DNA of 64,000 nt from positions 912,628 through 976,627 of the forward strand of contig CAVXKA010000002.1 in assembly GCA_963762255.1 (NCBI GenBank), in the 5' to 3' direction. Position numbers and translations under genes: made by a program. The stretch comes from Candidatus Eiseniibacteriota bacterium. GTDB taxonomy: Bacteria > Eisenbacteria > RBG-16-71-46 > JABDJR01. Position 1 is the stretch's first letter. Each line of letters opens with the position of its first letter. The notes beneath the pieces were generated by a model. The model saw only the letters and a list, made by a program, of their open reading frames with translations. It made no database searches and was not told the DNA's origin. This document shows positions 1 to 64,000 of this stretch, piece by piece.

Positions 1-1946
1 GCGGACGGAATGGGCTCATCCCCCTCCACGCGAACCTGTGCGAACCCGGAGTTCTTCACGTAAAGCTCGATGTCCTCGTCGAAGCGCACCGAGCCCTCTC
101 GGCCGCGGACCATGAAGGCAGAGTCCACAACCCCGTTCACGACGATGAGAACACGTCTCACGTCGATCCAGGCCGGAGCGATTACCCGCACGTGGCCCCG
201 GGCCATGCCCGGTCCGCGCCGAAGGGTTCCGCCGATCTCAACTCCGTCCAGCGTGAACTCCACGAAAGGCCCGTTGGTGGAAACGGTCTTCCCCTCCTGC
301 AATGCTTCTTTCACTGCGGCCGAGTTCGATCCGTCCGCGCGGACATAGGTGCGCGCGTCCGTTCGCCCGGGGTCTGCCAGGGTAAGTTCGTGTGCCTCGG
401 CGGCGACATCGTCGAATCGCTCGTCCGCCGACCATGCGATGCCGTCGCAAACCAACGCCAATGCGCGGTCCGCCGAGGACACGGGACACGCGGGATGCGA
501 CCGGTCGAGCGCGCCGAGGTCCGCGGCGATCCACGAGTCGGGGATCCCGATCGACGCCAGCTCCGCGCGCAACACGGTGCGGCCGCCGGGCGCCAACGTC
601 ACATCCAGTTCCCACGCCTCGAACCCCGGACCCCGCGTCACCCGCACCCGGTACCGCCCCGGAGGAACGAACACGGTGTCTGCACCAGCCGGCGTGAAGA
701 GAAACTCCGCGGCGCCGGACGCGGAGTACCTTGGCCCGAACCACGGGTCCCGCGTTCCATTCACGCCAAGGAATCGCCATCGCGCAGGCGAGCGCGCACC
801 TCGCTCGTCCAACGCGCTCAATTCAACGGTCGCCGGCTCGAGGAGCCGCAGGGCGATCTTCCTCTTGCCGCCCGTCTCGATCGAGAACTCCGGAACCGGG
901 GCGATCCCGTACCGGGGATGTGACACGAGAAGCATGCACCGGCCCGAGGGCACGGAAAGCACGAGCGGACCGCGCGAGGACGTTTCCCCCCACGCCAGCG
1001 CGCGTCCCTCCGGCGTGCGGATTTCCACCCTCACCATCGCCACGTGCTCGCCGCCGTGATCGGCTTCCACGGTGACCCATCCGACGGGAATCCCCTCCGC
1101 GGCCCACACCGCGGACGCCGCGTCCGCGGCGGTGCCGCGTCGCACGGCAAGTCGGCGTTCGACGCGAAGCGAGTCCCCCGGCGCGAGCGACGCGGTCTTC
1201 GACACCGCGTGCGACCACGTCGGCCCGCCCGACACGTCGAGCGCGCTCCCCGGGCTCCACCATGCGTAGGCGGTGCCGCGAGCGGCCCCGGTGAGGAAAG
1301 GGACCGTGTGCGCAGCTTCGCCGAACTCGAACCCCGGGCCGGGCGCAAAGGGCTCCGCCTCCCCCCACAGGATGAGGTCCGCTGCGGGGAGGGCGACGGT
1401 GTCGAGGCCCCCGTTCACGAACCGCGTAGCGACGGAGAGGAGGTCCGATCCCGCCTCGAGCGAGTACCGGGTCTCGATGGCGACCTCGGGGAGTTCCCGG
1501 ACACGTCCACGGGCGATCAAGACGCGTTGCGTCCTGGCGACGCCGGCCGGGTCGGGAACGACCGTGACGTACGTCGCTTGCGGATCGGCCAAGGGTGCGG
1601 CTGCCGCGGCGACCCGAACCTCGCCCAGGACATCCTCCCCCGACGAGGGTGCGGCATCGAGGATCCTTCCCGCGCGCACGCGATCTCCCCCACCGACGCC
1701 GCCGATCACCACCGCCATGCGCTCGTTGCGCAACAGCCAGTCACCCGCGGTCCCATCGGCCATGTCTCCGCCAAACGGGGGCGGCCCGGAAAGGAGCGTG
1801 AGCTCGACGAAGGGCGGGGCGAGGGCGACGGTCTCGACACTCGGCCCCTCCGGTGAGGGCGCGCGCGCGCACCCGGCGGCCAGCATGAGCGCGGCTTCGA
1901 CAATCAGCAGAAGGCCGAGGAGGCGGGATCGTCGGGATAGGAGCAT
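1..1946 (-). CDS. Hypothetical lipoprotein, 3' end outside window (partial). It is not in the ORF track because no in-window stop exists.
   Basis: Reverse-strand translation from the ATG at 1944-1946 gives MLLSRRSRLLGLLLIVEAALMLAAGCARAPSPEGPSVETVALAPPFVELTLLSGPPPFGGDMADGTAGDWLLRNERMAVVIGG..., a signal peptide plus lipobox (LAAGC). The frame reads protein-like with no stop down to position 1. All listed ORFs in this region are Arg/Pro-rich junk. Confidence 0.45.
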   Translation of the reverse strand, partial: MLLSRRSRLLGLLLIVEAALMLAAGCARAPSPEGPSVETVALAPPFVELTLLSGPPPFGGDMADGTAGDWLLRNERMAVVIGGVGGGDRVRAGRILDAAPSSGEDVLGEVRVAAAAAPLADPQATYVTVVPDPAGVARTQRVLIARGRVRELPEVAIETRYSLEAGSDLLSVATRFVNGGLDTVALPAADLILWGEAEPFAPGPGFEFGEAAHTVPFLTGAARGTAYAWWSPGSALDVSGGPTWSHAVSKTASLAPGDSLRVERRLAVRRGTAADAASAVWAAEGIPVGWVTVEADHGGEHVAMVRVEIRTPEGRALAWGETSSRGPLVLSVPSGRCMLLVSHPRYGIAPVPEFSIETGGKRKIALRLLEPATVELSALDERGARSPARWRFLGVNGTRDPWFGPRYSASGAAEFLFTPAGADTVFVPPGRYRVRVTRGPGFEAWELDVTLAPGGRTVLRAELASIGIPDSWIAADLGALDRSHPACPVSSADRALALVCDGIAWSADERFDDVAAEAHELTLADPGRTDARTYVRADGSNSAAVKEALQEGKTVSTNGPFVEFTLDGVEIGGTLRRGPGMARGHVRVIAPAWIDVRRVLIVVNGVVDSAFMVRGREGSVRFDEDIELYVKNSGFAQVRVEGDEPIPS

Positions 1947-1995
1947 GCCGACCATGCTACCGGCCTCACGCGCGTCGCGCCATCCGTGCGCGCAG

Positions 1996-2027
1996 AAAAA
2001 AGAGGGGGTCGGTTGCCCGACCCCCTC
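1996..2027 (-). terminator. Rho-independent terminator downstream of the 2053..3969 gene
   Basis: Perfect 11-bp stem GAGGGGGTCGG / CCGACCCCCTC with a 4-nt loop. On the minus strand it is followed by a T7 run (plus strand GAAAAAAG). Confidence 0.7.
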
Positions 2028-2052
2028 TCGCGGAGCGTGATCCGCCGAGATT

Positions 2053-3969
2053 CTACTGCTCCAGGAACAGAAGTCGCCGCGTGAGGACCTGTCCGCCCGT
2101 CTCGAGGCGATAGAAATAGATGCCGCTGCCGGCGTTGCTCAGCGCGTCGCCGCTCAGCGAAATCACGTGATCGCCGGGGGTCTGGAGCCCTTCCACCAGT
2201 GTCTTCACCAGGCGGCCCCGGATATCGAAGACATTGATGGTCACAGGCACCATGTCACCGGCCTTGGCCCCCGCGGGCACCTGATAACGGATCTCCGTGG
2301 AACGGCCGAAGGGGTTCGGCGCATTCTGCAGGAGCTGGGCCATCGGACGCAGGTTGCGATCCTCGATGCCCGTGGTCGCCACGAACTCGATGTCGCTGGC
2401 GAAACGGGGAATCATCTGGTAGCCGGCCGTGAACGGGCTGGCCGAATCAAACTGCGAGGCGATGCCGATTACGTTCGCGTAGAGCGAAGTCGCGGCCATC
2501 CCGGGGATGTTGGTGTCCCCGTCCACGCGCAGGAGAAGCGTGTCCGCGTAGCAGTTGGTGACCTTGTAGTTGGTGTTCGCGCGCAGGGTGTCGGTCCCCA
2601 CGGGGAACTTCACCAGCATCATCCGGACCAGGTCGTTCTCGATCGCTTCGAACGAAGAGCAGGTCGTGGTGAGCGCCGCCGCGGGCACCGAGCCGGGACC
2701 GTTGATCTCGACCAGGAGCGTGTCGCAGGTCGCGCTGGTGGCGATCTCCACCTTACCGTTGTACTGGTCGATGATGCCCTCGACGGTCACATCGTCACCG
2801 AGGCCGGGCTGCACGGTGTGCGTCCCGTACTTGAAGACGTTGATCCCGCCGGTGGCGTCCTGGATGTTGTAGTCGGTGTTGAGAACCTGGATCACGCCAT
2901 AGGGCAGGGTCACATTGCCGGTCACCCGAGCGCCGTAGTACCGATAGATGTTCGCCCCGTTGGCGTCGTTCACGTACAGCTCACGGATGTTCTTGGTGCC
3001 GACGAAGTAGCCCTGGTTGTGGCCCTGCGTCGTATCCGGGTTCACGTTGTACGCGGTGACGTAGTACTCGACCAGATCCCCGTTGTTGCTCTGGGCGGGC
3101 AGCACGTACTCGAAGGTGGTCGTGTCGCCGGAAGTCGCGACCACGCCCATGGCCACCGTCGTCGCCGAACCACCGTTCACCCAGTAGTGGATGTCGGCAG
3201 ATACGGCGTTCAACACAACCGCTTGCGCGGCCGCAGTCTGGGCCGTAAACGGCACGCAAGGGGTGCGGGGCTCGCGCAGGAACTCGGGAGGCGGGTTCAA
3301 GCAGGTGGGATTGGTCGTGCCCGGCGAGTCGTCGATGTTGATCGCGAACTGGCCGATCACCCACGCGCCCGTGTCGCTGCAGCGATAGACGTGACCCGGA
3401 TGGTAGGTGCCATCCGGACCGAGGGTGGCCGACGGGTAGTAGGTGTACTCGACGGTCGTGCAGTTCACCGCAGCTCCGTTGGTCAGAGCCACGCCGTCGA
3501 TGATCGCGGTCCAGGGCGTGATGTCCAGGACGCCATCGTTGTTGGTGTCGAGATCCTGGGTGATGGTACCCGTCCAGCCGGAAACCAGCAGGTGGGTCAC
3601 GTTGTCCGTGTTCTCGAACGCGTACGCCGCGGAGTTGATGTCCGCATCGTAACCGGTAAGGACGTGCCCGGCCGCGTAGTACTTTGCCGCGGCGAAGAAG
3701 CCATCGGCCTGGATCGCGTACCCGGTCAACGGCACGACGCACTCGACGACGCCGCAGCCGCCCGTGCCGTCACCGATCACGATGTAGGTATACGAACTCA
3801 AGTCGGTCGAGGCCGGCCCCTGGAGCTCGAAGTACTCGTCGGTGTCGGTGCTGGTCATGTCGGTCCGGACCTCGGTGATCTGGATCTGTGCCCAGGCGCC
3901 GGCCGCGAAGGCGACCAGCCCGATCGAGAGAAGAAGTGCTAGCAGAAGCTTGTGCGTGGGAAGTCGCAT
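2053..3969 (-). CDS. Secreted protein with a C-terminal FlgD-Ig-like/T9SS-type sorting tail
   Basis: N-terminal signal peptide MRLPTHKLLLALLLSIGLVAFAAGAWA. Thr/Gly/Asn-rich beta-rich body. C-terminus ...GIYFYRLETGGQVLTRRLLFLEQ resembles FlgD Ig-like/por-secretion C-terminal domains. The same tail type recurs at 58961. Confidence 0.6.
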   Translation of the reverse strand: MRLPTHKLLLALLLSIGLVAFAAGAWAQIQITEVRTDMTSTDTDEYFELQGPASTDLSSYTYIVIGDGTGGCGVVECVVPLTGYAIQADGFFAAAKYYAAGHVLTGYDADINSAAYAFENTDNVTHLLVSGWTGTITQDLDTNNDGVLDITPWTAIIDGVALTNGAAVNCTTVEYTYYPSATLGPDGTYHPGHVYRCSDTGAWVIGQFAINIDDSPGTTNPTCLNPPPEFLREPRTPCVPFTAQTAAAQAVVLNAVSADIHYWVNGGSATTVAMGVVATSGDTTTFEYVLPAQSNNGDLVEYYVTAYNVNPDTTQGHNQGYFVGTKNIRELYVNDANGANIYRYYGARVTGNVTLPYGVIQVLNTDYNIQDATGGINVFKYGTHTVQPGLGDDVTVEGIIDQYNGKVEIATSATCDTLLVEINGPGSVPAAALTTTCSSFEAIENDLVRMMLVKFPVGTDTLRANTNYKVTNCYADTLLLRVDGDTNIPGMAATSLYANVIGIASQFDSASPFTAGYQMIPRFASDIEFVATTGIEDRNLRPMAQLLQNAPNPFGRSTEIRYQVPAGAKAGDMVPVTINVFDIRGRLVKTLVEGLQTPGDHVISLSGDALSNAGSGIYFYRLETGGQVLTRRLLFLEQ

Positions 3970-4116
3970 GTTGGCTGTACCCCCTAAGTGCAGTCTGGTC
4001 CACCCGAGGACACACGGTAGAGATAGAGGTGCCGGTGGACCAAGTCACCCCTCTATGGAAGCTAAGTCAGTGGGATGAGTCTAACCCGAATCCCCGGCGA
4101 TTTCAATGACAATTCC

Positions 4117-4134
4117 TTGACAGATGCGTGTCAA
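4117..4134. promoter_or_regulatory. Palindrome TTGACA-N6-TGTCAA in the intergenic region upstream of the 2053..3969 gene (candidate operator/-35)
   Basis: 18-nt inverted repeat about 150 nt upstream of the start at 3969. No convincing -10 was found. Confidence 0.2.
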
Positions 4135-4229
4135 CCGCAAGCTGTAACGACACTTGCGAATATGGCTTTCGAGACCTTCCAGAACCACGCTCCCCGCCCA
4201 GTCGGTTGGGGGCGGGCGATCACAACCTC

Positions 4230-5093
4230 TCAGGTTGCCGCGATTCGGGGGATGAGCGCCTCGATGAATCGGGTGAAGGTCTCCCGGAGACGCGAAGTCA
4301 CTTCCATAACCTCGCCGTGGGAAAGGGGCTCCAGCGAGAGGCCGGCGGCCCGGTTGGAGATGCAGGTGACACCCAACACCTCCATTCCCAGGTGCCTGGC
4401 CACGATGACCTCCGGCACGGTGGACATGCCCACGGCGTCTCCCCCGAGGCGACGCGCCATGGCGACCTCGGCCCGCGTCTCATAGGTGGGTCCGAGGTTC
4501 CCCCAGTAGGTGCCGGCCCGCAGCCCGCAGAGCCCTCGTTCCGCGGCAACCTCGAAGCCTATGGCCAGGAGGCGCTTCGAGAAGGGCTCGGCCAGATCCA
4601 CGAAACGATCCGCATCCACAAGAGGACCCCGGCCGCGCAGGGGGCTTCGAAACTGGAAGTTCACCTGGTCCTCGATGAGCATCAGGTCCCCGGGATTCAG
4701 GCGTGGGTCGACCCCGCCGGCGGCGTTCGTCACCACCAGCGCGCGCGCGCCGAGGGCATGCATGACGCGCAGCGGGAAGGTCACCTGGGCCGCCGAGTAC
4801 CCCTCGTACAGATGGAAGCGCCCCTGTTGGGCGGCGACGGGGACGCCGCCGGTCTGCCCGAGGACGAGCCTGCCCGCGTGCCCCTCCACCGTGGCAACAG
4901 GGAAGCCCGGCAGATCGCGGTAGTCCACAGCGACCGGCGCGGTGAGGGTGTCGGCGAACCCGCCGAGGCCGGAGCCCAGGATGAGCGCAACGCGTGGGAC
5001 GACTGGCGTGCGAGCGCGGATCACCTCCACGCACCGGGCGATGTCCGCCGGCGTGAATCCGATGCTGTCCGCATCGCGGAATCCGGCGCTCAT
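4230..5093 (-). CDS. Purine nucleoside phosphorylase (trimeric PNP/MTAP family)
   Basis: 287 aa. ...ALILGSGLGGFADTL...ATVEGHAGRLVLG...HLYEGY...STVPEVIVARHLGMEVLGVTCISN..., typical PNP-I/MTAP fold motifs. The stop overlaps the udk start by 4 nt. Confidence 0.8.
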   Translation of the reverse strand: MSAGFRDADSIGFTPADIARCVEVIRARTPVVPRVALILGSGLGGFADTLTAPVAVDYRDLPGFPVATVEGHAGRLVLGQTGGVPVAAQQGRFHLYEGYSAAQVTFPLRVMHALGARALVVTNAAGGVDPRLNPGDLMLIEDQVNFQFRSPLRGRGPLVDADRFVDLAEPFSKRLLAIGFEVAAERGLCGLRAGTYWGNLGPTYETRAEVAMARRLGGDAVGMSTVPEVIVARHLGMEVLGVTCISNRAAGLSLEPLSHGEVMEVTSRLRETFTRFIEALIPRIAAT

Positions 5094-5716
5094 CGCGCCT
5101 CCCGGAGCATGCTCCGCACTTTGGTCACAAGGAGATCGACGGCGACTCGGTTTCGCCCACCCTCGGGAATGATGATGTCGGCGTAGCGCTTGGAAGGTTC
5201 GATGAACTGGAGATGCATCGGGCGCACGCTCTCTTCGTACTGTTGGAGGATCGATTCCAGGCTTCTCCCCCGCTCCATCGTGTCCCGGCGGATGCGCCGG
5301 ATGAGCCGCACGTCGGGGTCGGTGTCGATGAACACCTTGATGTCCATGAGCTTTCGGAGCGCGGGATCCTCCAACACGAGGATCCCCTCCAGCATGATGA
5401 CGCGGTGCCCCTCCACGCGCACCGTCTCCGGCAGGCGGGAGTGGTGGGTGAAATCGTACGTGGGCTTCTCGATCGGCTGGCCGCGCAGGAGCGCCTCCAT
5501 GTGATCGAGGAGAAGCTCGCGGTCGAAAGCGTCGGGATGGTCGAAGTTGAGCTTCGCCCGCTCTTCTATGGTGAGGCCGGCGAAGTCCTTGTAGTAGGAA
5601 TCCTGCTCGATCATCACGACCTCTCGCGAACCCAGGTTCTCGATGAGGGTGGATGTGACGAGGGACTTCCCGGAAGCGGAGCCGCCGGCGATGCCGAGAA
5701 GAAGGGGCCCTTCCAT
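5090..5716 (-). CDS. udk: Uridine kinase
   Basis: 208 aa. P-loop GIAGGSASGKSLV and an ...IEQDSYYKD... uridine/cytidine kinase signature. Confidence 0.85.
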   Translation of the reverse strand: MEGPLLLGIAGGSASGKSLVTSTLIENLGSREVVMIEQDSYYKDFAGLTIEERAKLNFDHPDAFDRELLLDHMEALLRGQPIEKPTYDFTHHSRLPETVRVEGHRVIMLEGILVLEDPALRKLMDIKVFIDTDPDVRLIRRIRRDTMERGRSLESILQQYEESVRPMHLQFIEPSKRYADIIIPEGGRNRVAVDLLVTKVRSMLREAR

Positions 5717-5735
5717 GACGTCCTGTCCTGCTTTC

Positions 5736-6872
5736 CTAGAAATGATCCCGCGGCGGGACGAACTCCGGGCCGAAGGACCGGCCGATGAGTCCGTCCAGCT
5801 CGTCCAGGACCTGCGTAAGGAGCGCCACCTTGCGCCGCAGCGGAAGGAAGGCGCTCTTGAATCCGTTGAGCACGAGCTTGCGCACGTCCGCGACCCCCAG
5901 CCCGAACGCCTCGACGGCCTTGCGGTACTCGCGGGTAATGTCGGTGTCGCTCATGAGGGTGTTGTCCGTGTTGAGAGTCACCCGGAGCCCCGAATCGTAA
6001 TACAACCGGAACGGATGGTCCTCAAGGCGCTCCACCACCGCGGTCTGGAGATTGGAAGTGAGGCAGATCTCCAGAGGGATGCGGTGGTTGTTCACGTAGG
6101 CCATGAGGTCGGGATCCTCGTGCAGCCGCGTGCCGTGCCCTATGCGATGCGCCCCCAGCGCGTGCAGAGCCTGGTGGATGCTCGCCGGACCGTAGCCCTC
6201 TCCGGCGTGGCACGTGCAGTTGATGTTGTTCTTGAGGATCTTGTAGAAAGCGCTTCCGTGCTCCTTGGCCGGGTAGTTGAACTCGGCGCCGGCGAGATCG
6301 AACCCCACCACCCCGCTCTTCTTGTACTCGACGCATAGGTCGGCGAGGGCAAGGCTCTTGGCGGGAGACATGCTGCGGATGCTGCAGATGATGACGCCGG
6401 TCAGCACCCCCGTCGCCCGCGTTGCCTCATCGAGGCCGGCCAGCACCGAGTCCAGGATCTCCTGCATGGAGTGTCCCTTGAGTTCGTGAAGGATGGGCGA
6501 GAACCGCACCTCGATGTACCGCACGTTCTCCCGCGCGGCATCCTCCACCAGCTCGCGCGCCACGCGCCGCATGGCGCCCGGCTCCTGCAGCACGGAGAGC
6601 GTGTGCTGGAACGCGTCCAGGTACTCCTCCAACGACTCGCAGGCGTCCCCGCACACGAGGCGGCGGCGCAGCTCCGGCTCCGTCTCGCGGGCCAGGTCGA
6701 GGCTCTGGTCGCGGGCCAGCTCGCGAACGGTGTCGAGACGGACCGAGCCGTCGAGATGGATGTGAAGATCGGTCTTGGGGATCTCCCGAAGGAAGCTCGG
6801 GTGGGAGAGGATCATGGCGGTTTCGCGGCTCCGCTCCCCGGGACCGCTCCGCCCCAGCTCCGGCGCGCTCAT
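5736..6872 (-). CDS. add: Adenosine deaminase
   Basis: 378 aa. PKTDLHIHLDGS and metal-dependent hydrolase motifs (HAGE, SxNTDD-like LNTDNTL) typical of Add. Confidence 0.85.
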   Translation of the reverse strand: MSAPELGRSGPGERSRETAMILSHPSFLREIPKTDLHIHLDGSVRLDTVRELARDQSLDLARETEPELRRRLVCGDACESLEEYLDAFQHTLSVLQEPGAMRRVARELVEDAARENVRYIEVRFSPILHELKGHSMQEILDSVLAGLDEATRATGVLTGVIICSIRSMSPAKSLALADLCVEYKKSGVVGFDLAGAEFNYPAKEHGSAFYKILKNNINCTCHAGEGYGPASIHQALHALGAHRIGHGTRLHEDPDLMAYVNNHRIPLEICLTSNLQTAVVERLEDHPFRLYYDSGLRVTLNTDNTLMSDTDITREYRKAVEAFGLGVADVRKLVLNGFKSAFLPLRRKVALLTQVLDELDGLIGRSFGPEFVPPRDHF

Positions 6873-8171
6873 CTAGCGGATCTCCGCCCGCGAGAGAAGA
6901 TCGCGGATCGCTTGCGCTGGCCGCCGCAGGTATTCCTCGGGGTCGAGGTGTGGAAGGCGCCCGCTCGCGACACGGATCTCGCCGTCCACGACCACCCAGC
7001 GCACGGCGTCGCGCGCCGCGGCGTAGACGATCCGGTCGTAGACCGATACGCCGGGGCCGCCGAAGGTCTGCGGACGGTCGAGGTCGAGCACGACCACATC
7101 GCCGGCCTTTCCCGCCTCGAGGCTTCCGATCGCGTCATCCCATCCCACCGCCCGCGCGCCATCGATCGTGGCCATCTCGAGTGCGGCCATCGCGGAGAGA
7201 CTTCCCGGACCGCCCTTCAGGCCTTGCAACAGCGCGGCGAGGCGCATCTCCTCCAGCACGTCCATGTCGTTATTGCAGGGGGCGCCGTCGCAGCCGATGC
7301 CCACCGAGAGGTTGTCCTGCGCGCGCAGGAACGGCAGGTCGGCCACGCCGGATCCCAGCTTCAAGTTGGCCGTCGGGCAGTGCGCGATCTTGAGCGGTCG
7401 TCCGCCCAGCGTCTCCAACTCGGGCTCGCGAAGCCACACCGCGTGGGCGGCGCGCAAGTCAACGTCGAGCACGCCGGTCGTGCTCAGGAACTCCATCTGC
7501 CCCGTGCCCAGCGACGCCCGCACCGCCGCTTCCTCGGCTTCGCTCTCGAGAAGGTGCGTGTGTACGGGCGCGTCCAGCTCCGCGGCCAGGGCGGCGGTGC
7601 GCTCCCAGAGCGCGCGCGAGCAGGAAAGCACGAAGCGCGGGCAGAGGGCGCCGCGGATCCTTCCGTCGGCCTCTCCGTGCCAGCGGCGATACAGATCGCC
7701 CGCCTCCTCGATCGCCCGGTCCGGATCTTCGAGGAGCGCGCTCGGCGCGCCCTCGCCGGTATCCATCAGACACTTCCCCGCCACCGCGCGCAGGCCGGAG
7801 TCGCGGATCGCGCGAAAGATTCCCTCCATGCCGCGCACCAGGCCGAACTCCTGGATCGTGGTGGTGCCGGAGAGAAGACAGTCGGCCGCTCCAAGAAGCC
7901 CGGATGCGTACGCGGTGTCGTCGGTGTGCGCCGCCTCCAGCGGCCAGATGCGTTCGCGGAGCCAGCTCAGAAGCGGGCGGTCCTCGGCGAGGCCGCGAAA
8001 GAGGGCCTGACCGAGATGCACGTGCGCCTGGATGAACCCGGGCAGGACGAAGAGGCCCTGGGCCTCCAGGAGCCGCGTGGCAGGCGGCGGGACGATGCCG
8101 GGGCCGAGCGCAACGATGCGACCGTCGGTGATGAGGAGATCGCCTTCCAGCACGCGCCGCCCGGGGTCCAT
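6873..8171 (-). CDS. Amidohydrolase (COG0402-like nucleobase/nucleoside deaminase: guanine deaminase, MtaD or 8-oxoguanine deaminase-like)
   Basis: The homologous region starts ...LLIRGGTLVTMDPGRRVLEGDLLITDGRIVALG...LPGFIQAHVHLGQALFRG...HLLESEAE...HCPTANLKLGSG...GCDGAPCNNDMD.... The ATG at 8171 (MDPGRR) is the first Met. The true start is probably a non-ATG codon about 8198 (LLIRGG). The track ORF N-terminus up to 8957 is spurious and overlaps hpt. Confidence 0.7.
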   Translation of the reverse strand: MDPGRRVLEGDLLITDGRIVALGPGIVPPPATRLLEAQGLFVLPGFIQAHVHLGQALFRGLAEDRPLLSWLRERIWPLEAAHTDDTAYASGLLGAADCLLSGTTTIQEFGLVRGMEGIFRAIRDSGLRAVAGKCLMDTGEGAPSALLEDPDRAIEEAGDLYRRWHGEADGRIRGALCPRFVLSCSRALWERTAALAAELDAPVHTHLLESEAEEAAVRASLGTGQMEFLSTTGVLDVDLRAAHAVWLREPELETLGGRPLKIAHCPTANLKLGSGVADLPFLRAQDNLSVGIGCDGAPCNNDMDVLEEMRLAALLQGLKGGPGSLSAMAALEMATIDGARAVGWDDAIGSLEAGKAGDVVVLDLDRPQTFGGPGVSVYDRIVYAAARDAVRWVVVDGEIRVASGRLPHLDPEEYLRRPAQAIRDLLSRAEIR

Positions 8172-8224
8172 CGTGACCAGGGTGCCGCCGCGGATCAGGA
8201 GATGGCGATGGGACCGGGGCAGGG

Positions 8225-8755
8225 TCACGGCTGGCGGTAGACCTCTTCTTTGAGCACGCCGATGTAAGGCAGGTTCCGGTAGAGCTGGTTGTAGTCGAGC
8301 CCGTAGCCCACCACGAATTCGTTGGGACACTCGAAGCCGACGTACTTCACCGGCACTTCCTCGGCGCGAGCCTCGCGCTTGTCGAGCAGCGCGCAGATCT
8401 CCACCGACTTGGGATGGCGGGTGTAGAGGTTGTCGAGGAGATAGCGCGCGGTGAGGCCGGTGTCGATGATGTCCTCGACGATCAGGACGTGCCGTCCGTC
8501 GATGGGCTGGTTCAGATCCTTGAGGATGCGCACGACTCCCGAGGAGTGGGTGCCGCCGCCGTACGAGGAGACCGACATGAAGTCGACCTCGAGGTGGGTG
8601 TTCATCGAACGCACCAGGTCCGCCATGTAGGGAAAGCACCCGTTCAGGATGCCGACCATCAGAACGCGCCGGTCCGCGTAGTCGCGAGCGACCTCCGCAC
8701 CCATGGCCTGAACCTTGGCCCGGACTTGTTCCTCGCTGAAGAGAACCTCTCGCAT
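8225..8755 (-). CDS. hpt: Hypoxanthine-guanine phosphoribosyltransferase
   Basis: 176 aa from the internal Met (MREVLFSEEQVRAKVQ...). PRPP-binding VLIVEDIIDTGLT motif. The upstream 210 aa of the track ORF are Arg-rich junk. Confidence 0.85.
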   Translation of the reverse strand: MREVLFSEEQVRAKVQAMGAEVARDYADRRVLMVGILNGCFPYMADLVRSMNTHLEVDFMSVSSYGGGTHSSGVVRILKDLNQPIDGRHVLIVEDIIDTGLTARYLLDNLYTRHPKSVEICALLDKREARAEEVPVKYVGFECPNEFVVGYGLDYNQLYRNLPYIGVLKEEVYRQP

Positions 8756-8992
8756 GTCCGCACCGATACCGTTTTCCCAAGATTTCATGCTGTGGCGATT
8801 CCCCTCTCTCCCGCTGGTTATGGTGCTCCCGGTGGCTTGTCGAGATGCGCGAGGCCGGAGCCCGGGAGGTAGGACCGATCGGCGAGCATTCTGCCGCGTC
8901 CGCCCCCGGGAGGCAAGGCGCGAAACCGGGACACGCGGCGCCGCTCGGGGGTACCATGCGTGGAAGCTTCGGGCCGAAGGAGGGATGCGTTT

Positions 8993-9880
8993 ATGAGGTC
9001 TCGCGCGATCGCGTTGGTCTTGTTGTTGGCGGCTTGGATTCCCGGCGTTGCGGGGGCCTGGGAGTACCCCGTCACCCCCGGCGATCTCACTCCCCCGCTC
9101 GAGTTCGTGAAGATGACCATCGTCACGCCGGACTCCGCGAGGCTCGCCACCTGGTACGTGCCGGCGCAGGACAGCGCGGGGGCGGTGCTCCCCGGTCGCC
9201 ATCCCGGCGTGCTGGTCCTGCCCGGGGACCGCGACGTAATGGACGAGCGGCTGCACGTCGTTTCGGGACTCGCCCGCCGAGGCTTCTCGGTGCTCACCTT
9301 CGACCACCGCGGGCGCGGCGGCAGCAGCGACTTCTTCATCGACCGCCGCGCGCTCCTCTATCCGGAGTTTCTCGAGGACGCTCACTCCGCGCTCTTCATC
9401 CTGCGGCGCCAGGCCGAAGTGGATACGACGCAGCTCGCTCTCTACGGGGAATCGCGGGGCGCCTACCTCGCGCTGGCCCTGGCCGGCGAGCGACCGGAGA
9501 CGCGCGCGGTGGCCGCGATTTCACCCCCGTTCAGTTTCGCCACTTGGCTTCCGGTGCTGGAGCGCGAGGAGCCGGGCGAGACGTACTTCGTGCCCGACGG
9601 ATGGAAACGAAAGTGGGATGCCGACAAGGCGGTGGATCGCTTCAACGGCGCGATCCTGTTCGTTGCCGGCGATCGCGATCTCACGACGCCGGCCTGGATG
9701 GCCGAGGATCTCTTCAAGCGGTATCCGCGGAGCAAGGACCTCTGGATCGTGGAAGGCGCCGGGCACGCCGGGCCGCAGAGCCCGTCGCGCTTCGCGGGCG
9801 AACGCTTCTTCGGGCGCGTGAGCGAGTTCCTGCACCGCGAGCTGGAGCGCCCGCCCCATCGGGGGTGGCCGGAGCGGTGA
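8993..9880 (+). CDS. Secreted alpha/beta hydrolase (dienelactone hydrolase/S9-like)
   Basis: Signal peptide MRSRAIALVLLLAAWIPGVAGA. Nucleophile elbow YGESRGAY (GxSxG). Convergent with the BMC operon. Confidence 0.65.
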   Translation: MRSRAIALVLLLAAWIPGVAGAWEYPVTPGDLTPPLEFVKMTIVTPDSARLATWYVPAQDSAGAVLPGRHPGVLVLPGDRDVMDERLHVVSGLARRGFSVLTFDHRGRGGSSDFFIDRRALLYPEFLEDAHSALFILRRQAEVDTTQLALYGESRGAYLALALAGERPETRAVAAISPPFSFATWLPVLEREEPGETYFVPDGWKRKWDADKAVDRFNGAILFVAGDRDLTTPAWMAEDLFKRYPRSKDLWIVEGAGHAGPQSPSRFAGERFFGRVSEFLHRELERPPHRGWPER

Positions 9881-9929
9881 CGGAGCGCAGCCGGCCGAAA
9901 TCTTGGCCGGGCCTTCCCTGGATCCAGGG

Positions 9930-10397
9930 TCAGGGCGCGAGCAGGCGGCGAAGCAACCGAATCTGTCCGGCGTGGTAGGTCAGATGGGTCAGGAGCCGAA
10001 GGATGTAGGCCTGCACGGTGGCGCCGCCGGGCCATCCCTCCGCCGGCGCGGGCCCACCGAGGGCTCGCGGGTCCATCGTGAGGACCGCGGTCCGCGTCTC
10101 GACGCACGCTTCGTCCCACATCGCGAGCACATCCGCCTTCGACGCCCAGGGCTCGGCGGCGAACTCGCGATCGCGTTCGCGCGCGTAGTCGCTGCCGTAG
10201 AGAAGATGGCCGAAGAAGTGCCGGAGGTTGCCGACGAGATGGAGCGCGAGGTTGCCCGGCGAGACCGCGCCCGGCACCGGGCGCTCCCAGAGACGCGCCT
10301 CGGGGACCGCCTCCAGGTCCTCACGCACCGAGACGTGGTAGCGCTCCACCAGATCGGCGACGGTGTTGAGGAACTCCTGCTCCTGGCTCTCGACCAT
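9930..10397 (-). CDS. DinB/DUF664-family (DinB_2-like) four-helix-bundle protein, last gene of the BMC operon
   Basis: 155 aa from MVESQEQEFLNTVADLVERYH.... HxxxH-type DinB motifs (LALHLVGNLRHFFGHLL; THLTYHAGQI). The start lies 1 nt after the stop of the upstream BMC-P gene. Confidence 0.6.
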   Translation of the reverse strand: MVESQEQEFLNTVADLVERYHVSVREDLEAVPEARLWERPVPGAVSPGNLALHLVGNLRHFFGHLLYGSDYARERDREFAAEPWASKADVLAMWDEACVETRTAVLTMDPRALGGPAPAEGWPGGATVQAYILRLLTHLTYHAGQIRLLRRLLAP

Positions 10398-10398
10398 G

Positions 10399-10671
10399 TC
10401 AGATCCCCATGTGGACTTCGTCCACGACGCCAACGATGACGGCCCGCACCGGCGCGTTCGGGTCACCGACCACCTGGCGGGCGGAGTTGCCCTCGTCGAT
10501 CAGGAGCACCAGCTCGCCGGCGCCCGCGTCGACGGAGTCGAGCGCGATCACGTAGCGCCCGTCCGGCGCGAGCTTCTCGTCCAGGCGATCCACCAGCAGC
10601 ATGCGTCGCCCCTGATAGAACGGGTGCTGGATCGTGGAGACGACGGTGCCGGTTACTCTGCCGAGGAACAT
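10399..10671 (-). CDS. BMC vertex protein (BMC-P, EutN/CcmL/PduN family), copy 1
   Basis: 91 aa. MFLGRVTGTVVSTIQHPFYQGRRMLLVD...AGAGELVLLIDEGNSARQVVG...VRAVIVGVVDEVHMGI, a canonical EutN/CcmL fold sequence. Confidence 0.8.
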   Translation of the reverse strand: MFLGRVTGTVVSTIQHPFYQGRRMLLVDRLDEKLAPDGRYVIALDSVDAGAGELVLLIDEGNSARQVVGDPNAPVRAVIVGVVDEVHMGI

Positions 10672-10709
10672 CGCGAGGTCCCTCCGTCCGGCGACGCGAA
10701 CACGTTCAC

Positions 10710-10979
10710 CTACTGGTCGCTCACGTCGTCGGCGATGCCGACGATGGCGTGGTCCACGGGCACGAAGGTCTCGGGCAACGCCATCGCGGCCTCGCGCCCG
10801 CCGATGAAATAGACGAGCTCGCCGGGACCGGCCTGCCCGGTGGCGTCGGCGCACACCAGCGGATCGCCCGCGCTCTTCATCTTGCGGTCGAGCGGCTCCA
10901 CCATCAGGAGCTTCACCCCTTCGAGCCCTTCGCTCTTGACCGTCGCCACCAGCGTGCCGCGCACCCGCCCGAGTTGCAT
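10710..10979 (-). CDS. BMC vertex protein (BMC-P), copy 2
   Basis: 89 aa. MQLGRVRGTLVATVKSEGLEGVKLLMVEPLD...GELVYFIGGREAAMA.... Its ATG overlaps the stop of the upstream BMC-T (ATGA). Confidence 0.8.
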   Translation of the reverse strand: MQLGRVRGTLVATVKSEGLEGVKLLMVEPLDRKMKSAGDPLVCADATGQAGPGELVYFIGGREAAMALPETFVPVDHAIVGIADDVSDQ

Positions 10980-11605
10980 CAGCCTTCGCCCTGGTTCCAC
11001 TGGGCCGCGAAACGCGTCCCGCCGAAGATGTTCTCGGCCAGTTCGGTATGGAGCCGCGGAATCACAACTTTCTGCACGAGGTTGCCGCTCTCGATCGCGG
11101 AAACGCCGAATTCCACCGCGGCCTCCACGTCGGCCTGCTCGCCGGCAAAGAGCAGAAGCGCCTTCCCGCCCAGACCGTTGGCGAGACGAAGCTCCACCAG
11201 CGCCACCTGCGCCCCCTTCATACCGGCATCGGCGGCGCGGATCGCGCTCACCGTGGTGCGCGTCTCGATCACGCCGAGCGTGTCGATGGGATCCTTCGAG
11301 CGCTGACCGGCGATGGCGTTGCCCACTGCGGGGTGGATGTCGGGAAGGAACAGGCGATCGATGAGCGCGGGCGCGCCCGCCTCCACTCCGGCAGCGAGCG
11401 ATTCCTCGACGCTGGCCACGTCGCCGTCCACCAGCACCAGGTACTTGCCCGGATGAACGCTCCCCGCCACCAGCGCCCGCACCGGCGCCTTCTTCACCAT
11501 CGCGTCGGCCGCTCGCATGCCGAGCGCGATGCTCGAGAACTCGAGGAGTCCGAGCGCGGGCACAGTCACCCCGGGAGCGAGGTCGGCGGCTTCGATCGAG
11601 TCCAT
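10979..11605 (-). CDS. BMC-T shell protein (tandem BMC-domain pseudohexamer)
   Basis: 208 aa with two BMC domains (ALGLLEFSSIALGMRAADAMVKKAPV... and TLGVIETRTTVSAIRAADAGMKGAQVALVE...). Confidence 0.75.
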   Translation of the reverse strand: MDSIEAADLAPGVTVPALGLLEFSSIALGMRAADAMVKKAPVRALVAGSVHPGKYLVLVDGDVASVEESLAAGVEAGAPALIDRLFLPDIHPAVGNAIAGQRSKDPIDTLGVIETRTTVSAIRAADAGMKGAQVALVELRLANGLGGKALLLFAGEQADVEAAVEFGVSAIESGNLVQKVVIPRLHTELAENIFGGTRFAAQWNQGEG

Positions 11606-11615
11606 CGTCCCTTTC

Positions 11616-13052
11616 CTACACGATCCGGAAGCGGTCCACGAGGACGCACCGCCGCCAGCGGGTGAAACTGCGAGCGCGGGTCATTCCCTCGCCGGTGGGG
11701 CTCGCGATCGAGAACGAGGTGAACCCCTCGCCGCCCGCGCCCAGCCCGGCCAGCGACGAGCCGTTCTTGACGAAGATCGAGCAGTCCATGACCCGGGCCA
11801 TGCGGCTCAGGGCATCCACGTTCCGCGAGTGCATGACCGCGGTGTGGCGGAAGCCGTGCTCGGCGGCCTTGGCCAGATCGATAGCCGCGTTCACGTCGCG
11901 CACGCGCACCAGCGGCATGACCGGCATCATCTGCTCGGTCCAGACCAGCGGATGATCCTCGGGGACTTCCACCAGGATCATGCGCACGTCGTCGCCCACC
12001 GTGATCCCCATCTCCTTGAGAATGACGGCGGGGATCTTTCCGATGAAGTTCTTGTTGATCACGCCGTGCTGGCGCGGCCCGCGCATCTCGGTGAAGATCG
12101 TCTTCTCGAGCTTCCCGAGCTGCCAGGCGGTGAGTTCCACCGCGCCGGCGGCGATCATCGCCTTCTTCAGGCGATCCGCCACCGCGTCCACGCAGATCAC
12201 TTCCTTCTCCGTGGTGCAGACGATCTGGTTGTCGAAGGATCCGCCTTTGACGATGTCGCGACCGGCGCGCTCGAAGTCGGCGGTCTCGTCCACCACCACC
12301 GGCGGATTACCAGGGCCCGCGCAGATGGCGCGCTTGCCGCTGCCCATCGCCTCTTTCACCACGCCGGGACCGCCGGTGACGACCAGCAGGTTGACCAGCT
12401 TGTGGCGCATGAGTTCCTGCGCGCTCTCGATCGTGGGATTGGCCACACACGTGACGAGGTTGGGCGGCCCGCCCGCGGCGGTGATCGCCTGATTGATGAG
12501 CTGCACCGTCTTGGCCGAGCAGTTCTTGGCGTTGGGATGGGCGTTGAAGACGGCCGCGTTCCCCGCCGAGAGCATCCCGATCGCGTTGTTGATGATGGTG
12601 GCGGTGGGGTTGGTGGTCGGTGTGATCGCGCCCACCACGCCGAAGGGCGCAAGCTCCAGAAGCGTGAGCCCGTGGTCGCCGGTGGTGACCAGTGGTTCGA
12701 GATCCTCGGGCCCCGGGCTCTTGTTGATGACGAGAAGGTTCTTCTCGACCTTGTCCTCGTAGCGGCCGAGCCCGGTCTCCTCGCGCGCCATCCAGGAGAG
12801 CAGCTCCGCGTTGTGACGCAGCACGACCCGCATCTGGGCGATGATGTCGTAGCGCAGGGCGAGGCTCGACTCACAAAGCAAGCGCTGCGCTTCCTTGGCC
12901 GCGGTGACCGCGCTCTCCACGCCGGCGAAGATGCCGTCGCTCCCGGGCGCCGGGGGCGGCGGGAGCGGCTTCCCCTCGGGGGTGTGGCCCGACTTCATCG
13001 AGCCCAACACATCCTGCACCGTGCGGCTGATCTCCTCGCGGGAGATGCTCAT
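11616..13052 (-). CDS. CoA-acylating aldehyde dehydrogenase (PduP/EutE-like metabolosome signature enzyme) with an N-terminal encapsulation-peptide-like helix
   Basis: 478 aa. ALDH fold with a catalytic Cys region (...NQIVCTTEKEVI...) and PduP/EutE-like layout. The N-terminus ISREEISRTVQDVLGSM (amphipathic) is followed by a Pro-rich linker GKPLPPPPAPGSDG. Confidence 0.8.
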   Translation of the reverse strand: MSISREEISRTVQDVLGSMKSGHTPEGKPLPPPPAPGSDGIFAGVESAVTAAKEAQRLLCESSLALRYDIIAQMRVVLRHNAELLSWMAREETGLGRYEDKVEKNLLVINKSPGPEDLEPLVTTGDHGLTLLELAPFGVVGAITPTTNPTATIINNAIGMLSAGNAAVFNAHPNAKNCSAKTVQLINQAITAAGGPPNLVTCVANPTIESAQELMRHKLVNLLVVTGGPGVVKEAMGSGKRAICAGPGNPPVVVDETADFERAGRDIVKGGSFDNQIVCTTEKEVICVDAVADRLKKAMIAAGAVELTAWQLGKLEKTIFTEMRGPRQHGVINKNFIGKIPAVILKEMGITVGDDVRMILVEVPEDHPLVWTEQMMPVMPLVRVRDVNAAIDLAKAAEHGFRHTAVMHSRNVDALSRMARVMDCSIFVKNGSSLAGLGAGGEGFTSFSIASPTGEGMTRARSFTRWRRCVLVDRFRIV

Positions 13053-13067
13053 CCGCCTCTCCTTCCC

Positions 13068-13364
13068 TTACTCATTCGACTTGTCGTAGACACGGCGATC
13101 GTCCAGCTCCCAGGTGTCCACGATCGCCATCACGACGGCGTCGCAGGGACGGTCCTTGGTGGACTGGGTCTGGCGCGCACTGGAGCCGGTGGCGAAGAGG
13201 ACGACTTCGCCGACCCCCGCCCCCACTGCATCGCTCGCCACCACGAAGCTGCCGGTCTCCTTGGCTTCCGCGGTGAGCTGGCGCAGGAGCAGGAACTTGA
13301 GTCCCTCCATGCTCTCTTCCTTGCGCGAGGCCACCACGGTGCCGACCACCCGGGCCAGTAGCAT
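13068..13364 (-). CDS. BMC vertex protein (BMC-P), copy 3
   Basis: 98 aa. [30 protein letters not shown]...[14 protein letters not shown].... Confidence 0.8.
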
Positions 13365-13421
13365 GAGCTTTCCTCCGCGGACGGGGCCGGGACGCGTGCC
13401 CCGACCCCGTTCGGAAGTGCG

Positions 13422-13733
13422 TTACTTGCCGCCCATCTCGGCGCGGGCTTCCTTGCTCCGGCCGAGAGGCAGCGCGATGTCCACGTTGACGTGCGGCCGC
13501 GGAATGGTGTGCGTGCTCACCACCTCGCCCACCTTCTCCGCCCCACGCTTGCCGGCATCCACCGCCGCTTTCACCGCGGCCACGTCGCCGCGGACGATGA
13601 CCGTCACATAGCCCCCGCCGATCTTCTCGTAGGCGACCAACTCCACCTTCGCCGCCTTCACCATGGCGTCGGCGGCTTCCACCGTCGCGGCGAATCCGCG
13701 GGTTTCGATCATGCCCAGCGCTTCTGCCATCAC
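13422..13733 (-). CDS. BMC-H hexamer shell protein (PduA/EutM-like)
   Basis: 103 aa. [81 protein letters not shown], a near-canonical Pfam00936 sequence. Confidence 0.9.
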
Positions 13734-13824
13734 GTCCTCCGTTGCTTCGGGTTATGCGGCCGGGGAGGCGCCTTCGTCGGGCTTCACGGCCCGCGCGTGC
13801 CCCGTCCGGTCTTCTGAAATCGTT

Positions 13825-14454
13825 CTAGGACTCCCGCCCGGTCAACTCCGCGATCGCGGCCTCGGCGGCGCGGTACCCGACGTCGATGTCGCGCTCCTCA
13901 CCGCCGAGATAGATGCGGCCGAACGAACCGAACGCGCGCACATCGAGAATGTTGATGTGCGCCGCCTTCTCCGCCTCGTTGGCGGCGAGCGCCGCGTAGG
14001 CCGCGGGCTCCAGCTCCATGACGTATAGGCTATGCCCCGGCACCAGCATGTTGCCGTGGCGCATCCGGTTGATGAGCTGGGCCTGGAGCGGATCCACGAG
14101 GCGGATCACCTGGCTCGAGAGGACGCGCGGCTTGCGCCGGTCGCTCTCGGTGAGACCGCACGCATCGAGGATCGCCTGCCCCGCCTGGCGCACTTCGCCC
14201 TGCGATTCGGAGTGAACCTCGAGAAGGCCGTACAGGCGCTCGACGATCTGCATGCCGGGAAAAACGTTGGTGCTCTTCACCGCGATGTCGGTGATGCGGT
14301 TGATCTCGATGCCGGGTGAGATCTCCACGTACAGGCACGCTTGGCCGGGCAGCGGCAGGAACCCTCCCGCCACCGTGCCCAGGAACGCCGCGTGCTGCGG
14401 CTGCAAGCTGTCGAGAAACACGTAGGAGCGCAGGTCGATCTGCGTTTTCGCCAT
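13825..14454 (-). CDS. BMC-T shell protein, permuted tandem type (PduB/EutL-like)
   Basis: 209 aa from [31 protein letters not shown].... Two permuted BMC repeats. The ATG overlaps the deoC stop (ATGA). The track ORF N-terminus up to 15306 is Arg-rich junk. Confidence 0.7.
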
Positions 14455-15488
14455 CAGTAAGGACCTTTCGTTTGCGGGGAGTCGACGGCCTCGCCGCGCG
14501 ACTCCTTCACGATGCGCACCCCCGCCGAGGCGCCGATGCGGGTCGCCCCCGCCTCGATCATCCCCAGCGCATCGGCATAGCTCCGAATGCCGCCCGCGGC
14601 CTTCACCCCCATTTCGGGGCCCACCGTGGCGCGCATGATGGCCACGTCGCGGATGGTCGCCCCCCCTGAGGCGAATCCGGTGGAGGTCTTCACGAAATCC
14701 GCGCGCGCGCGCTTGGCGAGAAGGCAGGCCACGACCTTTTCCTCGTCGGTGAGGAGGGCGGCTTCGATGATCACCTTCACGATCACGTTCGATTCGTGGC
14801 AGGCGGCGGTGACCTCGGCGATGTCTTCCTCCACCAGATCGTAGTTCCCGCTCTTGAGCGCGCCCACGTTGATGACCATGTCCACCTCGCGCGCGCCCTC
14901 GCGGATCGCCTTGCGCGACTCGAAAGCCTTGGTGGCGGGAGTGGTGGCGCCGAGCGGGAAGCCGACCACGGTGCAGACCTTGGCGTCGCTCCCTCGCAAG
15001 AGCTGCGCGCAGAGTCGCACGAAGCTTGGGTTGACGCACACCGAGGCGAAGTGGTTGCGCGCCGCTTCCTCGCAGAGCTTCTGAATCTCCGCTTCGGTGG
15101 CGTCGGGCTTGAGCATGGTGTGGTCGATGTAGCTGGCGATGTCGTGGGCCACCGCGCCGCTTCCGCCGCCGGAGCCGATACGCGACGCGCCGGCGGCCAC
15201 AAAGCTTCGCACCGTCTCCGGGCTGCGCTGCGCGGGGTTCGTGCTGCGCGCGCGGTCTTCGGAGTCTGCGGAGCTGGCGTGACGGATGGCGGGTCGCTCG
15301 TAGCACGGCTCGTAGGAGCGGCGGTAGGCCTCGGTGACCGCGGGGCCCTTGGGTGCCGACCCGGCGGGCGAGGACGGCTTGCTTGCTGCAGGCGCTTCCG
15401 CCGTTGGCGGCGCCGCGGCGGCCGGCCCCTGCAGCCGGGCCAGCACCTCGCGGGTGATCCGCTCGATGAGGGCATCGCGCTCGTTCAT
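14454..15488 (-). CDS. deoC: Deoxyribose-phosphate aldolase with an N-terminal encapsulation peptide and long Ala/Pro/Ser linker
   Basis: 344 aa from [22 protein letters not shown] (amphipathic helix), then an ~80-aa low-complexity linker ([28 protein letters not shown]...). The DeoC TIM-barrel follows: ...[15 protein letters not shown]...VCVNPSFV...[10 protein letters not shown]...FVKTSTGF...[21 protein letters not shown]. The ATG overlaps the rpiB stop. Confidence 0.85.
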
Positions 15489-16045
15489 CGCGCTCCCGCT
15501 CCCGCCCCGTCCAGGGCGTCGATCTTGGCCACCCGCTTCAAGTGGCGCTCTTCCGTGCAGGCGGTCGCAAGAAAGGTCTTCACGATCGCGCGGGCGAGCA
15601 CGACGCCGATCAATCCCGCTCCCAGCGTGACCACGTTGGCGTTGTTGTGCTCGCGCGCGTTGGCGGCGGTGGAGAGGTCGTAGCAGAGCGCGGCCCGCGC
15701 GCCCGGAATCTTGTTGGCGGCCATGCAGGATCCGATGCCGGCGCCGTCGATCATGATCCCGAACTCGGCGCGCCCATCGACGACCGCGCGCGCGACCGCC
15801 GCCGCGAAGTCGGGATAGTCCACCGCGTCGGTGGAGTGCGTGCCGAGGTCGACCGGTTCCCACCCGATCGTCGGGAGGAATCGCTTGAGATCTTCCTTGA
15901 GCGGAAAGCCGCCGTGGTCGGCGCCGATCGCCACTCGGCGCGCCGCGACCGCACCGGGATTCGCGAGCGATGCGTCGACGACGCGCTCCACCACCGTGCG
16001 CACGAGATTCTCAAGCTCTCGATCGTGCAAGCCGCCGTCCTCCAT
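15485..16045 (-). CDS. rpiB: Ribose-5-phosphate isomerase B with an N-terminal encapsulation-peptide-like extension
   Basis: 186 aa. About 35-aa extension ([20 protein letters not shown]) before the RpiB/LacAB core [16 protein letters not shown]...[23 protein letters not shown].... Confidence 0.8.
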
Positions 16046-16060
16046 TCGCTTCGAGCCGCC

Positions 16061-16089
16061 TTGCCTCGAAGTCGGGGCGCGATGATACT
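16061..16089 (+). promoter_or_regulatory. Candidate sigma70-like promoter for tag in the 79-nt divergent intergenic region (TTGCCT-N17-GATACT). The BMC operon promoter must also lie in this gap.
   Basis: It is the only intergenic gap between the divergently transcribed rpiB (BMC operon) and tag. A GGAGGAA RBS lies 2-3 nt before the tag ATG. Confidence 0.25.
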
Positions 16090-16124
16090 ACGGGCCCCCG
16101 GAGGCGTCCACACACGGAGGAAGC

Positions 16125-16697
16125 ATGGCCGACAAGACGCGCTGCGCATGGGCGGGCACCGATCCCCTCTACGTGGCTTACCACGATCACGAGTGGGGCG
16201 TGCCCGAGCACGACGATCGCGCGCTCTTCGAGAAGCTCCTGCTGGACGGGTTCCAGGCCGGCCTGGCCTGGATCACGATCCTGCGCAAGCGCGAGAACTT
16301 TCGGCGGGCCTTCGACGGGTTCGACCCGGAGAAGATCGCCCGCTACCGCGCGGCGAAGATCGAATCGCTGCTCGCGGATCCCGGTATCGTGCGCAACCGG
16401 CAGAAGGTAGCGGCCTCGGTGGGCAATGCGCGGGCCTACATCGAGCTGAGGAAGGAAGCCGGGAGTTTCGACCGGTATCTGTGGAGCTTCGTGGGGGGGA
16501 AGCCGATAATGAACGCGTACCGGACGATGGCGGAATTGCCGGCGCGGTCGGCGGAATCCGAAGCGATGAGCCGCGATCTCGTGCGTCGGGGGTTTCGATT
16601 CGTGGGCCCCACCATCTGCTACGCGTTCATGCAGGCGGTGGGGATGACGCACGATCACCTCGTCGACTGCTTCCGGTACGGAAAGCTCAAGCCATGA
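16125..16697 (+). CDS. tag: DNA-3-methyladenine glycosylase I
   Basis: 190 aa. ...DPLYVAYHDHEWGVPEHDDRALFEKLLLDGFQAGLAW...VGPTICYAFMQAVGM..., Zn-finger Tag signature residues. Confidence 0.85.
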   Translation: MADKTRCAWAGTDPLYVAYHDHEWGVPEHDDRALFEKLLLDGFQAGLAWITILRKRENFRRAFDGFDPEKIARYRAAKIESLLADPGIVRNRQKVAASVGNARAYIELRKEAGSFDRYLWSFVGGKPIMNAYRTMAELPARSAESEAMSRDLVRRGFRFVGPTICYAFMQAVGMTHDHLVDCFRYGKLKP

Positions 16698-17098
16698 CCT
16701 CGTTGCGCCGCAACAAGAACTGGATCCTCGTCGCCGTCGCGGTGGCGGTGCCCGTGCTCGTGATCGTGGGGCTGCGGGTGGCCGCCCGCGTCGAGGAGTG
16801 GCCCGTCTCCCTCGGCGCCAACACCGTAGAGCAGGTCAAGGGACAACCGCTGACGCTCTACTCCTGCGACAACATCCCCAAGCTCTCGGGCACGCCGTGT
16901 CATGAACAGGGCAGCGCCGACTTCATGATGGTGGTGCTCCACGACAAGCCTGCGGGCGCGGCGTCGGTGCGCGTCCCCGACCCCGGCGCCGGCATCCCCG
17001 CGCGCACGCTCGAGCTTCGTTTCATCGGCGGAACGGTCTGGGTCAAGGTCGAGGCGAGCGATCTGCAAGGATGGATCGAGCGCGGCTACACGCGCTGA
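16694..17098 (+). CDS. Hypothetical membrane-anchored protein
   Basis: 134 aa. MTSLRRNKNWILVAVAVAVPVLVIVGLRV... has a single N-terminal TM helix. It overlaps the tag stop by 4 nt. Confidence 0.45.
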   Translation: MTSLRRNKNWILVAVAVAVPVLVIVGLRVAARVEEWPVSLGANTVEQVKGQPLTLYSCDNIPKLSGTPCHEQGSADFMMVVLHDKPAGAASVRVPDPGAGIPARTLELRFIGGTVWVKVEASDLQGWIERGYTR

Positions 17099-17154
17099 AT
17101 CGCGCGGCAACAACCGCCGCGTGACATCCGCCCGCTTCGGTTCCGTCGCCCCCG

Positions 17155-17823
17155 CTACTCGGCCTTCACGAACCTCACCATCCCGGTCTTCAGGTCTTCG
17201 CTGGCGGGGCTCGGGCCGAACCAGATGGCGAAGAGGGCCCGCGCGAACGCAGGATCGGCGATGGGCGCGCAGGGGCGACCCGGCATCATCACGTAGAGCC
17301 CCATGCCCGGCATCCAGGTGATCTCGATCGTCTGACCGTCCTTGACGCCGGCGTCGGTGAAGAAGCCGAGGAAGGCCGCCTTCGCTTTCTCCAGGTCCGG
17401 CGTCATCGCATCCGCGGGAAGAGTCTTTGCGAACCCCTCCTCATAGGTCTCGCGGATCTTTCCGCCGTCCACGTCCCGCAGGAAGTGCATCTCGACCCGC
17501 TTCGCGAAGTTTCCGTTGATCAACGCGGCAAAGGGATCGGCACCGAGCGGCGCGTTCTCGTCCGCATAGAGCACACCCTCGTACACCTTGAACATGAGCT
17601 TCTTGCGCAGGCCGGAACCGAGCGCCTTCAAGGTGACCGTCTCCCCCGCCGCCTTGATCGCGATCTTCTCGGGGAACTTCTTATCCGTGCCCTTTCCCTT
17701 GAAGGTCTCCGTGCCCGCGGGGGACACGTTGAGGATCTGCGGGATCGCGCCTTGGGCGCGCACGAGGACCGCAGCGAAGATCGTGAGGACCAGGGCGAGG
17801 AGAGCCATGCGGGCGAGCTTCAT
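17155..17823 (-). CDS. Secreted chalcone-isomerase-like (Chalcone_3 family) protein
   Basis: 222 aa. Signal peptide MKLARMALLALVLTIFAAVLVRAQG. Chalcone-isomerase-like fold features (FKVYEGVLYADE..., LFAIWFG). Confidence 0.5.
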   Translation of the reverse strand: MKLARMALLALVLTIFAAVLVRAQGAIPQILNVSPAGTETFKGKGTDKKFPEKIAIKAAGETVTLKALGSGLRKKLMFKVYEGVLYADENAPLGADPFAALINGNFAKRVEMHFLRDVDGGKIRETYEEGFAKTLPADAMTPDLEKAKAAFLGFFTDAGVKDGQTIEITWMPGMGLYVMMPGRPCAPIADPAFARALFAIWFGPSPASEDLKTGMVRFVKAE

Positions 17824-17839
17824 CGTTCACCTCCGGAGG

Positions 17840-19975
17840 TCAGGGCCGGATATCGAGCCTGATACGGGCGTCGACCGCCACGCATCCCTTGCCAACTGAT
17901 AGCACCTTTACAGGGTTCAGGTCCATCTCCGCGATCTCGGGATGATTCCCCACCAGAACGGACACACGCAGGATCGCTTCCTCCAGGGCCGGGACATCGG
18001 CCGGAGGCGCGCCGCGATAGCCGTTGAGGAGTGCATACCCCCGAACCCCCCGAACCATTTCGTCGGCGTCGCGGTCGGTGAGCGGGTGGATGCGGAAGGT
18101 CACGTCCTTCATCACTTCGACCTGCACCCCGCCGAGGCCGAACGCCACGAGCGGGCCGAACTTGGGATCCTGGGTCACGCCGACCAGAACCTCGACCCCT
18201 TCCTTCACCAGGGGCTGCACGGTGAAGCCGTGCGCCGCGCCCTCCAGGCCGCGGGTGCGCAGCGCGGCGCAGATCTCGTTCACCGCGCTCTCGACCTCCG
18301 CTTCCGTGCGCAGGTCGAGCCGCACACCGCCCACGTCGCTCTTGTGCGAGATGGAATCGGAGTGGAGCTTCACGACCACGGGGAAACCGAGGGAGCGCGC
18401 GGCGGCCGCCGCCTCCTTGGGGGTCGCGGCGAAGAGCACGGGCGGGGTGCGGATGCCGTACGCGGCCAGGACGCGGTCGACTTCGTCGGCGTTGAGCCAG
18501 CCGCCTTCATCGCCCATGCGCTCGCGCGCGGCCGCAAACACCGCGGCGGCGTCCGCCGCGCGCACGTCGTCAAAGGCGATCTCGCGACCGGGGGCCTTCG
18601 CCATCCACTGGCCGTGGCGCACCGCGCGCCCGAGCACGCGCACCGCGCTCTCGGGAAACGCATACGAGGGGATGTTTCCCTCCTTGAGCGAGCGCAGTCC
18701 TTCCGGCACGCCGTGCTTGCCGAGGAAGCAGGTGAGCACCGGCTTCTCGGTGCCTTCGGAGCCGTTCACGATCCCCCGCGCCACCTCGCGGGGCTCCGTC
18801 ACGATCGGCGGCACGAAGAGCGCGATCAAGGCGTCGATCTTCGGGTCCGCGAGCAGCGCCCGCGTGGCACGCTCGTAGTTCTGCGCGGTGGCCGAAGCGA
18901 TCATGTCCACCGGGTTGCGCACGCTCGCTTCCGGGGGAAGGAACTCGTGCAGGCGCGCCGTGGTGCTCTCGCTCAGGTCGGACACCTCCAGCCCGTGCGC
19001 CTCGCAGGCATCGGTCGCGAGGATCCCGGGACCGCCGGCGTTGGTCAGGATGGCCACGCGGCTCCCCTTCGGGATCGGCTGATACGCGAGGAACGCGGCC
19101 ATGTCGAAGAGTTCTTCCACGGTGTCGACGCGGATGATGCCGGTCTGCGCGAAGAGCGCGTCCACCGCCACGTCGGCGCCTGCCAGGGCGCCGGTGTGGC
19201 TCGTGGCCGCGGTCATGCCTCGGCGCGTGCGCCCGCTCTTTACGGCGACGATCGGCTTGCGCCGCGTGATCTCACGAGCGAGCCGCGTGAACTTGCGGGG
19301 GTTACCGAACGATTCCAGGTACAAGAGCATGACCTTGGTGCGCGGGTCGGCGTCCCACCACTGCACGAGGTCGTTGCTGGAAACGTCGGCCTTGTTCCCG
19401 ATGGAGACGAAGTCGCTGACCCCGATGTTGAAGCTGCGCGTGTAGTCGAGGATGGCCACCCCGAGCGCGCCGCTCTGGCTGGCGATGGCCACGTTGCCTT
19501 CCGGCGGATAGGTCGGGGCAAAGGTCGCGTCGAGGCGCACGTCGGGTGCGGTGCTGAGCACACCGAGGCAATTCGGCCCCACCAGGCGCATGCCGTGCGC
19601 GCGAACGATCTCCTTCAAGCGCGCTTCGCGGGCCGCGCCTTCTTCGTTGACTTCCTTGAACCCGGCCGAGATCACGACCACCCCGCGCACACCCTTCGCG
19701 GCGCAGGCTTCGACCATGGCGACGACGACCTTGGCCGGCACCACGACCACCGCGAGGTCGACCGGGCCCGGGATATCGGCGATGCTCGCGTAAGCCTTCA
19801 CCGACTGCACGAAGTCGGACTTGAGGTTGACCGGGTACACCGGCCCCTGGAAACCGTTCAAGAGCAGGTTGCGGAAGATCTCGCCGCCGATCGACCCGCG
19901 CTCGGTGGAAGCGCCGATCACCGCCACCGATCGCGGGCGCAAGAGACCCGAGAGATCCACGGCGCTCCCGCTCAC
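17840..19975 (-). CDS. Acetyl-CoA synthetase (ADP-forming) / NDP-forming acyl-CoA synthetase, fused alpha-beta
   Basis: About 711 aa from the GTG at 19975 (overlapping the usp stop). CoA-binding domain (SVAVIGASTERGSIGGEIFRNLL), succinyl-CoA-synthetase-like His region and C-terminal ATP-grasp. The upstream 197 aa of the track ORF are junk. Confidence 0.75.
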   Translation of the reverse strand: MSGSAVDLSGLLRPRSVAVIGASTERGSIGGEIFRNLLLNGFQGPVYPVNLKSDFVQSVKAYASIADIPGPVDLAVVVVPAKVVVAMVEACAAKGVRGVVVISAGFKEVNEEGAAREARLKEIVRAHGMRLVGPNCLGVLSTAPDVRLDATFAPTYPPEGNVAIASQSGALGVAILDYTRSFNIGVSDFVSIGNKADVSSNDLVQWWDADPRTKVMLLYLESFGNPRKFTRLAREITRRKPIVAVKSGRTRRGMTAATSHTGALAGADVAVDALFAQTGIIRVDTVEELFDMAAFLAYQPIPKGSRVAILTNAGGPGILATDACEAHGLEVSDLSESTTARLHEFLPPEASVRNPVDMIASATAQNYERATRALLADPKIDALIALFVPPIVTEPREVARGIVNGSEGTEKPVLTCFLGKHGVPEGLRSLKEGNIPSYAFPESAVRVLGRAVRHGQWMAKAPGREIAFDDVRAADAAAVFAAARERMGDEGGWLNADEVDRVLAAYGIRTPPVLFAATPKEAAAAARSLGFPVVVKLHSDSISHKSDVGGVRLDLRTEAEVESAVNEICAALRTRGLEGAAHGFTVQPLVKEGVEVLVGVTQDPKFGPLVAFGLGGVQVEVMKDVTFRIHPLTDRDADEMVRGVRGYALLNGYRGAPPADVPALEEAILRVSVLVGNHPEIAEMDLNPVKVLSVGKGCVAVDARIRLDIRP

Positions 19976-20436
19976 GGGTTCTCCATCTCGCCGTCTGGTC
20001 GATGCACGACGAGAACCGGACAGGGCGAGGTCCGCACGACCTTCTCGGTCACGCTTCCCAGCAGCATATGTTTGAGGCCGGTACGGCCATGAGTGCCCAT
20101 GACGATCAAGTCGGTCTTCTCCTCTTCCGCAAGGCGAACGATCCCCGCGAAGGGCGCGCCGTGCAGGACGCGCGTGTCGAGCCGCACGCCCTCGGGCAAC
20201 GCCTTCGGCACGAACGCCTCCATCTCCCGAGCCGCCTCTGCGGACAGTCGCTGGGTCAGCTCGGGGGGCGGCACCGCGATCCCCACGTAGCCGTAGGTAA
20301 GCGGGATGTCGTCCACCACGTGGCAGACCAGGAGCGTGCCGCCGGGCGAAACGAGGTCGAGAGCGTAGTCGAGGGTGGCCCGCGAGGTCTCGGAGAAATC
20401 GATAGGAGCGAGCACTTTCGTGAACTGCTTGGCCAT
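19972..20436 (-). CDS. Universal stress protein (UspA family)
   Basis: 154 aa. ...ILAPIDFSETS...LLVCHVVD...DLIVMGTHGRTGLKHMLLGSVTEKVVRTSPCPVLVV. Confidence 0.8.
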   Translation of the reverse strand: MAKQFTKVLAPIDFSETSRATLDYALDLVSPGGTLLVCHVVDDIPLTYGYVGIAVPPPELTQRLSAEAAREMEAFVPKALPEGVRLDTRVLHGAPFAGIVRLAEEEKTDLIVMGTHGRTGLKHMLLGSVTEKVVRTSPCPVLVVHRPDGEMENP

Positions 20437-20589
20437 GCTCCACCTTCCTCTCCGCCCCGGATCCGTGCGGCGCGCGCGGCCTCCGGATCTGTTCGAGGCG
20501 CGCGGCCATCGCGTCCGCGCCCGGGGCTGTTGCTATCAGTATAGCCCGCGCCGCTTGCGCCGGCACCGCGCATTCCCCACACTCTGGCC

Positions 20590-21724
20590 ATGGTCCGGCA
20601 ACGTCCGCTTCGCATCCCCGATCCCCCCGGCGTCCCCCGGCTGCGCGCCGCGCTCAACGCGTGGTACCGCCGGCATCGCCGCGCGTTGCCGTGGCGCGAC
20701 GTGGACGATCCGTATCGCGTGCTCGTCTCCGAGTTCATGCTGCAGCAAACCCAGGTCGCCACCGTGCTCCCCTACTTCGACGCGTTCTTGCGGCGCTTCC
20801 CCGACCCTGCGCGCGCTCGCCCAGGCTCCGGAGATCACCGTCCGCGCGGCGTGGTCCGGCCTGGGCTACTACCGCCGCGCGCGGAACCTCCAGGCCACGG
20901 CGCGGGTGGTGGTGCGCGATCACGGCGGCGCGCTACCGGGTTCCTACGAAGCGCTGCGCGCCTTGCCCGGCGTGGGCGACTACACGGCCGCGGCGTTGGG
21001 GAGTCTGGTGCACGGGTTGCCGCGCGCTGTCGTGGACGGGAACGTGATCCGCGTGCTGACACGGCTGGTCGCGTACCGAGAGGTCGTCTCGCGCGCGCCG
21101 GCGCGGCGAGCGTTGCAGGAGCTGGCCGATGCGCTGCTCGATCCCCGACGACCGGGCGACTGGAACCAGGCGATGATGGAGTTGGGGGCGACGGTGTGCC
21201 TCCCTCGCAATCCGCGATGCACGGCGTGCCCCTGGCGGAGCGCATGCCGGGCTTGCGCCGCCGGCGAGCCGGAGCGATACCCCCTGAAGGACGCGGCGCG
21301 AGCGAGCGTGAACGTGACGCGGGCGGTCGCGGTGCTTCGTCGCGGTGGCGCGGTCTATCTCGTCCGCCGGTCGGATCCCCGATTGCTTGACGGCACCTGG
21401 GAACTTCCCGGCCTGGACGTCTCCGGCAGCGGCGATCCACGAGACGCGTTGGCCGAGCATCTGGAGACAATCCTGGGGCGGCGCGAGCGCGCAGGGCTGA
21501 AGGCGGCGCGCGTGGGCGCGGAGCTTGCGCGCGTGAAGCACACGATCACGCATCGGCGGTTAACGGTGAGCGCCTACGCGGTACAAACGCAGCCGCTTCC
21601 TCGCGCGCGCAAGGACAGGGCGGCATGGGTCGCGTTGGATGATGCGACCGACTACCCGATGTCCTCGATGACGGCCAAGCTCCTCAAGGAGCTTGCGAAG
21701 CTTCCCCCGCCATCAAGGCCCTGA
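20590..21724 (+). pseudogene. mutY: A/G-specific adenine glycosylase MutY, interrupted by a +1 frameshift at about 20799-20803 (true pseudogene or homopolymer assembly error)
   Basis: The N-terminus (ALNAWYRRHRRALPWRDVDDPYRVLVSEFMLQQTQVATVLPYFDAFLRRFP) is in the frame of ORF 20590..21390. The remainder (TLRALAQAPEITVRAAWSGLGYYRRARNL...GVGDYTAAA...C-terminal NUDIX-like domain) is in the frame of ORF 20375..21724. Deleting one C from the CCCC run restores ...RRFPTLRALAQ.... Confidence 0.7.
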
Positions 21725-22256
21725 TCTCCTCGCCGCTCCAGGGCTTGGCGCGCCCCGAAGTCTCCGCGCGCACGCGCGCCACATCGGCGGCCGTCACAGG
21801 CGTGCCCACGTTCCCCCACGATGCGCGCAGGTAGCTCAGGATCGCTGCGAGCTTCTCGTCGGGGAGCTGCCCGCCTTGCGGCGGCATCTTGTTCATGAAG
21901 CGCACGCCGTCGACGGTGATCTCGCCTTCGAGGCCGTGGAGCACGATGCGGATCGCCACGGTCGGATCCGCGTTCACCCACGATCCGCCGCGCAAGGGCG
22001 GATAGAGCTCTCCCATCCCGCGCCCCTCGCGTCCGTGACACGGGGCACAGGTGAAGCGGTAGTACGAGCGCCCGTTCATATGAGCCGGATCGGCGTCGGC
22101 CGCGTCGGGCTCGGCCTGCTTCCCGCCTCCACCGCAGCCGGTTGTTCCCACGAGAACGGCAACGGCTAGTGCGCATATCCACGCCCGGCGGCCGAGGAAC
22201 AGGCTCAGCGCGGCGAGGCCGCGGTCGGTTCGAAGAGGAAGTCGCGTCCTGCGCAT
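21684..22256 (-). CDS. Cytochrome c family lipoprotein
   Basis: Signal/lipobox (LVGTTGCGGG) and heme-binding CAPCHG. Start taken at MRRTRLPL.... Confidence 0.6.
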   Translation of the reverse strand: MRRTRLPLRTDRGLAALSLFLGRRAWICALAVAVLVGTTGCGGGGKQAEPDAADADPAHMNGRSYYRFTCAPCHGREGRGMGELYPPLRGGSWVNADPTVAIRIVLHGLEGEITVDGVRFMNKMPPQGGQLPDEKLAAILSYLRASWGNVGTPVTAADVARVRAETSGRAKPWSGEEIRALMAGEASQAP

Positions 22257-22381
22257 GAAGGCATCATACACGGGTGACCGTTCGTTTTCCTCCGCGTCTC
22301 TCCGGGTGTAGGCTTGGGTCCTTATCAGCCCCCGGCGCGCGCCGGGTCGACGCAAACAATCGATCGCGGAGGACTGGAACG

Positions 22382-22783
22382 ATGATGAACCTCGACTACG
22401 CCTTCACCCGCAACTTTCCGGGGGTCACCCCCGAGGCCGCCCGCACCCGCATCGAGGCGTCGCTCAAGGAGGAGGGCTTCGGCATCCTCACCGAAATCGA
22501 CGTCAAGGCCACGCTGAAGAAGAAGCTCGACGTGGAGTTCCGCAAGTACTGGATCCTCGGCGCGTGCAACCCGAGAGTGGCGCACGAGGCGCTGACCATG
22601 GAGCCGGGAATCGGACTGCTCCTTCCGTGCAACGTCGTGGTGACAGAGGACGACGCGGGGAACGCGGTGGTCTCGATCATGGATCCGCACGCGATGGTGC
22701 GCGCGATCCCGAACAACGAGCACCTGAACCGACCCATGGAGCAGGTGCGCGAGATGTTGAAGCGAGCGTTGGAGAAGGCGTAG
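22382..22783 (+). CDS. DUF302 domain protein
   Basis: About 133 aa from MMNLDYAFT...GFGILTEIDVKATLKKKLDVEFRKYWILGACNP..., characteristic DUF302 sequence. Confidence 0.6.
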   Translation: MMNLDYAFTRNFPGVTPEAARTRIEASLKEEGFGILTEIDVKATLKKKLDVEFRKYWILGACNPRVAHEALTMEPGIGLLLPCNVVVTEDDAGNAVVSIMDPHAMVRAIPNNEHLNRPMEQVREMLKRALEKA

Positions 22784-22812
22784 CGCGCGCGCATCCATCT
22801 ACGCGTTTTTTT
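22778..22812 (+). terminator. Candidate intrinsic terminator after the DUF302 gene
   Basis: GC-rich hairpin (GCGTAG...CTACGC) followed by a T7 run. The loop is long (about 15 nt), so the structure is uncertain. Confidence 0.4.
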
Positions 22813-22832
22813 ACGAATCCATCACTTTTTTA

Positions 22833-22861
22833 TTGACGTATCTGTGGCGTCGCGATAGATT
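22833..22861 (+). promoter_or_regulatory. Candidate sigma70 promoter for the HNH endonuclease gene (TTGACG-N17-TAGATT)
   Basis: Located in an unusually AT-rich stretch about 55 nt upstream of the start at 22915. Confidence 0.35.
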
Positions 22862-22914
22862 CTCTGTGCCCGCCCACTTCCCCCGTCCTTCCACCCGTCC
22901 ACGGAGGGACCGCC

Positions 22915-24225
22915 ATGTCCGCTGAAACCACTGCACTTCACACTGACACCGCCGTGTTGCTTGAGGGGGCCGTGCTCACCCGGGTGAGCACCGGGGTCGT
23001 AGGTCGATCGCCGGCCTTGAGTCCGGCTAATTCCGCATCCGCGCGCCCACTTCCCGCCGCGGAGGTCGAAGCTCGTCTGGTCGCCGCGTTGGGGGACCTG
23101 GACGCCGCGCGGAAGAACGCGGTGATCTGGTTCGGAGAGATCCTCGCCCGCAAGCTCTACTTGGAGTTCGGGTGCTCGAGCATCCACCACTATGCGCGAG
23201 AGAGACTGGGGTTCTCTCGGGCGAGGACCGCGTACTTCCTGCGACTGTGTCGGTCCTTCGAAGCACTGCCGGCGTTGAAGGAGTCGATCGCTACCGGGAT
23301 GGTGCCGTGGACGAAGGCACGGGAGGTGGTGAAGGTGGCCACGCCGGAGACGGAGTCGTTCTGGGTCGAGCAGGCTCGGACCACCGGCCGGCGCGAGTTG
23401 GAGCAGCGGGTGGCGGCGACACAGGGGGCGGCGCGCTCCCGGCGGCGGGCACCAGGGCAAGGGGAACTGCTGGCGGCGAATGGCGTGGATGGCCCGGCGA
23501 ATGGGCGGGCGGCCGGAACCCATGATGCGGTGGACGGCGCAGCCGGCACGGTCGTGAGCCCGGTGACGGAAGTCCCGGTCACGGTATCGTTCCAACTTTC
23601 GCCGGAGCAGTACGCGCGGTATGAAGCGATCCTGGAGCAGGCGCGCAAGACCGGTGCGCGTGGATCTCGCGAAGAGTTGTTCCTCGCCGCGTGGGAAATG
23701 CTCACCCGGGGCAACTTCGGCAGTGCACCGCCCGCGCGGAGCGGGCGGAACCCGGACGTGATCACCCGGGGCAACATACCGGCGGCGAATGCGACTCCCG
23801 TGTCATCCGCGCCCCGCTACCAGATCGTCATTCGCCAGTGTGAGACCTGCGGCCGAGCTGAGATCGCGACGGGGCGGGGGGCGATGCCCATCGCGCCCAG
23901 GACGTTGGAGACCGCGCTCTGCGATGCGCGCGTGCATCGAAAGGGTCAACCCAACCGCGCGACCATCCCTCCGTCGGTGCGGCGCGAGGTGCTCGCACGT
24001 GACGGTCATCGCTGCCGGACGGCGGGATGCGGCGGTGTGCGGTTCCTGGACGTGCACCACATCGTGCCGCGCGAACACGGTGGCAGCAACGATCCTGACA
24101 ACCTCATCACCCTGTGTTGTGCCTGTCACCGGATGATCCACGAGCGCAGCAACGCGGTTGATGCGTGGCCGCTGCGGCGGGGTTCCGGGATCGATGCTCA
24201 CCCGGGTGGCACCTCCGCGGCGTAG
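22915..24225 (+). CDS. DUF222-HNH endonuclease domain protein
   Basis: 436 aa. C-terminal HNH motif ...RFLDVHHIVPREHGGSNDPDNLITLCCACHRMIHE. The N-terminal region resembles DUF222 (13E12-repeat-family-like) proteins. Confidence 0.7.
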   Translation: MSAETTALHTDTAVLLEGAVLTRVSTGVVGRSPALSPANSASARPLPAAEVEARLVAALGDLDAARKNAVIWFGEILARKLYLEFGCSSIHHYARERLGFSRARTAYFLRLCRSFEALPALKESIATGMVPWTKAREVVKVATPETESFWVEQARTTGRRELEQRVAATQGAARSRRRAPGQGELLAANGVDGPANGRAAGTHDAVDGAAGTVVSPVTEVPVTVSFQLSPEQYARYEAILEQARKTGARGSREELFLAAWEMLTRGNFGSAPPARSGRNPDVITRGNIPAANATPVSSAPRYQIVIRQCETCGRAEIATGRGAMPIAPRTLETALCDARVHRKGQPNRATIPPSVRREVLARDGHRCRTAGCGGVRFLDVHHIVPREHGGSNDPDNLITLCCACHRMIHERSNAVDAWPLRRGSGIDAHPGGTSAA

Positions 24226-24235
24226 CGTGGCGCCC

Positions 24236-24299
24236 GTCGACCGCAGTCCGACGGGCCGCGAAGCGGGGGACCCGTCGGCGAGGACGACGGGCGCACGCG
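24236..24299. repeat. Roughly 64-nt hairpin-containing repeat, copy 1 (inverted partner at 36405..36470), followed by palindrome GCGCTCACCCGGGTGAGCG at 24340-24358
   Basis: The reverse complement of 36405-36470 aligns at about 88% (e.g. GCAGTCCGA(C/A)GGGCCGCGAAGCGGGGG(A/C)CCC(G/T)TCGGCGAGGACGAC). It has an internal 8-bp stem CCGACGGG/CCCGTCGG. It lies in a convergent intergenic region. Confidence 0.6.
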
Positions 24300-24366
24300 A
24301 AGCCGCGGGCGTGGGCGAGCCGGGTGGGGGCCGCACCGGGCGCTCACCCGGGTGAGCGTGACGCCC

Positions 24367-25599
24367 CTACGTCCCCACCTTGAACATCTGCCGCGCCTTC
24401 TCCAGCGCGCGCACCAGCGCGTCCACTTCCTCGGGCGTGTTGTAGAGGTAGAACGACGCGCGCGTCGTCGCCGGCACGCCGAGCACGCGCATGAGCGGCT
24501 GCGCGCAGTGATGACCGGCCCGCACCGCCACCCCTTCGTTGTCGACGATGGTGGCCAGATCGTGCGGGTGGATGTCGCCCAGGCCGAATGAGATCGCCCC
24601 ACCCCGCTCGGTGCGCGGCCCGTAGATGCGCAACCCCGGAACCGCGCTCAACGCCTCCAGCGCGTACGCGGTGATCTCCTGCTCGTGACGCCGCACATTC
24701 TCCATCCCCAGCGCGGTCAGGTAGTCGACGGCCGCCGCCATCCCTACCGCACCGGCGATGTTGGGCGTGCCCGCTTCGAACTTGTGCGGCGCCTTCTTGT
24801 AGGTGGAGCGCTCGAGCCGCACCTCCAGAATCATCTCTCCTCCGCCGTGGAACGGGGTCATCGCGTCCAGCAGATCCGCCTTGGCGTAGAGCGCACCAAC
24901 GCCCGTCGGCGCGAGCATCTTGTGCCCGCTGAACGCGAAGAAGTCGACGTCCAGCGCCGCCACGTTCACCGGCATGTGCGGCGCCGACTGCGCGCCGTCC
25001 ACGAGCACCTTCGCGCCGACCGCGTGCGCGGCCTCCACAAGCCGCCGCACCGGGTTGATCGTCCCGAGCGCATTCGACATCTGGTTGAAGGCGACAAGCT
25101 TCGTCCGCCGGGTGAGCAACTCGTCCAGCTTGCTCAGGTCGAGCGTGTAGTCCTGAGTCAACGGGATGAACCGCAGGACGGCCCCGGTGTCTTGCGCGAC
25201 CATCTGCCACGGCACCAGGTTCGAGTGGTGCTCCATCACGGTGAGAAGGATCTCGTCGCCCGGCTTGAGCGTGCGCCGCGCCCACGCGTACGCGACGAGG
25301 TTGATGCTCTCGGTGGTGCCGCGCGTCCAGATCAGTTGATCCGGCGACGGCGCCCCGATGAACGCCGCCACGGTCGCACGCGCGTCCTCGAAAGCCTGGG
25401 TCGCACGCTCCGCCAGCGCGTACACCCCGCGGTGCACGTTGGCGTTGTCGTGCTCGTAGTAGGCGCGCACGCGGTCGAGCACCTGCCGAGGCTTCTGCGA
25501 GGTGGCCGCGTTGTCGAGGTAAACCAGGGGCTTGCCGTGCACGCTCTGGTGCAGGGCCGGGAAATCGGCGCGGATCGTGTTCACGTCGTACATGGGCAT
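24367..25599 (-). CDS. sufS: Cysteine desulfurase (SufS/Csd class-II aminotransferase)
   Basis: 410 aa from MPMYDVNTIRADFPALHQ...LDNAATSQKP...FSGHKMLAPTGVGALY...RAGHHCAQPL.... The upstream 310 aa of the track ORF are Gly/Glu/His-rich junk. Confidence 0.8.
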   Translation of the reverse strand: MPMYDVNTIRADFPALHQSVHGKPLVYLDNAATSQKPRQVLDRVRAYYEHDNANVHRGVYALAERATQAFEDARATVAAFIGAPSPDQLIWTRGTTESINLVAYAWARRTLKPGDEILLTVMEHHSNLVPWQMVAQDTGAVLRFIPLTQDYTLDLSKLDELLTRRTKLVAFNQMSNALGTINPVRRLVEAAHAVGAKVLVDGAQSAPHMPVNVAALDVDFFAFSGHKMLAPTGVGALYAKADLLDAMTPFHGGGEMILEVRLERSTYKKAPHKFEAGTPNIAGAVGMAAAVDYLTALGMENVRRHEQEITAYALEALSAVPGLRIYGPRTERGGAISFGLGDIHPHDLATIVDNEGVAVRAGHHCAQPLMRVLGVPATTRASFYLYNTPEEVDALVRALEKARQMFKVGT

Positions 25600-25647
25600 C
25601 GAGTATAGCGCTCGCCCGAAAGGCTCCCAACTCGCTATTCTCCCCCC

Positions 25648-26877
25648 ATGCCTCTCCACATCCGGCCGCACCCGCACGAGGATCGCCCGGACTTCACGCC
25701 GAGCGAACGCTCGGTGGTGGGCGGCCTCACCGCGCTCCTCACCCTGCGCATGCTGGGGTTCTACCTGGTGCTGCCGATCCTTGCTCCCTACGTGCGCGGG
25801 CTCGCGGGAAGCACCCCGCTCCTGGTTGGGATGTCGGTGGGCGTGTACGGCCTCGCCCAGGCCCTCCTCCAGGTTCCGTTCGGAGCATGGGGCGATCGAT
25901 GGGGCCGACGCCCCGTGCTCACGGTAGGGCTCCTTTCGTTCGCGCTGGGCTCGGTCGTGTGCGCGATCGCGCACGACGCGCGGCTCATGGTGCTCGGCCG
26001 TCTTGTGCAGGGGGTGGGCGCGATCTCCTCCACCCTGGTCGCCATGCTGGCCGATCATACGCGCGACCGGGTGCGCACACGCGCGATGGCCATGATCGGA
26101 GTGGCGGTGGGCGGCTCGTTCGCGGCCGGGCTTCTCTTCGGTCCCGCTGCCGCCGCGCGCTTCGGCATCCCCGCCCTCTTCTGGCTCACCGCCGTTCTCA
26201 GCGTCCTTGCCGTGGTGTGGTTGTGGTGGAAGATCCCCGACCCGCCGCTCTCGATCCATCACGAAGAGATCGAGTACTCGCGAGGCCATTTCCTCGAGGT
26301 CCTCCTCGACCGAAACCTCCTTCGCCTGGACCTCGGGGCGTTCAACCTCCACGTCGTGCTCACCGCGATCTTCGTCACCGTGCCGTTCCTGTTGCGGCAT
26401 CTCCTCGCCGAGCAGTATCAGTGGCGGTTCTTTCTCCCCGTCCTCGCCGTGGGCCTCGCCGCCCTGATTCTCGCCCCGCCCCTGAGCGAGAAGCGGGGGC
26501 GACCGAAGAAAGTCGCCGTCGCCGGGCAACTGGTGCTCGCGGCATCCCTAGTCGTGCTTGCGTTGGGGGTTCCGGCCAGCGTGCGGGAGCCGCGGGTCGG
26601 GCTCACCACGCTCATCGCGGGGCTCCTCCTCTTCGTGATCGCGTTCGCCGTCTTGGAGCCGCTCTTCCCCGCTCTCATCACGCGGTTCTGCCCATCCTCG
26701 ACGCGCGGCACCGCCCTCGGCGTATTCAACATGAGCATGTTCAGCGGGGCGTTCGTGGGGGGAATCGTCTCGGGACTCCTGATCGAGTCGAACGTCGAGG
26801 CGCTCTTCTGGATCCTCACCGGCACGACGTTGTCGTGGATCGCGCTCGGGTCGACGCTCAACGATCCGGAGAGGTAG
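25648..26877 (+). CDS. MFS transporter
   Basis: 409 aa, about 12 TM segments. MFS motif region ...FGAWGDRWGRRPVL.... Confidence 0.7.
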   Translation: MPLHIRPHPHEDRPDFTPSERSVVGGLTALLTLRMLGFYLVLPILAPYVRGLAGSTPLLVGMSVGVYGLAQALLQVPFGAWGDRWGRRPVLTVGLLSFALGSVVCAIAHDARLMVLGRLVQGVGAISSTLVAMLADHTRDRVRTRAMAMIGVAVGGSFAAGLLFGPAAAARFGIPALFWLTAVLSVLAVVWLWWKIPDPPLSIHHEEIEYSRGHFLEVLLDRNLLRLDLGAFNLHVVLTAIFVTVPFLLRHLLAEQYQWRFFLPVLAVGLAALILAPPLSEKRGRPKKVAVAGQLVLAASLVVLALGVPASVREPRVGLTTLIAGLLLFVIAFAVLEPLFPALITRFCPSSTRGTALGVFNMSMFSGAFVGGIVSGLLIESNVEALFWILTGTTLSWIALGSTLNDPER

Positions 26878-27772
26878 CACCCCGGGCGACCGCGTCGGGC
26901 TCCGCGTAGGCGCCGGCGCGCCGAAGCGCCTCGGTGGCGCGCGCGCCGGGAAAGCTCACGAGGATCGCCAGCGCCGCTCCGGCCAGCGCGTCGATCGCGT
27001 AGTGATATCCCCCGTAGACCGCTCCTACCGCCAGCGCGGGGACGATGAGCGCGAAGACTCGCGCGAGCCGCACGTGATAGCGCATCGCCATGATCCATGC
27101 CGTCACCGCCACCGCCACGTGGCTGGAGGGAAAGGCGGCGCCCACCGCGGAGCCTCGATCCAACACGGATCGCACGAGCCCCGGCAACAGGTAGCCCACC
27201 GTGGCGGGATCGCTGCGTGGAAAGGCGTGGTAGGGGCCCACGACCGGATAAAGCACGAAGATCGCGAAGCAGGAGTAAGTAGAGAGCGCGACCGTTCCGA
27301 TCGCGATTTCGAACTCGCGGCGCGGGCGTCGCAGCCACAAAACCGCGGCCAGCGTTGGCGTGAGGAAGTAGTACGCGAAGTAGCCCAGGTGCAGGTACTC
27401 GCCGAGCAGCCGCCATGGCCAGAGCAGGTGAAGCTCGCGCGCGGGCTGAAACCCGAAGACGATCTGCTCCAGGTCCTGGATCGCCGCATCGTGGAAGACC
27501 CCGGCGTGCACCGCCTTCACGAGCAGGCCCACTTCGGAATAGAAGAGCGCGAACGCCACGATCGGATAGAAGCCGAGAACGACCGCGCCCACTTTCCATC
27601 GGTGGACACGATACGCGCGCGCGAGCACGATGGCGGCGATCGCGGCGACGTGAAGCACGATGAGCAACGCGGCGTTCGGCGGCCGGTGCGGCGCGAGAAG
27701 GAGCATCACGAGCCCGAAGACGAGGTAGGCCAGGGTGTACAGATCCGCCGGCCGCAGACGCCTCACAAGCAT
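26858..27772 (-). CDS. PAP2-superfamily membrane phosphatase-like protein
   Basis: 304 aa from MLVRRLRP.... Multi-TM. PAP2 motifs (PSSHV; YGGYHYAIDALAG). The start overlaps the upstream gene stop by about 10 nt. Confidence 0.6.
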   Translation of the reverse strand: MLVRRLRPADLYTLAYLVFGLVMLLLAPHRPPNAALLIVLHVAAIAAIVLARAYRVHRWKVGAVVLGFYPIVAFALFYSEVGLLVKAVHAGVFHDAAIQDLEQIVFGFQPARELHLLWPWRLLGEYLHLGYFAYYFLTPTLAAVLWLRRPRREFEIAIGTVALSTYSCFAIFVLYPVVGPYHAFPRSDPATVGYLLPGLVRSVLDRGSAVGAAFPSSHVAVAVTAWIMAMRYHVRLARVFALIVPALAVGAVYGGYHYAIDALAGAALAILVSFPGARATEALRRAGAYAEPDAVARGATSPDR

Positions 27773-28740
27773 CCCTCCCGACGGTACCAATCGACGGTCT
27801 CCGCAAAGCCCGTCACCGCATCGATGCGCGCACGAAAACCGAAGTCGGTCTCGGCGCGCGCCCCACTGCAGACCCAGCCCGGAGCGAGCAGATCCGCAAG
27901 CCGATCCGGAGGAAGCCCATTGGGACGCCCGCTCATCGCCGCTGCGATGCCGGCGATCCGGCCCACCGCGGGGATCCCCCGCCGCGGGATCCGCAGACGC
28001 CTCACGCGACGGCCGAGCCGAGCCGCGATCAGCCGACCGAGCGATTCCCAATCGGTGATCTCCGGGTGTGCGACGTAGTACGTGCGGCCGATCGTGCGGT
28101 CGGACTCCGATGCCGCGACGATCGCCTCGGCCAAGTCGCGCGCATGGATGAGGCTCACGTGCTGCGCGACACGTCCTATCGCGGGCACCCATCCCCGCGC
28201 CGCGAGCCGCGCGAGCAGCAGAAACGAAACGTCGCGCGGGCCGTAGACCGCGGGCGGACGGAGGATCGTCCAGGCCGTACTTCCCGCCTCCGACTTGAGC
28301 AGGGTCTCTCCACGGAGCTTGCTACGGCCGTAGGAATTGCATGGCGTGTCGGGATCATCCTCGGTGCGTGCTCGCCCGGCGACGCTGGGACCGCCGGCGG
28401 CGAGGCTGCTCACCAACACCAAACGGCGCGCGCCTTCCGCGGCTGCGGCGCGAGCCACATGTGCGCACCCGCCGGCATTGACGCGGTCGTATTCCTCTGG
28501 ATCGGTGGCACGAGTGATCCCCGCGACGTGGTAGATCACCTCGATCCCGCGCGCGGCCTCGGCGAGCGCTTGCGGCTCGGTAACCTCGCCGTAGACCAAC
28601 TCCACGCGATCCACCGGGAGCCACGCCAGCTTGCTGGTGCGCCGCACCAGACACCTAACGCGATGCCCGCGAGCAAGCAGCGCGTCGGCAAGATGACTCC
28701 CCACGAACCCGCTCGCTCCGGTGACCAGCGCCAGGGTCAA
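27763..28740 (-). CDS. NAD(P)-dependent epimerase/dehydratase-family protein (candidate ceramide/3-ketosphinganine reductase-like)
   Basis: 325 aa from a TTG start (LTLALVTGASGFVGSHLADALLARGHRV...). Rossmann GxxGxxG and a YxxxK-type SDR-extended layout. The TTG overlaps the upstream stop (TTGA). Confidence 0.65.
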   Translation of the reverse strand: MTLALVTGASGFVGSHLADALLARGHRVRCLVRRTSKLAWLPVDRVELVYGEVTEPQALAEAARGIEVIYHVAGITRATDPEEYDRVNAGGCAHVARAAAAEGARRLVLVSSLAAGGPSVAGRARTEDDPDTPCNSYGRSKLRGETLLKSEAGSTAWTILRPPAVYGPRDVSFLLLARLAARGWVPAIGRVAQHVSLIHARDLAEAIVAASESDRTIGRTYYVAHPEITDWESLGRLIAARLGRRVRRLRIPRRGIPAVGRIAGIAAAMSGRPNGLPPDRLADLLAPGWVCSGARAETDFGFRARIDAVTGFAETVDWYRREGCL

Positions 28741-29870
28741 GGGGCCGTCGCTCCCTCGGAGCGGCCCTCGTAGATACGGTAGGTCTTGTAGGGCCTCCCC
28801 CCGAAGTTCTCGAGCGGCTTGCGTATGGCGAGGTTGTCCTCGAGCAGCCAGGAGAACTCGCCCCAGGTGTAGCCCTTCTTCACGCCGTGGCGGAAGTAGT
28901 CGCGGTACATGATCACGTCGATGCCGGTGTGCCGATACTCCTGGAGAAGTCCCAGCACCAGCACCCGCGCGCGGTTGATATGGCGCGCGTGCCAGAGGAT
29001 CTTGAGCAGCCCGAACGGAAAGAGGTGCCCGTTGGCGTGCTTGACCGCCTGGTTGAGATCGGGGAGCCCGAGCGCGAAGCCCACCGCCTTCCCCTCGAGT
29101 TCGGCGATGAGGATGAGCCCGGGGTCGATGACCGGCTTCAACTGCTTGGCCATGTGATCGATCTCGGCGTCGGTCATGGGCACGAAACCCCAGTTCTTCT
29201 CCCACGCCGAGTTGTACACGATCCGGAACTTCTCCACGTCCTCCTGGAACCGCTTCTTGTCCAGGCGACGAACGACAACCCCCGGATTGCGCTCCTGGGC
29301 GATCGCACCTCCCCGCTCCAGCCTCTCCGGGACTCCCACGTTCGGCATGCAATAGGCGAAGAGATCCTTGGCCTTCACGAGCCCGCAGGCTTCCACCAGC
29401 CGCCCGTAGTACGGCAGCGCGTGCGTCATCATGACCGCGGGGGGCGTGTCGAAGCCCTCCACCAGGAGCCCGCACTCCTCGTTCGTGCTCGGGTTCATGG
29501 GACCGATGAACCGCGGCAGCCCCTGTTCGCGGTGGTAGGCGCGCACCGCATCGAAGAGCGCCCGCGCGGCCTCGGTGTCGTCCTCGCACTCGAAGAACCC
29601 GAAGAATCCCATCGCCTCGTCGTGGAACGACTCGTGGTTGCGGTTGCGGATCGCCGCAATGCGCCCGACGACTCGCCCGTCGCGCAGCGCCAGCATCGGA
29701 CGGATGTCGCCGTGCTCGAAGAAGGGGTTCTTGGCCGGGTTGAAGAGCGCCTTCACGTCGCCGATCAGAGGCGGGATCCAGTGCGGATCGTCGCGATAGA
29801 GGCGCCAGGGAAGCGTCACGAAGACGTGCAGTTCGCGGCCCGAGCGGACCGGTTCCACCGTGATCGACAT
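28737..29870 (-). CDS. GNAT-like N-acyltransferase of unknown specificity (candidate bacterial ceramide synthase-like)
   Basis: 377 aa, MSITVEPVRSGRELHVFVTLPWRLYRDDPHWIPPL.... Reads as an acyl-CoA N-acyltransferase fold with FemAB/GNAT-like duplication. No closer assignment is possible by eye. Confidence 0.5.
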   Translation of the reverse strand: MSITVEPVRSGRELHVFVTLPWRLYRDDPHWIPPLIGDVKALFNPAKNPFFEHGDIRPMLALRDGRVVGRIAAIRNRNHESFHDEAMGFFGFFECEDDTEAARALFDAVRAYHREQGLPRFIGPMNPSTNEECGLLVEGFDTPPAVMMTHALPYYGRLVEACGLVKAKDLFAYCMPNVGVPERLERGGAIAQERNPGVVVRRLDKKRFQEDVEKFRIVYNSAWEKNWGFVPMTDAEIDHMAKQLKPVIDPGLILIAELEGKAVGFALGLPDLNQAVKHANGHLFPFGLLKILWHARHINRARVLVLGLLQEYRHTGIDVIMYRDYFRHGVKKGYTWGEFSWLLEDNLAIRKPLENFGGRPYKTYRIYEGRSEGATAP

Positions 29871-29899
29871 GGGCTAAGCCCCCCGAAGTTCCTACGCGG

Positions 29900-31147
29900 T
29901 CAAGAGATGATGCCGAGCTCGCGCCCGACCTTGCGGAAGACCTCGAGCATCCGGTCGATGTTCTCTTCGGTGTGGGTGGCCATGTACGAGGTCCGGATCC
30001 GGCACGAAGTCTCGGGTACCGCCGGCGGCACCACCGGGTTCGTGAAGACGCCCTCCTCGAACAGGCGCTTCCAGAACACGAACGTGTGCTCGAGGGTACC
30101 GATGATGACCGGGACGATGGGTGTCTCCGACGTCGTGGTGTCGTAGCCCATGCGCTGGAATTCCCGGCGCATGCGGTCCGAGATCTCGTTCACGCGCTGC
30201 CGCCGCCAGGGCTCTTCCTTGATCAGGTCGAGGCACTTCTGCACCGTCGCCACCGCATAGGGAGGCATGCTGGCGCTGAAGATGAGGGCGCGCGCGTGAT
30301 GACGCATGTAGTGGATGACCGATTCCTCGGCGGCCACGTAGCCGCCGATGGACGCGAAGGACTTGGAGAACGTACCGGCGATCAAGTCCACATCGCCCAC
30401 GACCCCCTTCACTTCGCTGGCGCCGATCCCCTTCTTCCCCAGAATCCCCACGGAATGTGCCTCGTCCACCATGAGCCGCGCGCCGTGGGCGCGGCATGCC
30501 TTGACGATCTCCGGAAGCGGCGCGATGTCCCCCTCCATCGAGAACACGCCGTCCACGACCACCAGCCGCCCGCGCTTGGAATCGATGCGCCCCAGGATCC
30601 GCTCGAGGTCGCCGATTTCGTTGTGCCGGAAGCGGCGGGTCTCGCCGTAGGAGAGCCGGCAGCCGTCCACGATGCTGGCGTGGTCGAACTTGTCCATGAT
30701 GACCACGTCGTCGCGGCCCACCATGCTGGAGATCGTGCCGAGGTTCGTCTGGAAACCGGTGGAGAAGATGAGGCAGGATTCCTTCTCGCAGAACTCCGCG
30801 AGGTCGTGCTCCAGCTTCTCGTGAATGTCGAGGGTGCCGTTCAGGAACCGGCTCCCGGTGCAGCCGGTGCCGTACTTGCGCGCCGCGGCCTCGGCCGCTT
30901 CCATCACCCGCGGGTCGTGCGTGTAGCCCAGGTAGTTGTTGGAGCCCGCCATGATCAGCGACCGGCCGTCGATGATGACTTCGTTCGCCGACGAATCGGC
31001 GATCGGGATGAAGTAGGGATAGTAGCCCGACGCCTGCGCCTCGCGGGCGCGCGTGAAGGTGTAGGCCTTCTTGAAGATGTCGGCGATTTCCTGAGCCTCG
31101 TGGGCCGGAGTCGCCATCGGATTCGGATCCATCCTGCCTCCGCACAT
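29900..31147 (-). CDS. PLP-dependent alpha-oxoamine synthase (serine palmitoyltransferase / 8-amino-7-oxononanoate synthase family)
   Basis: 415 aa. ...NNYLGYTHDPRV...CTGSRFLNGT...IFSTGFQTNLG...VVDGVFSMEGD...DEAHSVGILGKKG...GTFSKSFASIGGY..., PLP-Lys in the TFSKS motif. AONS/Spt family. Confidence 0.8.
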   Translation of the reverse strand: MCGGRMDPNPMATPAHEAQEIADIFKKAYTFTRAREAQASGYYPYFIPIADSSANEVIIDGRSLIMAGSNNYLGYTHDPRVMEAAEAAARKYGTGCTGSRFLNGTLDIHEKLEHDLAEFCEKESCLIFSTGFQTNLGTISSMVGRDDVVIMDKFDHASIVDGCRLSYGETRRFRHNEIGDLERILGRIDSKRGRLVVVDGVFSMEGDIAPLPEIVKACRAHGARLMVDEAHSVGILGKKGIGASEVKGVVGDVDLIAGTFSKSFASIGGYVAAEESVIHYMRHHARALIFSASMPPYAVATVQKCLDLIKEEPWRRQRVNEISDRMRREFQRMGYDTTTSETPIVPVIIGTLEHTFVFWKRLFEEGVFTNPVVPPAVPETSCRIRTSYMATHTEENIDRMLEVFRKVGRELGIIS

Positions 31148-31380
31148 GGTGATTCACACGGTGTCTCCCACGAGCTGGGGGCGGTCGGGAGACGGGCCGG
31201 GAACGCAATAGCCTAACCGGAAGGCGTAGTCATTCCAAGGGCTTTCCCGTTTCGCGCGCGCGGTCGGGGGCGCGGTGCCTCGGTGCGTGCCGCGGATAAC
31301 GGATGCGGCGCCTCGGCACGCGCCATGAAGAAAGCGGTACGGTTGGCCGTGTCCCGTGGATCGGGTAGAATCGCCCGCTT

Positions 31381-33489
31381 ATGACCCCCACAAGCAATCG
31401 CACTCCGTCGTCATCGCTCGATCGGGACCAGCTCGTCGCGATCTACCGCAACATGGTCCTCTCGCGTCGCATGGACGACGCGGAGATCAAGCTCAAGCGT
31501 CGCAACCAGTACTTCTTCCAGATCAGCGGCGCGGGGCACGAAGCGGTCCTGACCGTGGCGGGGATGCTCCTCCACTCCGGCCACGACTGGTTCTTCCCCT
31601 ACTATCGCGACCGCGCGCTGTGCTTGCAGCTCGGAGTGACCCCGCGCGAGATGCTGTTGCAGGGGGTGGCCGCCGAGGACGACCCGGCGAGCGCCGGGCG
31701 CCAGATGCCGAGCCACTGGGGTCACGCGAAGCACAATATCGTCTCTCAATCGAGCCCGACCGGCACCCAGTGTCTGCATGCGGTGGGTTGCGCCGAGGCG
31801 GGGATGCATTTCGAGCGCCATCCGGATCTGCCCGGCAAGCCGCGCTTCGAAAGCGACGAGGTCGCCTACACCTCGGTCGGCGACGGCACCACGAGCGAGG
31901 GCGAGTTCTGGGAGGCGCTCTCCGCCGCCACCGTGAACAAGCTTCCGGTGCTGTTCATGGTCGAAGACAACGGCTACGCGATCAGCGTGCCGACCAGCGT
32001 GCAGACCCCGGGTGGGAAGATCAGCAAGGCGGTGGAGGGGTTCACCGGGCTCCTCGTGGAGGAGTTCGACGGCACCGACGCGGTCGCTTCCTATGAGGCC
32101 CTCGCGCGGCTCGTCCAGTATTGCCGCGAGCGCAAGGGACCGGCGCTGGCGCACGCACATGTGGTGCGCCCCTATAGCCACTCCATGTCGGACGATCATC
32201 GCGCGTACCGCACCGAGGCCGAGTTGGCCGACGAGGCAAAGCGCGATCCGGTCGACAAGCTGCGGAAGCGGCTGCTGGAGGAAGGTGTCTTGACGGACGC
32301 CAGGCTGGACGCTCTCCACGCCGAGGTGGACGAAGAGATCGAGGCGGCGGTGGCGGCGGCGCTGGAATCGTCCATGCCTCCGCTCGAGAGCGCGGGACTC
32401 TACGTCTACTCCCCCGACGTCGATCCCACCTCGGGGGCGTTCGCCACGGAACCGGCGCCAGGAGGCGCCGACGCGTCCGTGGTGGAACTCATCAACGCCT
32501 GCCTCGTCGACGAGATGGAGCGCGATCCTCGCATCGTGGTCTTCGGCGAGGACGTGGCCGACGCCACCAAGGAGGAAGCGCTCCGCGAGACCAAGGGGAA
32601 GGGCGGGGTGTTCAAGGTCACGAGCGGACTGCAGCGCCGCTTCGGCAGCGATCGCGTGTCGAACTCACCCCTGGCCGAGGCCAACATCGTGGGACGGGCG
32701 GTCGGCATGGCCTTGCGGGGACTCAAGCCTGTCGTGGAGATCCAGTTCTTCGACTACATCTGGCCCGCGTACCACCAGATCCGCAACGAGCTCGCGATGA
32801 TGCGCTGGCGGAGCGGCAATCACTGGAAGTGCCCGCTCGTCATCCGGGTGCCGATCGGCGGCTACCTCGGCGGCGGCGCGGTCTATCACAGCCAGTGCGG
32901 CGAGGTGCTCTTCACCCACAACCCGGGATTGCGCGTGGTCATGCCCTCCAACGCGCTCGACGCGAACGGGCTCCTGCGCACCGCGATCCGCTGTGACGAT
33001 CCGGTGATCTTCCTCGAGCACAAGCACCTCTACCGCCAGCCGTACGCCAAGGGACCGCGCCCGGGCCCGGACTACATGATCCCCTTCGGCAAGGCGCGCA
33101 TCGCGCGCGAGGGGAAGGACGCCACGCTCGTGACCTACGGCGCCACCGTGCGCCGCGCGGAAATGGCGGCCAAGGATCTCGAGAAGGACGGGGCCTCGAT
33201 CGAGGTCATCGACCTCCGCTCGCTCTCGCCGTGGGATCAGGATGCGGTGGCGCAGAGCGTGCGCAAGACCGGTCGCGCGCTGGTGGTCTACGAGGATAAC
33301 CGCTCGTGGGGTTACGGCGCCGAGATCGCGGCGTGGATCGCCGACGAGCTCTTCGAGCACCTCGACGCGCCGGTGCGCCGTTTCGCGGGGATGGACAACC
33401 CGGTCGCCTACGCACCCAACCTCGAAGACGTCATCCTGCCGCAGACGGAGACGATCGCGCGCGCGATGCGGGAGCTGCTCGCGTACTGA
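31381..33489 (+). CDS. 2-oxo-acid dehydrogenase E1 component, fused alpha-beta (TPP-dependent; pyruvate/branched-chain type)
   Basis: 702 aa. N-terminal E1-alpha ([34 protein letters not shown]...) and C-terminal E1-beta (transketolase-like, ...VFGEDVAD...GGVFKVT...). No E2/E3 genes are adjacent. Confidence 0.75.
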
Positions 33490-33552
33490 CGTGCCGGCGG
33501 CTGACGCGTTGCCGGCTGATGCATCCTCCCGGCGACGGCGGAGTGAGCCGTT

Positions 33553-34579
33553 CTAGTCGATGAGGAGGAGCCGGAACAGGTAGTAGCTCCCGGCCCCGAT
33601 CAGAGCGGCCGCGGGGATGGTCAAGAGCCAGGCCCAGATGATGCGGCCCGCGACGCCCCACTTGACCGCGGACGCGTTGGTGGTCGCGCCGACTCCCACG
33701 ATTGCTCCCGTAATGGTATGCGTCGTCGACACGGGAATACCGGCATGGGTCGCCATCCACAGGGTGAACGCCCCCGAGGTCTCGGCGGCGAATCCACCCA
33801 CCGGCTTCAGCTTCGTGATCTTCATCCCCATCGTCTTGACGATGCGCCAGCCGCCGAAGGCCGTGCCGATGGCCATCGCGAGGTGGCAGGAGAGGATGAT
33901 CCAGAGCGTGTGCGGGTCGGTGAGTGAGAGTTGGACGTCGGGGCTCATGTAGACCCGCCGCGACAAGCAGCGCCACGATCACGCCCATCGTCTTCTGGGC
34001 GTCGTTGCCCCCGTGGCCCAGCGAGTAGAGCGCCGCCGACAAGAGCTGCCCGCGCCGGAAGACGCGGTCGACGGTGGCCGGACGCCACTTCCGAAAGATC
34101 CAGAAGACGGCATGCATCACGATGAAGCCGAGAACCATGCCGATCACCGGCGCGAGCGGGATGTACTCGACCACCTTCATGACCTTGTCCCAGCGGAGAA
34201 TGTCCCAACCCGCGTAAGCGATGCCGGCCCCGCCGATGCCTCCGATGAGCGCGTGCGAGGAGCTGGTGGGAAGCGCCCACCACCAGGTCAGCAGATCCCA
34301 CACGATCGCGCCGATCAGCCCGGCCAGGACCACGTAGACGAACGTTGGTTCATCCGGAGTGATCTTCACGATCTTCGAAATCGTGTCGGCCACTTTGGGG
34401 GCAAAGATGAACATGGCCACGAAGTTGAAGAAAGCAGCCCACAGCACCGCCATGCCGGGGCGCAGGACTCGCGTCGAGACCACCGTGGCGATGGAGTTGG
34501 CCGAGTCATGGAAGCCATTGATGACGTCGAACAGGAGCGCGAGGATGATCGTGAAGACGACGACGACGGTGATCGACAT
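33553..34579 (-). pseudogene. pit: Inorganic phosphate transporter PiT family, interrupted by a -1 frameshift at about 33945-33952 (pseudogene or assembly error)
   Basis: The N-terminal half (MSITVVVVFTIILALLFDVINGFHDSANSIATVVSTRVL...GNDAQKTMGVIVALLVAAGL) is in the ORF 33431..34777 frame. The C-terminal half (...WIILSCHLAMAIGTAFGGWRIVKTMG...GIPVSTTHTITGAIVGVG...) is in the ORF 33553..33966 frame. The junction lies next to a GGGG run. Confidence 0.7.
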
Positions 34580-34581
34580 GG

Positions 34582-35208
34582 TCAATCGTGCTCGAGGACC
34601 ACGCCTTCGATGATGTTGGCCACGTCCTCGCAGCGGTCGGTGGCCTTCTCCAGGATCTCGTAGATCTCCTTCCACTTGATCACCATGATCGGATCCTTCT
34701 CGGTCAGGAACAGATTGGCGATGGCCTCCCGGAGAACGGCGTCGGCGTCGTTCTCCAGCCGGTTCACCTCGATGCACTTCTGGCGGATGACGTCGGCGTG
34801 GCGAAGGTCGCGCAGCCCGTTCACCGCGTGCTGAACCTCGACTGCGGATTGGGCGAGGATGCCGGCCAGGGACTTGATCTCCGGCGTCATCTCGGTGAGC
34901 CGATACAGGTGCAGCCGTCCGGCCACACCGTCCACCGAGTCCATCACGTCGTCCATCTTGCTGATGAGGCGATGGATGTCGTTGCGATCGAGCGGGGTGA
35001 TGAACGTCTTGTGCAGGGCTTCCATGCAGCGGTGCGTGATGACGTCCGCCTCGTGCTCGATCTCCTTGATGCGCCTCGCCCGGAGGCTCACGTTACCCCC
35101 GGAGGTGACGAGCTCGACAAGTTCCGTCGTCCCGGACACGGTGAGCGCGATGTGCTGATCGAAAAATCCGAAGAAGCTCACCTCGCGGGGCAAGAGACGC
35201 GGGAACAT
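34582..35208 (-). CDS. DUF47/PhoU-like phosphate transport regulator (Pit accessory protein)
   Basis: 208 aa from MFPRLLPREVSFFGFFDQHIALTVSGTTELVEL.... It is 2 nt upstream of pit. This is the typical TIGR00153-type pairing with PiT. Confidence 0.65.
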   Translation of the reverse strand: MFPRLLPREVSFFGFFDQHIALTVSGTTELVELVTSGGNVSLRARRIKEIEHEADVITHRCMEALHKTFITPLDRNDIHRLISKMDDVMDSVDGVAGRLHLYRLTEMTPEIKSLAGILAQSAVEVQHAVNGLRDLRHADVIRQKCIEVNRLENDADAVLREAIANLFLTEKDPIMVIKWKEIYEILEKATDRCEDVANIIEGVVLEHD

Positions 35209-35411
35209 GCGGATCCTCCCTTCGTGGAGGGGCACTCCGTGGAGAGCCGCCTCGACACCCATCCGGCCTCACTCGCGGACGGGCAGTCTACAACAAGTGC
35301 CACCGTCCTGCCCTCCCCCTGCAAGAGCGAGCGTGCTGGCGCGAGCCCAGACTCTATCTTCTTATATCTACAAGGGTTGCGGGTGCGATTGGGGGCACGC
35401 GTTCGCGACTG

Positions 35412-36017
35412 TCAGGGCCGCGTCTCGACGGGTTCCGCGTCCGAGGCGATGTCGGGTGAGATGAGCATGCGTTCCAGGCGACGCGCCCACCGATGCGCCT
35501 CCCACGCTCCGCCGTCGACTTCGCTTGCGACGACGACCAGGCCGTGGCAGAGCGCGGCGATGATGCGATTACGCCACCAGCGGCGGTCGAGCGATTCGGC
35601 CGACTCGTTGGGGAAAGGGCTTAGCAGGAGTCCGCCGCTCTCGACGATCCTGCGGGCCAGCTTCCCCTGTGTGGAAGCCAGAAGGGCGTTGATGCCGGAT
35701 CCCGGCACCACGATGGCCTTGAGCCCGGCCTTCATCGCCGCTTCGTGGGCGGCGGCGTCCACGCCCGGCGAGATCCCGCTCACGATCACCATCGCGAACT
35801 CGGAGGCCACCTCGACGATACGCGCGGTATCGCGCTCGATCTCCGGGGTCGGTGTGCGCGTCCCGACCACCGCCAGCGCGGGGCCCTCGCCGAGGAGCTT
35901 GAGATCTCCCAGGCTGCGCATCACGCGCGGACGGCCGGGCAGCTCCAGCACGCGCTGCGGATACTCAGGCAGGTTGGGCCTGAGTTCGCGAATCTCGAGC
36001 TTGTCGGTCTTGGTCAT
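35412..36017 (-). CDS. DprA/Smf-family Rossmann-fold protein (short form)
   Basis: 201 aa. ...ALAVVGTRTPTPEIERDTARIVEVASEFAMVIVSGISPGVDAAAHEAAMKAGLKAIVVPGSGIN...RRWWRNRIIAALCHGLVVVASEVDGG... matches the DprA Rossmann domain consensus. It has no C-terminal DML1 or winged-helix extension. Confidence 0.55.
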   Translation of the reverse strand: MTKTDKLEIRELRPNLPEYPQRVLELPGRPRVMRSLGDLKLLGEGPALAVVGTRTPTPEIERDTARIVEVASEFAMVIVSGISPGVDAAAHEAAMKAGLKAIVVPGSGINALLASTQGKLARRIVESGGLLLSPFPNESAESLDRRWWRNRIIAALCHGLVVVASEVDGGAWEAHRWARRLERMLISPDIASDAEPVETRP

Positions 36018-36150
36018 CGCTTCCCCGCTTCGCGGTACGCGCCCCGCAGGCGCCCGCGTTCGCCGTGATGATCGCAGCTTCGGGGCGCGATGGCTAGGGG
36101 AGGCAGATCATGCGCCGATCCGCGCGCGACGGCTCTGCTATCCTCTCCGC

Positions 36151-36372
36151 ATGGCAATGACATGCAACATCGATGCCCGCGGTCGCCTTCTGCGAGCGCT
36201 TATCGGACTCGTATTCATCGTGGCGGCACTCGTCCTCGTGTTCGCACTGCCGCCCACCGGCTGGCGTCGCGCGCTGGTCGTGGTTCTCACGCTGGGCGGC
36301 ATCTTCTGCCTGTTCGAAGCGCGGGCCGGCTGGTGCGCGGTGCGGGCGATGGGGATCAAGACGCGGATCTAG
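36151..36372 (+). CDS. DUF2892 (YgaP-like) small inner-membrane protein
   Basis: 73 aa. MAMTCNIDARGRLLRALIGLVFIVAALVLVFALPPTGWRRALVVVLTLGGIFCLFEARAGWCAVRAMGIKTRI has two TM helices and the conserved GWC motif. Confidence 0.6.
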   Translation: MAMTCNIDARGRLLRALIGLVFIVAALVLVFALPPTGWRRALVVVLTLGGIFCLFEARAGWCAVRAMGIKTRI

Positions 36373-36404
36373 CGGACGGGCGGGCGCGGCTCTCCGCGTG
36401 TCGC

Positions 36405-36470
36405 GGGTCGTCCTCGCCGAAGGGGCCCCCGCTTCGCGGCCCTTCGGACTGCGGCCGACCCGCGAACCCG
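36405..36470. repeat. Roughly 64-nt hairpin-containing repeat, copy 2 (inverted relative to 24236..24299), followed by palindrome TCACCCGGGTGA at 36527-36538
   Basis: See copy 1. It is in the convergent intergenic region between the DUF2892 gene and dapD. Internal stem CCGAAGGGGCC/GGCCCTTCGG. Confidence 0.6.
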
Positions 36471-36600
36471 CTACGCGCCGCGCCCACACCGCACGATCAC
36501 TCCATATCACGATTCGTGCGGAGTGCTCACCCGGGTGATCATCCTGCGTCGCATGAGTCCAGCCGGATGGACTGGTGGGTACGCGGGCGCGGCGCGGCCG

Positions 36601-37410
36601 CTACCCCGGAACCCCGAACTCCCGCAGCGCCTCGTTCAATGACGTCTTCCGATCGGTGGACTCTCGCCGGCGTCCGATGATGAGCGCGCACGGCACCGCA
36701 TAGTTCCCGGCGGGAAAGGCCTTGGGCCGCGTGCCAGGGATGACCACGGACCGCGCCGGCACTCGCCCGTGCGACACGACCGGCGATGGGCCGGTCACGT
36801 CCACGATCGGCGTGCTCGCGGTGAGCACCACGCCCGCACCGAGCACCGCTTCCTCTTCGATCAAGACGCCCTCCACCACGATGCAGCGCGAGCCGATGAA
36901 CGCGCCGTCCTCGACGATGACCGGCGACGCCTGCACCGGCTCCAGCACGCCGCCGATGCCCACGCCTCCCGAGAGGTGCACGCCCTTGCCGATCTGCGCG
37001 CACGAGCCGACCGTGGCCCAGGTGTCCACCATCGTTCCCGCCCCGACGTGAGCGCCGATGTTCACGTACGACGGCATGAGCACCGCGTCCGCCCCGATGA
37101 ATGCGCCGTAGCGCACGGTCGCGGGCGGCACCACGCGCACCGACGCGGCCGCGAAGCCCCGCTTCAGCGGGATCTTGTCCCGATACTCGAAGGGCCCGAC
37201 CTCACGCACCTCCGCCTTGCGCAGCGTGAAGTAGAGGAGCACCGCTTCCTTCAACCACGCATGGGTCACCCACGCGCCGTCGAGCTTCTCGGCCACGCGC
37301 AACTCGCCCGCGTCCAGCGCCGCCACCGCGCGTTCGACCGCCGCCGCCACGTCCGCTGCAGCCGCGCCGCGCCGGATCGGCCCAGGCCGCCTCGATGAGC
37401 GCGGCGTCAT
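36601..37410 (-). CDS. dapD: 2,3,4,5-tetrahydropyridine-2,6-dicarboxylate N-succinyltransferase
   Basis: 269 aa. Left-handed beta-helix hexapeptide repeats (...GAFIGADAVLMPSYVNIGAHVGAGTMVDTWATVGSCAQIGKGVHLSGGVGIGGVLEP...). Confidence 0.8.
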   Translation of the reverse strand: MTPRSSRRPGPIRRGAAAADVAAAVERAVAALDAGELRVAEKLDGAWVTHAWLKEAVLLYFTLRKAEVREVGPFEYRDKIPLKRGFAAASVRVVPPATVRYGAFIGADAVLMPSYVNIGAHVGAGTMVDTWATVGSCAQIGKGVHLSGGVGIGGVLEPVQASPVIVEDGAFIGSRCIVVEGVLIEEEAVLGAGVVLTASTPIVDVTGPSPVVSHGRVPARSVVIPGTRPKAFPAGNYAVPCALIIGRRRESTDRKTSLNEALREFGVPG

Positions 37411-37440
37411 CCTTCCATCGTTTCTCGTCCATGCCCTCTC

Positions 37441-38604
37441 CTACGGCGTCGCGCGGGCGAGCCGATCCATCGCATCGCGCAGCGTTTCCTCGTTCGAGGT
37501 GAGCGCCAATCGCACGTAGCCTTCGCCTTGCGCGCCCAGCGCGTTTCCGGGCAGCACCACGACTCCCGCTTCCAGCCAGCGCGTCGCAAGCTGATCGGAG
37601 GTCATGCCGCTTGGAACCGGGAGCCATATGTAGAACGTCGACGGCGGCGGGGTCACCGCGAATCCCATCCGATTGAGCGCGGCCACGACAAGATCGCGCC
37701 GCCTGCGGAAGCGCTCGCGAATGCCTTCGACATGGGCATCGTCGGCCCACGCCGCATGCGCCGCCGCCTGGATGAAATCCGGCGTGGCCACACCGAGGCC
37801 CGGCCGCACACGCTTGAGCGCCTCGATGAGCCGCGCGTCGCCCGCCATGATGCCGCTGCGATAGCCCGCCATCCCCGAGCGCTTCGAGAGCGAGTAGAGC
37901 GCCAGGATGTTCTCGGTCCCCCACTGCAGCGGCGAAGGCGGCGGGTCGTCGAAATAGGTCTCGCTGTAGGCCTCGTCGCTCACCAGGAGCACGCCGTGCC
38001 GGCGCGCCAGGACCACCGCCTCGGCGAGGAACGACGCCGGCGCCACCGCACCCGTGGGGTTGTTCGGGTAATTGATCCAGAGGATCGACGCGCGCCGCCA
38101 TACCTCGTCGGGAATTGCGCGCAGATCGGGAAGAAATCCATGATCGGCGCGAAGCGGCATCGGATAGACCTCGCCGCCGAACGCTCGCGTGCCGAGCGCG
38201 TAGACCGGGTATGCGGGGTCGGGCACGAGCGTGAGCGGGCGCTCGGCGGGGTCCAGCACCGCAAGCGGCAGGTTGAAGATCGCCTCCTTCGAGCCGTTCA
38301 CCGGCAGCACTTCGCGCTCCGGATCGACGCGGGCGCCGAACCGGCGCGCGAGCCACACCGCGGCAGCCTCGCGCAACCCGGGGAGACCGGTCACGCGCGG
38401 ATAGGTCGACTCCTCCGGGATCGCCTCGGTCATCGCGAGCTTCACGAAGTCCGGGGTGGGCTCGTGGGGATCCCCCATCCCCAGGTCGATGACGCGGATG
38501 CCGCGCGCTTCCACCTCGGCGCGCAGCGCGTCGAGGCGCGCGAACGGATACGGCGGGAGATCGCGCAAGTAGCGGCTGGTGGGAAGGGACGCCGGCAGGG
38601 ACAT
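37441..38604 (-). CDS. Class-I/II PLP aminotransferase (succinyldiaminopimelate aminotransferase DapC-like)
   Basis: 387 aa. ...VIDLGMGDPHEPTP...NYPNNPTGAVA...SLSKRSGMAGYRSG... (PLP-Lys). Located between dapD and dapE. Confidence 0.7.
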   Translation of the reverse strand: MSLPASLPTSRYLRDLPPYPFARLDALRAEVEARGIRVIDLGMGDPHEPTPDFVKLAMTEAIPEESTYPRVTGLPGLREAAAVWLARRFGARVDPEREVLPVNGSKEAIFNLPLAVLDPAERPLTLVPDPAYPVYALGTRAFGGEVYPMPLRADHGFLPDLRAIPDEVWRRASILWINYPNNPTGAVAPASFLAEAVVLARRHGVLLVSDEAYSETYFDDPPPSPLQWGTENILALYSLSKRSGMAGYRSGIMAGDARLIEALKRVRPGLGVATPDFIQAAAHAAWADDAHVEGIRERFRRRRDLVVAALNRMGFAVTPPPSTFYIWLPVPSGMTSDQLATRWLEAGVVVLPGNALGAQGEGYVRLALTSNEETLRDAMDRLARATP

Positions 38605-38606
38605 GC

Positions 38607-39701
38607 TTACCTCCCGTCGAGAAACGCGGCGAGCGCATCGTGCGCGCGGACCAGGTTGACGATCGGCACGCGCTCTTCACGCGTGTGGGCGAGTTCGGAA
38701 AGACCGGGCCCGAAGTTGGCGGCGGGAACGCCGTGTTGCGCGAACTGGGCCACGTCGGTCCATGCCTGCTTGGCCCGCGTGTCCAGGGCGTTCGACTCGA
38801 TGAACCGGCGCAGGAGCGGCGCGTCCGCACGCGCGGGGGCCGCGGGAGCGAGATCGACGATCTCCACCGTCGAGCCTGCTGGGGCGAGCGAGCGCACATG
38901 GGCGGCGGCATCCTCAGGCGAGCGGTCGGGGGCGAAGCGAAAGTTGAGGTTCACGGTGAAGCGATCGGGCACCACGTTGCGCGCCGAACCGCCCTCGGCG
39001 AGCGTGGCGGAGAGGACTTCGCGAAAGATCACCGATCCTGCGCCATGCTCGCGCGGCGGCATTTCCGCGATCCTGGTCAGAAACGGACCCGCCTTGTGGA
39101 TCGCGTTCTCCCCCTGCCAAGGCCGCGCGCTGTGGGCAGCCCGACCGTGGAAGGTCACGCGCGCGTGCAGCGTCCCGAGGCAGCCCAGTTCCGCCGCGTT
39201 TCCGGTGGGCTCGAGCATGAGCGCCAGCTCCGCGCGGGTGAGCCACGGCTCCAGCGCGAAGAGAGAACGCAGGCCGTTGCGCTCGAAGGGCCCCTCCTCG
39301 CGGTCGTAGAACACGAGGGCGAACGGCGTCATCGCGCGCGACGCCGCGCGCTCGGCCAGCGCCAGCATCACCGCGAGTGCACCCTTCATGTCGGTGGCGC
39401 CAAGACCGTGGACGTCGCCGCCGTCGATCGCGGGCTCGAGGTTCCCATTGGCGGGCACGGTGTCCAAGTGCCCGGCCAGCACAACCACGGGTTCCAACGC
39501 GCCGAACCCGGCCACGACCGCGTTCCCGTGCCGGCGCAGAAAGGCCGGGCGCGTGCGCTCGCGCAGAACGCTCTCCACGAAGCCGGCGATCGCGACTTCG
39601 TCGCCGGTCACGCTCGGGATGCGCACGAGGTCGAGGGTGCATCGGGCAAGAGTCTGGTCGAGGGAGGCGGGATCCGCGGGCGTCAACATGCGCGCAAGCA
39701 T
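38607..39701 (-). CDS. dapE: Succinyl-diaminopimelate desuccinylase (M20 family)
   Basis: 364 aa. M20 metal ligands (...LAGHLDTVP...DMKGALA...) within the dapD-dapC-dapE context. Confidence 0.75.
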   Translation of the reverse strand: MLARMLTPADPASLDQTLARCTLDLVRIPSVTGDEVAIAGFVESVLRERTRPAFLRRHGNAVVAGFGALEPVVVLAGHLDTVPANGNLEPAIDGGDVHGLGATDMKGALAVMLALAERAASRAMTPFALVFYDREEGPFERNGLRSLFALEPWLTRAELALMLEPTGNAAELGCLGTLHARVTFHGRAAHSARPWQGENAIHKAGPFLTRIAEMPPREHGAGSVIFREVLSATLAEGGSARNVVPDRFTVNLNFRFAPDRSPEDAAAHVRSLAPAGSTVEIVDLAPAAPARADAPLLRRFIESNALDTRAKQAWTDVAQFAQHGVPAANFGPGLSELAHTREERVPIVNLVRAHDALAAFLDGR

Positions 39702-39767
39702 ACGGGTTTTCGGCCGGATCGCCAGCCGGTCACTCGAACTTCGTGCAGAAGCCGGATCGCCGGCCGG

Positions 39768-40145
39768 TCACTCCCACTCCCCCGTGCGGCGCTCCTCCTT
39801 GGTCTTGCCACGGCGTTTCTTCTCGACCAGCCGCTTCTCGCGCGCGGACGCGGTCGGCTTGGTGGCCCGCCGCTTCTTGGGCGGCACCAGCATCCGCGCC
39901 AGCCGCTCCCGCAGCCGGTTCAGCGCGTCGGTTAGGTTTCGCCGCTGGGAACGCTCACGCCGCCCGATCACCACGACGCCGCTCGGACGGTGGTGGAGTC
40001 GGATCGAAGAGAGCGTCACGTTGCGGTGCTGCCCGCCCGGTCCCGAAGACTTGAACGCGGTGACGTCGCACTCGGCGAGCAGCTCCTCGTCCGTCCCCGG
40101 CAACTGATACGAAGCGCGCAACGCCTCCGGTGTCGGCCGGTCCAC
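39768..40145 (-). CDS. arfB: Peptidyl-tRNA hydrolase ArfB (alternative ribosome-rescue factor, RF-1 domain)
   Basis: 125 aa. GGQ motif SGPGGQHRNVT plus a basic C-terminal tail (KKRRATKPTASAREKRLVEKKRRGKTKEERR). Confidence 0.8.
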   Translation of the reverse strand: MDRPTPEALRASYQLPGTDEELLAECDVTAFKSSGPGGQHRNVTLSSIRLHHRPSGVVVIGRRERSQRRNLTDALNRLRERLARMLVPPKKRRATKPTASAREKRLVEKKRRGKTKEERRTGEWE

Positions 40146-40146
40146 G

Positions 40147-41142
40147 CTACGCCGCCGGAGCGGAACCGCCGGCGACGGACTGCGCGGCCTCGGCGGGGCC
40201 CGCGCCGCTTCGATTGAGCGCGCGGATCCGCGCGATGCGATCGTCCAACGGCGGATGGGTGGACAAGAGCCCCTGCGCCCGCTTCTCGAAGGACTTGAAC
40301 GGATTCACGATGTAGAGGTGCTGCGTGGCGCGGTTGGCCACTTCGAGCACCTCTTTGTCGTTGCCGAGTTTCTCGAGTGCGGAGGCGAGCCCGTCCGGAT
40401 TGCGGGTCAACTCCACCGCCGACGCGTCGGCCAGGTACTCGCGCTGCCGCGACGCTCCGAGTTGGATGAGCTTGGCCAGGATCGGCGCCACGATGGACAG
40501 CACGATGGCGAGCACAGCGACGATCGCCATCGCCGGCCCCGCGCCGCCGCTGTTGTCACGCGACGAGCGCCGCCGTCCGCCGCCCCACCACATCCAGCGA
40601 CGGAATACGTCCGCGGCCAGCACGAGGAAGCCGACCATCACCGCCAGGAGCATGGCGAAGCGGATGTCGTAGTTGCGCACGTGGCTCAGCTCGTGGGCCA
40701 GCACCCCTTGCAGCTCGTCGCGGGTGAGCTGCGAGCGCAGCCCGCGCGTGATCGCCACCGAGGCGTGAGCGGGATCCCGCCCGGTGGCGAACGCGTTGAG
40801 CGCGGTGTCGTCGATCGCGTAGACGCGGGGCATCGGCGTGCCCGCCGCGATGGAGAGTTCCTCCACGACGTTCCATAGCTGCGGATCGTCGTCCCGGCGA
40901 ATCTCCTTCGCCCCGCTCATGGTGAGGATCGCGCTCGCTCCACCGTAGTAGCTGAGGAGCGCGACCACCAGAGCCGCCCCCACCGCGATCGCCGCGGGCA
41001 CGATCGCGGTGCGGGGGTCGTCGCCCAGGAGGGTGATCGCAAACACGTAGACGGTCACCATCAGGAGCAGGACGAAGAGGAACACCAGCCCCGCCGACTT
41101 GCGGCGGTTCTCGGCCATGAGATCCCGAAACGTCTTGGGCAT
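40147..41142 (-). CDS. htpX: M48 zinc metalloprotease HtpX
   Basis: 331 aa. N-terminal TMs and HEXXH (VLAHELSHV). Confidence 0.8.
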   Translation of the reverse strand: MPKTFRDLMAENRRKSAGLVFLFVLLLMVTVYVFAITLLGDDPRTAIVPAAIAVGAALVVALLSYYGGASAILTMSGAKEIRRDDDPQLWNVVEELSIAAGTPMPRVYAIDDTALNAFATGRDPAHASVAITRGLRSQLTRDELQGVLAHELSHVRNYDIRFAMLLAVMVGFLVLAADVFRRWMWWGGGRRRSSRDNSGGAGPAMAIVAVLAIVLSIVAPILAKLIQLGASRQREYLADASAVELTRNPDGLASALEKLGNDKEVLEVANRATQHLYIVNPFKSFEKRAQGLLSTHPPLDDRIARIRALNRSGAGPAEAAQSVAGGSAPAA

Positions 41143-41151
41143 CGCGGCGGG

Positions 41152-41709
41152 TTAGAACTTCACCTGGGGCGCCTGACGCTGTGCCGCATCTTCCATCTCG
41201 AAGAACTCCTCGAGCTTGAAGCCCATGGTGTTCGCGATGATGTTGGCCGGGAACGACTGCACCCGCGTGTTGTACTGCGCGGTGATGTCGTTGTAGTGCT
41301 GCCGCGAGAAGGCGATCCGGTTCTCGGTGCCGGCCAGCTCTTCCTGCAGCGCGAGGAAGTTCTGGTTGGCCTTCAGATCCGGGTAGCTCTCGGAGAGCGC
41401 GAACAGTTGCCGGAGGGCGCCGGTCAGCATGTTCTCGGCCTGGGCCTGTTGCTGCACGCCGGTGGCCGCCATGGCGGCGTTGCGGGCCTGCACCACGCTC
41501 TCGAACGTCCCCTTCTCGTGCGCGGCGTAACCCTTGACCGTCTCCACCAGATTGGGGATCAGGTCGTACCGGCGCTTGAGCTGGACGTCGATCTGGCTCC
41601 AGGCATTCTTCACCTGCTGCCGCAAGCCGACCAGGCTGTTGTAGAGGCCGATCGCCCACATGACGATCGCCGCGATCAAGATCAGGGGCAAGAGAAAGAA
41701 CATGCCCAT
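41152..41709 (-). CDS. lemA: LemA family protein
   Basis: 185 aa from [61 protein letters not shown], a canonical LemA sequence. Confidence 0.75.
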
Positions 41710-41822
41710 CGAAACCTCCTGCGTTCGTTCCCTCGGGCGCCGGTCTGCGACCACGCCGGTCGTTCCGTGCGCCCGTCCCCGGAAAGCGGCCGGGTGGCCG
41801 ATCCCGACATGAAACTACCCGT

Positions 41823-42755
41823 TCAGGGCCACTCGTGCAGCATTTCTTCCGCGGTCTGGAGGTGGATCTCCACCGTTTCTTCGGGATCCTCTGCGTAACC
41901 TCCGGCGAGCAATACGACGACCGACGCTCCGCTGTTGCGGCAAACGGACAGGACCCGGCGATCGCGCTCGCGAAGCCCTTCCAGGGTGAGTCCCAGGCCG
42001 CCGAGCTTGTCCAGGCGGTACGGATCCGCGCCTGCCAGATAGTAGACGAGTTCGGGGCGGCGGGCGGTCACGGCGATCTCCAGGCCGCGCTGGAGCTCCG
42101 CCAGGTAGGTGGCGTCGTCGACGCCGTCCGGGAGGCCGATATCGAGGTCACTGCGCTGTTTCAGGGGGTAGTTGTTCTCCTGGTGCATCGAAAACGTGAA
42201 CACGCGCGCGTCGTCCTCGAAGATCCGCGCGGTGCCGTTCCCCTGGTGCACGTCGAGGTCCACGACGCTCACCTTCGTCACCTCGCGCCCGGCGGCGTCA
42301 CCGAGCGGCGTCCCGTCGTCGTCGCCCAGCGCCCAGCGGGCGCCGATGGCGGTGTCGTTGAGGTAGCAGAACCCCTCGGCGTGGTCGGCGAATGCGTGAT
42401 GGAACCCCCCACCGATGTGCATGGCCGCGCCGCGCGCCAGCGCCAGTTCGGTAGCGGTGGCCGTGCCGTAGGCCGCCAGCTCGAACCAGCGGGCGATTTC
42501 CATGGTGAGCGGAAGCTCCGAGGAAACCGTGGCAAAGGTCTGCCGCAGGGTGAACAGATCGGCGAGGTAGGTCTCGGTGTGGGCCAGCCTGAGGATCGCG
42601 CGATCCCGCGCCCGGGGCTCGACAAACGCATCCGCCGAGGCGAGCCCCGTCTCGAGGATCCGCTCCTTCACGCGGCGGTACTTGAAGGTCGGAAAGACGT
42701 GCGGTCCGATGTCGGCCTCGTAGGCGGGGCTGAAGACGAAAGCGGGAACGCTCAT
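41823..42755 (-). CDS. Histone deacetylase-family (arginase/deacetylase fold) protein, AcuC/HDAC-like
   Basis: 310 aa. ...GGGFHHAFADHAEGFCYLND...VVDLDVHQGNGT... zinc-binding signature. Confidence 0.7.
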   Translation of the reverse strand: MSVPAFVFSPAYEADIGPHVFPTFKYRRVKERILETGLASADAFVEPRARDRAILRLAHTETYLADLFTLRQTFATVSSELPLTMEIARWFELAAYGTATATELALARGAAMHIGGGFHHAFADHAEGFCYLNDTAIGARWALGDDDGTPLGDAAGREVTKVSVVDLDVHQGNGTARIFEDDARVFTFSMHQENNYPLKQRSDLDIGLPDGVDDATYLAELQRGLEIAVTARRPELVYYLAGADPYRLDKLGGLGLTLEGLRERDRRVLSVCRNSGASVVVLLAGGYAEDPEETVEIHLQTAEEMLHEWP

Positions 42756-42804
42756 GACGACAGACTCCCGGAACTACGAGACCGACTCGACGCCGCTGCC
42801 CGCC

Positions 42805-43470
42805 CTAGCGGGTTTCGAACGTGATGGTGTCCATCGTCACAGGCGTGTTCGGCTTGCCCTGCGGGCTCTTCGGCACCTTGACGATGGCGTTCACCACGTC
42901 CATTCCTTCGACCACCTCGCCAAAGATGGTGTGGTGACCGGTGAGGTGCTTGCTGTGTTCGCCATCCAGCGTGATGAAGAACTGGCTCGAGTTGGTGCCC
43001 GGGCCGGCGTTGGCCATCGCGAGGAGCCCCGCCCGGTCGAACTTCAACTCGGGGGAGAACTCGTCGGCGAACTTGGCGCCCCAGAGGCTCTTCCCGCCGC
43101 TGCCGGTGCCGGTAGGATCGCCGCCCTGAATCATGAAGTTCTCGATGAGGCGATGAAAGCCCACGCCCTTGTAGTAGCCCGTCGCGGCCAGACCCTTGAA
43201 GTTGGCCACCGCGAGGGGCGCCTGCTTGGGGAAGAACCGGAGAACGACCGTCCCCATGCTGGTCTTCACGACCGCGTACTCGTTCGAGGGGCCGGGATCC
43301 TTCTTCATCGAGCGCTCGAGAACCATCGTGTCCGCCACCTTCTTTGCCGTCACAACCTTGGCCTTCTCGGCCGTCTTCACCGGTTCGGCCGCGTTGGCCG
43401 AGCCGATCGTCACGGCGGCCAGAAAACCGGCCGACGCTGCAATGAGAACCAAAGACCTGGTAGATTTCAT
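42805..43470 (-). CDS. Secreted cyclophilin-type peptidyl-prolyl cis-trans isomerase
   Basis: 221 aa. Signal peptide. ...GYYKGVGFHRLIENFMIQGGDPTGTGSGG...SQFFITL... cyclophilin motifs. Confidence 0.8.
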   Translation of the reverse strand: MKSTRSLVLIAASAGFLAAVTIGSANAAEPVKTAEKAKVVTAKKVADTMVLERSMKKDPGPSNEYAVVKTSMGTVVLRFFPKQAPLAVANFKGLAATGYYKGVGFHRLIENFMIQGGDPTGTGSGGKSLWGAKFADEFSPELKFDRAGLLAMANAGPGTNSSQFFITLDGEHSKHLTGHHTIFGEVVEGMDVVNAIVKVPKSPQGKPNTPVTMDTITFETR

Positions 43471-43635
43471 GAAACGCTTCCTCCTCGGTGATGCCGAATC
43501 CCCGGCCGCTCAGGGCCGGACGGTACGCATGGCCTGCGGGTTGGGGTATTCTAGGGCCCTCATCGACCCTGGGGCAACCGGTCCGCCGGGGCCCAATACA
43601 ATCAGCCCGCTCGTCCGAGTCCCCGGCGCGTTCAT

Positions 43636-43664
43636 TTGACGGACTTTCCGGCTTGGGTGAGAAT
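43636..43664 (+). promoter_or_regulatory. Candidate sigma70 promoter for fabI (TTGACG-N17-GAGAAT)
   Basis: Located in the divergent intergenic region between the cyclophilin gene and fabI. Confidence 0.25.
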
Positions 43665-43690
43665 CCCGCGATTCAGCACATGGGGGATGA

Positions 43691-44467
43691 ATGCTGCCGA
43701 TCGACCTCTCCGGCAAATACGGCCTCGTTTTCGGGGTCGCCAACAAGCGAAGCCTGGCGCTGGCCATCGCCGAGTACCTGCACCGCGCAGGAGCGCGGCT
43801 GGCCTTCGCGTATCAGGGGGAGCGGTTCCGGGAGTCGGTCGAGGAGTTGGTCCGGGACATGCGCGATCCGGTGCTCATCGAATGTGACGTGAGCCGCGAG
43901 GAGGATCTGGAGCGCACGTTCGAGACGGTGAAGCTGGAGTTCGGCGCGCTCGACTACCTGGTGCACAGCGTCGCCTTCGCCCCCCGCGAGGAACTCGAAG
44001 GGAACTTTCGCGACACCACGCGTGAGGGATTCCGCATCGCGCTCGACATCTCCGCCTACTCGCTCATCCCGATGGCGCGGCTCGCCGCCCCGCTCATGGA
44101 AGGGCGCGCCGGATCGCTTCTGGCCCTCTCCTACATCGGCGCCGAGCGCGCGGTGCCGGGCTACAACGTGATGGGAACGGCCAAGGCCGCGCTCGAGCAA
44201 GCGGTGCGTCAGCTCGCCTTCGACCTGGGCTCCCTCGGCATCCGCGCCAACGCGATCTCCGCCGGGCCGGTGAACACGCTCTCCGCTCGCGGGGTGAGCG
44301 GCTTCACCGACATCCTCAAGATCTACCCCGAGCGCGCGCCGCTCCATCGCAACATCGATCAGGAGGACGTGGGCAAGGCCGCGCTGTTCCTGTTGAGTGA
44401 CCTGGCCAGCGGGGTCACCGGCGAGGTGCTCCACGTGGACGCCGGCTTCCACATCACGGCGTTTTGA
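43691..44467 (+). CDS. fabI: Enoyl-[acyl-carrier-protein] reductase (NADH)
   Basis: 258 aa. ...GKYGLVFGVANKRSLA...YxxxxxxK layout (SYIGAERAVPGYNVMGTAKAALE) typical of FabI. Confidence 0.85.
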   Translation: MLPIDLSGKYGLVFGVANKRSLALAIAEYLHRAGARLAFAYQGERFRESVEELVRDMRDPVLIECDVSREEDLERTFETVKLEFGALDYLVHSVAFAPREELEGNFRDTTREGFRIALDISAYSLIPMARLAAPLMEGRAGSLLALSYIGAERAVPGYNVMGTAKAALEQAVRQLAFDLGSLGIRANAISAGPVNTLSARGVSGFTDILKIYPERAPLHRNIDQEDVGKAALFLLSDLASGVTGEVLHVDAGFHITAF

Positions 44468-45143
44468 CGGGCCACAGATCTCCCTGATCGCACTCCATCA
44501 CCCACGCGGTGTTGCGGCGGTGGATGGGGCACGGGCCGAGGCGCCGCAGTGCCTCGTGGTGCTCCGGCGTGGGGTAGCCCATGTGACGCGCGAACCCGTA
44601 ACCCGGGTGGCGTCGGTCCATCCGCCGCATGAGCGCATCGCGGAACGCCTTGGCCACCAGGCTCGCGCACGCGATCTGATAGAAGGTGGCGTCCCCCTTC
44701 GTGTGCGCCTCCTGCGGGAGATCGATGCCGGGTATCGTGCGCGCGTCGACTAGCACGAGTTCGGGCGACGGGTCGAGGCGCCGCACCGCGCGCGCCATCG
44801 CGCGCAGCCCCGCGTGGTAGACGTTGACGCGTTCGATCTCGCGCGCGCTCGCCACGCCGATCCCGGCCGCGATCGCCTCGGCGAGGATCTCGCGCGCCAG
44901 ACGCTCGCGCTCGTCCGGAGAGAGCACCTTCTTGGAATCGTCCACGCCGCGAATCGCCGAATCCTCGGGCATGATCACCGCCGCCGCCACGAGCGGGCCG
45001 GCCAGCGGTCCCACCCCCACCTCATCCACGCCGGCGAGCAGGCGGATCCCGCGTTTGCGATAGGGCTGCTCCCTGCGGCGAAGTCGCCACATCACCGGGA
45101 CCACACGCTTCTTGGTCGCCTTCGCGCTTGCCACCGTCGTCAT
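44454..45143 (-). CDS. rnhB: Ribonuclease HII
   Basis: ...LAGVDEVGVGPLAGPLVAAAVIM...DDSKKL-like (VDDSKKVLSPDERERL)...FYQIACASLVAKAFRD.... The start is ambiguous (MTTV... or MWRL...). Confidence 0.8.
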   Translation of the reverse strand: MTTVASAKATKKRVVPVMWRLRRREQPYRKRGIRLLAGVDEVGVGPLAGPLVAAAVIMPEDSAIRGVDDSKKVLSPDERERLAREILAEAIAAGIGVASAREIERVNVYHAGLRAMARAVRRLDPSPELVLVDARTIPGIDLPQEAHTKGDATFYQIACASLVAKAFRDALMRRMDRRHPGYGFARHMGYPTPEHHEALRRLGPCPIHRRNTAWVMECDQGDLWPVKTP

Positions 45144-45211
45144 GGGCCATCATCCTAGTGCGCGGTCGGGCGGCCCACAACCCGCCCCCGCGAGAAAGGA
45201 CGCAGCGCGAG

Positions 45212-45814
45212 GTGAAGATCTACACACGGTCGGGAGATCGCGGCGAGACCGCGCTGTTCGGCGGCGGCCGCGTGATGAAGGACAACGATCGCATCGAGGC
45301 CTACGGCACGACGGACGAGCTGACCGCCTATCTTGGGTGGATTCGCAGCTGCACTCCGCACCGTGATCTCGAGGAGATCCTGCGCGAGGCGCAGAAGGCG
45401 CTCTTCGACATCGGCGCGCACCTCGCTACGCCGCCGGAAGCGCTGAAGGCGTGCGCGGTGCTCCCGCCACTCCGCCCGGAGCGAGTGGCCGAGCTGGAAG
45501 CTGCCATCGACAAGCTGGAAGGCGAGCTCGAGCCGCTCACTTCGTTCATCCTGCCGGGCGGCACCGAGGAGAGCGCGCTCTTCCACGTCGCGCGCTCGGT
45601 GTGTCGGCGCGCGGAACGGGTGGTCGTGGCGATGCGCATCGACGAGATGCTTCCGCTCCCCGAACCCGGCCTCGCCTACCTCAATCGCCTCTCCGATCTC
45701 CTTTTCGTCATGGCCCGCGTGGTGAACCGGCGGGCGGGAGCGGCCGACGAGCTCTGGATCCCGGAGCGGCCGGACGGTGCCGAGACGCCCCCGCTCCCGG
45801 GCGGGGGCGTGTAA
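45212..45814 (+). CDS. PduO-type ATP:cob(I)alamin adenosyltransferase
   Basis: GTG start. VKIYTRSGDRGETALFGG...DELTAYLGW..., a canonical PduO/MMAB N-terminus. Confidence 0.7.
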   Translation: MKIYTRSGDRGETALFGGGRVMKDNDRIEAYGTTDELTAYLGWIRSCTPHRDLEEILREAQKALFDIGAHLATPPEALKACAVLPPLRPERVAELEAAIDKLEGELEPLTSFILPGGTEESALFHVARSVCRRAERVVVAMRIDEMLPLPEPGLAYLNRLSDLLFVMARVVNRRAGAADELWIPERPDGAETPPLPGGGV

Positions 45815-45820
45815 TCGATC

Positions 45821-46837
45821 ATGCGTGAGTTCTATCCCCTGCCGCAGATCATGCAACGCGCGGTACTCGAGCGAAACGGCCGCTTCCGCCTGGAGACGGT
45901 GCCGCTGCCCGAGCTTGAATCGGGCGATCTCCTCTTTCGATTGCTGTCCGCCGGCATTGGCCCAGCCGACCTCGACCTCACGCTCAACGTCGGACGCACG
46001 CCTTCGGCGCTGCCGGTGACGGAGATCGCTGCGGCGGGCGAAGGCGTCTCCGGGTGGAATCCGCTCGATCGCGCGCTTCTGCTCGCGCCGCTGCTTGCGG
46101 TCGGCGGTGCGCCCTTCGAAGGCCTGGCGGAATTTGTACGAGTGCCGGCAGGAGCAGTGCACGGCGGCGGCGTCATCAAGCTTCCTATGGAGATCCCCGC
46201 CGACGATGCGACGCTCATCCCCGCGGCGGCGATGGCCGCGCGGGTGCTGCACGAGACGCGCTCGTCGAATGCAGCGGGGCTCCTGGTGCTGGGGCTCGGG
46301 CTCGCGGGCCAGGCGCTCATCCGCATGGCGCGCCATCAGGGCGTGCGTGCGGTGGTGGCCGTGGACACGTCGGCCACGCTTCGCGAGCGCGCGTCGTGGA
46401 GCGGCGCGACGCATGTCGTGCGCGTCCCCGAGGAACAGGTGCGCGCGGCGGTGATGGATGCGACGGGCGGAGCAGGAGTCCAGGCGGCGGTGATCCTCAC
46501 CGGGGATCCGTCGTACGCGCCGGAGGCGCTGCAGTCCCTGGCGCCGCGCGGCACACTGATCCTCGGTGCGCCCTTCCCGGCGTCCTTCCTCTTCGCGGTG
46601 CCGGGCACGCTCGTGCAGCGTCGCGAGCTGCGCATCATCGGGGTGAGCGGCTTCGAGACACGCGACGTGCGTGACGCGATGCAGGCGTTGCGGCTGGGGA
46701 TCGTCAACGCGGAGACGCTCGTCTCCAAGCATGTCGCGTGGTCGGAACTCCCCTCGATGGAGCTGGAGCCCGGCTACTGGTCGCACGGCACTCACGTCGT
46801 GGTGGAAGGCCCCGAGGACCTGGCGCCGGAGAGCTAG
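45821..46837 (+). CDS. Medium-chain dehydrogenase/reductase (zinc-type ADH-like) family oxidoreductase
   Basis: 338 aa. Rossmann GLGLAGQALIRMARHQG. The catalytic-zinc ligands look degenerate. Confidence 0.5.
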   Translation: MREFYPLPQIMQRAVLERNGRFRLETVPLPELESGDLLFRLLSAGIGPADLDLTLNVGRTPSALPVTEIAAAGEGVSGWNPLDRALLLAPLLAVGGAPFEGLAEFVRVPAGAVHGGGVIKLPMEIPADDATLIPAAAMAARVLHETRSSNAAGLLVLGLGLAGQALIRMARHQGVRAVVAVDTSATLRERASWSGATHVVRVPEEQVRAAVMDATGGAGVQAAVILTGDPSYAPEALQSLAPRGTLILGAPFPASFLFAVPGTLVQRRELRIIGVSGFETRDVRDAMQALRLGIVNAETLVSKHVAWSELPSMELEPGYWSHGTHVVVEGPEDLAPES

Positions 46838-46925
46838 CCACCCGCCCCGCCGCTGCAGCACCTGACCAATAGTGTCATGTGTAGGGTGATTCCTCCCAAC
46901 ACGGCTTCCCGAACGAAATGCGCCT

Positions 46926-46955
46926 TTGACTTTGCCTACTGATTGGGCATAAAGT
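46926..46955 (+). promoter_or_regulatory. Candidate promoter (TTGACT-N17/18-(A)TAAAGT) in the AT-richer intergenic region upstream of the lipoprotein gene
   Basis: Followed by a strong SD GAAGGAGG 5 nt before the ATG at 47000. Confidence 0.3.
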
Positions 46956-46999
46956 AATTGTAAGTCCTCCCCTCGACTGGCGCCTGAAGGAGGTTGCCG

Positions 47000-49027
47000 A
47001 TGTCGAGAACCCTCGGTCCGGCCGCGCGGTCGTTCGCGATTGCGTCTCTGGTGTTTCTTGCCCTCTTCGGTTTCGGCTGCGGCTCCGGCCATGGCCCACG
47101 AGGCGAAAACCAGCTCCCCACGGCACAACTCACCGCCGGCCCCGTCGAAGGCGATACTACGAGCTACGAGGTGCGCCTGTTCTGGACGGGCAACGATCCG
47201 GACGGGTTCGTCAGCGCCTACGAGATCGCGGTCGACCCTCCGGATGAGCTTTCAACCGCGGAATGGGAGCGGACGACCGAGTTCAGCCGACTCTTCCGGT
47301 TCTCCACCTCTGAGGCCGAGTCCGCGGGAAGCGTGACGTCGAAGCTGGCCACCGGCCGTTTCCTCGGCATGCACGCGGTCTATGTGCGCGCGGTCGACGA
47401 CGAGGGCGCGGTCTCCGCGCCCGCCCACATAGCGGTCACCGCACGAAGCATAGCCCCGGTCACGACCATCACCGGGCCGAACATCCAATCCACCATCCTC
47501 CGTATCGGGCCCGCGCTTCGAGTGTCCTGGCGCGGCGAAGACCTGGATCCTGCCGGGGCGGGCCCTCTTCGGTACGAGTACAAGCTCATCGACCTGACCG
47601 AGCTCGTGCCGCGGGTCCACCTCCTTAGTGTCGTGGATCCGTACATGATCTTGTTGCGTGCAGTGGGCCTGCCCTGGGTTTCGGTGGACGACTCCCTCTC
47701 GGTGCGCTTGAGACTCGTCGTCCCCTCTCAGTACGTCTTCGCCGTGCGGGCCATCAACGCGGCGGGCGCGACCGAGCCGTTCTTCGATTGGGGCCGAAAC
47801 GCCTTCAAGTTCGAGACGCTTTCCGGTGCGGGCTCGCCGCGGCTTACCGTCACGAGCGAGTTGGGCACGTACACGTGGGACGGCTCGATGACGCATTACG
47901 TGACCTATGAAATGTTCCTGGACGCACCGATCCACTTCGTGGTGAGCGCGACGGCTGAAGCGTACGGAGAGGACATTGCCGGCTGGCGATGGGGTGTCGA
48001 TCTGGCCGACGTCGAGAGCGAGGAGGGATGGTCCCCTTGGACCACCGACCCGGACCTGTCCCTTCCCTCCTTCGCTCACCCGGGCGTCCACGCCCTCTAC
48101 ATTGAGGCTCGTGATGCCGTCGGCGGGGTGACCCTGGCCACCCTGATCCTCAATGTGATCGAAGCCACGATGGATCGCCCCGTCCTCTGGGTGGACGATG
48201 CCCGGGACACGACGTTCCCGATCGACGCGCAGCAGGATGCGTTCTGGCTGTCCCTGTTTCAGGACTCCGGTCGGTTCAACATGGAGACCGAGTTCTTCAA
48301 GTTCGAGGTCTACGGTGCGGGCGACGTCTTCAGCCCGACACCGATGCCTCCCACGCTGGAGCAGTTGGGGCGCTACAAGACGATCGTCTGGGAATGCACT
48401 GGGGGTGGCTACGACAGCCAGAGCGGGCTCCTCTACGTCTCGACTTTGAATCGGCAGCTTGGCGTCTACCTGCTGGCGGGCGGACAACTCTGGGTGGACG
48501 GCACGCTCACGGTTCCGGCGATGCTGCCATCGCAGGTCTCCATCCATTCCGACTTCAACTACCCCAAGAACGTGGCAGCCGAACCGAGCAGCTTCGCCTA
48601 TCACTTCATGAAGCTGGCTTCGAGCCGCATCATGAACGCCAAGGGCGCGGTTCCGAACGACAACATGATTGGGGTGAAACCCTTCCCGGGCAGCACCGCC
48701 ATCTACCCGCAGATGGACCAGGACTCGAACAAGATCAACCCCTTCAAGGCCTCGATCAGCCACTGCGACGCCATTTACGACCCGATCTACCTCCAGGACT
48801 CCGGGCTCGCGGGCGTCCTCGACTCGCTCTACGTCTATCAGGCCAAGAGCGCGATCAGTTCCTATCAGAACAAGCTCAACGCAGTCCGCTGGCACGATCC
48901 CGATCCGGCGCGCGAGCACGGCCGCACCCAGTGGTTCGGCTTCCCCCTCTACTACATGAAGAAGGACCAGGCCCAGGAGACCTTCAACCGGGCGATCGAC
49001 TGGTTCCGGGAGGAGATGAGGCCTTAG
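47000..49027 (+). CDS. Large hypothetical lipoprotein (paralog A)
   Basis: About 675 aa from the ATG at 47000 (the track shows the TTG at 46994). Signal plus lipobox (LALFGFGCGSG). Shares an N-terminal motif (VRLFWTGNDPDGFVSAYEIAVDPP) and C-terminal motif (RWHDPDPAREHGRTQWFGFPLYYMKK...IDWFREE) with the next gene. Confidence 0.65.
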   Translation: MSRTLGPAARSFAIASLVFLALFGFGCGSGHGPRGENQLPTAQLTAGPVEGDTTSYEVRLFWTGNDPDGFVSAYEIAVDPPDELSTAEWERTTEFSRLFRFSTSEAESAGSVTSKLATGRFLGMHAVYVRAVDDEGAVSAPAHIAVTARSIAPVTTITGPNIQSTILRIGPALRVSWRGEDLDPAGAGPLRYEYKLIDLTELVPRVHLLSVVDPYMILLRAVGLPWVSVDDSLSVRLRLVVPSQYVFAVRAINAAGATEPFFDWGRNAFKFETLSGAGSPRLTVTSELGTYTWDGSMTHYVTYEMFLDAPIHFVVSATAEAYGEDIAGWRWGVDLADVESEEGWSPWTTDPDLSLPSFAHPGVHALYIEARDAVGGVTLATLILNVIEATMDRPVLWVDDARDTTFPIDAQQDAFWLSLFQDSGRFNMETEFFKFEVYGAGDVFSPTPMPPTLEQLGRYKTIVWECTGGGYDSQSGLLYVSTLNRQLGVYLLAGGQLWVDGTLTVPAMLPSQVSIHSDFNYPKNVAAEPSSFAYHFMKLASSRIMNAKGAVPNDNMIGVKPFPGSTAIYPQMDQDSNKINPFKASISHCDAIYDPIYLQDSGLAGVLDSLYVYQAKSAISSYQNKLNAVRWHDPDPAREHGRTQWFGFPLYYMKKDQAQETFNRAIDWFREEMRP

Positions 49028-49209
49028 AGACGCGCAGGCCCCACACGAGCGGCGCGCGATTCCCCCTCCCGGCCCGGCCTGCTAGACTCCTTGCACTCCG
49101 CGCAGGGCCGGGCCTTGGACCCCCTGGGCCCGCGGGGTATCGATCCACCAGGGCTTGCCGGAATTGCATGAACTTCGTCCTCAGATCCCAACGATCCCCG
49201 GGCCGCTCC

Positions 49210-51384
49210 ATGCGTGCCTTGCGAGCGCTGCTCGCCGGACTCCTGCTGACCTCGATCGCCGGATGCAGCGACCACCCGGAGGACCACCCCACCGCCAACC
49301 AGCTTCCCTTGGTGCGCATCACCGGCGGGCCGCTCGAGGGCACGAAGGCCGCCTACACCGCAAGGGTCTACTGGACGGGTTGGGACAACGACGGCGTCGT
49401 CACGAACTATGAATACGCCATCGATCCCCCTCAGGCCTTTACGTTAGAGGAGATCAGCCACCCGGAGCTGTTCCCCGACATCAAGATCAGGATGATTCCC
49501 GGTCCGGCGCTTGGGCTCGACACGCTGCGCGTGTCCAAGACGGTGGACGGAACCGTCCATTCCTTCCGTTGGATCCAGACCACAGCCTACAGTCGCTCCT
49601 TCGAATTCATGACCCCCGACGCGGATTCCTTGAGCGCCGGTTCGAAGAGGGTCCCCGACACATCGTTCTCGGGCTTCCACGTGGTCTACGTGCGCGCACG
49701 CGACGACGACGGCGATTACGCAGCCCAGGCCGAGCTCCTGGCGTACATCGCGAAGACGTTCGTGCCCGAGTCGCTCATCACACGGCCGCTCATCAGCGCC
49801 AACGTCCTTCCGGTCGGAAGCACGATCACCGTGCACTGGGACGGGCTCGACGCCGACTCGCCCGATCCGAACAAGAAGCCTGTCGGCTATATCCATCGAC
49901 TGCTCAACCTCGAAAGTCTTCAACCGACGCCATCCCTGCTGCACGTGCAGGCCTCGGTGCTCTTCAACCCGGCGGGCCGAGAGAGCACCTGGACCTATCA
50001 GAGCGCGGACACGTTGAGCCGCACCTTCTACCTGAACACCAAGGACCGCTATGTGTTCGGGGTGCGCGCGGTGGATGTGGCCGGAGCGATCGAGCCGTTC
50101 CTCGACTACGGGCGAAACGCGTTCAAGTTCCAGTCGTTCGCGGGAGGCGGAAACCCGCGCCTGACGGTCACCGAACCCTCGTTGGGGACCTTCGAGTTTC
50201 GCGGCTCCGGAACCGCCTACGACGTAGAGGTTCCATTTGGCGCGTCGCTCCGCTTCACGTGGAGCGCCTCCGCCGAGGACTACGGCGGCACCATCGAGGG
50301 GTTCAGCTACGGGGTGGACATCCCCGACCTCGACCGCGAGGGACCCACCTCGGGCTGGAGCGGGTGGGGATTGTTCTACGCCAACTTCCAGCCCATCGTG
50401 TTCCGCACATCCGGCGTGCACGTGTTCTACGTGAGGGCGCGGGACGTGTCGGGAAGCGTCACGCTGGGCATCCTCGTCATCAACGTGCTGGAGTTCCCAT
50501 TGGACCGGGAGATCCTCATGGTGGACGACTCTCTCGACCGGACCCATCCGGACGATGTGGAGCATGACGCCTTCTGGACCTCGCTCTTCGACGACTCGGG
50601 TCGGTTCGGGGAAACGGGGCACTTCGATCACGCCGTGCACGGAGCCAACGATACGTACTCGGCGGCCCCCATCCCGCCCCGACTGAGCGACCTGGGCCGC
50701 TACCAGACCGTCATCTGGGCCTGCACCGGGAGCGGTTACAACGGCCAGAGCGGCCTCTTCTCCACGACCGTGTTCAAGAAGCACCTCGGCGCGTATCTGC
50801 GGGCGGGAGGCAAGCTGTGGCTGACCGGCACGATGACCGTCGCCGCATCGATGCCCTCCGTCACCGGGACCAACGCCGACCTGGTGTACCCCAAATCCCC
50901 CGATCGCGGCACGTTCCCGTTCGACTTCCTCAAGCTGTATTCCACCAAGATCGACAACGACAGGGGCACGCGCAAGAACAACAACTTGATCGGCGTGAGC
51001 CCGTTCCCCGGGAAACCGGAGATCTACCCCCCGATGGATTCGGACGGGGTGAAGGTCGGGACATACAAGAGCGGAATCAGTCACAGCGACGCAGTATTCG
51101 ACCCCATCTACGGCCAGGACCAAGACGACTTCAGCGGCAAGATCGACTCGCTCTACGTCTACCTGTCCTATGTGCCCAACACGACATACAACAGGAAGCT
51201 CAACGCCATCCGGTGGCACGACCCCGATCCGGCGCGCAGACAGGGGCGCACGCAATGGTTCGGGTTCCCTCTATACTTTATGAAGAAGGAACAAGCGCAG
51301 ATCGTCTTCAATCGGTCGATCGACTGGTTCCGCGAGGAGCAGCGATTCGAGCCTAACGAGATGCCGGCGTCGCCGTCTCGTTAG
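49210..51384 (+). CDS. Large hypothetical lipoprotein (paralog B, tandem duplicate of 47000..49027)
   Basis: About 724 aa from MRALRALLAGLLLTSIAGCSD (lipobox). VYWTGWDNDGVVTNYEYAIDPP ... RWHDPDPARRQGRTQWFGFPLYFMKKEQAQIVFNRSIDWFREE. An alternative ATG lies at 49168. Confidence 0.65.
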   Translation: MRALRALLAGLLLTSIAGCSDHPEDHPTANQLPLVRITGGPLEGTKAAYTARVYWTGWDNDGVVTNYEYAIDPPQAFTLEEISHPELFPDIKIRMIPGPALGLDTLRVSKTVDGTVHSFRWIQTTAYSRSFEFMTPDADSLSAGSKRVPDTSFSGFHVVYVRARDDDGDYAAQAELLAYIAKTFVPESLITRPLISANVLPVGSTITVHWDGLDADSPDPNKKPVGYIHRLLNLESLQPTPSLLHVQASVLFNPAGRESTWTYQSADTLSRTFYLNTKDRYVFGVRAVDVAGAIEPFLDYGRNAFKFQSFAGGGNPRLTVTEPSLGTFEFRGSGTAYDVEVPFGASLRFTWSASAEDYGGTIEGFSYGVDIPDLDREGPTSGWSGWGLFYANFQPIVFRTSGVHVFYVRARDVSGSVTLGILVINVLEFPLDREILMVDDSLDRTHPDDVEHDAFWTSLFDDSGRFGETGHFDHAVHGANDTYSAAPIPPRLSDLGRYQTVIWACTGSGYNGQSGLFSTTVFKKHLGAYLRAGGKLWLTGTMTVAASMPSVTGTNADLVYPKSPDRGTFPFDFLKLYSTKIDNDRGTRKNNNLIGVSPFPGKPEIYPPMDSDGVKVGTYKSGISHSDAVFDPIYGQDQDDFSGKIDSLYVYLSYVPNTTYNRKLNAIRWHDPDPARRQGRTQWFGFPLYFMKKEQAQIVFNRSIDWFREEQRFEPNEMPASPSR

Positions 51385-53360
51385 GCTCGCAGATACTTCT
51401 CCAGCCACCCGAGTACATTGTCCCACCACACCCGGCGGTTCTTGGGCTTCAGAACCCAGTGCCCCTCGTCGGGGAAGTAGAGGAATCGCGAGGGCACTCC
51501 GCGGCGCTGAAGCGCGGTAAACATGGTGAGCCCCTCGCTCACAGGGCAACGGAAGTCCTGTTCGCCCTGCACGACCAGGGTCGGGGTGCGCATGCTCCCC
51601 ACGTGCAGATGCGGCGACCACTTGCGGTACTCCTCGGGTCGCTCCCACGGCGCGCCGAAGAACTCCCACTCCGTGAACCAGAGCTCGTCGGTCGCGTAGT
51701 CCATCATCTCGGTGTTGAAGATGCCGTCGTGGCTGATCAGGCAGCGGAAGCGGTCGGTGTGGCCGGCGATCCAATTCACCATGTACCCGCCGAAGCTCCC
51801 GCCGGCGGCGGCGGTCCGCTCTCCGTCGCAGTAATCGTAGGACGCGAGGACGTGGTTGAATCCGCGCTCGAGGTCCTCGTAGCAGGCCCCGCCCCATTCG
51901 CCGCGGATGGCGTCGGTGAAGGCCTGTCCGTAGCTGGTGCTCCCGCGGAAGTTGATCATCACCACGACATAGCCGGGAGAGGCGAAGAGCTGGGAGTTCC
52001 ACCGCTCGTGGAAGTCGAGCCCGAACATCCCCTGAGGACCGCCGTGGATCAGGAAGACCACGGGGTACTTGAGTCCCTTTTCGAATCCCGGGGGCTTGAT
52101 CAGGAAGCCGTGTACGCGGGCCCCTTGTGCCCCCTCGAACCAGAAGTCCTCAGCGGGCCCGAGATCGAGTTCGGACAGAAGTTCGCGGTTGAGCGCCGTG
52201 AGTGCGACGGCGTCGCCCCCGCGGGCGGCTACCCGGTGGATCTCGGGAGGGCCGTCGGCCCCTTCGCGGCCGAACACGAGCCAGGCCCCGTCCGGGCTGA
52301 TCGCGGGATCGTGATCCGTGGGTCCGTCGGTGAGGGGTCGCGGCGCTCCTCCGTCCGCATCCACCGCGAAGAGCCGGGTGCGGCCATCGTCCTGTGCGGA
52401 GAAGTAAAGGTGCTTTCCGTCGGGACTCCAGACCGTCGGCCCCGCCGAGCGGTCGAAGTCGGGCGCCACCTCGCGCACCTTCCCCGTGCGCCGATCGAAG
52501 ACGAGGATCTCGCGCTTGTCCGCCTCGTAGCCGGCCCGGCGCATGCCGAGGTAGGCGATCTGCGCTCCGTCGGGCGAGTAGACCGGAAACGCGTTGCCGC
52601 CATCCCACGGGCTGATCCGCTTCGGCTCGCCACCGGAGACCGGGATGGTCCACAGGTGAGCGCTGGTCGACAGTGCCTGCGCGTCGTCGCGAAGCGAGAC
52701 GAAGCAGATCTCCTTGCCGTCCGGTGACACGGCGTAGTCCGGTTCGCCGGTCAACGAGCGCGGCGGCACCGGGTAGGGCCCGGGGGTAAGATCCCGCGCC
52801 GCGCCGGTCCCGAGATCGACCGCGAACAGGTGATCGATCTTTCCCTCGCCCCAGGAATCCCAGTGGCGAAACATGAGCGCGTCGATCTCGCGCGGCCGGA
52901 CTTTCTCCTTCTCGGCCGCCGCTTCCCGCTTGGCGATTTCATCGGGGTCGTTGGTGTCGGCGTAGACGGAGGAGATCACCAGCAACCGCTTCCCATCGGG
53001 GAACCACATCGGACGCTGCGCACCGAGCTTGATATCTGTGACTTTGCGGGCCTCGCCACCCTCGGTGGGAAGAACCCACACCTGCGACGTGCCGCTCCGG
53101 TTCGATGTGAAGGCGATCCACCGGCCATCGGGCGAGAACGCGTGGTCGCCGTTCGAAGTGCCCTGCCGCGTGAGCTGCACCGGCTCCCCGCCGGCCAGCG
53201 GCATCCGGTGGAGGTGACTCACGTTCCGGTTCTCTTCCAGGCTCGGCTTCGAAACGACGAACACCACCGACGTCCCGTCCGGAGATACCCGTGGCCGGCT
53301 CGCACGGTGCATCGACAAGAGATCCGCGACCTGCATCGGCCGCTTGCGGTTTGCGTTCAC
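51381..53360 (-). CDS. S9-family serine peptidase (prolyl oligopeptidase/acylaminoacyl-peptidase-like with N-terminal beta-propeller)
   Basis: 659 aa. Repeated SPDG propeller motifs. Catalytic GGSFGGYM (GxSxG) plus C-terminal D/H. Confidence 0.8.
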   Translation of the reverse strand: MNANRKRPMQVADLLSMHRASRPRVSPDGTSVVFVVSKPSLEENRNVSHLHRMPLAGGEPVQLTRQGTSNGDHAFSPDGRWIAFTSNRSGTSQVWVLPTEGGEARKVTDIKLGAQRPMWFPDGKRLLVISSVYADTNDPDEIAKREAAAEKEKVRPREIDALMFRHWDSWGEGKIDHLFAVDLGTGAARDLTPGPYPVPPRSLTGEPDYAVSPDGKEICFVSLRDDAQALSTSAHLWTIPVSGGEPKRISPWDGGNAFPVYSPDGAQIAYLGMRRAGYEADKREILVFDRRTGKVREVAPDFDRSAGPTVWSPDGKHLYFSAQDDGRTRLFAVDADGGAPRPLTDGPTDHDPAISPDGAWLVFGREGADGPPEIHRVAARGGDAVALTALNRELLSELDLGPAEDFWFEGAQGARVHGFLIKPPGFEKGLKYPVVFLIHGGPQGMFGLDFHERWNSQLFASPGYVVVMINFRGSTSYGQAFTDAIRGEWGGACYEDLERGFNHVLASYDYCDGERTAAAGGSFGGYMVNWIAGHTDRFRCLISHDGIFNTEMMDYATDELWFTEWEFFGAPWERPEEYRKWSPHLHVGSMRTPTLVVQGEQDFRCPVSEGLTMFTALQRRGVPSRFLYFPDEGHWVLKPKNRRVWWDNVLGWLEKYLRA

Positions 53361-53387
53361 GTCATACTCCCGCCGGTTTCCCGGCTC

Positions 53388-54448
<1,061 letters not shown>

Positions 54449-54452
<4 letters not shown>

Positions 54453-56317
54453 GAGCGCCCGGTCTCCGTGAGTTGCTGAATCCTCTCGATGATCTCATCC
54501 ACCGTGAACGGCTTCCCCTGCACCTTGCCGAAGGCGATCGCGTCCACGAGGTACTTTCCGCGCAGCAGGAAGGCGAGCTGACCGGTGTTCATCTCCGGCA
54601 CGAGCACCGTGCGAAAACGACCGAGCGCTTCCCCGAGATCGCGGGGAAGCGGGTTCAGGTACCGCAAGTGAAGGTGACCCACCGAGAGTCCGCGCGAGAC
54701 CGCCTCCTCCGCCGCGCCGCGCAGCGCGCCGAAGGTGCCGCCCCACCCTACCATCAGCACCTCTCCGCTCTGCTCGCCGTAGATCTCCACCGGCGGGATC
54801 TCTTCCGCCACGCGCTCCACCTTCTCCGCCCGCAGACGGATCATATGCTCGTGGTTCTCGGCGTCGTAGGAGATGGTGCCGGTTCCGTCCTGCTTCTCCA
54901 GCCCGCCGATCCGATGCTCCAACCCCGCGGTTCCGGGTCGAGCCCAGTTGCGCGCCAGGGTCCCGGGGTCGCGGCCGTAGGGCAGGAACGGCTCTCCATC
55001 CGTGGGCGGCGCCGCGAACCTCACCTTGATCTCGGGCAAATCCTCCGCACGGGGAATGCGGAACGGCTCCGAGCCGGTGGCGATGTATCCGTCGGTGAGC
55101 AGCACGACCGGGGTCATGTACTTGAGTGCGATACGCGCGGCCTCGAACGCCATCCAGAAGCAGTCCCCGGCGGTGGCGGCGGCGAGCACCGGGAGCGGGG
55201 ACTCGCCGTGCCGTCCGTAGAGTGCCTGGAAGAGGTCGGCCTGCTCCGGCTTCGTCGGGAGCCCCGTCGAAGGCCCACCTCGCTGGATGTTGACGACAAC
55301 GAGCGGCAGCTCGGTCATGACCGCAAGGCCGAGCGCTTCGCCCTTGAGCGCCATGCCGGGACCGCTGGTCGTGGTCACCGCCAGCGCTCCCGCGAAGGCG
55401 GCGCCGATCGACGAGGTGATCGCCGCGATCTCGTCCTCGGCCTGAAACGTCACCACCTCGTAGTTCTTGTAACGGCTCAGTTCGTGCAGCACGTCGCTGG
55501 CCGGGGTGATCGGGTAGGAGCCCTGGAACAGGGTGAGCCCCGCGCGCTGCGCCGCGCAGATGAGGCCCAGCGCCAGCGCTCCGTTCCCGGAGATGCTCCG
55601 GTACCAGCCTGGATCGAGCGGGGCCGGCGGCACCTCGTAGGTGGACTGGAAGAGTTCGGAGGCCCGCGCGAACTCGGTGCCCCCCTTCAGCGCGAGCAGG
55701 TTTGCTTCCACCAGATCGGGACGCGCCGCGAACTTGCTCTCGATCCACTTCACCGTGGTCTCCGGCGAGCGGCTGTAGAGCCAGTACATGATCCCCAGTG
55801 CGAAGAAGTTCTTGCAGCGATCCTTCTCCTTGGGCGTGAGCTGCGTGCTCTCCAGCGACTTGCGGGTCAGCTCGGTGAGCGGCGCGGCCACCACGCGGAA
55901 GGCGTCGAGCGTGTGATCCTCGAGCGGGTTCGTCGTGTAGCCCACGCGCTCGAGATTGCGCTGCGTGAAGGCATCGAGGTTGAGGATCAGGATCCCGTTC
56001 GGGCGCAACTCCGCGATGTTCAAGCGCAGCGCGGCGGGGTTCATGGCCACCAGCACGTCGGGGCGCCCCCCCGGCGTGTGGATATCGTGGCTCGAAAAGC
56101 GGATCTGGAAACCGGAGACGCCGGGAAGCGTCCCCGCCGGGGCGCGAATCTCGGCGGGAAAATCGGGCAGCGTGGCGAGATCGTTGCCGGCAATGGCGGT
56201 GGTGGTCGAGAACTGGCTCCCGGTGAGCTGCATGCCGTCGCCGGAATCCCCGGCGAAGCGGATGACCACGTCGTCCAGTCGCTCCGGCTTCACGGCGTTT
56301 CGAGCTTTCGCGTCCAT
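54449..56317 (-). CDS. korA: 2-oxoacid:ferredoxin oxidoreductase alpha subunit (KorA-like; gamma-alpha fusion)
   Basis: 622 aa from MDAKARNAVKPERLDDVVIRFAGDSGDGMQLTG.... The stop overlaps the korB ATG (ATGA). The upstream 158 aa of the track ORF are junk. Confidence 0.8.
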
Positions 56318-56343
56318 GCAGGTGGTCCGTGGGTGGTTGGGGT

Positions 56344-57156
56344 TCAGCCGGCCAGGATGCGTTCGAGACGGCGGGCGTGGGCGCGCACCGAGGGATCGCC
56401 GTGCCCCGCGTAGTCCCGAACCACACGCAGGAGCCCGCGCTTCTGGCGCGCGGAACCGTGGCCGGAGTCGAACCACAACTCTACCTGATGCTCGATCTGG
56501 CGTGCCACCGGCCGCGCCGCCGAGGCGCCGTCGTTGAGCCAGCGCGCCATCTCGTCCAGCGCGTATTCGGGGTGGCTCAGGTAGAGACCCTGGCCAAGGA
56601 CATGACCGAGGAGCCGCCGCACGCGCACGTGCCGTTCGCCCCGCAGCACGCGCAGCACCTTGAGCGTGGAGCGAGGGTCGGTTCGCGCGGGCACCTCGAG
56701 GCCGTGCAGCGCGGCCCAGCGGCGCCAGGGATCCCGGTGGGCCAGCCAGGGCGACATCAGCCGGAACATGTCGCGGGGAGCGCGGCCCCACATCCAGTAG
56801 AGCTCCTCCATGATCGCGACCCAGGGGCGGCGCCCCGGGAGGGACGCTACGCGTCCCATTTCACGCACGAACGCGCGGGGGTCGTCGTCGTAAAGATAGG
56901 CCCGGGCATAGAGGACGGCGGTCCGCACTCCGAGCCGCCGGTCGTTCTCGTGATCGGCGATGAACTCGTCGGCTGCGGCTCGTCGGGACCGGCCGCATCG
57001 GGCGAGGGCGTAGCCGACGTCGTCAAGATGATCGAGATCCTCGCTCATGCAGAGACCCAACAGCCACCGCTTCGTTTCGGCTCGAGGCCAATCATCGAGA
57101 CATTTCCAGACGGCGGTCTTGAGCGTCTTGCTTTCCGGACGGGCGCTCCTGCTCAC
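56344..57156 (-). CDS. DNA alkylation repair enzyme (AlkC/AlkD-like HEAT-repeat glycosylase family)
   Basis: 270 aa, all-alpha with Trp/Arg-rich HEAT-like repeats (…WLAHRDPWRRWAALHGLEV…) as in the DNA_alkylation family. The assignment is by overall pattern and should be treated as moderate. Confidence 0.45.
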   Translation of the reverse strand: MSRSARPESKTLKTAVWKCLDDWPRAETKRWLLGLCMSEDLDHLDDVGYALARCGRSRRAAADEFIADHENDRRLGVRTAVLYARAYLYDDDPRAFVREMGRVASLPGRRPWVAIMEELYWMWGRAPRDMFRLMSPWLAHRDPWRRWAALHGLEVPARTDPRSTLKVLRVLRGERHVRVRRLLGHVLGQGLYLSHPEYALDEMARWLNDGASAARPVARQIEHQVELWFDSGHGSARQKRGLLRVVRDYAGHGDPSVRAHARRLERILAG

Positions 57157-57281
57157 ACCCTTACTCCTTTGCGCGACACAAGGGGCCGCGCACGACCTTG
57201 GGCATGATAGAAAATGACCGCCGGGTGCGCCAGAGTATTTTGTGGTGCGGCGCGTGCTTGCCTTCGGTCGCGGACTCGGCC

Positions 57282-57325
57282 GGAAAAGCCGGGGCCCCTT
57301 CCGCCTGTTGTTGGAAGGGGCCCCG
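57282..57325 (-). terminator. Rho-independent terminator after the 58733→57360 two-gene unit
   Basis: 13-bp perfect stem CGGGGCCCCTTCC/GGAAGGGGCCCCG with a 10-nt loop. The minus strand then reads GGCTTTTCC. Confidence 0.5.
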
Positions 57326-57359
57326 CGAAACAGAAACGCCTGTGGTCGACGTGATCTAG

Positions 57360-58055
57360 CTAGTACAGGCTCTTGATCCGTCCCCAGGTGGAGGACTCGG
57401 TCGCGACTGGAGGCTGCACGTCGAGCTTGGTGTCCGACATCCCGAAGTAGCCCAGATTGGCCACAGGAACAACTTCCGGATCCACGCTGAAGCCCCCGGT
57501 GTCCTTCCCGATGAACCCCATACCGGACTGGCTCACGCGGCTGAACAGCGATCCACCCGTGAACTGGAAGTCGGAGTTCTGGCTTCCGGTCGTCTTGATC
57601 GTAGAAGTGTGGAATCCGGAGAACGAACCTTCCAGGATCATCGTCCCGTCCTGGAACGTGGCGATGTTTCCGAAGTCGGCATTGGGCGAGGCGTCTTCAT
57701 AGATCCGAAACGTGCCGCCGCTGTAGTTCGTCACGTACTGTGGGTACTGCGGGATGGGGGGAGGCAGGCTCCCCAGCGACACCATGCCGGTCATGATGTA
57801 GGTGTACTCCACCCCCGCGGCGTTCGGGTTCAGGTCCGCGAATGGATCGTTGAAATCCACGACCTTCCCCACGATGGTGAGCACGTCGCCCGCGATCGAG
57901 GTATGGGTGCCGACCACCCGCGTCCCTTCCCGCGCGTAGCTGGCGGCCCCGAATTCCACCACCGGGTTCACGATCGCCGCCCCCACCCCCGAGAACGCCA
58001 TGACCAGGGCGGTCGAAAGCGTCGCAGTCAGCATGAAGCGATAGCGATTGCGCAT
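57360..58055 (-). CDS. Secreted hypothetical protein (paralog 1) with a conserved C-terminal ...TWGRIKSLY tail
   Basis: 231 aa. Signal peptide MRNRYRFMLTATLSTALVMAFSGVGAA. Gly/Thr-rich beta protein. Its start lies 4 nt from the stop of the upstream paralog. Confidence 0.55.
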   Translation of the reverse strand: MRNRYRFMLTATLSTALVMAFSGVGAAIVNPVVEFGAASYAREGTRVVGTHTSIAGDVLTIVGKVVDFNDPFADLNPNAAGVEYTYIMTGMVSLGSLPPPIPQYPQYVTNYSGGTFRIYEDASPNADFGNIATFQDGTMILEGSFSGFHTSTIKTTGSQNSDFQFTGGSLFSRVSQSGMGFIGKDTGGFSVDPEVVPVANLGYFGMSDTKLDVQPPVATESSTWGRIKSLY

Positions 58056-58058
58056 GGT

Positions 58059-58733
58059 TTATTCCTCCCCCAGGTACTTGTGCTTGAGACTTCCCCAGGT
58101 GCTCGGCGTGGTGCCGATCGTATCCTCGATGTAGAGCGCCCCGTCGATCTGCCAACTGTACCCGATGGGGACCGGGCTACCCGGCGTCGGGAATGCCCGA
58201 AGCCCGGCCAGGGTCCAACCCGTCCTCTGGTAAGTAGGGACGTTTGCGAGCTGGGTTCCGCGGACGAGGTCCATCGTCCCCTCCAGGCTCCCTTCCCCGG
58301 TGGACAGATCGAAGTACACGGTGAGGCCCGTGAAGTCGGCGCCGATCACGCACTCCCCGTCGGTAAACGTGCTCGGAGAGACGGCGTTGGGAGGATTGGT
58401 CCCGTAGTCCGCCGCCGTTCCGCCCATCAAGGGGTCACCGTACACGTCGAAGGTCCCCCCGGTGAACGAGATGACGACGAAGGTCCCGAAGGTATCCGCC
58501 TGAGCGATGCACGCCCCGGTGGCGTAGAACGTGTACTCGTTGGTGGCGTAGTCGAAGTTCAGATAGGTGGGCTCGACAGCGGGAACGTAGCCGACCGCGT
58601 TGTAACAGCCGGCCGGATTCCAGTAGTCGTAACCGTAAAAGTCGAGGAAGAGTTCGGCGGCTCCGGCCGCCACGGCGAACAGCACGATCACAGCAAAGGC
58701 CAAAACCGCTCCCCGATATCTCAAGTTCTTCAT
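58059..58733 (-). CDS. Secreted hypothetical protein (paralog 2) with a C-terminal ...TWGSLKHKYLGEE tail
   Basis: About 224 aa from MKNLRYRGAVLAFAVIVLFAVAAGAA. Shares YGDP..GG..ADYG and C-terminal (S/T)TWG(R/S)(I/L)K motifs with paralog 1. Confidence 0.55.
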   Translation of the reverse strand: MKNLRYRGAVLAFAVIVLFAVAAGAAELFLDFYGYDYWNPAGCYNAVGYVPAVEPTYLNFDYATNEYTFYATGACIAQADTFGTFVVISFTGGTFDVYGDPLMGGTAADYGTNPPNAVSPSTFTDGECVIGADFTGLTVYFDLSTGEGSLEGTMDLVRGTQLANVPTYQRTGWTLAGLRAFPTPGSPVPIGYSWQIDGALYIEDTIGTTPSTWGSLKHKYLGEE

Positions 58734-58902
58734 GCGGACCTCCTTTGGCGCGCAGAGCAGTGCGCCCGTCGACGCGAAGCAGCACACGCGCGGTCAGGGG
58801 GAGGATCCCCACCGCGGAGAGTCAAGCAACATCTCGAGTCTGTAGCCCCGTATCTGCCAGACTACCCGATGGTGCCGGTTCTTTCAAGATAGGAGATGGT
58901 TC

Positions 58903-58940
58903 TTGTAATTCTTTATAGTCTCTGTAATTCAGTATAGATT
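58903..58940. promoter_or_regulatory. AT-rich island with two tandem imperfect 19-bp direct repeats (TTGTAATTCTTTATAGTCT / CTGTAATTCAGTATAGATT) upstream of the secreted-paralog operon
   Basis: Local AT content is far above the roughly 30% AT background. It contains the sub-repeats TGTAATTC x2, TATAG x2 and ATTCAGTA x2. It sits 170-210 nt upstream of the start at 58733 on the minus strand. Confidence 0.4.
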
Positions 58941-58960
58941 CAGTACGGTTTGCGGGCGTG

Positions 58961-61464
58961 TCACCTCAATAGAAGCAGTCGGCTGCTGACGGAGCGGCCG
59001 GGGGTGTCGAGCCGCGCGAAGTAGGTCCCCCGCGGGAGCGACCGCCCATCCGCCCCGCGGCCATCCCATACGATCTCCTTCTCCCCCATCTCGGAGTATC
59101 CCTGGCTCAAGATCCGAACCACGCGTCCAGCCGCATCGAACAGTGCGAGGCGATAGGATGATGGGCGGTCCATAGAGAAACGGATCCGACTTTCCGCGCT
59201 GAACGGGTTGGGGAACGCCCGAAGCGGGCGCGAGAAACCGGGCGTCTCGGGGAGATCCGATCCGGCGGAGAGAGCCGATGCGGGCGGATAGGCCAGAACG
59301 ACGATATCGTCGATCAACCACCCCGGCATTTCGACTCCCGAATCGCTTCGCAGCCGGAAGCGCAAGCTCAGGGCACTGGCTCCAGCGTGGTCGGACAGAT
59401 CGATCTCCTCATCCACCCACAGGCGCCTATCTCCATCGTAGCCGGGAAGACCGAGGGCTTGGGTTCCACCGGCGTAGCCGCCCGTCGTGCCATGGCCGGG
59501 CCGCGTCCACCGCCCGTGCCGGGGTGTCCAGGTCGCTCCGGAATCCGCGCTCACCTCGACGGTGGCGAAATCGAAGCCTGTCTCGACGTCCCACCGGGCG
59601 CGGAATCGCAACACCGCACCGGCCGCTCCGCTCAGATCGAGGAATCCCGCAAGCGTGAGCCGGGACATCGGCGCCCGCTGCATAGTCCGCGATGGGCGAA
59701 TCGGAGAACGCCGAGTCTCCATCCACCGCCTCCAGGCCCCACCCTCCCGAGGCGGTCCAGTGATCGAGAGAAATGTTGCCGCTGTCGACGAATACCTCGG
59801 TGGGCTCGCCCAACCGAAACGTCAACGTGTCGCGTCCGACGTATCCGGCGGCGTCCACGATCTCCAGGTAGAGCGGGACGATCTCTCCGGGGACGGCGTC
59901 CGCGTCCGCGTGCACCACGAGCGATCCGTTCGTGACCGGCCACGATCCCCCTCCGGGAGAAAGATCGGGGAAGTTCGCCTCACCGTCGACGAGGGTGACT
60001 GCGGGGTGGCCTGAGACCGCGTGGACGGTGATGCCCCCCGAGGTCTGGCTCGTGATGCCCATGTGCCGGAGGTAGAAACGCACATCGCGCGTCTCACCGG
60101 GGCGCAGCACCCCGACGGAATCCTCGACTTGCTAGGCTCTCCGCGACCGCGTAGACCCCGGCGGCGTAGGCCGTGGCAACGTGCGAGGGAAGCGTCAGCT
60201 CGGCCAGCGGGAGGATCCGCGACGGCGGCGGCCAGAACCCGTCGTCCTGGTTGCCGATTTCGGTCGTGTAGGCCAGGGCCCTGGGCTTCGACGTGTCGCC
60301 GTACATCCAATCGTTGGCGTCACCGTTCACCGGATAGAGGATTTGACCCGACCGTCCATGGGCGTAATGGTCGACCTCGGTCTTGGCGTCCCCGAGCCGG
60401 ACGAACGCCGCCGAGTCGGGCGTGTCGGCGGCGATGTACCCCCATGGATAGAGGCTCGCTTCGTAGTAGGTGTGCAGGTTGTCGGCGGTGCGAAACGCGT
60501 GGCTCGCGCAGAAATCGCGCACTGCCTGGGTCTCGGGCTCCGAGAACGCAGCCGGCCCACGATACAGATCGCTGGACGGATTCGGAGACGATCCGATGTT
60601 GTCGTAGCCCCACTGATACCCGAAGTTGCGATTGAGATCCACGCCCTCGCGGGCCTCGACGACGCCGTCCCCATCGTTGTCCCGGGCGTTCTTGCGCCAG
60701 AAACCGAACGCGCCCCCCGAGACCCAGGTGGACTCGTTGATCGCATACCCGTCCGGATTGACGACCGGGATGAACCAGATCTCGCGTTCATCCACGAGAT
60801 ACGTGAGCTCGGGATCGGTGCCGTAGCCGTCGATGAGAGCGATCAGAAAGTGGAGCGCCGACTGCATGCTCTCCGGCTCGCGGGCGTGGGTGAGGGAAGT
60901 GAACAGGACTTCGGGGCGGGTACCCAGAGACTTTCCGGGTCCGGCCACCCCGATGGCGAGGATCGGGCGCCCCTGCCTGCTGGTCCCAATCGTGTCCACC
61001 TCTGTGAGGATGTTTTGCATGTCCGCGGCTGCGAGCGAGTCCAGCAGCGCGGCCACCTCATCGTAGGTCCAGAACCCGCCGAGCGAGCCTTGGCCGAAGC
61101 CGGGCACCGAGGCGGATTGAGCGGATGCCCCGGCAAGGGTTCCCGGACCGCGCGGCGCAACGCCGTTCGCGCGGGCCAGATGGGCACCGTAGTCGGCGAC
61201 CACCTCAAGCGGACATAGACCGGCGTCCTCGAGGGCCTCGCGTGCGCCCGGCCAGCCCAGAACCAACGCGCGATAGCCGGGGCGAACCGAGATCAGGTCC
61301 ACGTCGACTCCGACCAGCCGAGCCCAGGCATCCGGGCCCGTGAGATCGACTTCGTAGAGCGGAAGCGGCCCGAGAACGGAGGACGGCCGGCCCGCCCCCC
61401 CCAACACGACTGCGGCCAGGAAGATGGGGAGTATCAGAGATAGAGAGCGAGGGAATATCCGCAT
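58961..61464 (-). pseudogene. M14 zinc carboxypeptidase with C-terminal MAM/choice-of-anchor-like domain and FlgD/T9SS-like sorting tail, split over three frames by two 1-nt frameshifts (about 60095-60125 and about 59660-59668)
   Basis: Segment 1 (60094..61464): signal peptide MRIFPRSLSLILPIFLAAVVLG, M14 motifs HAREPES (HxxE) and NPDGY. Segment 2 (track ORF 59427..60110; sense portion ~59660..60110): ...GETRDVRFYLRHMGITSQ...DSPIADYAAGAD. Segment 3 (58961..59667): ...SRLTLAGFLDLSGAAGAVLRFRARWDVETGFDFATVEVSADSGATWT...GTYFARLDTPGRSVSSRLLLLR. Both junctions sit next to 3-4-nt G/C homopolymers. Confidence 0.65.
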
Positions 61465-61560
61465 GCTCAGAATCATACCAGCCTCGGAAGGAGCGCTCGG
61501 CCGGGCCTCCCCCGCCATCGGGTTTGGCGGGACATGGTCCACCCGCTACAATCCCCACCC

Positions 61561-62244
61561 ATGAAAATCACGCTTCCTTGGCGCAGCATACTCGTGCTCG
61601 TGGTGGTGGGCGCCGCCATGGGACTCGCCTTCAACCTACTTCGCCCCGATCCTCTCCCCTGGGTGGCCCAGGCCAAAGCCACCGTGAACTTGGAGGATCT
61701 CACGATCCCCGCGCCGGACACCGGCAGGGTAGAACCGGCGCGCGAGACCCCGGCGGTCACGACCCCGGTTTCCGCCGACCCATCGCCCGTGACCCCGGCC
61801 ACCCATGACACGCCACCCGCCAACTCCATCCCCGTCCCGCCCGCTGCCGAAGCCCGGCCGCCGGCAGACAGGGATCTCTATCCCGATATCCCGGAGGCCG
61901 TCCTTCCGATCAGTATTTCGCTGGAGCAAGCCAAGGGCTTCTACGATCGGCGAGGGCTCCTCGTTCTGGACGCGCGCGAGATGGAGGAATTCGGGGAGGG
62001 CCACATCAAGGGTGCGGAGGCGGCCCCGTACGACGACAAGGTCGCGGACAGCGATTGGATGGAGAAGACGGCCGCAGATCCGCGGCCGATCCTCGTCTAC
62101 TGCACCGGAGGAGAGTGCGAGCTGTCCCACGATCTCGCCGACGAGATCCTGCGCACCGGGCACAAGCGGGTGATGATCCTGACCGCGGGGTACGAGGACT
62201 GGAAGAAAGCGGGCTATCCGACCGCAACGGGGGTGACACCATGA
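61561..62244 (+). CDS. Membrane-anchored rhodanese-domain protein
   Basis: TM helix (ILVLVVVGAAMGLAF), Pro/Thr-rich linker, C-terminal rhodanese fold with CTGGEC active-site-loop-like motif (VYCTGGECELS). Confidence 0.6.
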   Translation: MKITLPWRSILVLVVVGAAMGLAFNLLRPDPLPWVAQAKATVNLEDLTIPAPDTGRVEPARETPAVTTPVSADPSPVTPATHDTPPANSIPVPPAAEARPPADRDLYPDIPEAVLPISISLEQAKGFYDRRGLLVLDAREMEEFGEGHIKGAEAAPYDDKVADSDWMEKTAADPRPILVYCTGGECELSHDLADEILRTGHKRVMILTAGYEDWKKAGYPTATGVTP

Positions 62245-62693
62245 TCGAGCGATCTGCGTGGGGGTGGCGGTATGCGCCTCGCTTCTTGCTAGGAGCGCTC
62301 TTCCTCTGGGCATCGCTGGCCAAGATCGGCAACATCGATGGCTTCGCGACGGATCTTCACCATTACCGGATCCTTCCCCTTGCACTCGAAAACATCCTCG
62401 CGATGATGTTGCCTTGGATCGAGGTTCTGGCCGGGCTCGCTCTGGTGCTGAACTTCGCGCCCCGAGCGGGCAGCGTGATCCTGGGTGTCATGCTCGTCGT
62501 GTTCATCGCCGCGATCTTGAGCGCGATGGCGCGCGACCTCGACATCGCGTGCGGCTGCTTCGGCACGGCCGACGCCACGCGCACCGGATGGATCGCCCTC
62601 CTGCGCGACCTTGGCTTCCTGGCTCTCGCGTGGGTCGGCTATCCGCGCGAGCGCGTCACGAGCCCACTTCACACGACGCACGCGCACGCGTAG
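62241..62693 (+). CDS. MauE/DoxX-family membrane protein
   Basis: 150 aa from MIERSAWGWRYAPRFLLGALFLWASLAKIGNIDGF.... About 4 TMs and a CGCFG motif typical of MauE. The ATG overlaps the rhodanese gene stop. Confidence 0.55.
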   Translation: MIERSAWGWRYAPRFLLGALFLWASLAKIGNIDGFATDLHHYRILPLALENILAMMLPWIEVLAGLALVLNFAPRAGSVILGVMLVVFIAAILSAMARDLDIACGCFGTADATRTGWIALLRDLGFLALAWVGYPRERVTSPLHTTHAHA

Positions 62694-62702
62694 TCTCCCC
62701 GC

Positions 62703-63464
62703 GTGCACGAGCTGGTTCTTGGCCTCATCCTTGTGGGCGGGTTCGTCGCCGGCATCCTCAACACGCTGGCCGGCGGCGGATCTCTCATCACCCTCCCCCT
62801 TCTGATCTTCTCCGGTCTTCCCGCCGGGGTCGCCAACGGCACCAACCGGGTGGCGATCGTGCTGCAGAACGTCGGGGGGCTGGCCGGCTTCCGCAAGCAC
62901 GGCCTGGGCGTGGGCCGGGACGCGTGGATCCTCCTCATCCCCTCGATGGCGGGGGCGATCCTCGGGGCCAAGCTCGCCGTCGACCTGGACGAGGCGATGA
63001 TGCGCCGAGCGATCGCGGTGCTCCTCGTCATCATGCTCGTCCCGATCCTGCGCTCCACGAGACCCGCCGTGAAGAAGGCTCCGGTCTCGCTCTCCTTCCC
63101 GTGGTGGGTCTGGCCCGCCTACTTCGTGGTCGGGGTCTACGGGGGATTCCTGCAGGCGGGGGTGGGGTTCCTATACCTCGCACTCCTCGCCGGCGCGCAG
63201 GGGCTCGACCTCTTGCGCGCGAACGTGATCAAGGTGTTCCTGATCCTCGCCTACAGCGTGGTCGCGTTGGCGATGTTCGCCGCCGAGGGGAAGGTGGCCC
63301 CGGTGCAGGGGTTGGTGCTCGCCGTCGGCAACATGGCGGGTGGGTGGGTCGGCGCGCACATGGCGGTGCGCAGGGGAGAGCGCCTCATCCGCGTGATTCT
63401 GGTGGTCGCGGTTCTCGCTTCCGCCGCGAAGCTCACCGGTCTCCTCGATCTCCTGTTTCGCTGA
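62703..63464 (+). CDS. Sulfite exporter TauE/SafE (DUF81) family membrane protein
   Basis: 253 aa. GFVAGILNTLAGGGSLITLPLLIF and the duplicated 4-TM architecture of TauE/SafE. Confidence 0.65.
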   Translation: MHELVLGLILVGGFVAGILNTLAGGGSLITLPLLIFSGLPAGVANGTNRVAIVLQNVGGLAGFRKHGLGVGRDAWILLIPSMAGAILGAKLAVDLDEAMMRRAIAVLLVIMLVPILRSTRPAVKKAPVSLSFPWWVWPAYFVVGVYGGFLQAGVGFLYLALLAGAQGLDLLRANVIKVFLILAYSVVALAMFAAEGKVAPVQGLVLAVGNMAGGWVGAHMAVRRGERLIRVILVVAVLASAAKLTGLLDLLFR

Positions 63465-63520
63465 TCGGTCCCGGGGGGAGGCCGCTTCCGTCGGCAGCCG
63501 TGCGGCGCTAGAATCCCCGC

Positions 63521-63982
63521 ATGGACCTCCAGGCCACCTATCACGAAGGCCATCTCATCGTGGCCGCGATCCGCATCCTCAAGCATCGCCACGGCGGTCG
63601 ACCTCCCACGGTGGAAGAAGTCGCGGAGCACATCGGGCTCTCGCGCGAGTGGATCGGCGTCATGGCCGCCGCGATGGGGCGTGCCGGCGTGCTCGACGAG
63701 CTCACCGGCCCCTTCGAGACGCGCATCGAGATCCGCGACCATCTCGCACTGGAAGATCTGCCGCGCGCCGACGCCACCGCGGGCGTGGACGAGGAGTTGC
63801 GCGAGTTCTCGGCGAAGAAGCGCGAGGAGGAAGAGGGGCTTCGCAAGCTCTTCGCTTCAGGCGACGCGCTCAAGAAGCAGCAGTCCAAGATGGGCAAGCT
63901 CGCCGACGACCTCAAGCGCTACAAGCCCAAGGGGCCGACCGCGACTCCCCTCTTCAAGGACGCCCCCCCCGAGGACGACTAG
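63521..63982 (+). CDS. Hypothetical protein
   Basis: 153 aa, acidic/charged C-terminal half. Coding-like composition. No recognisable family. Confidence 0.35.
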   Translation: MDLQATYHEGHLIVAAIRILKHRHGGRPPTVEEVAEHIGLSREWIGVMAAAMGRAGVLDELTGPFETRIEIRDHLALEDLPRADATAGVDEELREFSAKKREEEEGLRKLFASGDALKKQQSKMGKLADDLKRYKPKGPTATPLFKDAPPEDD

Positions 63983-64000
63983 CGAGGACGACCCACGGCA

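Follow-up and report, generated by a model that had tools for sequence, protein, structure and literature searches.

The window, by which we mean the whole 64,000-nucleotide stretch of DNA that was analysed, contains a minus-strand operon (16045→10399) that is identified by Pfam matches and synteny as the locus of a sugar-phosphate-utilising (SPU) bacterial microcompartment (BMC). Its genes are arranged in the order RpiB-like protein, DeoC/DERA, BMC-Tdp, BMC-H, BMC-P, acylating aldehyde dehydrogenase (AldDH), BMC-Ts, BMC-P, and BMC-P (Table 1), and the syntenic loci L081, L083, and L084 show the order RpiB, DERA, Tdp, H, P, AldDH, Ts, P, P. No GntR regulator, PTAC, PduS, or alcohol dehydrogenase was found among the genes of this operon.

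Table 1. Genes and protein segments of the SPU locus, with their positions in the window
Feature	Position	Strand	Evidence
RpiB-like protein, 186 aa from ATG 16045	15485..16045	-	Pfam LacAB_rpiB, residues 38-175; PDB RpiB alignments
RpiB N-terminal helix, encapsulation-peptide candidate, residues 8-28	15962..16024	-	AF2; hydrophobic moment; PduP-tag score 39
Short RpiB linker, residues 29-36, NPGAVAAR	15938..15961	-	Variable in homologue alignment; lower pLDDT
DeoC/DERA, 344 aa, signature aldolase of the compartment	14454..15488	-	PDB DERA matches to E = 2e-84, residues 115-333
DERA N-terminal helix, encapsulation-peptide candidate, residues 3-20	15429..15482	-	AF2 helix; conservation; profile; EutC-tag score 29
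DERA low-complexity spacer, residues 21-67 (~46 residues)	15288..15428	-	Composition; AF2; comparison with SPU DERAs
Conserved SPU-DERA N-terminal module, residues 68-114 (~47 residues)	15147..15287	-	Alignment conservation; not linker
BMC-Tdp shell protein, CsoS1D-like, 209 aa	13825..14454	-	Weak Pfam BMC match; PF27545 CsoS1D_N in syntenic orthologues
BMC-H shell protein	13422..13733	-	Pfam BMC, E = 1.7e-31
BMC-P pentamer protein, first of three	13068..13364	-	Pfam EutN_CcmL
CoA-acylating AldDH, 478 aa, catalytic Cys279	11616..13052	-	Pfam Aldedh; Cys motif SFDNQIVCTTEKE found
AldDH N-terminal helix candidate, residues 3-19, ISREEISRTVQDVLGSM	12996..13046	-	PduD-tag score; conservation
AldDH Pro/Gly-rich linker, residues 20-39, KSGHTPEGKPLPPPPAPGSDG	12936..12995	-	Most solved homologues start at ~residue 40
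BMC-Ts tandem-domain shell protein	10979..11605	-	Two Pfam BMC domains
BMC-P, second of three, start set at MQLGRV	10710..10979	-	Pfam EutN_CcmL from ORF residue 8; orthologues 89 aa
BMC-P, third of three, start set at MFLGRV	10399..10671	-	Pfam EutN_CcmL from ORF residue 62; orthologues 90-91 aa

The RpiB-like protein, DERA, and AldDH all carry N-terminal extensions that are missing from solved and non-BMC homologues, each of them opening with a helix of 17-21 residues. The peptides quoted for the three enzymes in the original prediction were all located on the minus strand where it had placed them, and its view that they are extensions rather than parts of the catalytic domains is confirmed by the alignments: Pfam and PDB homologues start only at RpiB residue ~37, DERA residue ~115, and AldDH residue ~40, and the helices are absent from cytosolic and solved homologues. 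The helices are conserved across orthologous loci, while the linkers are variable. AlphaFold (AF2) models of the RpiB-like protein and DERA returned N-terminal helices, as had been anticipated. In the RpiB-like protein the helix spans residues 8-28 (block-mean pLDDT 72 for residues 1-10, 88 for 11-20, and 66 for 21-30) and reads ELExLVRxVVERVV in the orthologues. The AldDH begins with MSISREEISRTVQDVLGSM, followed by the linker, which varies in length and sequence from locus to locus; its best PDB match, the aldehyde dehydrogenase 5jfl (E = 1e-128), aligns to query residues 23-476, and the other solved homologues start at residue 40 or later. Its helix has the pattern SREEIxRTVxxVL in L081, L083, and L084 and an IQAIIERV-type pattern in remoter SPU loci. 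Ser and Thr occur in this helix where PduP is hydrophobic.

The helices were scored by ungapped BLOSUM62 comparison with the validated Salmonella tags PduP1-18, PduD1-20, and EutC1-19 (tag sequences from PMC5405515), using as background 8350 20-mers from the coding ORFs of the window (mean 13.5, sd 3.6, maximum 35). The results showed that the RpiB helix best resembles PduP (score 39) and the AldDH helix PduD (score 36), both exceeding all background 20-mers (0/8350), and that the DERA helix best resembles EutC (score 29, empirical P = 0.0026). The hydrophobic moments of the three helices are moderate (0.54-0.66); that of the RpiB helix tops every other 15-mer in the protein, and that of the DERA helix gave P = 0.18 in a within-segment shuffle. 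The amphipathic BMC-targeting pattern that had been proposed is thus borne out by helices that are amphipathic, conserved in syntenic loci, and above background in tag score. These sequence-level data support the assignment of all three helices to encapsulation peptides as defined in PMC4594438. A profile of the DERA helix found no match to the RpiB or AldDH helices; the three appear alike in pattern, and homology among them is not demonstrable from their sequences.

The extension of DERA, whose residues D203, K238, and K267 are invariant in a 26-sequence alignment, is composed of three parts. In the helix, predicted by AF2 over residues 3-20 with a pLDDT of 85-90, L19 is invariant and L7, E9, T12, and V15 are nearly so in the same 26 sequences, and the N-terminus of the window's DERA is matched with E = 2.5e-13 by a profile that was made from 91 independent DERA N-termini. 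The spacer is rich in Ala, Pro, and Ser (61% of residues 22-67), has an AF2 pLDDT below 50 over residues 24-48, and includes a clade-conserved AYxRSYxP motif at 15303-15335. It is missing or far shorter in most SPU DERAs and expanded in the window's clade, with 120 residues ahead of the IDHT motif compared with a median of 83 and a maximum of 138 in SPU DERAs. The third part is common to SPU DERAs in general and is the counterpart of a structural element reported in PMC11585597; it has invariant G100, A101, and R103 (26 sequences). Of 110 non-fused homologues, 93 have a GA[STAD]R[IFL] motif ahead of the barrel, and in proteins that fuse RPI with DERA the module persists between the two domains. 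It matches no Pfam model and is modelled by AF2 with low confidence. At 11 Firmicutes DERA loci, just 8-28 codons of open frame precede the IDHT motif. The ~80-residue Ala/Pro/Ser linker originally described for DeoC is therefore correct in its low-complexity tract (residues 22-67), but of the 93 residues between helix and barrel, residues 68-114 belong to the conserved module. Nor is the linker unusually long, since even the whole of it falls inside the published range (AldDH 4-91, EutC 36-91, and CcmN 23-277 residues; PMC4594438). The textbook picture of a helix followed by a poorly conserved linker is broken by this module.

Could the extensions be artefacts of an upstream start choice, with the proteins beginning near their catalytic domains? 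Gene callers often put the starts of SPU enzymes downstream, leaving truncated homologues such as P0021, P0023, and P0024, and the RpiB-like protein probably begins at TTG 16030 (181 aa), with GGAGGA 7 nt upstream, rather than at ATG 16045. However, the RpiB helix is retained from either start, the start codon of DERA shares bases with the stop codon of RpiB (ATGA), which points to translational coupling, and a ribosome-binding site (GGAAGGAGAGG) lies ahead of the AldDH start. Moreover, the extension-coding DNA has a coding-like third-position GC (0.77-1.00, compared with 0.88-0.91 in the catalytic domains), the extensions are kept at the protein level across orthologues of 50-87% identity, and manual start correction led to the same conclusion in PMC11585597. 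A wrong choice of starts is thus highly improbable, and the extensions hold. A different reading is that the helices serve in enzyme-enzyme assembly, holding DERA, the RpiB-like protein, and AldDH together in a channelling complex without binding the shell, encapsulation being achieved via other surfaces, e.g., the conserved DERA module, which could be a shell contact. Encapsulation peptides self-assemble into bundles and condensates, and PduP-type peptides form trimeric bundles and condensates without a shell (PMC12339742); the operon has exactly three helix-bearing proteins. On the other hand, Pdu and Eut peptides suffice to bring foreign cargo to shells (PMC4594438), and DERA continues to bind RPI after loss of the N-terminal extension (PMC11585597), so the helix is unnecessary for the DERA-RPI complex. 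We consider this exclusive assembly role rather unlikely. Assembly and shell targeting are mutually compatible roles for the helices.

The original prediction had also placed pentose-phosphate isomerisation inside the compartment, with the RpiB-like protein as an active ribose-5-phosphate (R5P) isomerase. The RpiB fold is present, D43/H44, H133/N134, and R167/H168/R171 are invariant, and some RpiBs use a non-Cys base, e.g., Glu in M. tuberculosis (cited in PMC11585597), while the strict conservation of Asp100 suggests that this residue is functional. However, alignment with PDB RpiB structures revealed Asp-Gly-Ala-Gly at the site of the catalytic Cys-Gly-Thr/Ser-Gly, with Asp100 at the position of the Cys and Ala102 at that of the Thr/Ser, and this DGAGIG sequence occurs without exception in the aligned homologues (28/28) and in the locus homologues (46/46). 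The same substitution, Cys66 to Asp, occurs in all SPU RPIs, and the assayed SPU RPI had negligible R5P isomerase activity (PMC11585597). In addition, the locus has no transketolase or other enzyme joining R5P/Ru5P to DERA chemistry. With the catalytic residues replaced and R5P isomerase activity negligible in the assayed homologue, isomerisation within the shell is therefore unsupported, and an active isomerase is quite improbable. [quoted passage not shown]

Taken together, it is likely that the operon encodes an SPU-type BMC with an N-terminal encapsulation peptide on each of its three non-shell proteins. In such a compartment, DERA, the RpiB-like protein, and AldDH would each be tagged with a short amphipathic helix that is joined to the enzyme by a flexible tether, a picture consistent with the AF2 pattern of confident helices followed by low-confidence tethers in DERA and RpiB. 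By analogy with Pdu and Eut, the helices would associate with one another and attach to the shell's inner face, and the three proteins would be co-condensed and enclosed through them. In the DERA extension, the helix is followed by the Ala/Pro/Ser-rich spacer, which is disordered and has lengthened in this clade, and then by the conserved ~47-residue module. The RpiB-like protein, which keeps its phosphate-binding and His/Asn residues and has lost the catalytic Cys and Thr/Ser, would most likely serve in packaging by binding DERA or act as an enzyme with another specificity. Judging from its family membership and conserved catalytic residues, the dehydrogenase would trap acetaldehyde as acetyl-CoA.

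The targeting-helix finding is not new: Dwyer, Sutter and Kerfeld (2024; PMC11585597) have already described extensions on SPU cargo, reporting that SPU DERA, SPU RPI, and, in all subtypes but SPU6, SPU AldDH have N-terminal extensions or encapsulation peptides, as well as a DERA that turns soluble once its extension is deleted. Their experimental reference is SPU6 of Chloroflexi bacterium GWB2_54_36. The window shares with the SPU systems of that study the amphipathic N-terminal DERA helix with an extra conserved element, the N-terminal encapsulation peptide of RPI with Asp for Cys66, a predicted encapsulation peptide on AldDH, adjacent DERA and RPI genes, and a shell of BMC-H, BMC-T, and three BMC-P proteins. 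By contrast, the DERA extension is longer in the window (~114 versus ~70 residues) because of the additional ~46-residue spacer, and the RPI linker is shorter (~8 versus ~75 residues). As in the subtypes other than SPU6, the AldDH peptide lies at the N-terminus; SPU6-type AldDHs in the compared loci lack it and are only 31-35% identical. Compared with cytosolic proteins, the catalytic domains match short-form DERA (e.g., PDB 5dbu and 6d33, E from 2e-84) and RpiB (e.g., PDB 3he8, 1o1x, and 2vvr, E from 2e-42) over their full length; the first aligned residue is 100-128 in DERA and 24-38 in RpiB, leaving nothing aligned to the extensions, and the aligned RpiB structures, unlike the RpiB-like protein, keep the catalytic Cys.

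The helices also agree in position, length, and hydrophobic/charged pattern with Salmonella enterica PduP(1-18), PduD(1-20), and EutC(1-19), which belong to other enzymes and another microcompartment type, and for which the targeting predicted here is proven. Both the RpiB helix and the PduP segment ELETLIRTIL contain the Glu...Arg (i, i+4) pair as well as the central hydrophobic residue to which PMC12339742 draws attention; in the DERA and AldDH helices, the position of the critical Ile10 of PduP is taken by Thr or Ser. Finally, the RpiB-like protein resembles the gamma-carbonic-anhydrase domain of CcmM and the inactive AldDH copies in GRM loci (cited in PMC11585597) in combining an enzyme fold and a targeting element with the loss of canonical catalytic residues and binding to the signature enzyme. 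It differs from these degenerate packaging proteins in that every other ligand-binding residue is invariant and Asp100 is strictly conserved, because of which it may have a changed catalytic or sensing function.

The nine genes of the operon are those of a sugar-phosphate-utilising (SPU) bacterial microcompartment (BMC), a type delineated in 2014 (PMC4207490), whose membership rose to more than 280 loci in 2021 (PMC8217296). Beside the shell genes (BMC-H, BMC-T and three BMC-P genes), we found a DeoC-type aldolase (DERA; PF01791) with an N-terminal extension, an acylating aldehyde dehydrogenase (AldDH), and an RpiB-type isomerase-fold protein (RPI; PF02502) carrying Asp instead of Cys66. The catalytic residues D203, K238 and K267 of DERA are invariant. 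In three orthologous loci from metagenome assemblies (L081, L083 and L084), the gene order is the same as in the window, and the DERA proteins are 66–70% identical. As for the subtype, the presence of BMC-Tdp argues against SPU1, 4 and 7, that of the RPI against SPU5, and the N-terminal position of the AldDH peptide against SPU6; by elimination among SPU1–7, the locus appears to resemble SPU2 or SPU3, with its genes unfused. The operon and those flanking genes that were scanned contain no PduS homologue; the operon is also without PTAC and alcohol dehydrogenase, and Rfam detected no regulatory RNA in the whole window.

Features of the microcompartment operon (window coordinates)
Feature	Position	Strand	Remarks
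Operon, nine genes	16045 to 10399	minus	
RpiB-like protein	15485–16045	minus	
DERA (DeoC)	14454–15488	minus	Start overlaps the stop of RpiB (ATGA)
Conserved N-terminal module of SPU DERAs	15147–15287	minus	Residues 68–114; 26-sequence alignment
BMC-Tdp	13825–14454	minus	209 aa; identity from PF27545 CsoS1D_N on orthologues
BMC-H	13422–13733	minus	
BMC-P, first	13068–13364	minus	
CoA-acylating AldDH	11616–13052	minus	Preceded by GGAAGGAGAGG; Cys279 present
BMC-Ts	10979–11605	minus	
BMC-P, second	10710–10979	minus	
BMC-P, third	10399–10671	minus	

According to the original prediction, all three cargo enzymes (the RpiB-like protein, DERA and AldDH) carry amphipathic N-terminal helices of the encapsulation-peptide kind, located on extensions that are missing from cytosolic DeoC and RpiB homologues. 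The alignment starts bear out the latter point: homologues in Pfam and among solved structures match from about residue 37 in RpiB, 115 in DERA and 40 in AldDH onwards, and the extensions therefore comprise about 36, 114 and 39 residues, respectively. Wrongly placed start codons would be another explanation for such segments, but the extensions hold up against it. Their peptide sequences are kept in orthologues; the third-position GC of the extension-coding DNA (0.77–1.00, compared with 0.88–0.91 in the catalytic domains) is coding-like; and the start codons of the extended proteins are backed by translational coupling or a Shine-Dalgarno sequence. For RpiB, the true start is probably not the ATG at 16045 but the TTG at 16030 (minus strand, 16028–16045), which is the better placed of the two, with GGAGGA 7 nt upstream. 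In orthologous RpiBs the protein begins at the corresponding site with MHD, MQD or MRE; in L081 the start codon there is likewise a TTG, with GGGAGGA upstream. The TTG still precedes the RpiB helix, which thus survives the shift. As negative controls, 11 Firmicutes DERA loci among the matches listed in the genome scan have just 8–28 open codons upstream of the IDHT motif and are therefore unable to encode such an extension. These controls alone were used, as the contingency between the DERA module and shell genes over 80 genome loci was too noisy, owing to many short contigs, a strict motif regular expression and an insensitive BLAST with the shell proteins of the clade.

Encapsulation peptides are defined (Kinney 2012, Aussignargues 2015) as terminal amphipathic helices of 15–20 residues that are followed by a variable linker and are absent from non-BMC homologues (PMC4594438). 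In the window, all three peptides are N-terminal, on enzymes interleaved with six shell genes, and the PDB alignments of DERA, RpiB and AldDH begin after the extensions. About 8 (RpiB), 20 (AldDH) and 46 (DERA) linker residues vary between orthologues, although DERA departs from a simple helix-plus-linker scheme by an extra conserved 47-residue module. AlphaFold2 (AF2) modelled a helix at DERA residues 3–20 (pLDDT 85–90), followed by values below 50 at residues 24–48 and by the barrel from residue 117 (26-sequence alignment). A second helix was modelled at RpiB residues 8–28, with block-mean pLDDT of 72, 88 and 66 over residues 1–30 and the domain starting at residue 36 (28-sequence alignment). 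The AldDH helix is a candidate, judged from its sequence and tag similarity. The hydrophobic residues recur at i, i+3/4 and i+7, along a single face, and the hydrophobic moments are 0.54–0.66; shuffling tests of these moments over the first 35 residues discriminated only weakly (P = 0.018, 0.18 and 0.024), and tag similarity together with conservation is more informative.

Compared with the Salmonella tags PduP1–18, PduD1–20 and EutC1–19 (sequences from PMC5405515), the ungapped BLOSUM62 scores were 39 for RpiB, 36 for AldDH and 29 for DERA, against a background mean of 13.5 and maximum of 35 for 8350 20-mers from coding ORFs of the window. The RpiB helix core is nearly identical to the Salmonella PduP core ELETLIRTIL and shares with it the i, i+4 pair of Glu and Arg and the hydrophobic residue at the centre, both of which are important for peptide self-assembly (PMC12339742). 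When a profile HMM of DERA N-terminal helices was run against all 539 window ORFs, the sole match was DERA itself (E = 2.5e-13), and no further helix-bearing cargo was found; the RpiB helix, with a score of −1.0, was not a significant match, and this search gave no evidence of homology among the three helices. Overall, the N-terminal helices are real and well above chance, and sequences and structural models give good support to reading the three segments as encapsulation peptides.

The prediction had further described an unusually long Ala/Pro/Ser linker of about 80 residues in DERA. This holds for residues 21–67, a low-complexity spacer with 61% Ala, Pro and Ser, but not for residues 68–114, which form a conserved module. 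In the 26-sequence alignment, the region behind the helix varies in length, being absent in Chloroflexi-type SPU DERAs (~297 aa) and reaching up to ~65 residues in the window's clade (members of 311–362 aa). The module, on the other hand, recurs in each of the 26 SPU DERAs of the alignment; G100, A101 and R103 are invariant in it, and natural RPI-DERA fusion proteins retain it between the two domains. It corresponds to the extra structural element described by Dwyer et al. (PMC11585597). A Pfam search with the isolated extension returned nothing meaningful, leaving the module without a model, and AF2 confidence over it was low. The DERA tether as a whole is long for the family and typical for its clade: 120 residues precede the IDHT motif in the window, compared with a median of 83 and a maximum of 138 among 110 non-fused homologues. 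This length falls inside the published linker ranges (PMC4594438).

Several other features of these tethers were observed. An AYxRSYxP motif at DERA residues 52–62 (15303–15335) is common to the closest relatives within the low-complexity spacer and may be a short linear interaction motif; AF2 placed a weak helix around it, at residues 50–58. The module contains several Cys residues in Chloroflexi and Planctomycetes (e.g. DPNCPDCE...C), in whose place the window's clade has acidic or polar residues. Within this clade, one homologue (P0018, 498 aa, on a 1.7-kb JGI contig) is an RpiB-DERA fusion in which the N-terminal helix of RpiB and the module of DERA are kept and DERA's own helix is lacking. 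In the SPU3-type fusions P0033, P0034, P0046 and P0116, the arrangement is the opposite. P0018 may be a genuine fusion or reflect a frameshift where the two genes join (ATGA).

A question raised by the predicted targeting of RpiB is whether pentose-phosphate isomerisation happens inside the compartment, as had been proposed. In PDB alignments, the window motif is matched with GILVCGSGIG and GVLACGSGIG from RpiBs of trypanosomatids, with Asp100 in place of the catalytic Cys and Ala102 in place of Ser/Thr (residues 99–102, IDGA, 15740–15751). Neither form of the catalytic base of RpiB (EC 5.3.1.6), Cys66 or the M. tuberculosis-type Glu, was found; the position that we take to be that of the M. 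tuberculosis Glu is a Ser. The proton-transfer residue of the C-G-T/S-G motif, Thr68/Ser, is likewise lost, its place being taken by the invariant Ala102. All 28 aligned homologues have the resulting D-G-A-G, as do all 46 RpiB genes that adjoin DERA in the loci examined. Moreover, the Cys66-to-Asp change has been reported for all SPU RPIs, and a purified SPU6 RPI showed negligible R5P isomerase activity (Dwyer, Sutter and Kerfeld, PMC11585597). The window operon encodes no enzyme that links R5P or Ru5P to DERA chemistry. Because of the altered site, the negligible activity of the SPU6 RPI and the missing connecting enzyme, encapsulated pentose-phosphate isomerisation is not supported.

What the protein does instead can be approached from the residues that it has retained. 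D43, H44, H133, N134, R167, H168 and R171 are invariant in the SPU-linked RpiBs examined and match, by motif rather than by direct E. coli alignment, the phosphate-binding and ring-opening residues of the E. coli enzyme (Asp9/His10, His99/Asn100, Arg133/His134/Arg137). Together with the invariant D-G-A-G, this pattern suggests a retained ligand site and not a decaying pseudoenzyme. As the altered site is strictly conserved, the protein may have a different activity or a ligand-sensing role. A packaging role has also been suggested for the SPU RPI, which forms a stable complex with DERA for which the DERA extension is dispensable (PMC11585597). A bolder reading, which we consider rather unlikely, is that the RpiB-like protein is an enzyme or sugar-phosphate sensor with an Asp-based site acting on a non-R5P substrate in the compartment, while the DERA of this clade, with its enlarged tether of helix, long AYxRSYxP-bearing spacer and conserved module, is the hub that nucleates the cargo core. 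Many SPU RpiBs of other clades (L002, L005, L009, L013, L017, L018, L019, L023, L032, L036, L039 and L072) bear a conserved insert of ~40 residues (ITExDVxxLxxGxxLRIxxGAxLTPLAxD...) between helix and domain, which is missing from the window RpiB and hit PF15953 PDU_like below threshold (E = 0.1).

Beyond the domain architecture, helices, conservation and altered RpiB site observed here, the three helices would, by analogy with the Pdu and Eut systems, co-assemble the cargo and recruit the shell. An exit of acetyl-CoA through the gated Tdp pore has been proposed by Dwyer et al. (PMC11585597), and with no PTAC in the operon acetyl-CoA might take this route in the window system as well. It could then be used by the neighbouring ADP-forming acetyl-CoA synthetase (17840–19990), which also adjoins the locus in L083 and L084 and may instead process acetyl-CoA and form ATP outside the shell. 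This synthetase, a Chalcone_3-family protein and the DNA-3-methyladenine glycosylase Tag are neighbours of the operon (window 16125–19990; L083 1–3561; L084 1–4591). A divergent short-chain dehydrogenase lies upstream of RpiB in all three orthologous loci (L081 4567–5331, L083 4508–5272, L084 4602–5339) and is missing in the window, where just 79 bp separate RpiB (16045) from Tag (16125). A nucleoside catabolism/salvage cluster (4230–8800), starting some 1.6 kb past the final gene of the operon, has genes for purine nucleoside phosphorylase, uridine kinase, adenosine deaminase, an amidohydrolase and a phosphoribosyltransferase. Such a cluster is consistent with a deoxynucleoside-derived substrate and with deoxyribose-phosphate feeding into the compartment.

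For annotation, these results support retaining long N-terminal starts, which gene callers tend to trim, and show that an RpiB annotation alone is a poor ground for inferring encapsulated pentose-phosphate isomerisation; both the linker description and the RpiB inference of the original prediction need correction. For experiments, they indicate that the so-called linker of DERA holds a conserved, uncharacterised module without a Pfam model. The encapsulation-peptide finding itself is already published for the SPU family: every SPU DERA has an N-terminal extension with an amphipathic helix, the SPU RPI bears at its N-terminus an encapsulation peptide of the usual kind and a linker, AldDH carries its predicted peptide at the N-terminus except in SPU6, where it is at the C-terminus, and the extensions are often trimmed by gene callers (PMC11585597). 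The window operon is one more locus of this kind; it adds an uncultured high-GC lineage (~67% in the window), in which the published rule of encapsulation peptides on DERA, RPI and AldDH holds, and leaves the current understanding of microcompartments unchanged. Compared with the studied SPU6 system, its differences are quantitative. The window operon is without PTAC, PduS and alcohol dehydrogenase, and the linker lengths, a further guide to experiments, are reversed: the DERA tether is longer in the window, whereas the RPI linker has ~8 residues instead of ~75.

What the first reader, a model, noticed from the sequence alone, without database searches (positions are those of the whole stretch)
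24236..36538. Pair of ~64-nt inverted, hairpin-containing repeats (about 88% identical) flanking a 12-kb block, each beside a TCACCCGGGTGA palindrome. HNH endonuclease and DprA-like genes lie at the two edges.
Copy 1 (24236-24299) and copy 2 (36405-36470) are reverse-complementary and each folds into its own stem-loop. Both lie in convergent intergenic regions, and both have the 12-nt perfect palindrome TCACCCGGGTGA within about 100 nt. The same CTCACCCGGG core also occurs three times inside the HNH gene (about 23700, 23765, 24196). The enclosed block (sufS, MFS, the lipid cluster, E1, pit/phoU-like, dprA-like, DUF2892) has no transposase. The repeats are therefore more likely REP/BIME-type bidirectional terminator elements than IS termini. 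Their spread, and their association with a DUF222-HNH gene, deserve a genome-wide look.
Basis: seen in the sequence. Interest (0 to 1): 0.5.

Follow-up and report, generated by a model that had tools for sequence, protein, structure and literature searches.

The report
Hairpin tail of a multicopy HNH gene
The two inverted hairpin repeats are real, but they do not bound the 12-kb block: one is the conserved 3' stem-loop of a multicopy, apparently selfish HNH-nuclease gene, and the other is a gene-less copy of that same 3' end.

Summary
Arms 24231-24293 and 36402-36464 are 63 nt and 87% complementary. Each folds stably, and every difference in a stem is compensated.

The REP/BIME reading is only partly right. 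The 12-kb block is ordinary conserved synteny; a relative with 79% E1 identity keeps it without the HNH gene, the hairpins or the palindrome.

The hairpin belongs to the HNH gene. In relatives, HNH paralogs (76-84% aa identity) sit at four separate loci. At each, the same hairpin starts a few bases after where the HNH reading frame normally ends, and one copy matches the window 63/63. Together with the last ~30 nt of the gene it forms a 125-140-nt stem-loop.

Copy 2 matches an HNH 3' end from the palindrome through the hairpin, so it is a solo remnant or abortive copy. The true partner of the 36527 palindrome is the near-palindrome at 24198, not 24344.

The palindrome (ATGCTCACCCGGGTGAGCAT) recurs at fixed places inside every paralog. 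The protein's N-terminal domain has a ParB/KorB-type DNA-binding fold, so I infer that it binds the palindrome.

Hairpin function is also inferred: mRNA 3' end or insulator, and/or a recombination site. The closest known kind is the DUF222-HNH / REP13E12 repeats. Genome-wide copy number could not be measured.

The parts
22784..22914 (+). Upstream region of the HNH element: T-rich tract, promoter-like site (TTGACG-17-TAGATT, 22833-22861) and a conserved C-rich 5'UTR with a GGAGGGA Shine-Dalgarno (about 22873-22911).
   Evidence: It holds the only sigma-70-like site in 22600-24500 (shuffles give 0.1). The last 39 nt before the ATG are 97% identical to paralogous elements L024 and L013. The same layout is seen in L027 and L031, and a related 5'UTR in L029.
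22915..24225 (+). HNH endonuclease gene (436 aa): N-terminal ParB/KorB-type helix-turn-helix domain, zinc-ribbon-like CxxC region, C-terminal HNH. It is one member of a multicopy family and is an insertion relative to more distant relatives.
   Evidence: - Pfam HNH at residues 376-411.
- AF2 model has pLDDT above 90 for residues about 70-170.
- P0121, P0131, P0138 and P0141 all carry a 1,436,571-bp longest contig, presumably the same one.
- The gene is absent between DUF302 and sufS in L021/L022.
- GC3 is 0.79 against 0.85-0.91 for neighbouring genes.
22972..22991 (.). Palindrome P, copy 1 (GTGCTCACCCGGGTGAGCAC), in the disordered N-terminal tail of the HNH ORF.
   Evidence: P lies 40 to 61 nt downstream of the ATG in L013, L024 and L027 and in L031. 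It is an island of identity in a poorly conserved stretch. Residues 21-25 have pLDDT below 50.
23702..23773 (.). Two degenerate P half-sites (TCACCCGGGGCA at 23702 and at 23762), in the interdomain linker. They correspond to the intact mid-gene P of the paralogs.
   Evidence: Intact P lies 706, 748 and 715 nt downstream of the ATG in L013, L024 and L027. The linker has low pLDDT.
24198..24209 (.). P' (TCACCCGGGTGG), 27 nt before the end of the HNH ORF. It forms the 5' base of the long terminal hairpin and is the homologous partner of the 36527 palindrome.
   Evidence: Searches show the same offset of -27 in L013, L024 and L027. Searches show its pairing in the long hairpin. Searches show homology with locus 2.
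24200..24325 (+). Long 3'-terminal stem-loop of the HNH element.
   Evidence: - Core dG is -56.3, z -4.2. The 126-nt hairpin has dG -93.9, z -5.3.
- It is 63/63 identical to L024 11266-11328 and 61/61 to L013 2872-2932.
- The covariance model scores 98 bits.
- 25 pairs are 100% paired, 5 of them with double changes.
24341..24358 (.). Palindrome P (CGCTCACCCGGGTGAGCG), between the element's right end and the sufS stop. It lies outside the conserved unit and is absent at this position in L013.
36385..36545 (-).
   Evidence: - Covariance model scores 96 bits on the minus strand.
- dG is -51.1, z -4.2.
- It aligns with the 3' end of the L031 HNH element from GATG(A/C)TCACCCGGGTGAGCA through the hairpin and with the other 3' ends.
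- In L013 the orthologous spacer carries variant B instead.
36557..36572 (.). P2-like palindrome (GTCCAGCCGGATGGAC), 19 nt from P. It is one mismatch from the 18-nt palindrome found mid-gene in the more distant HNH paralog of L029.
   Evidence: It is missing from the orthologous spacer of L013.
24367..36372 (.). The enclosed 12-kb block: SufS-like, MFS, PAP2, epimerase, aminotransferase, E1, PHO4, PhoU_div, DprA, YgaP-like. These are ordinary chromosomal genes, not cargo of a mobile unit.
   Evidence: Pfam. Same order in L013. Most of it is kept in L021/L022, which lack the HNH gene and, by the model and palindrome searches, the hairpins and P. GC shows no discontinuity.

Best explanation
The hairpin is the conserved 3'-terminal module of a roughly 1.5-kb multicopy HNH-nuclease gene unit. 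That unit comprises its own promoter, a conserved 5'UTR, an ORF and a 125-140-nt terminal stem-loop that overlaps the stop codon.

Copy 1 in the window is the tail of an intact unit. Copy 2 is what remains of another unit in the opposite orientation, either a deletion remnant or an abortive partial copy. It keeps only the stretch from the last palindrome to the hairpin. The 12 kb in between is normal chromosome.

Shown:
- The physical linkage of hairpin and HNH gene at four separate loci.
- Conservation and covariation of the stem-loop.
- The insertion status of the gene.
- Homology of copy 2 to HNH 3' ends.

Inferred:
1. The stem-loop is transcribed as the end of the HNH mRNA. It works as a U-tract-less 3'-end or insulator structure between convergent genes.
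2. Its near-identity between paralogs reflects gene conversion and/or a cis-acting role when the unit is copied.
3. The 16-20-bp palindrome P is the binding site of the protein's ParB/KorB-type HTH domain. P recurs at fixed places in and around every paralog. It may mark where the nuclease acts during homing-like spread into intergenic spacers.
For: Linkage:
- Hairpin A starts a few bases after where the HNH reading frame normally ends, with the same junction, at window 24231, L013 2872, L024 11266 and L027 11044. In L031 (11281-11371) the called ORF reads through it.
- These are four different genomic contexts.
- The proteins are only 76-84% identical, yet the hairpin is 63/63 identical between the window and L024. 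The last ~160 nt of the unit are 94-100% identical, against 70-85% for the interior.

Structure:
- 25 pairs are 100% paired, and 5 pairs changed on both sides. No shuffle in 500 reached the observed covariation score, and slid controls collapse.
- Diverged variant B keeps all 10 outer pairs with a different sequence.
- The long hairpin scores z -4.3 to -5.3 at three loci.

Insertion and multicopy status:
- The HNH gene is absent between DUF302 and sufS in L021/L022.
- At least 4 family members share one contig length and so presumably sit on one contig of the source genome.
- GC3 is lower than in host genes.

Solo copy:
- Locus 2 aligns with the L031 and L013 3' ends from P through the hairpin.
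- The A2 subtype is itself HNH-linked in L031.

Palindrome and protein:
- P sits at conserved offsets in each paralog, in low-pLDDT segments.
- The 55%-identical paralog carries a different 18-nt palindrome at the same mid-gene place.
- Pfam HTH_ParB matches 2 of 86 family members and DUF222 matches 7.
- ParB/Noc DNA-binding domains bind palindromes as symmetric pairs (PMC7383237).
Against: - No transcription data exist, so the RNA role is untested.
- No U-tract follows the hairpin, so it is not a canonical intrinsic terminator.
- Compensatory changes in a DNA palindrome can arise by template switching without selection on RNA. Covariation therefore does not separate RNA from DNA function.
- Loop positions are not more conserved than stems (4 of 15 unpaired positions vary, against 10 of 50 paired), so nothing points to sequence-specific loop recognition.
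- Only 7 full copies were seen, several closely related.
- Sampling of relatives was centred on HNH genes, which biases linkage upward.
- The source genome could not be fetched.
- No empty site close enough to define exact ends or target duplications was available.
- Binding of P by the protein rests on fold analogy and site distribution only.
- The L001 solo copy has no P nearby.
Confidence: 0.7

Rival explanations
1. The hairpins, with P, are pre-existing intergenic elements that serve as the insertion target of the HNH gene. On this reading the gene lands just 5' of a hairpin, and solo hairpins are unoccupied targets, not remnants.
For: - Solo hairpins exist: window locus 2, and L001.
- Fragments of A2-type arms lie beside full hairpins at occupied sites, at L013 2823-2845, L024 11382-11418 and L031 about 11245-11262.
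- Solitary P sites sit in other spacers, at L024 7424 and L027 18147.
- Some IS families are known to target REP hairpins (own knowledge).
Against: - The long stem pairs the last ~30 nt of the ORF, including P', with sequence 3' of hairpin A. The structure therefore spans the supposed junction.
- Identity runs without a break from inside the ORF through the hairpin.
- Hairpins at two different loci are 63/63 identical, while the window's solo copy differs from copy 1 by 13%.
- Locus 2 also keeps P' and the spacer that belong to the ORF's 3' end.
Confidence: 0.12
2. REP/BIME-type dispersed palindromic elements, mobilised in trans by a RAYT-like enzyme and acting as bidirectional terminators. 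The HNH association would be incidental.
For: - The location is intergenic and convergent.
- A GCG(T/G)AG head precedes the hairpin in all copies, recalling the GTAG head of REPs (own knowledge).
- The spacers are mosaics of modules A, B and P that differ between close relatives.
Against: - Density is very low away from HNH genes: one locus in about 235 kb.
- A single hit in 185,579 species genomes, and none among plasmids.
- No RAYT or transposase among the ORFs scanned or in annotated related loci.
- The unit is 63-140 nt.
- In the HNH-linked copies GCGTAG contains the gene's stop codon.
Confidence: 0.08
3. The stem-loop encodes a structured RNA partner of the nuclease (guide or scaffold). 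It would be analogous to the right-end RNA of TnpB or the omega RNA of IscB, which overlap the ends of their ORFs.
For: - The conserved structured region overlaps the ORF's 3' end.
- By sequence, the HNH domain's best solved relative is an IscB HNH (E 2e-12; NCBIfam guided_IscB 52 bits).
- Solo copies keep the fold.
Against: - The match covers only the HNH domain. The score of 52 is far below the cut-off of 175, and there is no RuvC.
- There is no Rfam hit, HEARO included.
- The structure is a plain long hairpin with no variable guide-like segment next to it.
- A protein HTH domain plus palindromes already accounts for target recognition.
Confidence: 0.05
4. Terminal inverted repeats of a 12-kb composite transposon or genomic island.
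For: The orientation is inverted and the spacing is about 12.1 kb. A DprA-like gene and an HNH gene lie near the edges.
Against: - There is no transposase or integrase.
- The block is syntenic in L013 and largely so in L021/L022, which lack the repeats.
- GC shows no break.
- In L013 the second site carries variant B in direct orientation relative to the B copy at locus 1.
- The HNH gene lies outside the block.
Confidence: 0.02

Closest known systems
DUF222-HNH repeat genes (mycobacterial REP13E12 / '13E12 repeat family')
   Same: - Multicopy units of about 1.3-1.5 kb.
- They encode a protein with a long helical N-terminal domain and a C-terminal HNH.
- Copies are scattered in one genome.
- A 43%-identical homolog (P0239) and 7 of 86 family representatives pass Pfam DUF222 over the same N-terminal region.
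- REP13E12 loci are gene-conversion hot spots with no defined function (PMC13061034; PMC10589994). That would fit the homogenised ends seen here.
   Different: - The window protein itself has no DUF222 hit.
- The host is a different, uncultured lineage.
- In the papers I read, I found no mention of a conserved 3' stem-loop, internal palindromes or a ParB-type fold for REP13E12.
REP / BIME elements with RAYT transposases
   Same: - GC-rich imperfect palindromes in spacers between convergent genes.
- A G(T/G)AG motif 5' of the stem.
- Mosaic arrangements that differ between strains.
   Different: - Copy number is low.
- The unit is 63-140 nt, not 20-40 nt.
- It is physically attached to a multicopy HNH gene.
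- No RAYT was found.
Free-standing HNH homing endonuclease genes (for example phage T4 mobE)
   Same: - A small selfish nuclease gene with its own promoter, sitting between host genes.
- It is present or absent at a given spacer among relatives (PMC2790892 listed).
   Different: - The host is chromosomal, not a phage.
- There are many paralogous sites instead of one cognate site.
- Intact candidate recognition palindromes lie inside the element.
- Homing was not shown.
ParB / Noc / KorB DNA-binding domains and their palindromic sites (parS, NBS, OB)
   Same: - The candidate sites are 16-20-bp palindromes clustered in and near the protein's own gene. P shares TCAC..GTGA with parS and the central CCCGGG with NBS (sequences from PMC7383237).
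   Different: - No ParB N-terminal CTPase domain was detected.
- The domain is fused to a nuclease.
- Binding was not tested.
IS200/IS605-type OMEGA systems (IscB, TnpB) and HEARO RNA
   Same: The HNH domain is most similar by sequence to IscB's. A conserved structured region overlaps the end of the ORF.
   Different: - No RuvC domain.
- The score is far below the family cut-off.
- No Rfam match.
- No TnpA.
Intrinsic (factor-independent) terminators, including U-tract-less hairpins of high-GC bacteria
   Same: A stable GC-rich stem-loop lies directly after a stop codon, between convergent genes.
   Different: - No U-tract follows it.
- It is far longer than usual.
- Its sequence is conserved between paralogous loci, which a plain terminator does not need.

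Membership tests
REP/BIME (RAYT-associated) | Short (about 20-40 nt) imperfect palindrome with a conserved 5' GTAG-type head | tested here: inconclusive
   A GCG(T/G)AG head is present in all copies. However, the core is 63 nt and the full stem 125-140 nt. In the HNH-linked copies the TAG is the stop codon.
REP/BIME (RAYT-associated) | Many dispersed copies per genome in intergenic regions | tested here: not met
   The covariance model over 234,735 nt found 6 full copies and 2 B variants, and the L031 scan added a seventh full copy. All lie at HNH genes or at the one YgaP/DapD spacer, apart from L001. There was 1 hit in GTDB species genomes. The source genome itself could not be scanned.
REP/BIME (RAYT-associated) | Cognate RAYT (Y1 transposase) gene flanked by the repeats | tested here: not met
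   There is no Y1_Tnp or other transposase among 40 window ORFs, nor in the precomputed Pfam of related loci. The rest of the genome was not testable.
IS element / composite transposon bounding the 12-kb block | Transposase gene, and a bounded unit absent from relatives | tested here: not met
   No transposase was found. The block is syntenic in L013 and largely so in L021/L022 without the repeats, and shows no GC break.
DUF222-HNH (REP13E12-like) repeat genes | Pfam DUF222 N-terminal domain | tested here: not met
   The window protein has no hit even at E <= 10. Homolog P0239 scores 26.1 bits against a cut-off of 24.4, and 7 of 86 family representatives match. This is a remote relationship, not membership by the curated threshold.
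DUF222-HNH (REP13E12-like) repeat genes | C-terminal HNH domain, and several paralogous copies per genome | tested here: met
   HNH scores 45.5 bits. Four family members share one contig length. Five loci were seen in related assemblies.
IscB / OMEGA RNA-guided nucleases | RuvC domain split by HNH, NCBIfam guided_IscB above its cut-off, and an associated omega/HEARO RNA | tested here: not met
   NCBIfam gives 52.3 bits against a cut-off of 175, over the HNH stretch only. The PDB match also covers only the HNH domain. There is no Rfam hit.
Canonical intrinsic terminator | GC-rich hairpin followed by a U-tract | tested here: not met
   The hairpin is present, but there are 0 terminator-like sites at either locus and no T run after the stem.
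ParB/Noc/KorB family | HTH DNA-binding domain fold | tested here: met
   [not shown]
ParB/Noc/KorB family | N-terminal ParB/Srx CTPase domain, and specific binding to a palindromic site | not testable with these tools
   There is no ParBc Pfam hit. Binding of P is inferred from site distribution and needs biochemistry.
Free-standing homing endonuclease gene | Present/absent polymorphism at a spacer, and cleavage of the empty allele by the encoded nuclease | tested here: inconclusive
   The gene is absent from the DUF302-sufS spacer of a 79%-identity relative. No close empty allele was available, and cleavage cannot be tested here.

The most novel reading that the evidence does not exclude
These ParB-HTH/HNH genes may form a distinct, undescribed type of bacterial selfish element. 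In this reading the nuclease recognises its own subfamily-specific palindrome (P or P2) through the ParB-like domain. It nicks or cuts spacers that carry such sites. It is then copied in by recombination that uses the palindromes and the 130-nt terminal hairpin as cis-acting homology or structure. Solo 'P + hairpin' modules would be abortive copies. If so, the same logic could explain the function-less DUF222-HNH / REP13E12 repeats of actinobacteria.
Probability: 0.15. Interest if true: 0.7.

Novelty: new variant of a known kind. Interest (0 to 1): 0.42.

Why it matters
Multicopy HNH genes with a long N-terminal domain (DUF222 / REP13E12-like) are common. This family alone has 1,341 50%-identity clusters at E <= 1e-30. 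A 2026 preprint still describes the mycobacterial examples as lacking a defined biological function (PMC13061034).

This locus gives a concrete anatomy to test:
- a ParB-type DNA-binding domain;
- a cognate-looking palindrome embedded at fixed places in disordered parts of the ORF and in its flanks;
- a conserved, covarying 3' stem-loop that survives as solo copies.

For annotation, such inverted hairpin pairs should not be read as boundaries of a mobile block. Small 'REP-like' repeats in an uncultured high-GC lineage can instead be debris of selfish nuclease genes.

Tried and rejected
1. Rfam. Gathering thresholds on the whole window, and E <= 10 on 24100-24450, gave nothing except a spurious miRNA hit.

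2. Collection scans.
- The genome-contig scan with a 24-base core gave one hit, L001.
- The metagenome-contig scan with a loop-anchored gapped pattern gave 11 hits, all chance matches with no hairpin. L005/L008 looked hairpin-like, but L005 scored nothing with the covariance model (L008 has the same matched sequence and was not searched).
- That collection evidently lacks the JGI samples that do carry the element, so the negative result is weak.
- Blastn of the plasmid collection with the hairpin found no match. tblastn with the protein matched only the HNH domain.

3. Source genome. Exact-protein look-ups for the window's own genome and its closest NCBI relative failed, so no genome-wide copy count was possible.

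4. GCGTAGCG as a REP-like head motif. It has 8 sites in the window, several of them ordinary Ala-stop gene ends, so it is not diagnostic.

5. 5'UTR. The MFE fold is no better than shuffles (z 0.27). An anti-SD pairing remains only a visual impression.

6. A 10-nt terminal-inverted-repeat relation between the 5'UTR (CTTGCCCGCCCAC) and the right flank (GTGGGCAAG). It was seen by eye in L027 only and is inconsistent elsewhere, so I dropped it.

7. Module B of L013 was first treated as an unrelated repeat. The covariance model showed it is a diverged hairpin of the same family.

8. The afdb50 fold library was unavailable.

Full report
**1. Observation**

The inverted repeat is real and stands far apart from background.
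- The repeat finder gives arms 24231-24293 and 36402-36464, 63 nt and 87% complementary. The next-longest inverted pair in the 64-kb window is 47 nt at 70%.
- Core patterns of 29 and 31 nt occur only at these two sites, with 0.00 expected in shuffles.
- Each copy folds alone into a stable stem-loop: -56.3 and -51.1 kcal/mol on the sense strands, z = -4.2 for both.
- TCACCCGGGTGA occurs exactly at 22976, 24344 and 36527, and with one mismatch at 24198. That is 4 sites against 0.21 expected.
- Degenerate half-sites lie at 23702 and 23762.
- The HNH protein has no Pfam DUF222 hit, even at E <= 10.

**2. The 12-kb block is not a mobile unit**

The E1 protein has a 93%-identical homolog on JGI contigs. 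That locus (L013) has the same gene order, from MutY through HNH and the whole block to DapD and beyond.

A relative at 79% E1 identity (L021/L022) keeps most of the block. There DUF302 is followed directly by sufS, with no HNH gene. The model search found no hairpin there and the palindrome search found no P.

GC content shows no discontinuity. No transposase or RAYT was found among 40 window ORFs.

**3. What the hairpin belongs to**

That genome could not be retrieved.

In the JGI relatives I fetched HNH paralogs at other loci:
- L024, between a beta-helix gene and a sigma-54 regulator.
- L027, between Omp85 and a HEAT-repeat gene.
- L031, between DAP epimerase and an NTP-transferase.
- L029, a 55%-identical paralog.

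In every paralog of the 76-84% group the same hairpin lies at the 3' end of the HNH gene. In L013, L024 and L027 it begins a few bases after the stop codon:
- L024 11266-11328 matches the window 63/63.
- L013 2872-2932 matches 61/61.
- L027 11044-11100 is 96% identical, with compensated stem changes.
- L031 11281-11371 scores 99 bits with the covariance model. Here the called ORF reads through the hairpin.

A sliding comparison of the window and L024 units shows 70-85% identity in the coding interior. Identity is 94-100% over the last ~160 nt (24162-24318) and 88% in the 5'UTR. The proteins are only 77% identical.

**4. Structure**

On six distinct copies, 25 proposed pairs are paired in 100% of cells. 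Five pairs changed on both sides, and the covariation score is 0.189 against 0.068 in shuffles. No shuffle in 500 reached it, and slid controls collapse to 25-56% paired.

A ~70-nt repeat in L013 that I first called module B is hit by the covariance model at 29-32 bits. It keeps all ten outer pairs with a different sequence, so it is a diverged member of the same hairpin family.

Folding a longer stretch shows that the last ~30 nt of the ORF pair with sequence about 100 nt downstream. This stretch includes the near-palindrome P' at 24198. The result is a 125-140-nt stem-loop:
- window: -93.9 kcal/mol, z -5.3;
- L024: -88.6, z -4.3;
- L027: -87.7, z -4.8.

No U-tract follows the stem, and no Rfam family matches.

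Two caveats apply:
- Compensated changes in a DNA palindrome can arise by template switching, so they do not prove an RNA role.
- Unpaired positions (4 of 15 variable) are no more conserved than paired ones (10 of 50).

**5. Copy 2**

Read on the minus strand, window 36545-36385 aligns with HNH 3' ends. The alignment runs from GATG(A/C)TCACCCGGGTGAGCA, through a diverged spacer and the GCGTAG head, to the hairpin. It is closest to the L031 element, whose hairpin is the same A2 subtype.

The palindrome at 36527 corresponds to P' at 24198, which lies 5' of the hairpin in both copies, and not to 24344.

Locus 2 is thus a gene-less 3' end of an HNH unit. In L013 the orthologous spacer holds variant B in the other orientation, so this spacer turns over quickly.

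Pieces of A2-type arms lie beside full hairpins in L013, L024 and L031. A further solo copy sits between convergent OmpA-like and TerB-like genes in a MAG contig, L001.

**6. The palindrome and the protein**

Sites within one mismatch of P lie at fixed offsets in each paralog of the close group:
- 40 to 61 nt downstream of the ATG;
- about 706 to 748 nt downstream of the ATG;
- 27 nt before the end of the ORF;
- often 130 nt upstream of the ATG.

All three internal sites fall in low-confidence segments of the AF2 model: the N-terminal tail, the interdomain linker and the C-terminal tail. The first is an island of identity in a poorly conserved stretch. This points to a nucleic-acid-level signal tolerated within disordered peptide.

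Solitary exact P sites elsewhere are all intergenic.

The 55%-identical paralog of L029 has no P. It carries a different perfect 18-nt palindrome, AGTCCAGCCGGCTGGACT, at the same mid-gene position, plus a P2/P hybrid nearby. A one-mismatch copy of P2 lies 19 nt from P in window locus 2.

The protein model has a confident helical N-terminal domain.
- The C-terminal part matches HNH nucleases: GVE2 8.3, McrA 7.9, IscB 7.4 (Foldseek).
- Pfam HTH_ParB matches 2 of 86 family representatives and DUF222 matches 7 (P0239).
- ParB/Noc domains bind palindromes as symmetric pairs. The crystallised sites were GATGTTTCACGTGAAACATC and GGATATTTCCCGGGAAATATCC (PMC7383237).

I therefore infer, but have not shown, that P is this protein's binding site.

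**7. Interpretation**

*Shown.* The hairpin is the 3' module of a multicopy HNH gene unit that is an insertion relative to more distant relatives. The second copy is a solo 3' end. The block between them is ordinary chromosome.

*Inferred.* The stem-loop forms the 3' end of the HNH mRNA and insulates it from the convergent neighbour. Its near-identity between paralogs reflects gene conversion and/or a cis role in copying. Gene conversion is frequent in the analogous REP13E12 repeats (PMC13061034). P marks where the protein binds.

*Rivals.* The hairpin as a pre-existing insertion target, a true REP/RAYT family, an omega-RNA-like partner, and composite-transposon ends are weighed in their own section of this report.

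**8. Comparison and novelty**

The closest known kind is the DUF222-HNH / REP13E12 type of repeat gene, to which this family is remotely related. The window protein fails the curated DUF222 threshold.

The full-length architecture is common, with 1,341 50%-identity clusters at E <= 1e-30. In the papers I read, I did not find the ParB-type fold, the embedded palindromes or the conserved covarying 3' stem-loop described for these genes.

I rate it a new variant of a known kind, of moderate interest.

**9. Limits**

- The source genome could not be scanned.
- Related DNA was sampled around HNH genes, which biases linkage upward.
- Only seven full hairpins were seen.
- All functional statements are inferences.
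- The lineage is uncultured. The only names attached to homologs are Candidatus Eisenbacteria (E1, 74%) and Krumholzibacteriia (HNH, about 43%).

Noticed in passing
window 22873-22911; L013 1563-1601; L024 9959-9997; L027 about 9911-9998; L029 about 9960-10000: The HNH 5'UTR (CCCACTTCCCCCGTCCTTCC(ACC)CGTCCACGGAGGGACC) is conserved even in the 55%-identical paralog. CCTTCC could pair with the GGAGGG Shine-Dalgarno, which suggests translational control. The MFE fold was no better than shuffles.
   Followed up: partly
L013 1379-1462(-), 2932-2998(+), 14991-15079(+): Variant hairpin B has three copies in 22 kb. Two of them flank the HNH gene in inverted orientation, and one replaces hairpin A2 at the YgaP/DapD spacer. 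B is absent from the window.
   Followed up: yes
L013 2823-2845; L031 about 11245-11262; L024 11382-11418: Isolated 5' arms or 3' halves of A2-type hairpins lie next to full hairpins. In L013 and L031 they are followed by GGTGGTGGAATGG. They look like products of slippage or recombination at the palindrome.
   Followed up: partly
L031 10001-11440: In this paralog the called HNH ORF (479 aa) reads through the hairpin, so the usual stop has been lost or shifted. Here the downstream gene is co-directional, not convergent.
   Followed up: no
window 22776-22815: The DUF302 stop is embedded in GCGTAG(N15)CTACGC followed by T7. This looks like a terminator with a large loop, missed by the scan because the loop exceeds 8 nt. 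The window lacks the P site that other paralogs carry about 130 nt upstream of the HNH start.
   Followed up: no
window about 10979-13751: A bacterial microcompartment cluster: two BMC-domain shell genes, EutN/CcmL and an aldehyde dehydrogenase.
   Followed up: no
window 46988-49027 and about 49300-51340: Two tandem paralogous genes, seen as direct repeats D1, D2 and D4 (70-81% identical, about 2.32 kb apart). The first has no Pfam match.
   Followed up: no
window 33431-34777: The PHO4-type phosphate transporter ORF has unusually low GC3 (0.66, against 0.85-0.91 for its neighbours). The stretch 34000-35500 has the lowest GC of the block (0.63). PHO4, PhoU_div and the YgaP-like gene are missing from the 79%-identity relative, so this sub-block may be a separate acquisition.
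   Followed up: no
L024 7424-7435; L027 18147-18158: Solitary exact P palindromes lie in spacers with no HNH gene or hairpin nearby. One is in a divergent promoter region. They could be binding sites, landing sites or remnants.
   Followed up: partly
L029 10678-10693: A hybrid palindrome (GTCCAGCCGGGTGAGC) joins a P2 left half to a P right half, 45 nt upstream of the perfect P2 site inside the L029 HNH gene.
   Followed up: no

Follow-up and report, generated by a model that had tools for sequence, protein, structure and literature searches.

The four co-directional genes at positions 26858-31147 on the minus strand of the analysed 64,000-nucleotide stretch of DNA (hereafter the window) from a Candidatus Eiseniibacteriota bacterium form an operon that probably serves de novo synthesis of phosphosphingolipids. 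A serine palmitoyltransferase-like enzyme (Spt), a bacterial ceramide synthase (bCerS) and a reductase of the CerR type would build the ceramide, which an Aur1-like transferase would subsequently supply with a head group. This reading is based on protein families assigned by homology and fold, on catalytic residues that are kept, on the structure of the operon and on a conserved neighbourhood; its predicted part comprises the substrates and products, the sequence of the steps and the nature of the head group. The core ceramide gene set is already known from many phyla, such that the find is solid and largely expected, and the Aur1-like gene coupled to cerR is its fresher element. The features of the operon are compiled in Table 1.

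Table 1. Features of the putative phosphosphingolipid operon and its upstream region (positions refer to the window).
Feature	Position	Strand	Size	Remarks
spt, alpha-oxoamine synthase, Spt-like	29900-31147	minus	415 aa	from ATG at 31147
bcerS, tandem-GNAT N-acyltransferase, YghO / CC_1154 family	28737-29870	minus	377 aa	ATG start
cerR, NAD(P)-dependent extended SDR, epimerase family, candidate ceramide / 3-ketosphinganine reductase	27763-28740	minus	325 aa	TTG start
Aur1-like PAP2_3 integral membrane protein, candidate ceramide phospho-head-group transferase	26858-27766	minus	302 aa	GTG start
Intergenic region, spt to divergent E1 dehydrogenase gene	31148-31380		233 bp	presumed operon promoter, from gene layout alone

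The coordinates and the common orientation of the four genes, as given in the first-pass annotation, were confirmed, whereas the overlap it described applies to two of the three junctions. Stop and start codons overlap as TTGA between bcerS and cerR and as GTGA between cerR and the PAP2_3 gene, and these overlaps indicate co-translation. At the remaining junction, a spacer of 29 nt separates the spt stop codon from the start of bcerS, and a GGGGGG run is situated upstream of the bcerS ATG. The third-position GC content of the four frames (0.78-0.91) is what would be expected from real genes in a genome with approximately 67% GC. The true start of spt is more likely the ATG at 31132, which would result in a protein of 410 aa, because the homologue in the closest genome comprises 409 aa. 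An alternative start of the PAP2_3 gene exists with the ATG at 27772 (304 aa). A simple scan of the intergenic region for sigma-70 sites returned none on the minus strand and one on the plus strand, facing the E1 gene.

The first gene encodes an alpha-oxoamine synthase (Pfam Aminotran_1_2, 190 bits), which has been proposed to side with Spt and not with BioF or Kbl. This assignment agrees with the NCBIfam scores, the PDB scores and a neighbour-joining tree. The best NCBIfam matches were Spt-CFB with 500.8 bits and Spt-BetaP with 425 bits, compared to 391 bits for bioF and 368 bits for Kbl. The protein stays below three Spt equivalog cut-offs (NF047600, 500.8 vs 640; NF047599, 425.4 vs 500; NF047603, 339.9 vs 670), which is expected for a protein from another phylum, because these models are lineage-specific for CFB, beta- and alpha-proteobacteria. 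Among the PDB entries, the SPTs from Sphingobacterium (388 bits), S. wittichii (306 bits) and S. paucimobilis (289 bits) were matched better than BioF/Kbl (275 bits), Kbl (250 bits), BioF (221 bits), ALAS (202 bits) and CqsA (120 bits). In the tree, which was calculated with two outgroup sequences and no bootstrap, the protein falls into the Spt clade with the S. paucimobilis-type and E. coli SPTs as sisters to its own clade, and E. coli Kbl and BioF are placed outside. Collectively, these data support the assignment to the Spt side, with characterised SPTs being nearer than BioF, Kbl, ALAS or CqsA, and serine is the predicted substrate. When the protein was aligned with the cluster enzymes of Streptomyces, E. 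coli and the S. paucimobilis type, the residues H159, D231, H234, K265 and R390 (S. paucimobilis SPT numbering) proved to be invariant; they are common to the whole AOS family and alone do not split Spt from BioF/Kbl. The alignment shows no conservation of the S. paucimobilis residue Arg378, which is equally missing from the E. coli SPT, which has been shown to be active (PMC9386255).

It seems improbable that the enzyme uses alanine, glycine or cysteate instead of serine, which would direct the operon towards 1-deoxyceramides or N-acylated capnine-type sulfonolipids. The Spt scores under the equivalog cut-offs would be compatible with such an activity, the cysteate-C-fatty acyltransferase is a significant PDB match with 203 bits, and a reductase and an N-acyltransferase are also required for sulfonolipid synthesis. 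Moreover, the identical enzyme set has been shown to yield 1-deoxyceramides when alanine replaces serine, as described in the supplement of Ding et al. (PMC11334938). However, the three characterised SPTs score far above the cysteate enzyme, no cysteate synthase is found among the annotated genes of the window, and an Aur1-like transferase would need a C1 hydroxyl, which should be provided by a serine-derived base only.

The second gene product had been regarded as a GNAT-like protein of the bCerS kind, and full-length alignments uphold this view. It shares 36% identity with E. coli YghO over 98% of the length and 37% identity (E 3e-82, residues 1-368) with the N-acetyltransferase at the 'aca' position in Sphingomonas parapaucimobilis; for the Caulobacter gene CC_1154, Padilla-Gomez et al. 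(2022, PMC9386255) list yghO/ECD_02850 and DRN02_007910 as homologues. The order of the Sphingomonas cluster, epi-acpR-spt-...-lptF-lptG-...-aca, matches the locus tags in that article, and its spt product hardly differs from the S. paucimobilis SPT that has been crystallised (907 bits). The window protein shares a tandem-GNAT fold with MshD and N-myristoyltransferase, two N-acyltransferases that depend on acyl-CoA. It gave no curated family match in Pfam or NCBIfam; NCBIfam contains no bCerS model, and accepted bCerS homologues are likewise without matches. The alignments support its assignment as a full-length homologue of accepted bCerS homologues, in which the link to CC_1154/CCNA_01212 is one step removed, via the homologues named in the literature.

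The third gene encodes an extended SDR (Pfam Epimerase, 125 bits; NAD_binding_10, 90 bits) with the motif TGASGFVG at residues 7-14 and a YGRSK (YxxxK) motif, whose counterpart in the E. coli cluster reductase is YANSK. Its identity amounts to 29% with the E. coli (E 8e-31) and 30% with the Sphingomonas cluster reductase (E 3e-33), at 105-112 bits, and to 39% with the Streptomyces cluster reductase (E 2e-48, 152 bits). The top matches in 72,556 plasmid records were genes adjacent to bCerS homologues with 162, 132 and 130 bits, compared to 73-83 bits for annotated HpnA, which are modest margins. HpnA is also the top NCBIfam match, with 134 bits against a cut-off of 368, and the same pattern is seen in accepted CerR homologues. 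A weak match to NDUFA9-type 39-kDa subunits (31-41 bits) was obtained as well, and likeness to these subunits has been reported for CerR. The Rossmann motif is located at the very start of the protein and no signal peptide is visible, which also applies to the E. coli and Sphingomonas homologues; for Caulobacter CerR, a periplasmic location has been reported. With 29-39% identity to the reductases of these clusters, the protein represents a candidate CerR-type reductase.

The neighbourhood was surveyed in the 80 best-matching GTDB loci of the GNAT gene, counting neighbours within 3 kb. An Spt-like gene was present in 55 of the 80 loci and missing in 25, an SDR gene was found in 44 and both together in 43. 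All four genes occur together at 13 loci, mostly from Gemmatimonadota and Eisenbacteria. The loci span Gemmatimonadota, Zixibacteria, Acidobacteriota, Ignavibacteria, Binatia, Myxococcota, Bdellovibrionota and others, and the closest genome (locus L001) displays the same gene order with 54-78% amino acid identity over the four genes. Since the order is kept in this genome and Spt accompanies the GNAT gene at the majority of loci from many phyla, the arrangement is not due to chance. A biotin or LPS context in relatives, which according to the first-pass annotation would have refuted its reading, was never encountered at the 80 loci; Spt, GNAT and SDR genes were found instead. The YghO/bCerS family is highly conserved over very distant phyla (44-55% identity among these loci) and usually adjoins spt, which lends support to sphingolipids being common among environmental bacteria.

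The generic Pfam names and the GNAT-like protein lacking a curated family match could suggest that unrelated housekeeping enzymes, namely BioF or Kbl, a sugar epimerase and a protein acetyltransferase, simply lie side by side. The probability of this explanation is close to nil. It is opposed by the overlapping stop and start codons, the adjacency of the trio across many phyla and the homology to clusters with experimentally proven SPTs, and no biotin, threonine-dehydrogenase or sugar-nucleotide genes are located near the operon in the window. The SPT-leaning PDB scores, the neighbour-joining tree, the homology to the Sphingomonas cluster and the adjacency at the 80 loci effectively refute it.

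The fourth gene encodes a PAP2_3 protein with an Aur1-like multi-helix membrane fold. In sequence-profile as well as structure comparisons, it matches yeast AUR1 best, across most of the protein length and with 14% identity. The residues H216, H255 and D259, corresponding to a His-His-Asp triad (C2 PSxH, C3 HxxxD), are invariant in alignments of 15 and 25 sequences and align with AFPSLH and HHYFVD of AUR1. The first-pass annotation had left open whether the PAP2 protein adds or removes a phosphorylated head group. Because the protein is specifically Aur1-like, addition is predicted to be much more likely than removal. It is rather unlikely, though less so than the alternatives considered above, that the core trio makes ceramide but the fourth gene encodes an ordinary phosphatase of lipid phosphates, either PgpB/LpxE-like or acting on ceramide-1-phosphate, or a protein functionally unrelated to the pathway. 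The phosphatase C1 motif KxxxxxxRP was absent from the protein in a regex search.

An assignment as PI-dihydroceramide synthase (BT_1522; NF052609) was rejected, with 31.2 bits against a cut-off of 480 and an alignment confined to residues 198-269. BT_1522 is an Aur1 homologue and the genetically proven bacterial PI-dihydroceramide synthase (PMC9246714). The Delta-BT_1522 mutant of Bacteroides still produces PE-dihydroceramide, hence, a second transferase must exist in this genus. A copy of the fourth gene with 31% identity overlaps a CerR-like gene in Bacteroides finegoldii, and the Aur1-like PAP2_3 gene adjoins cerR in Eisenbacteria and Gemmatimonadota. No gene assigned to the ceramide phosphoethanolamine or phosphoglycerol step in bacteria was found in the accessible literature. 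We tentatively consider that the cerR-coupled Aur1-like PAP2_3 proteins might represent an uncharacterised family of bacterial ceramide phospho-head-group transferases distinct from BT_1522, which could make ceramide phosphoethanolamine or phosphoglycerol. The gene is a testable candidate for ceramide decoration in these bacteria and may point to the Bacteroidota head-group transferase that is still without a gene.

In the proposed phosphosphingolipid pathway, the PLP-dependent Spt would condense L-serine with a long-chain acyl thioester to 3-ketosphinganine. The acyl donor is probably acyl-CoA, because the cluster lacks a dedicated ACP or acyl-ACP synthetase gene. The tandem-GNAT bCerS would acylate the amino group with the second chain, and the extended SDR CerR would use NAD(P)H to reduce the ketone at C3; which of these two steps comes first is a matter of dispute in the literature, also in the case of Caulobacter. 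Finally, the Aur1-like protein would use its His-His-Asp triad to attach a phospho-head group to the (dihydro)ceramide at the C1 hydroxyl. A glycerophospholipid would donate this group, which may be inositol, ethanolamine or glycerol phosphate, and would be released as diacylglycerol. For a candidate phylum that is represented by metagenomes only, the operon provides a compact and well-supported example of the bacterial ceramide pathway, and it leaves the known picture of bacterial ceramide making unchanged.

The ceramide pathway of Caulobacter crescentus reportedly comprises Spt (CC_1162/CCNA_01220), bCerS (CC_1154/CCNA_01212) and CerR (CC_1164/CCNA_01222) (Stankeviciute 2022, Olea-Ozuna 2021). 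The window operon encodes the same three families, i.e. a PLP-dependent Spt, a YghO-type N-acyltransferase and an epimerase-family reductase. Its proteins are linked to those of Caulobacter via the counterparts from E. coli and Sphingomonas named in the literature. However, it lacks AcpR, AasR and the LptF/G paralogue, which are all present in alpha-, beta- and gamma-proteobacterial clusters, its trio is contiguous and translationally coupled instead of being spread over approximately 10 kb, and its Spt is nearest to the Bacteroidota (CFB) type. Caulobacter reportedly builds the head group with a ceramide kinase and CpgD to obtain ceramide diphosphoglycerate, whereas here a PAP2_3 protein is the transferase candidate. 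The YghO cluster of BL21-type E. coli strains contains lptF/lptG paralogues, spt, acpR, epi, aasR and yghO, and resembles the window operon in its N-acyltransferase and its reductase at the identities given above; in contrast to the window operon, it harbours the ACP, acyl-AMP ligase and Lpt paralogues and no PAP2 gene. In E. coli K-12, the yghO cluster is not intact. Compared to AUR1 and BT_1522, the fourth gene differs in being coupled to cerR and not to an inositol-lipid cluster, and neither a Kei1-like partner nor inositol-synthesis genes were seen within the window. The first-pass annotation had expected that the find extends bacterial sphingolipid synthesis to this lineage. The operon is indeed present, but the step is small, given that Ding et al. 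(2024, ISME J, PMC11334938) already describe Spt/bCerS/CerR sets from 9 phyla and Spt-like genes from 40. Eisenbacteria and Gemmatimonadota are not named in the accessible parts of its main text or supplement, and a PAP2 gene is not mentioned in those of the supplement. In the same study, contiguous Spt-like, bCerS and CerR genes in uncultured non-proteobacterial phyla defined the 'clade B' Spt-like proteins, and the window operon has the same arrangement.

Our analysis supports the interpretation of four minus-strand genes at 26858-31147 as a ceramide cluster, comprising genes for an alpha-oxoamine synthase (AOS, spt), a GNAT-like protein (bcerS), an epimerase-family reductase (SDR, cerR) and a PAP2_3 protein. 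The first-pass annotation had described them as co-directional and overlapping, which holds for the direction and for two junctions, namely a TTGA stop/start overlap between the GNAT and SDR genes and a GTGA overlap between the SDR and PAP2 genes, whereas a 29-nt spacer carrying a GGGGGG run separates the AOS stop from the GNAT ATG. Third-position GC amounts to 0.78-0.91 across the four frames in a window of approximately 67% GC, and an alternative AOS start (ATG at 31132) would give 410 aa, a better fit to the 409-aa homologue in L001, the locus of the closest genome. The arrangement looks like a single translationally coupled operon. It is bordered upstream by a 233-bp intergenic region followed by a divergent gene for a fused E1 dehydrogenase, and downstream by a convergent MFS transporter gene overlapping the 3' end of the PAP2 gene by 20 nt; promoter and terminator scans gave nothing useful on the minus strand.

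Features of the operon and other genes of the window
Feature	Position	Strand	Length (aa)	Remarks
AOS (gene 1)	29900-31147	-	415	
GNAT-like protein gene (gene 2)	28737-29870	-	377	
Epimerase-family SDR (gene 3)	27763-28740	-	325	TTG start
PAP2_3 membrane protein (gene 4)	26858-27766	-	302	GTG start; ATG at 27772
Fused E1 alpha/beta 2-oxoacid dehydrogenase	31381-33489	+	702	E1_dh + Transket_pyr + Transketolase_C
MFS transporter	25648-26877	+		
SufS-like ORF	24367-26529	-	720	Aminotran_5 domain at residues 336-705 only
DapD-like tetrahydrodipicolinate succinyltransferase, class I/II aminotransferase, DapE-like M20 peptidase	36601-39767	-		in tandem
ORF with HNH endonuclease domain	22915-24225	+	436	domain at C-terminus

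The E1 gene lies beside spt also in L001 and in no other compared locus; it was rejected as part of the system, because this adjacency is confined to the closest relative. As a speculation, the dehydrogenase could supply branched-chain acyl-CoA. The remaining annotated window resembles ordinary chromosome (SufS-like, MutY-like, DapD/aminotransferase/DapE-like and FabI-like genes, peptidases). A biotin or LPS context had been named beforehand as a sign against a ceramide cluster, and among the annotated window genes no biotin, threonine-dehydrogenase or LPS genes were found near the operon. Some of these surroundings deserve a remark of their own. The long 5' extension of the SufS-like ORF overlaps the opposite-strand MFS gene; the true gene probably encodes about 412 aa, as in L001, the rest being an ORF extension of the spurious type typical of high-GC DNA. 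The dap-like trio, likewise present in L001, belongs to the succinylase branch of lysine synthesis, and its aminotransferase, the second of the window, is not an oxoamine synthase. At a position comparable to that of the HNH ORF, L001 carries an ORF of 748 aa that matches HNH weakly.

The assignment of the AOS to the Spt family, already proposed in the first-pass annotation, had to be weighed against a BioF or Kbl identity, since Pfam returned only the generic Aminotran_1_2 model. NCBIfam placed Bacteroidota-type Spt first (500.8 bits), followed by betaproteobacterial Spt (425), bioF (391) and Kbl (368), all scores falling under the equivalog cut-offs. Among PDB entries, the SPTs of Sphingobacterium multivorum (388 bits), S. 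wittichii (306) and S. paucimobilis (289) scored above Thermus BioF/Kbl (275), Kbl (at most 250), BioF (at most 221), cysteate-C-fatty acyltransferase (203), ALAS (202) and CqsA (120). In a neighbour-joining tree with a thin outgroup and no bootstrap, the window AOS fell within a large clade of GNAT-adjacent AOS genes, to which the Sphingomonas and E. coli SPTs were sister, with E. coli Kbl and BioF outside. The PDB scores and the tree led us to reject the BioF/Kbl identity, and by its sequence gene 1 is Spt-like. The columns of His159, Asp231, His234, Lys265 and Arg390 show no variation when the AOS is aligned with an SPT of the S. paucimobilis type, the active SPT of E. coli and an enzyme from a Streptomyces cluster; Arg378 is not kept in the AOS and is absent from the E. 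coli enzyme, too.

For gene 2, tblastn against plasmid and chromid records revealed 36% identity to E. coli YghO over 98% of the length and 37% identity (E 3e-82) to a Sphingomonas parapaucimobilis N-acetyltransferase. Padilla-Gomez et al. 2022 (PMC9386255), who demonstrated activity of the E. coli SPT, list yghO ECD_02850, Swit_3908 and DRN02_007910 as homologues of the Caulobacter N-acyltransferase CC_1154, and ECD_02852, Swit_3897 and DRN02_007875 as those of the reductase CC_1164. The gene orders that we found agree with these locus-tag series: lptF, lptG, aminotransferase, ACP, epimerase, fatty acyl-AMP ligase and yghO in E. coli, and NAD(P)H-binding protein, ACP, aminotransferase, ATP-binding protein, lptF, lptG, desaturase and N-acetyltransferase in Sphingomonas, where the aminotransferase is essentially the S. 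paucimobilis SPT known from its crystal structure (907 bits to 2JG2). Because both matches occupy the listed CC_1154 positions in matching gene orders, the ~377-aa protein, earlier read as bCerS-type, is by homology a member of the bCerS/YghO family. A search of PDB sequences returned solely a 13-bit chance match, and no curated bCerS or CerR model came out of NCBIfam, which has none for either family, or of Pfam; the blank result is uninformative, because accepted homologues likewise draw no such match. Full-length homologues (38-41% identity) in several records of Roseomonas plasmids are labelled 'dATP pyrophosphohydrolase', a name that was probably propagated in error. A full sphingolipid cluster of the Caulobacter type, with paralogues of lptF and lptG as well as spt, ACP, epimerase, acyl-AMP ligase and yghO genes, also lies beside glcC in the non-K-12 strain E. 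coli PN43 (L084:1349-9128, NZ_MG591698.1); such a cluster is already known from BL21 (PMC9386255), whereas K-12 has no intact yghO.

Gene 3 encodes an extended SDR with the motifs TGASGFVG and YGRSK that is likely orthologous to CerR, judged from its similarity to the cluster reductases of E. coli (29% identity, E 8e-31), Sphingomonas (30%, E 3e-33) and a Streptomyces plasmid (39%, E 2e-48), the last with contiguous aminotransferase, GNAT and epimerase genes. In 72,556 plasmid records, its top matches adjoin bCerS homologues (Aureispira 162 bits, Streptomyces 132, Rubrobacter 130), and annotated HpnA genes reach 73-83 bits. HpnA is also the top NCBIfam model, far under its cut-off, and accepted CerR homologues give the same profile. 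The protein also shows a weak similarity to NDUFA9-type subunits, a trait described for CerR as well.

The fourth gene matches Pfam PAP2_3 with 57 bits (cut-off 27). The lone sequence found no match in the PDB and a family profile was required; with a profile of 15 cluster-linked homologues the best match was yeast AUR1 (E 1.7e-6, 219/290 positions), the catalytic subunit of inositol phosphorylceramide synthase, and the match to PgpB, LpxE and acid phosphatases was confined to the last ~70 residues. His216 (AFPSSH) as well as His255 and Asp259 (HYAID) are invariant in the homologues and line up with the AUR1 motifs, and the protein lacks KxxxxxxRP, the C1 motif of phosphatases; on these sequence features it is Aur1-like. 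It is not the same enzyme as BT_1522, an Aur1 homologue of Bacteroides that is proven to be a PI-dihydroceramide synthase (PMC9246714), because its score against the equivalog of that enzyme is only 31 bits (cut-off 480). Elsewhere the slot after cerR holds a condensation-domain protein (Streptomyces sp. NBC_01001 plasmid, L082:9048-10295) or an LTA-synthase-family protein (Rubrobacter radiotolerans plasmid, L089:7110-9179); to judge from these differing genes, this slot may house a variable module for decorating ceramide with head groups.

A related pairing occurs in Bacteroides finegoldii (L088:6001-7964, NZ_OY725910.1), where the gene of a CerR-like NAD(P)-dependent oxidoreductase overlaps one for a PAP2 protein with 31% identity to the window protein (E 2e-14); the pairing is absent in Parabacteroides (L090). 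This PAP2 gene has no NCBIfam match and hence does not fit the BT_1522 model. Bacteroides must own a second head-group transferase, because the delta-BT_1522 mutant still produces PE-dihydroceramide, and the B. finegoldii gene is a candidate for it; our literature searches found nothing linking a Bacteroides PAP2 with dihydroceramide.

From the observed families, catalytic residues, operon and neighbourhood we infer the following substrates, products and head-group transfer. Spt would join serine and an acyl thioester to 3-ketosphinganine, with acyl-CoA as the probable donor because AcpR/AasR genes are absent. The tandem-GNAT bCerS would N-acylate this product and CerR would reduce the 3-keto group, although the order of the two reactions is disputed in the literature even for Caulobacter. 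Finally, the Aur1-like enzyme would place a phospho-head group on the C1-OH, with a glycerophospholipid as donor and release of diacylglycerol.

The closest public genome, a MAG labelled Candidatus Eisenbacteria, has an identical gene order including the E1, MFS, SufS and DUF302 neighbours, with amino-acid identities of 54-78% for the four proteins (Spt and GNAT-like protein 73-78%, SDR and PAP2 54-55%). In exact look-ups the PAP2 protein was on record, 100% identical, on an NCBI/ENA contig, and the GNAT-like protein was absent. Among the best 80 of at least 598 GTDB-species loci encoding a gene 2 relative, 55 have an Spt-like gene no farther than 3 kb from the GNAT gene, 44 have an SDR gene at this distance, 43 have both and 13 have all four genes together. 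Within these 80, the Spt, GNAT and SDR trio is found, for example, in Gemmatimonadota, Acidobacteriota (Bryobacterales), Ignavibacteria, Binatia, Myxococcota (Archangiaceae), Verrucomicrobiota and Elusimicrobiota, most or all loci of Zixibacteria and Bdellovibrionota have Spt without SDR, and the PAP2_3 gene joins the three others chiefly in Eisenbacteria and Gemmatimonadota, for whose sphingolipids our literature searches found nothing. This pattern matches the published surveys: Stankeviciute 2022 found Spt, bCerS and CerR in 9 phyla, and Ding et al. 2024 (PMC11334938) widened the range of Spt-like genes, which often have bCerS and CerR beside them, to 40 phyla and described the co-localisation as not universal. 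The wide occurrence of this gene set is known already, and the cerR-coupled Aur1-like gene is the sole element meriting experiment.
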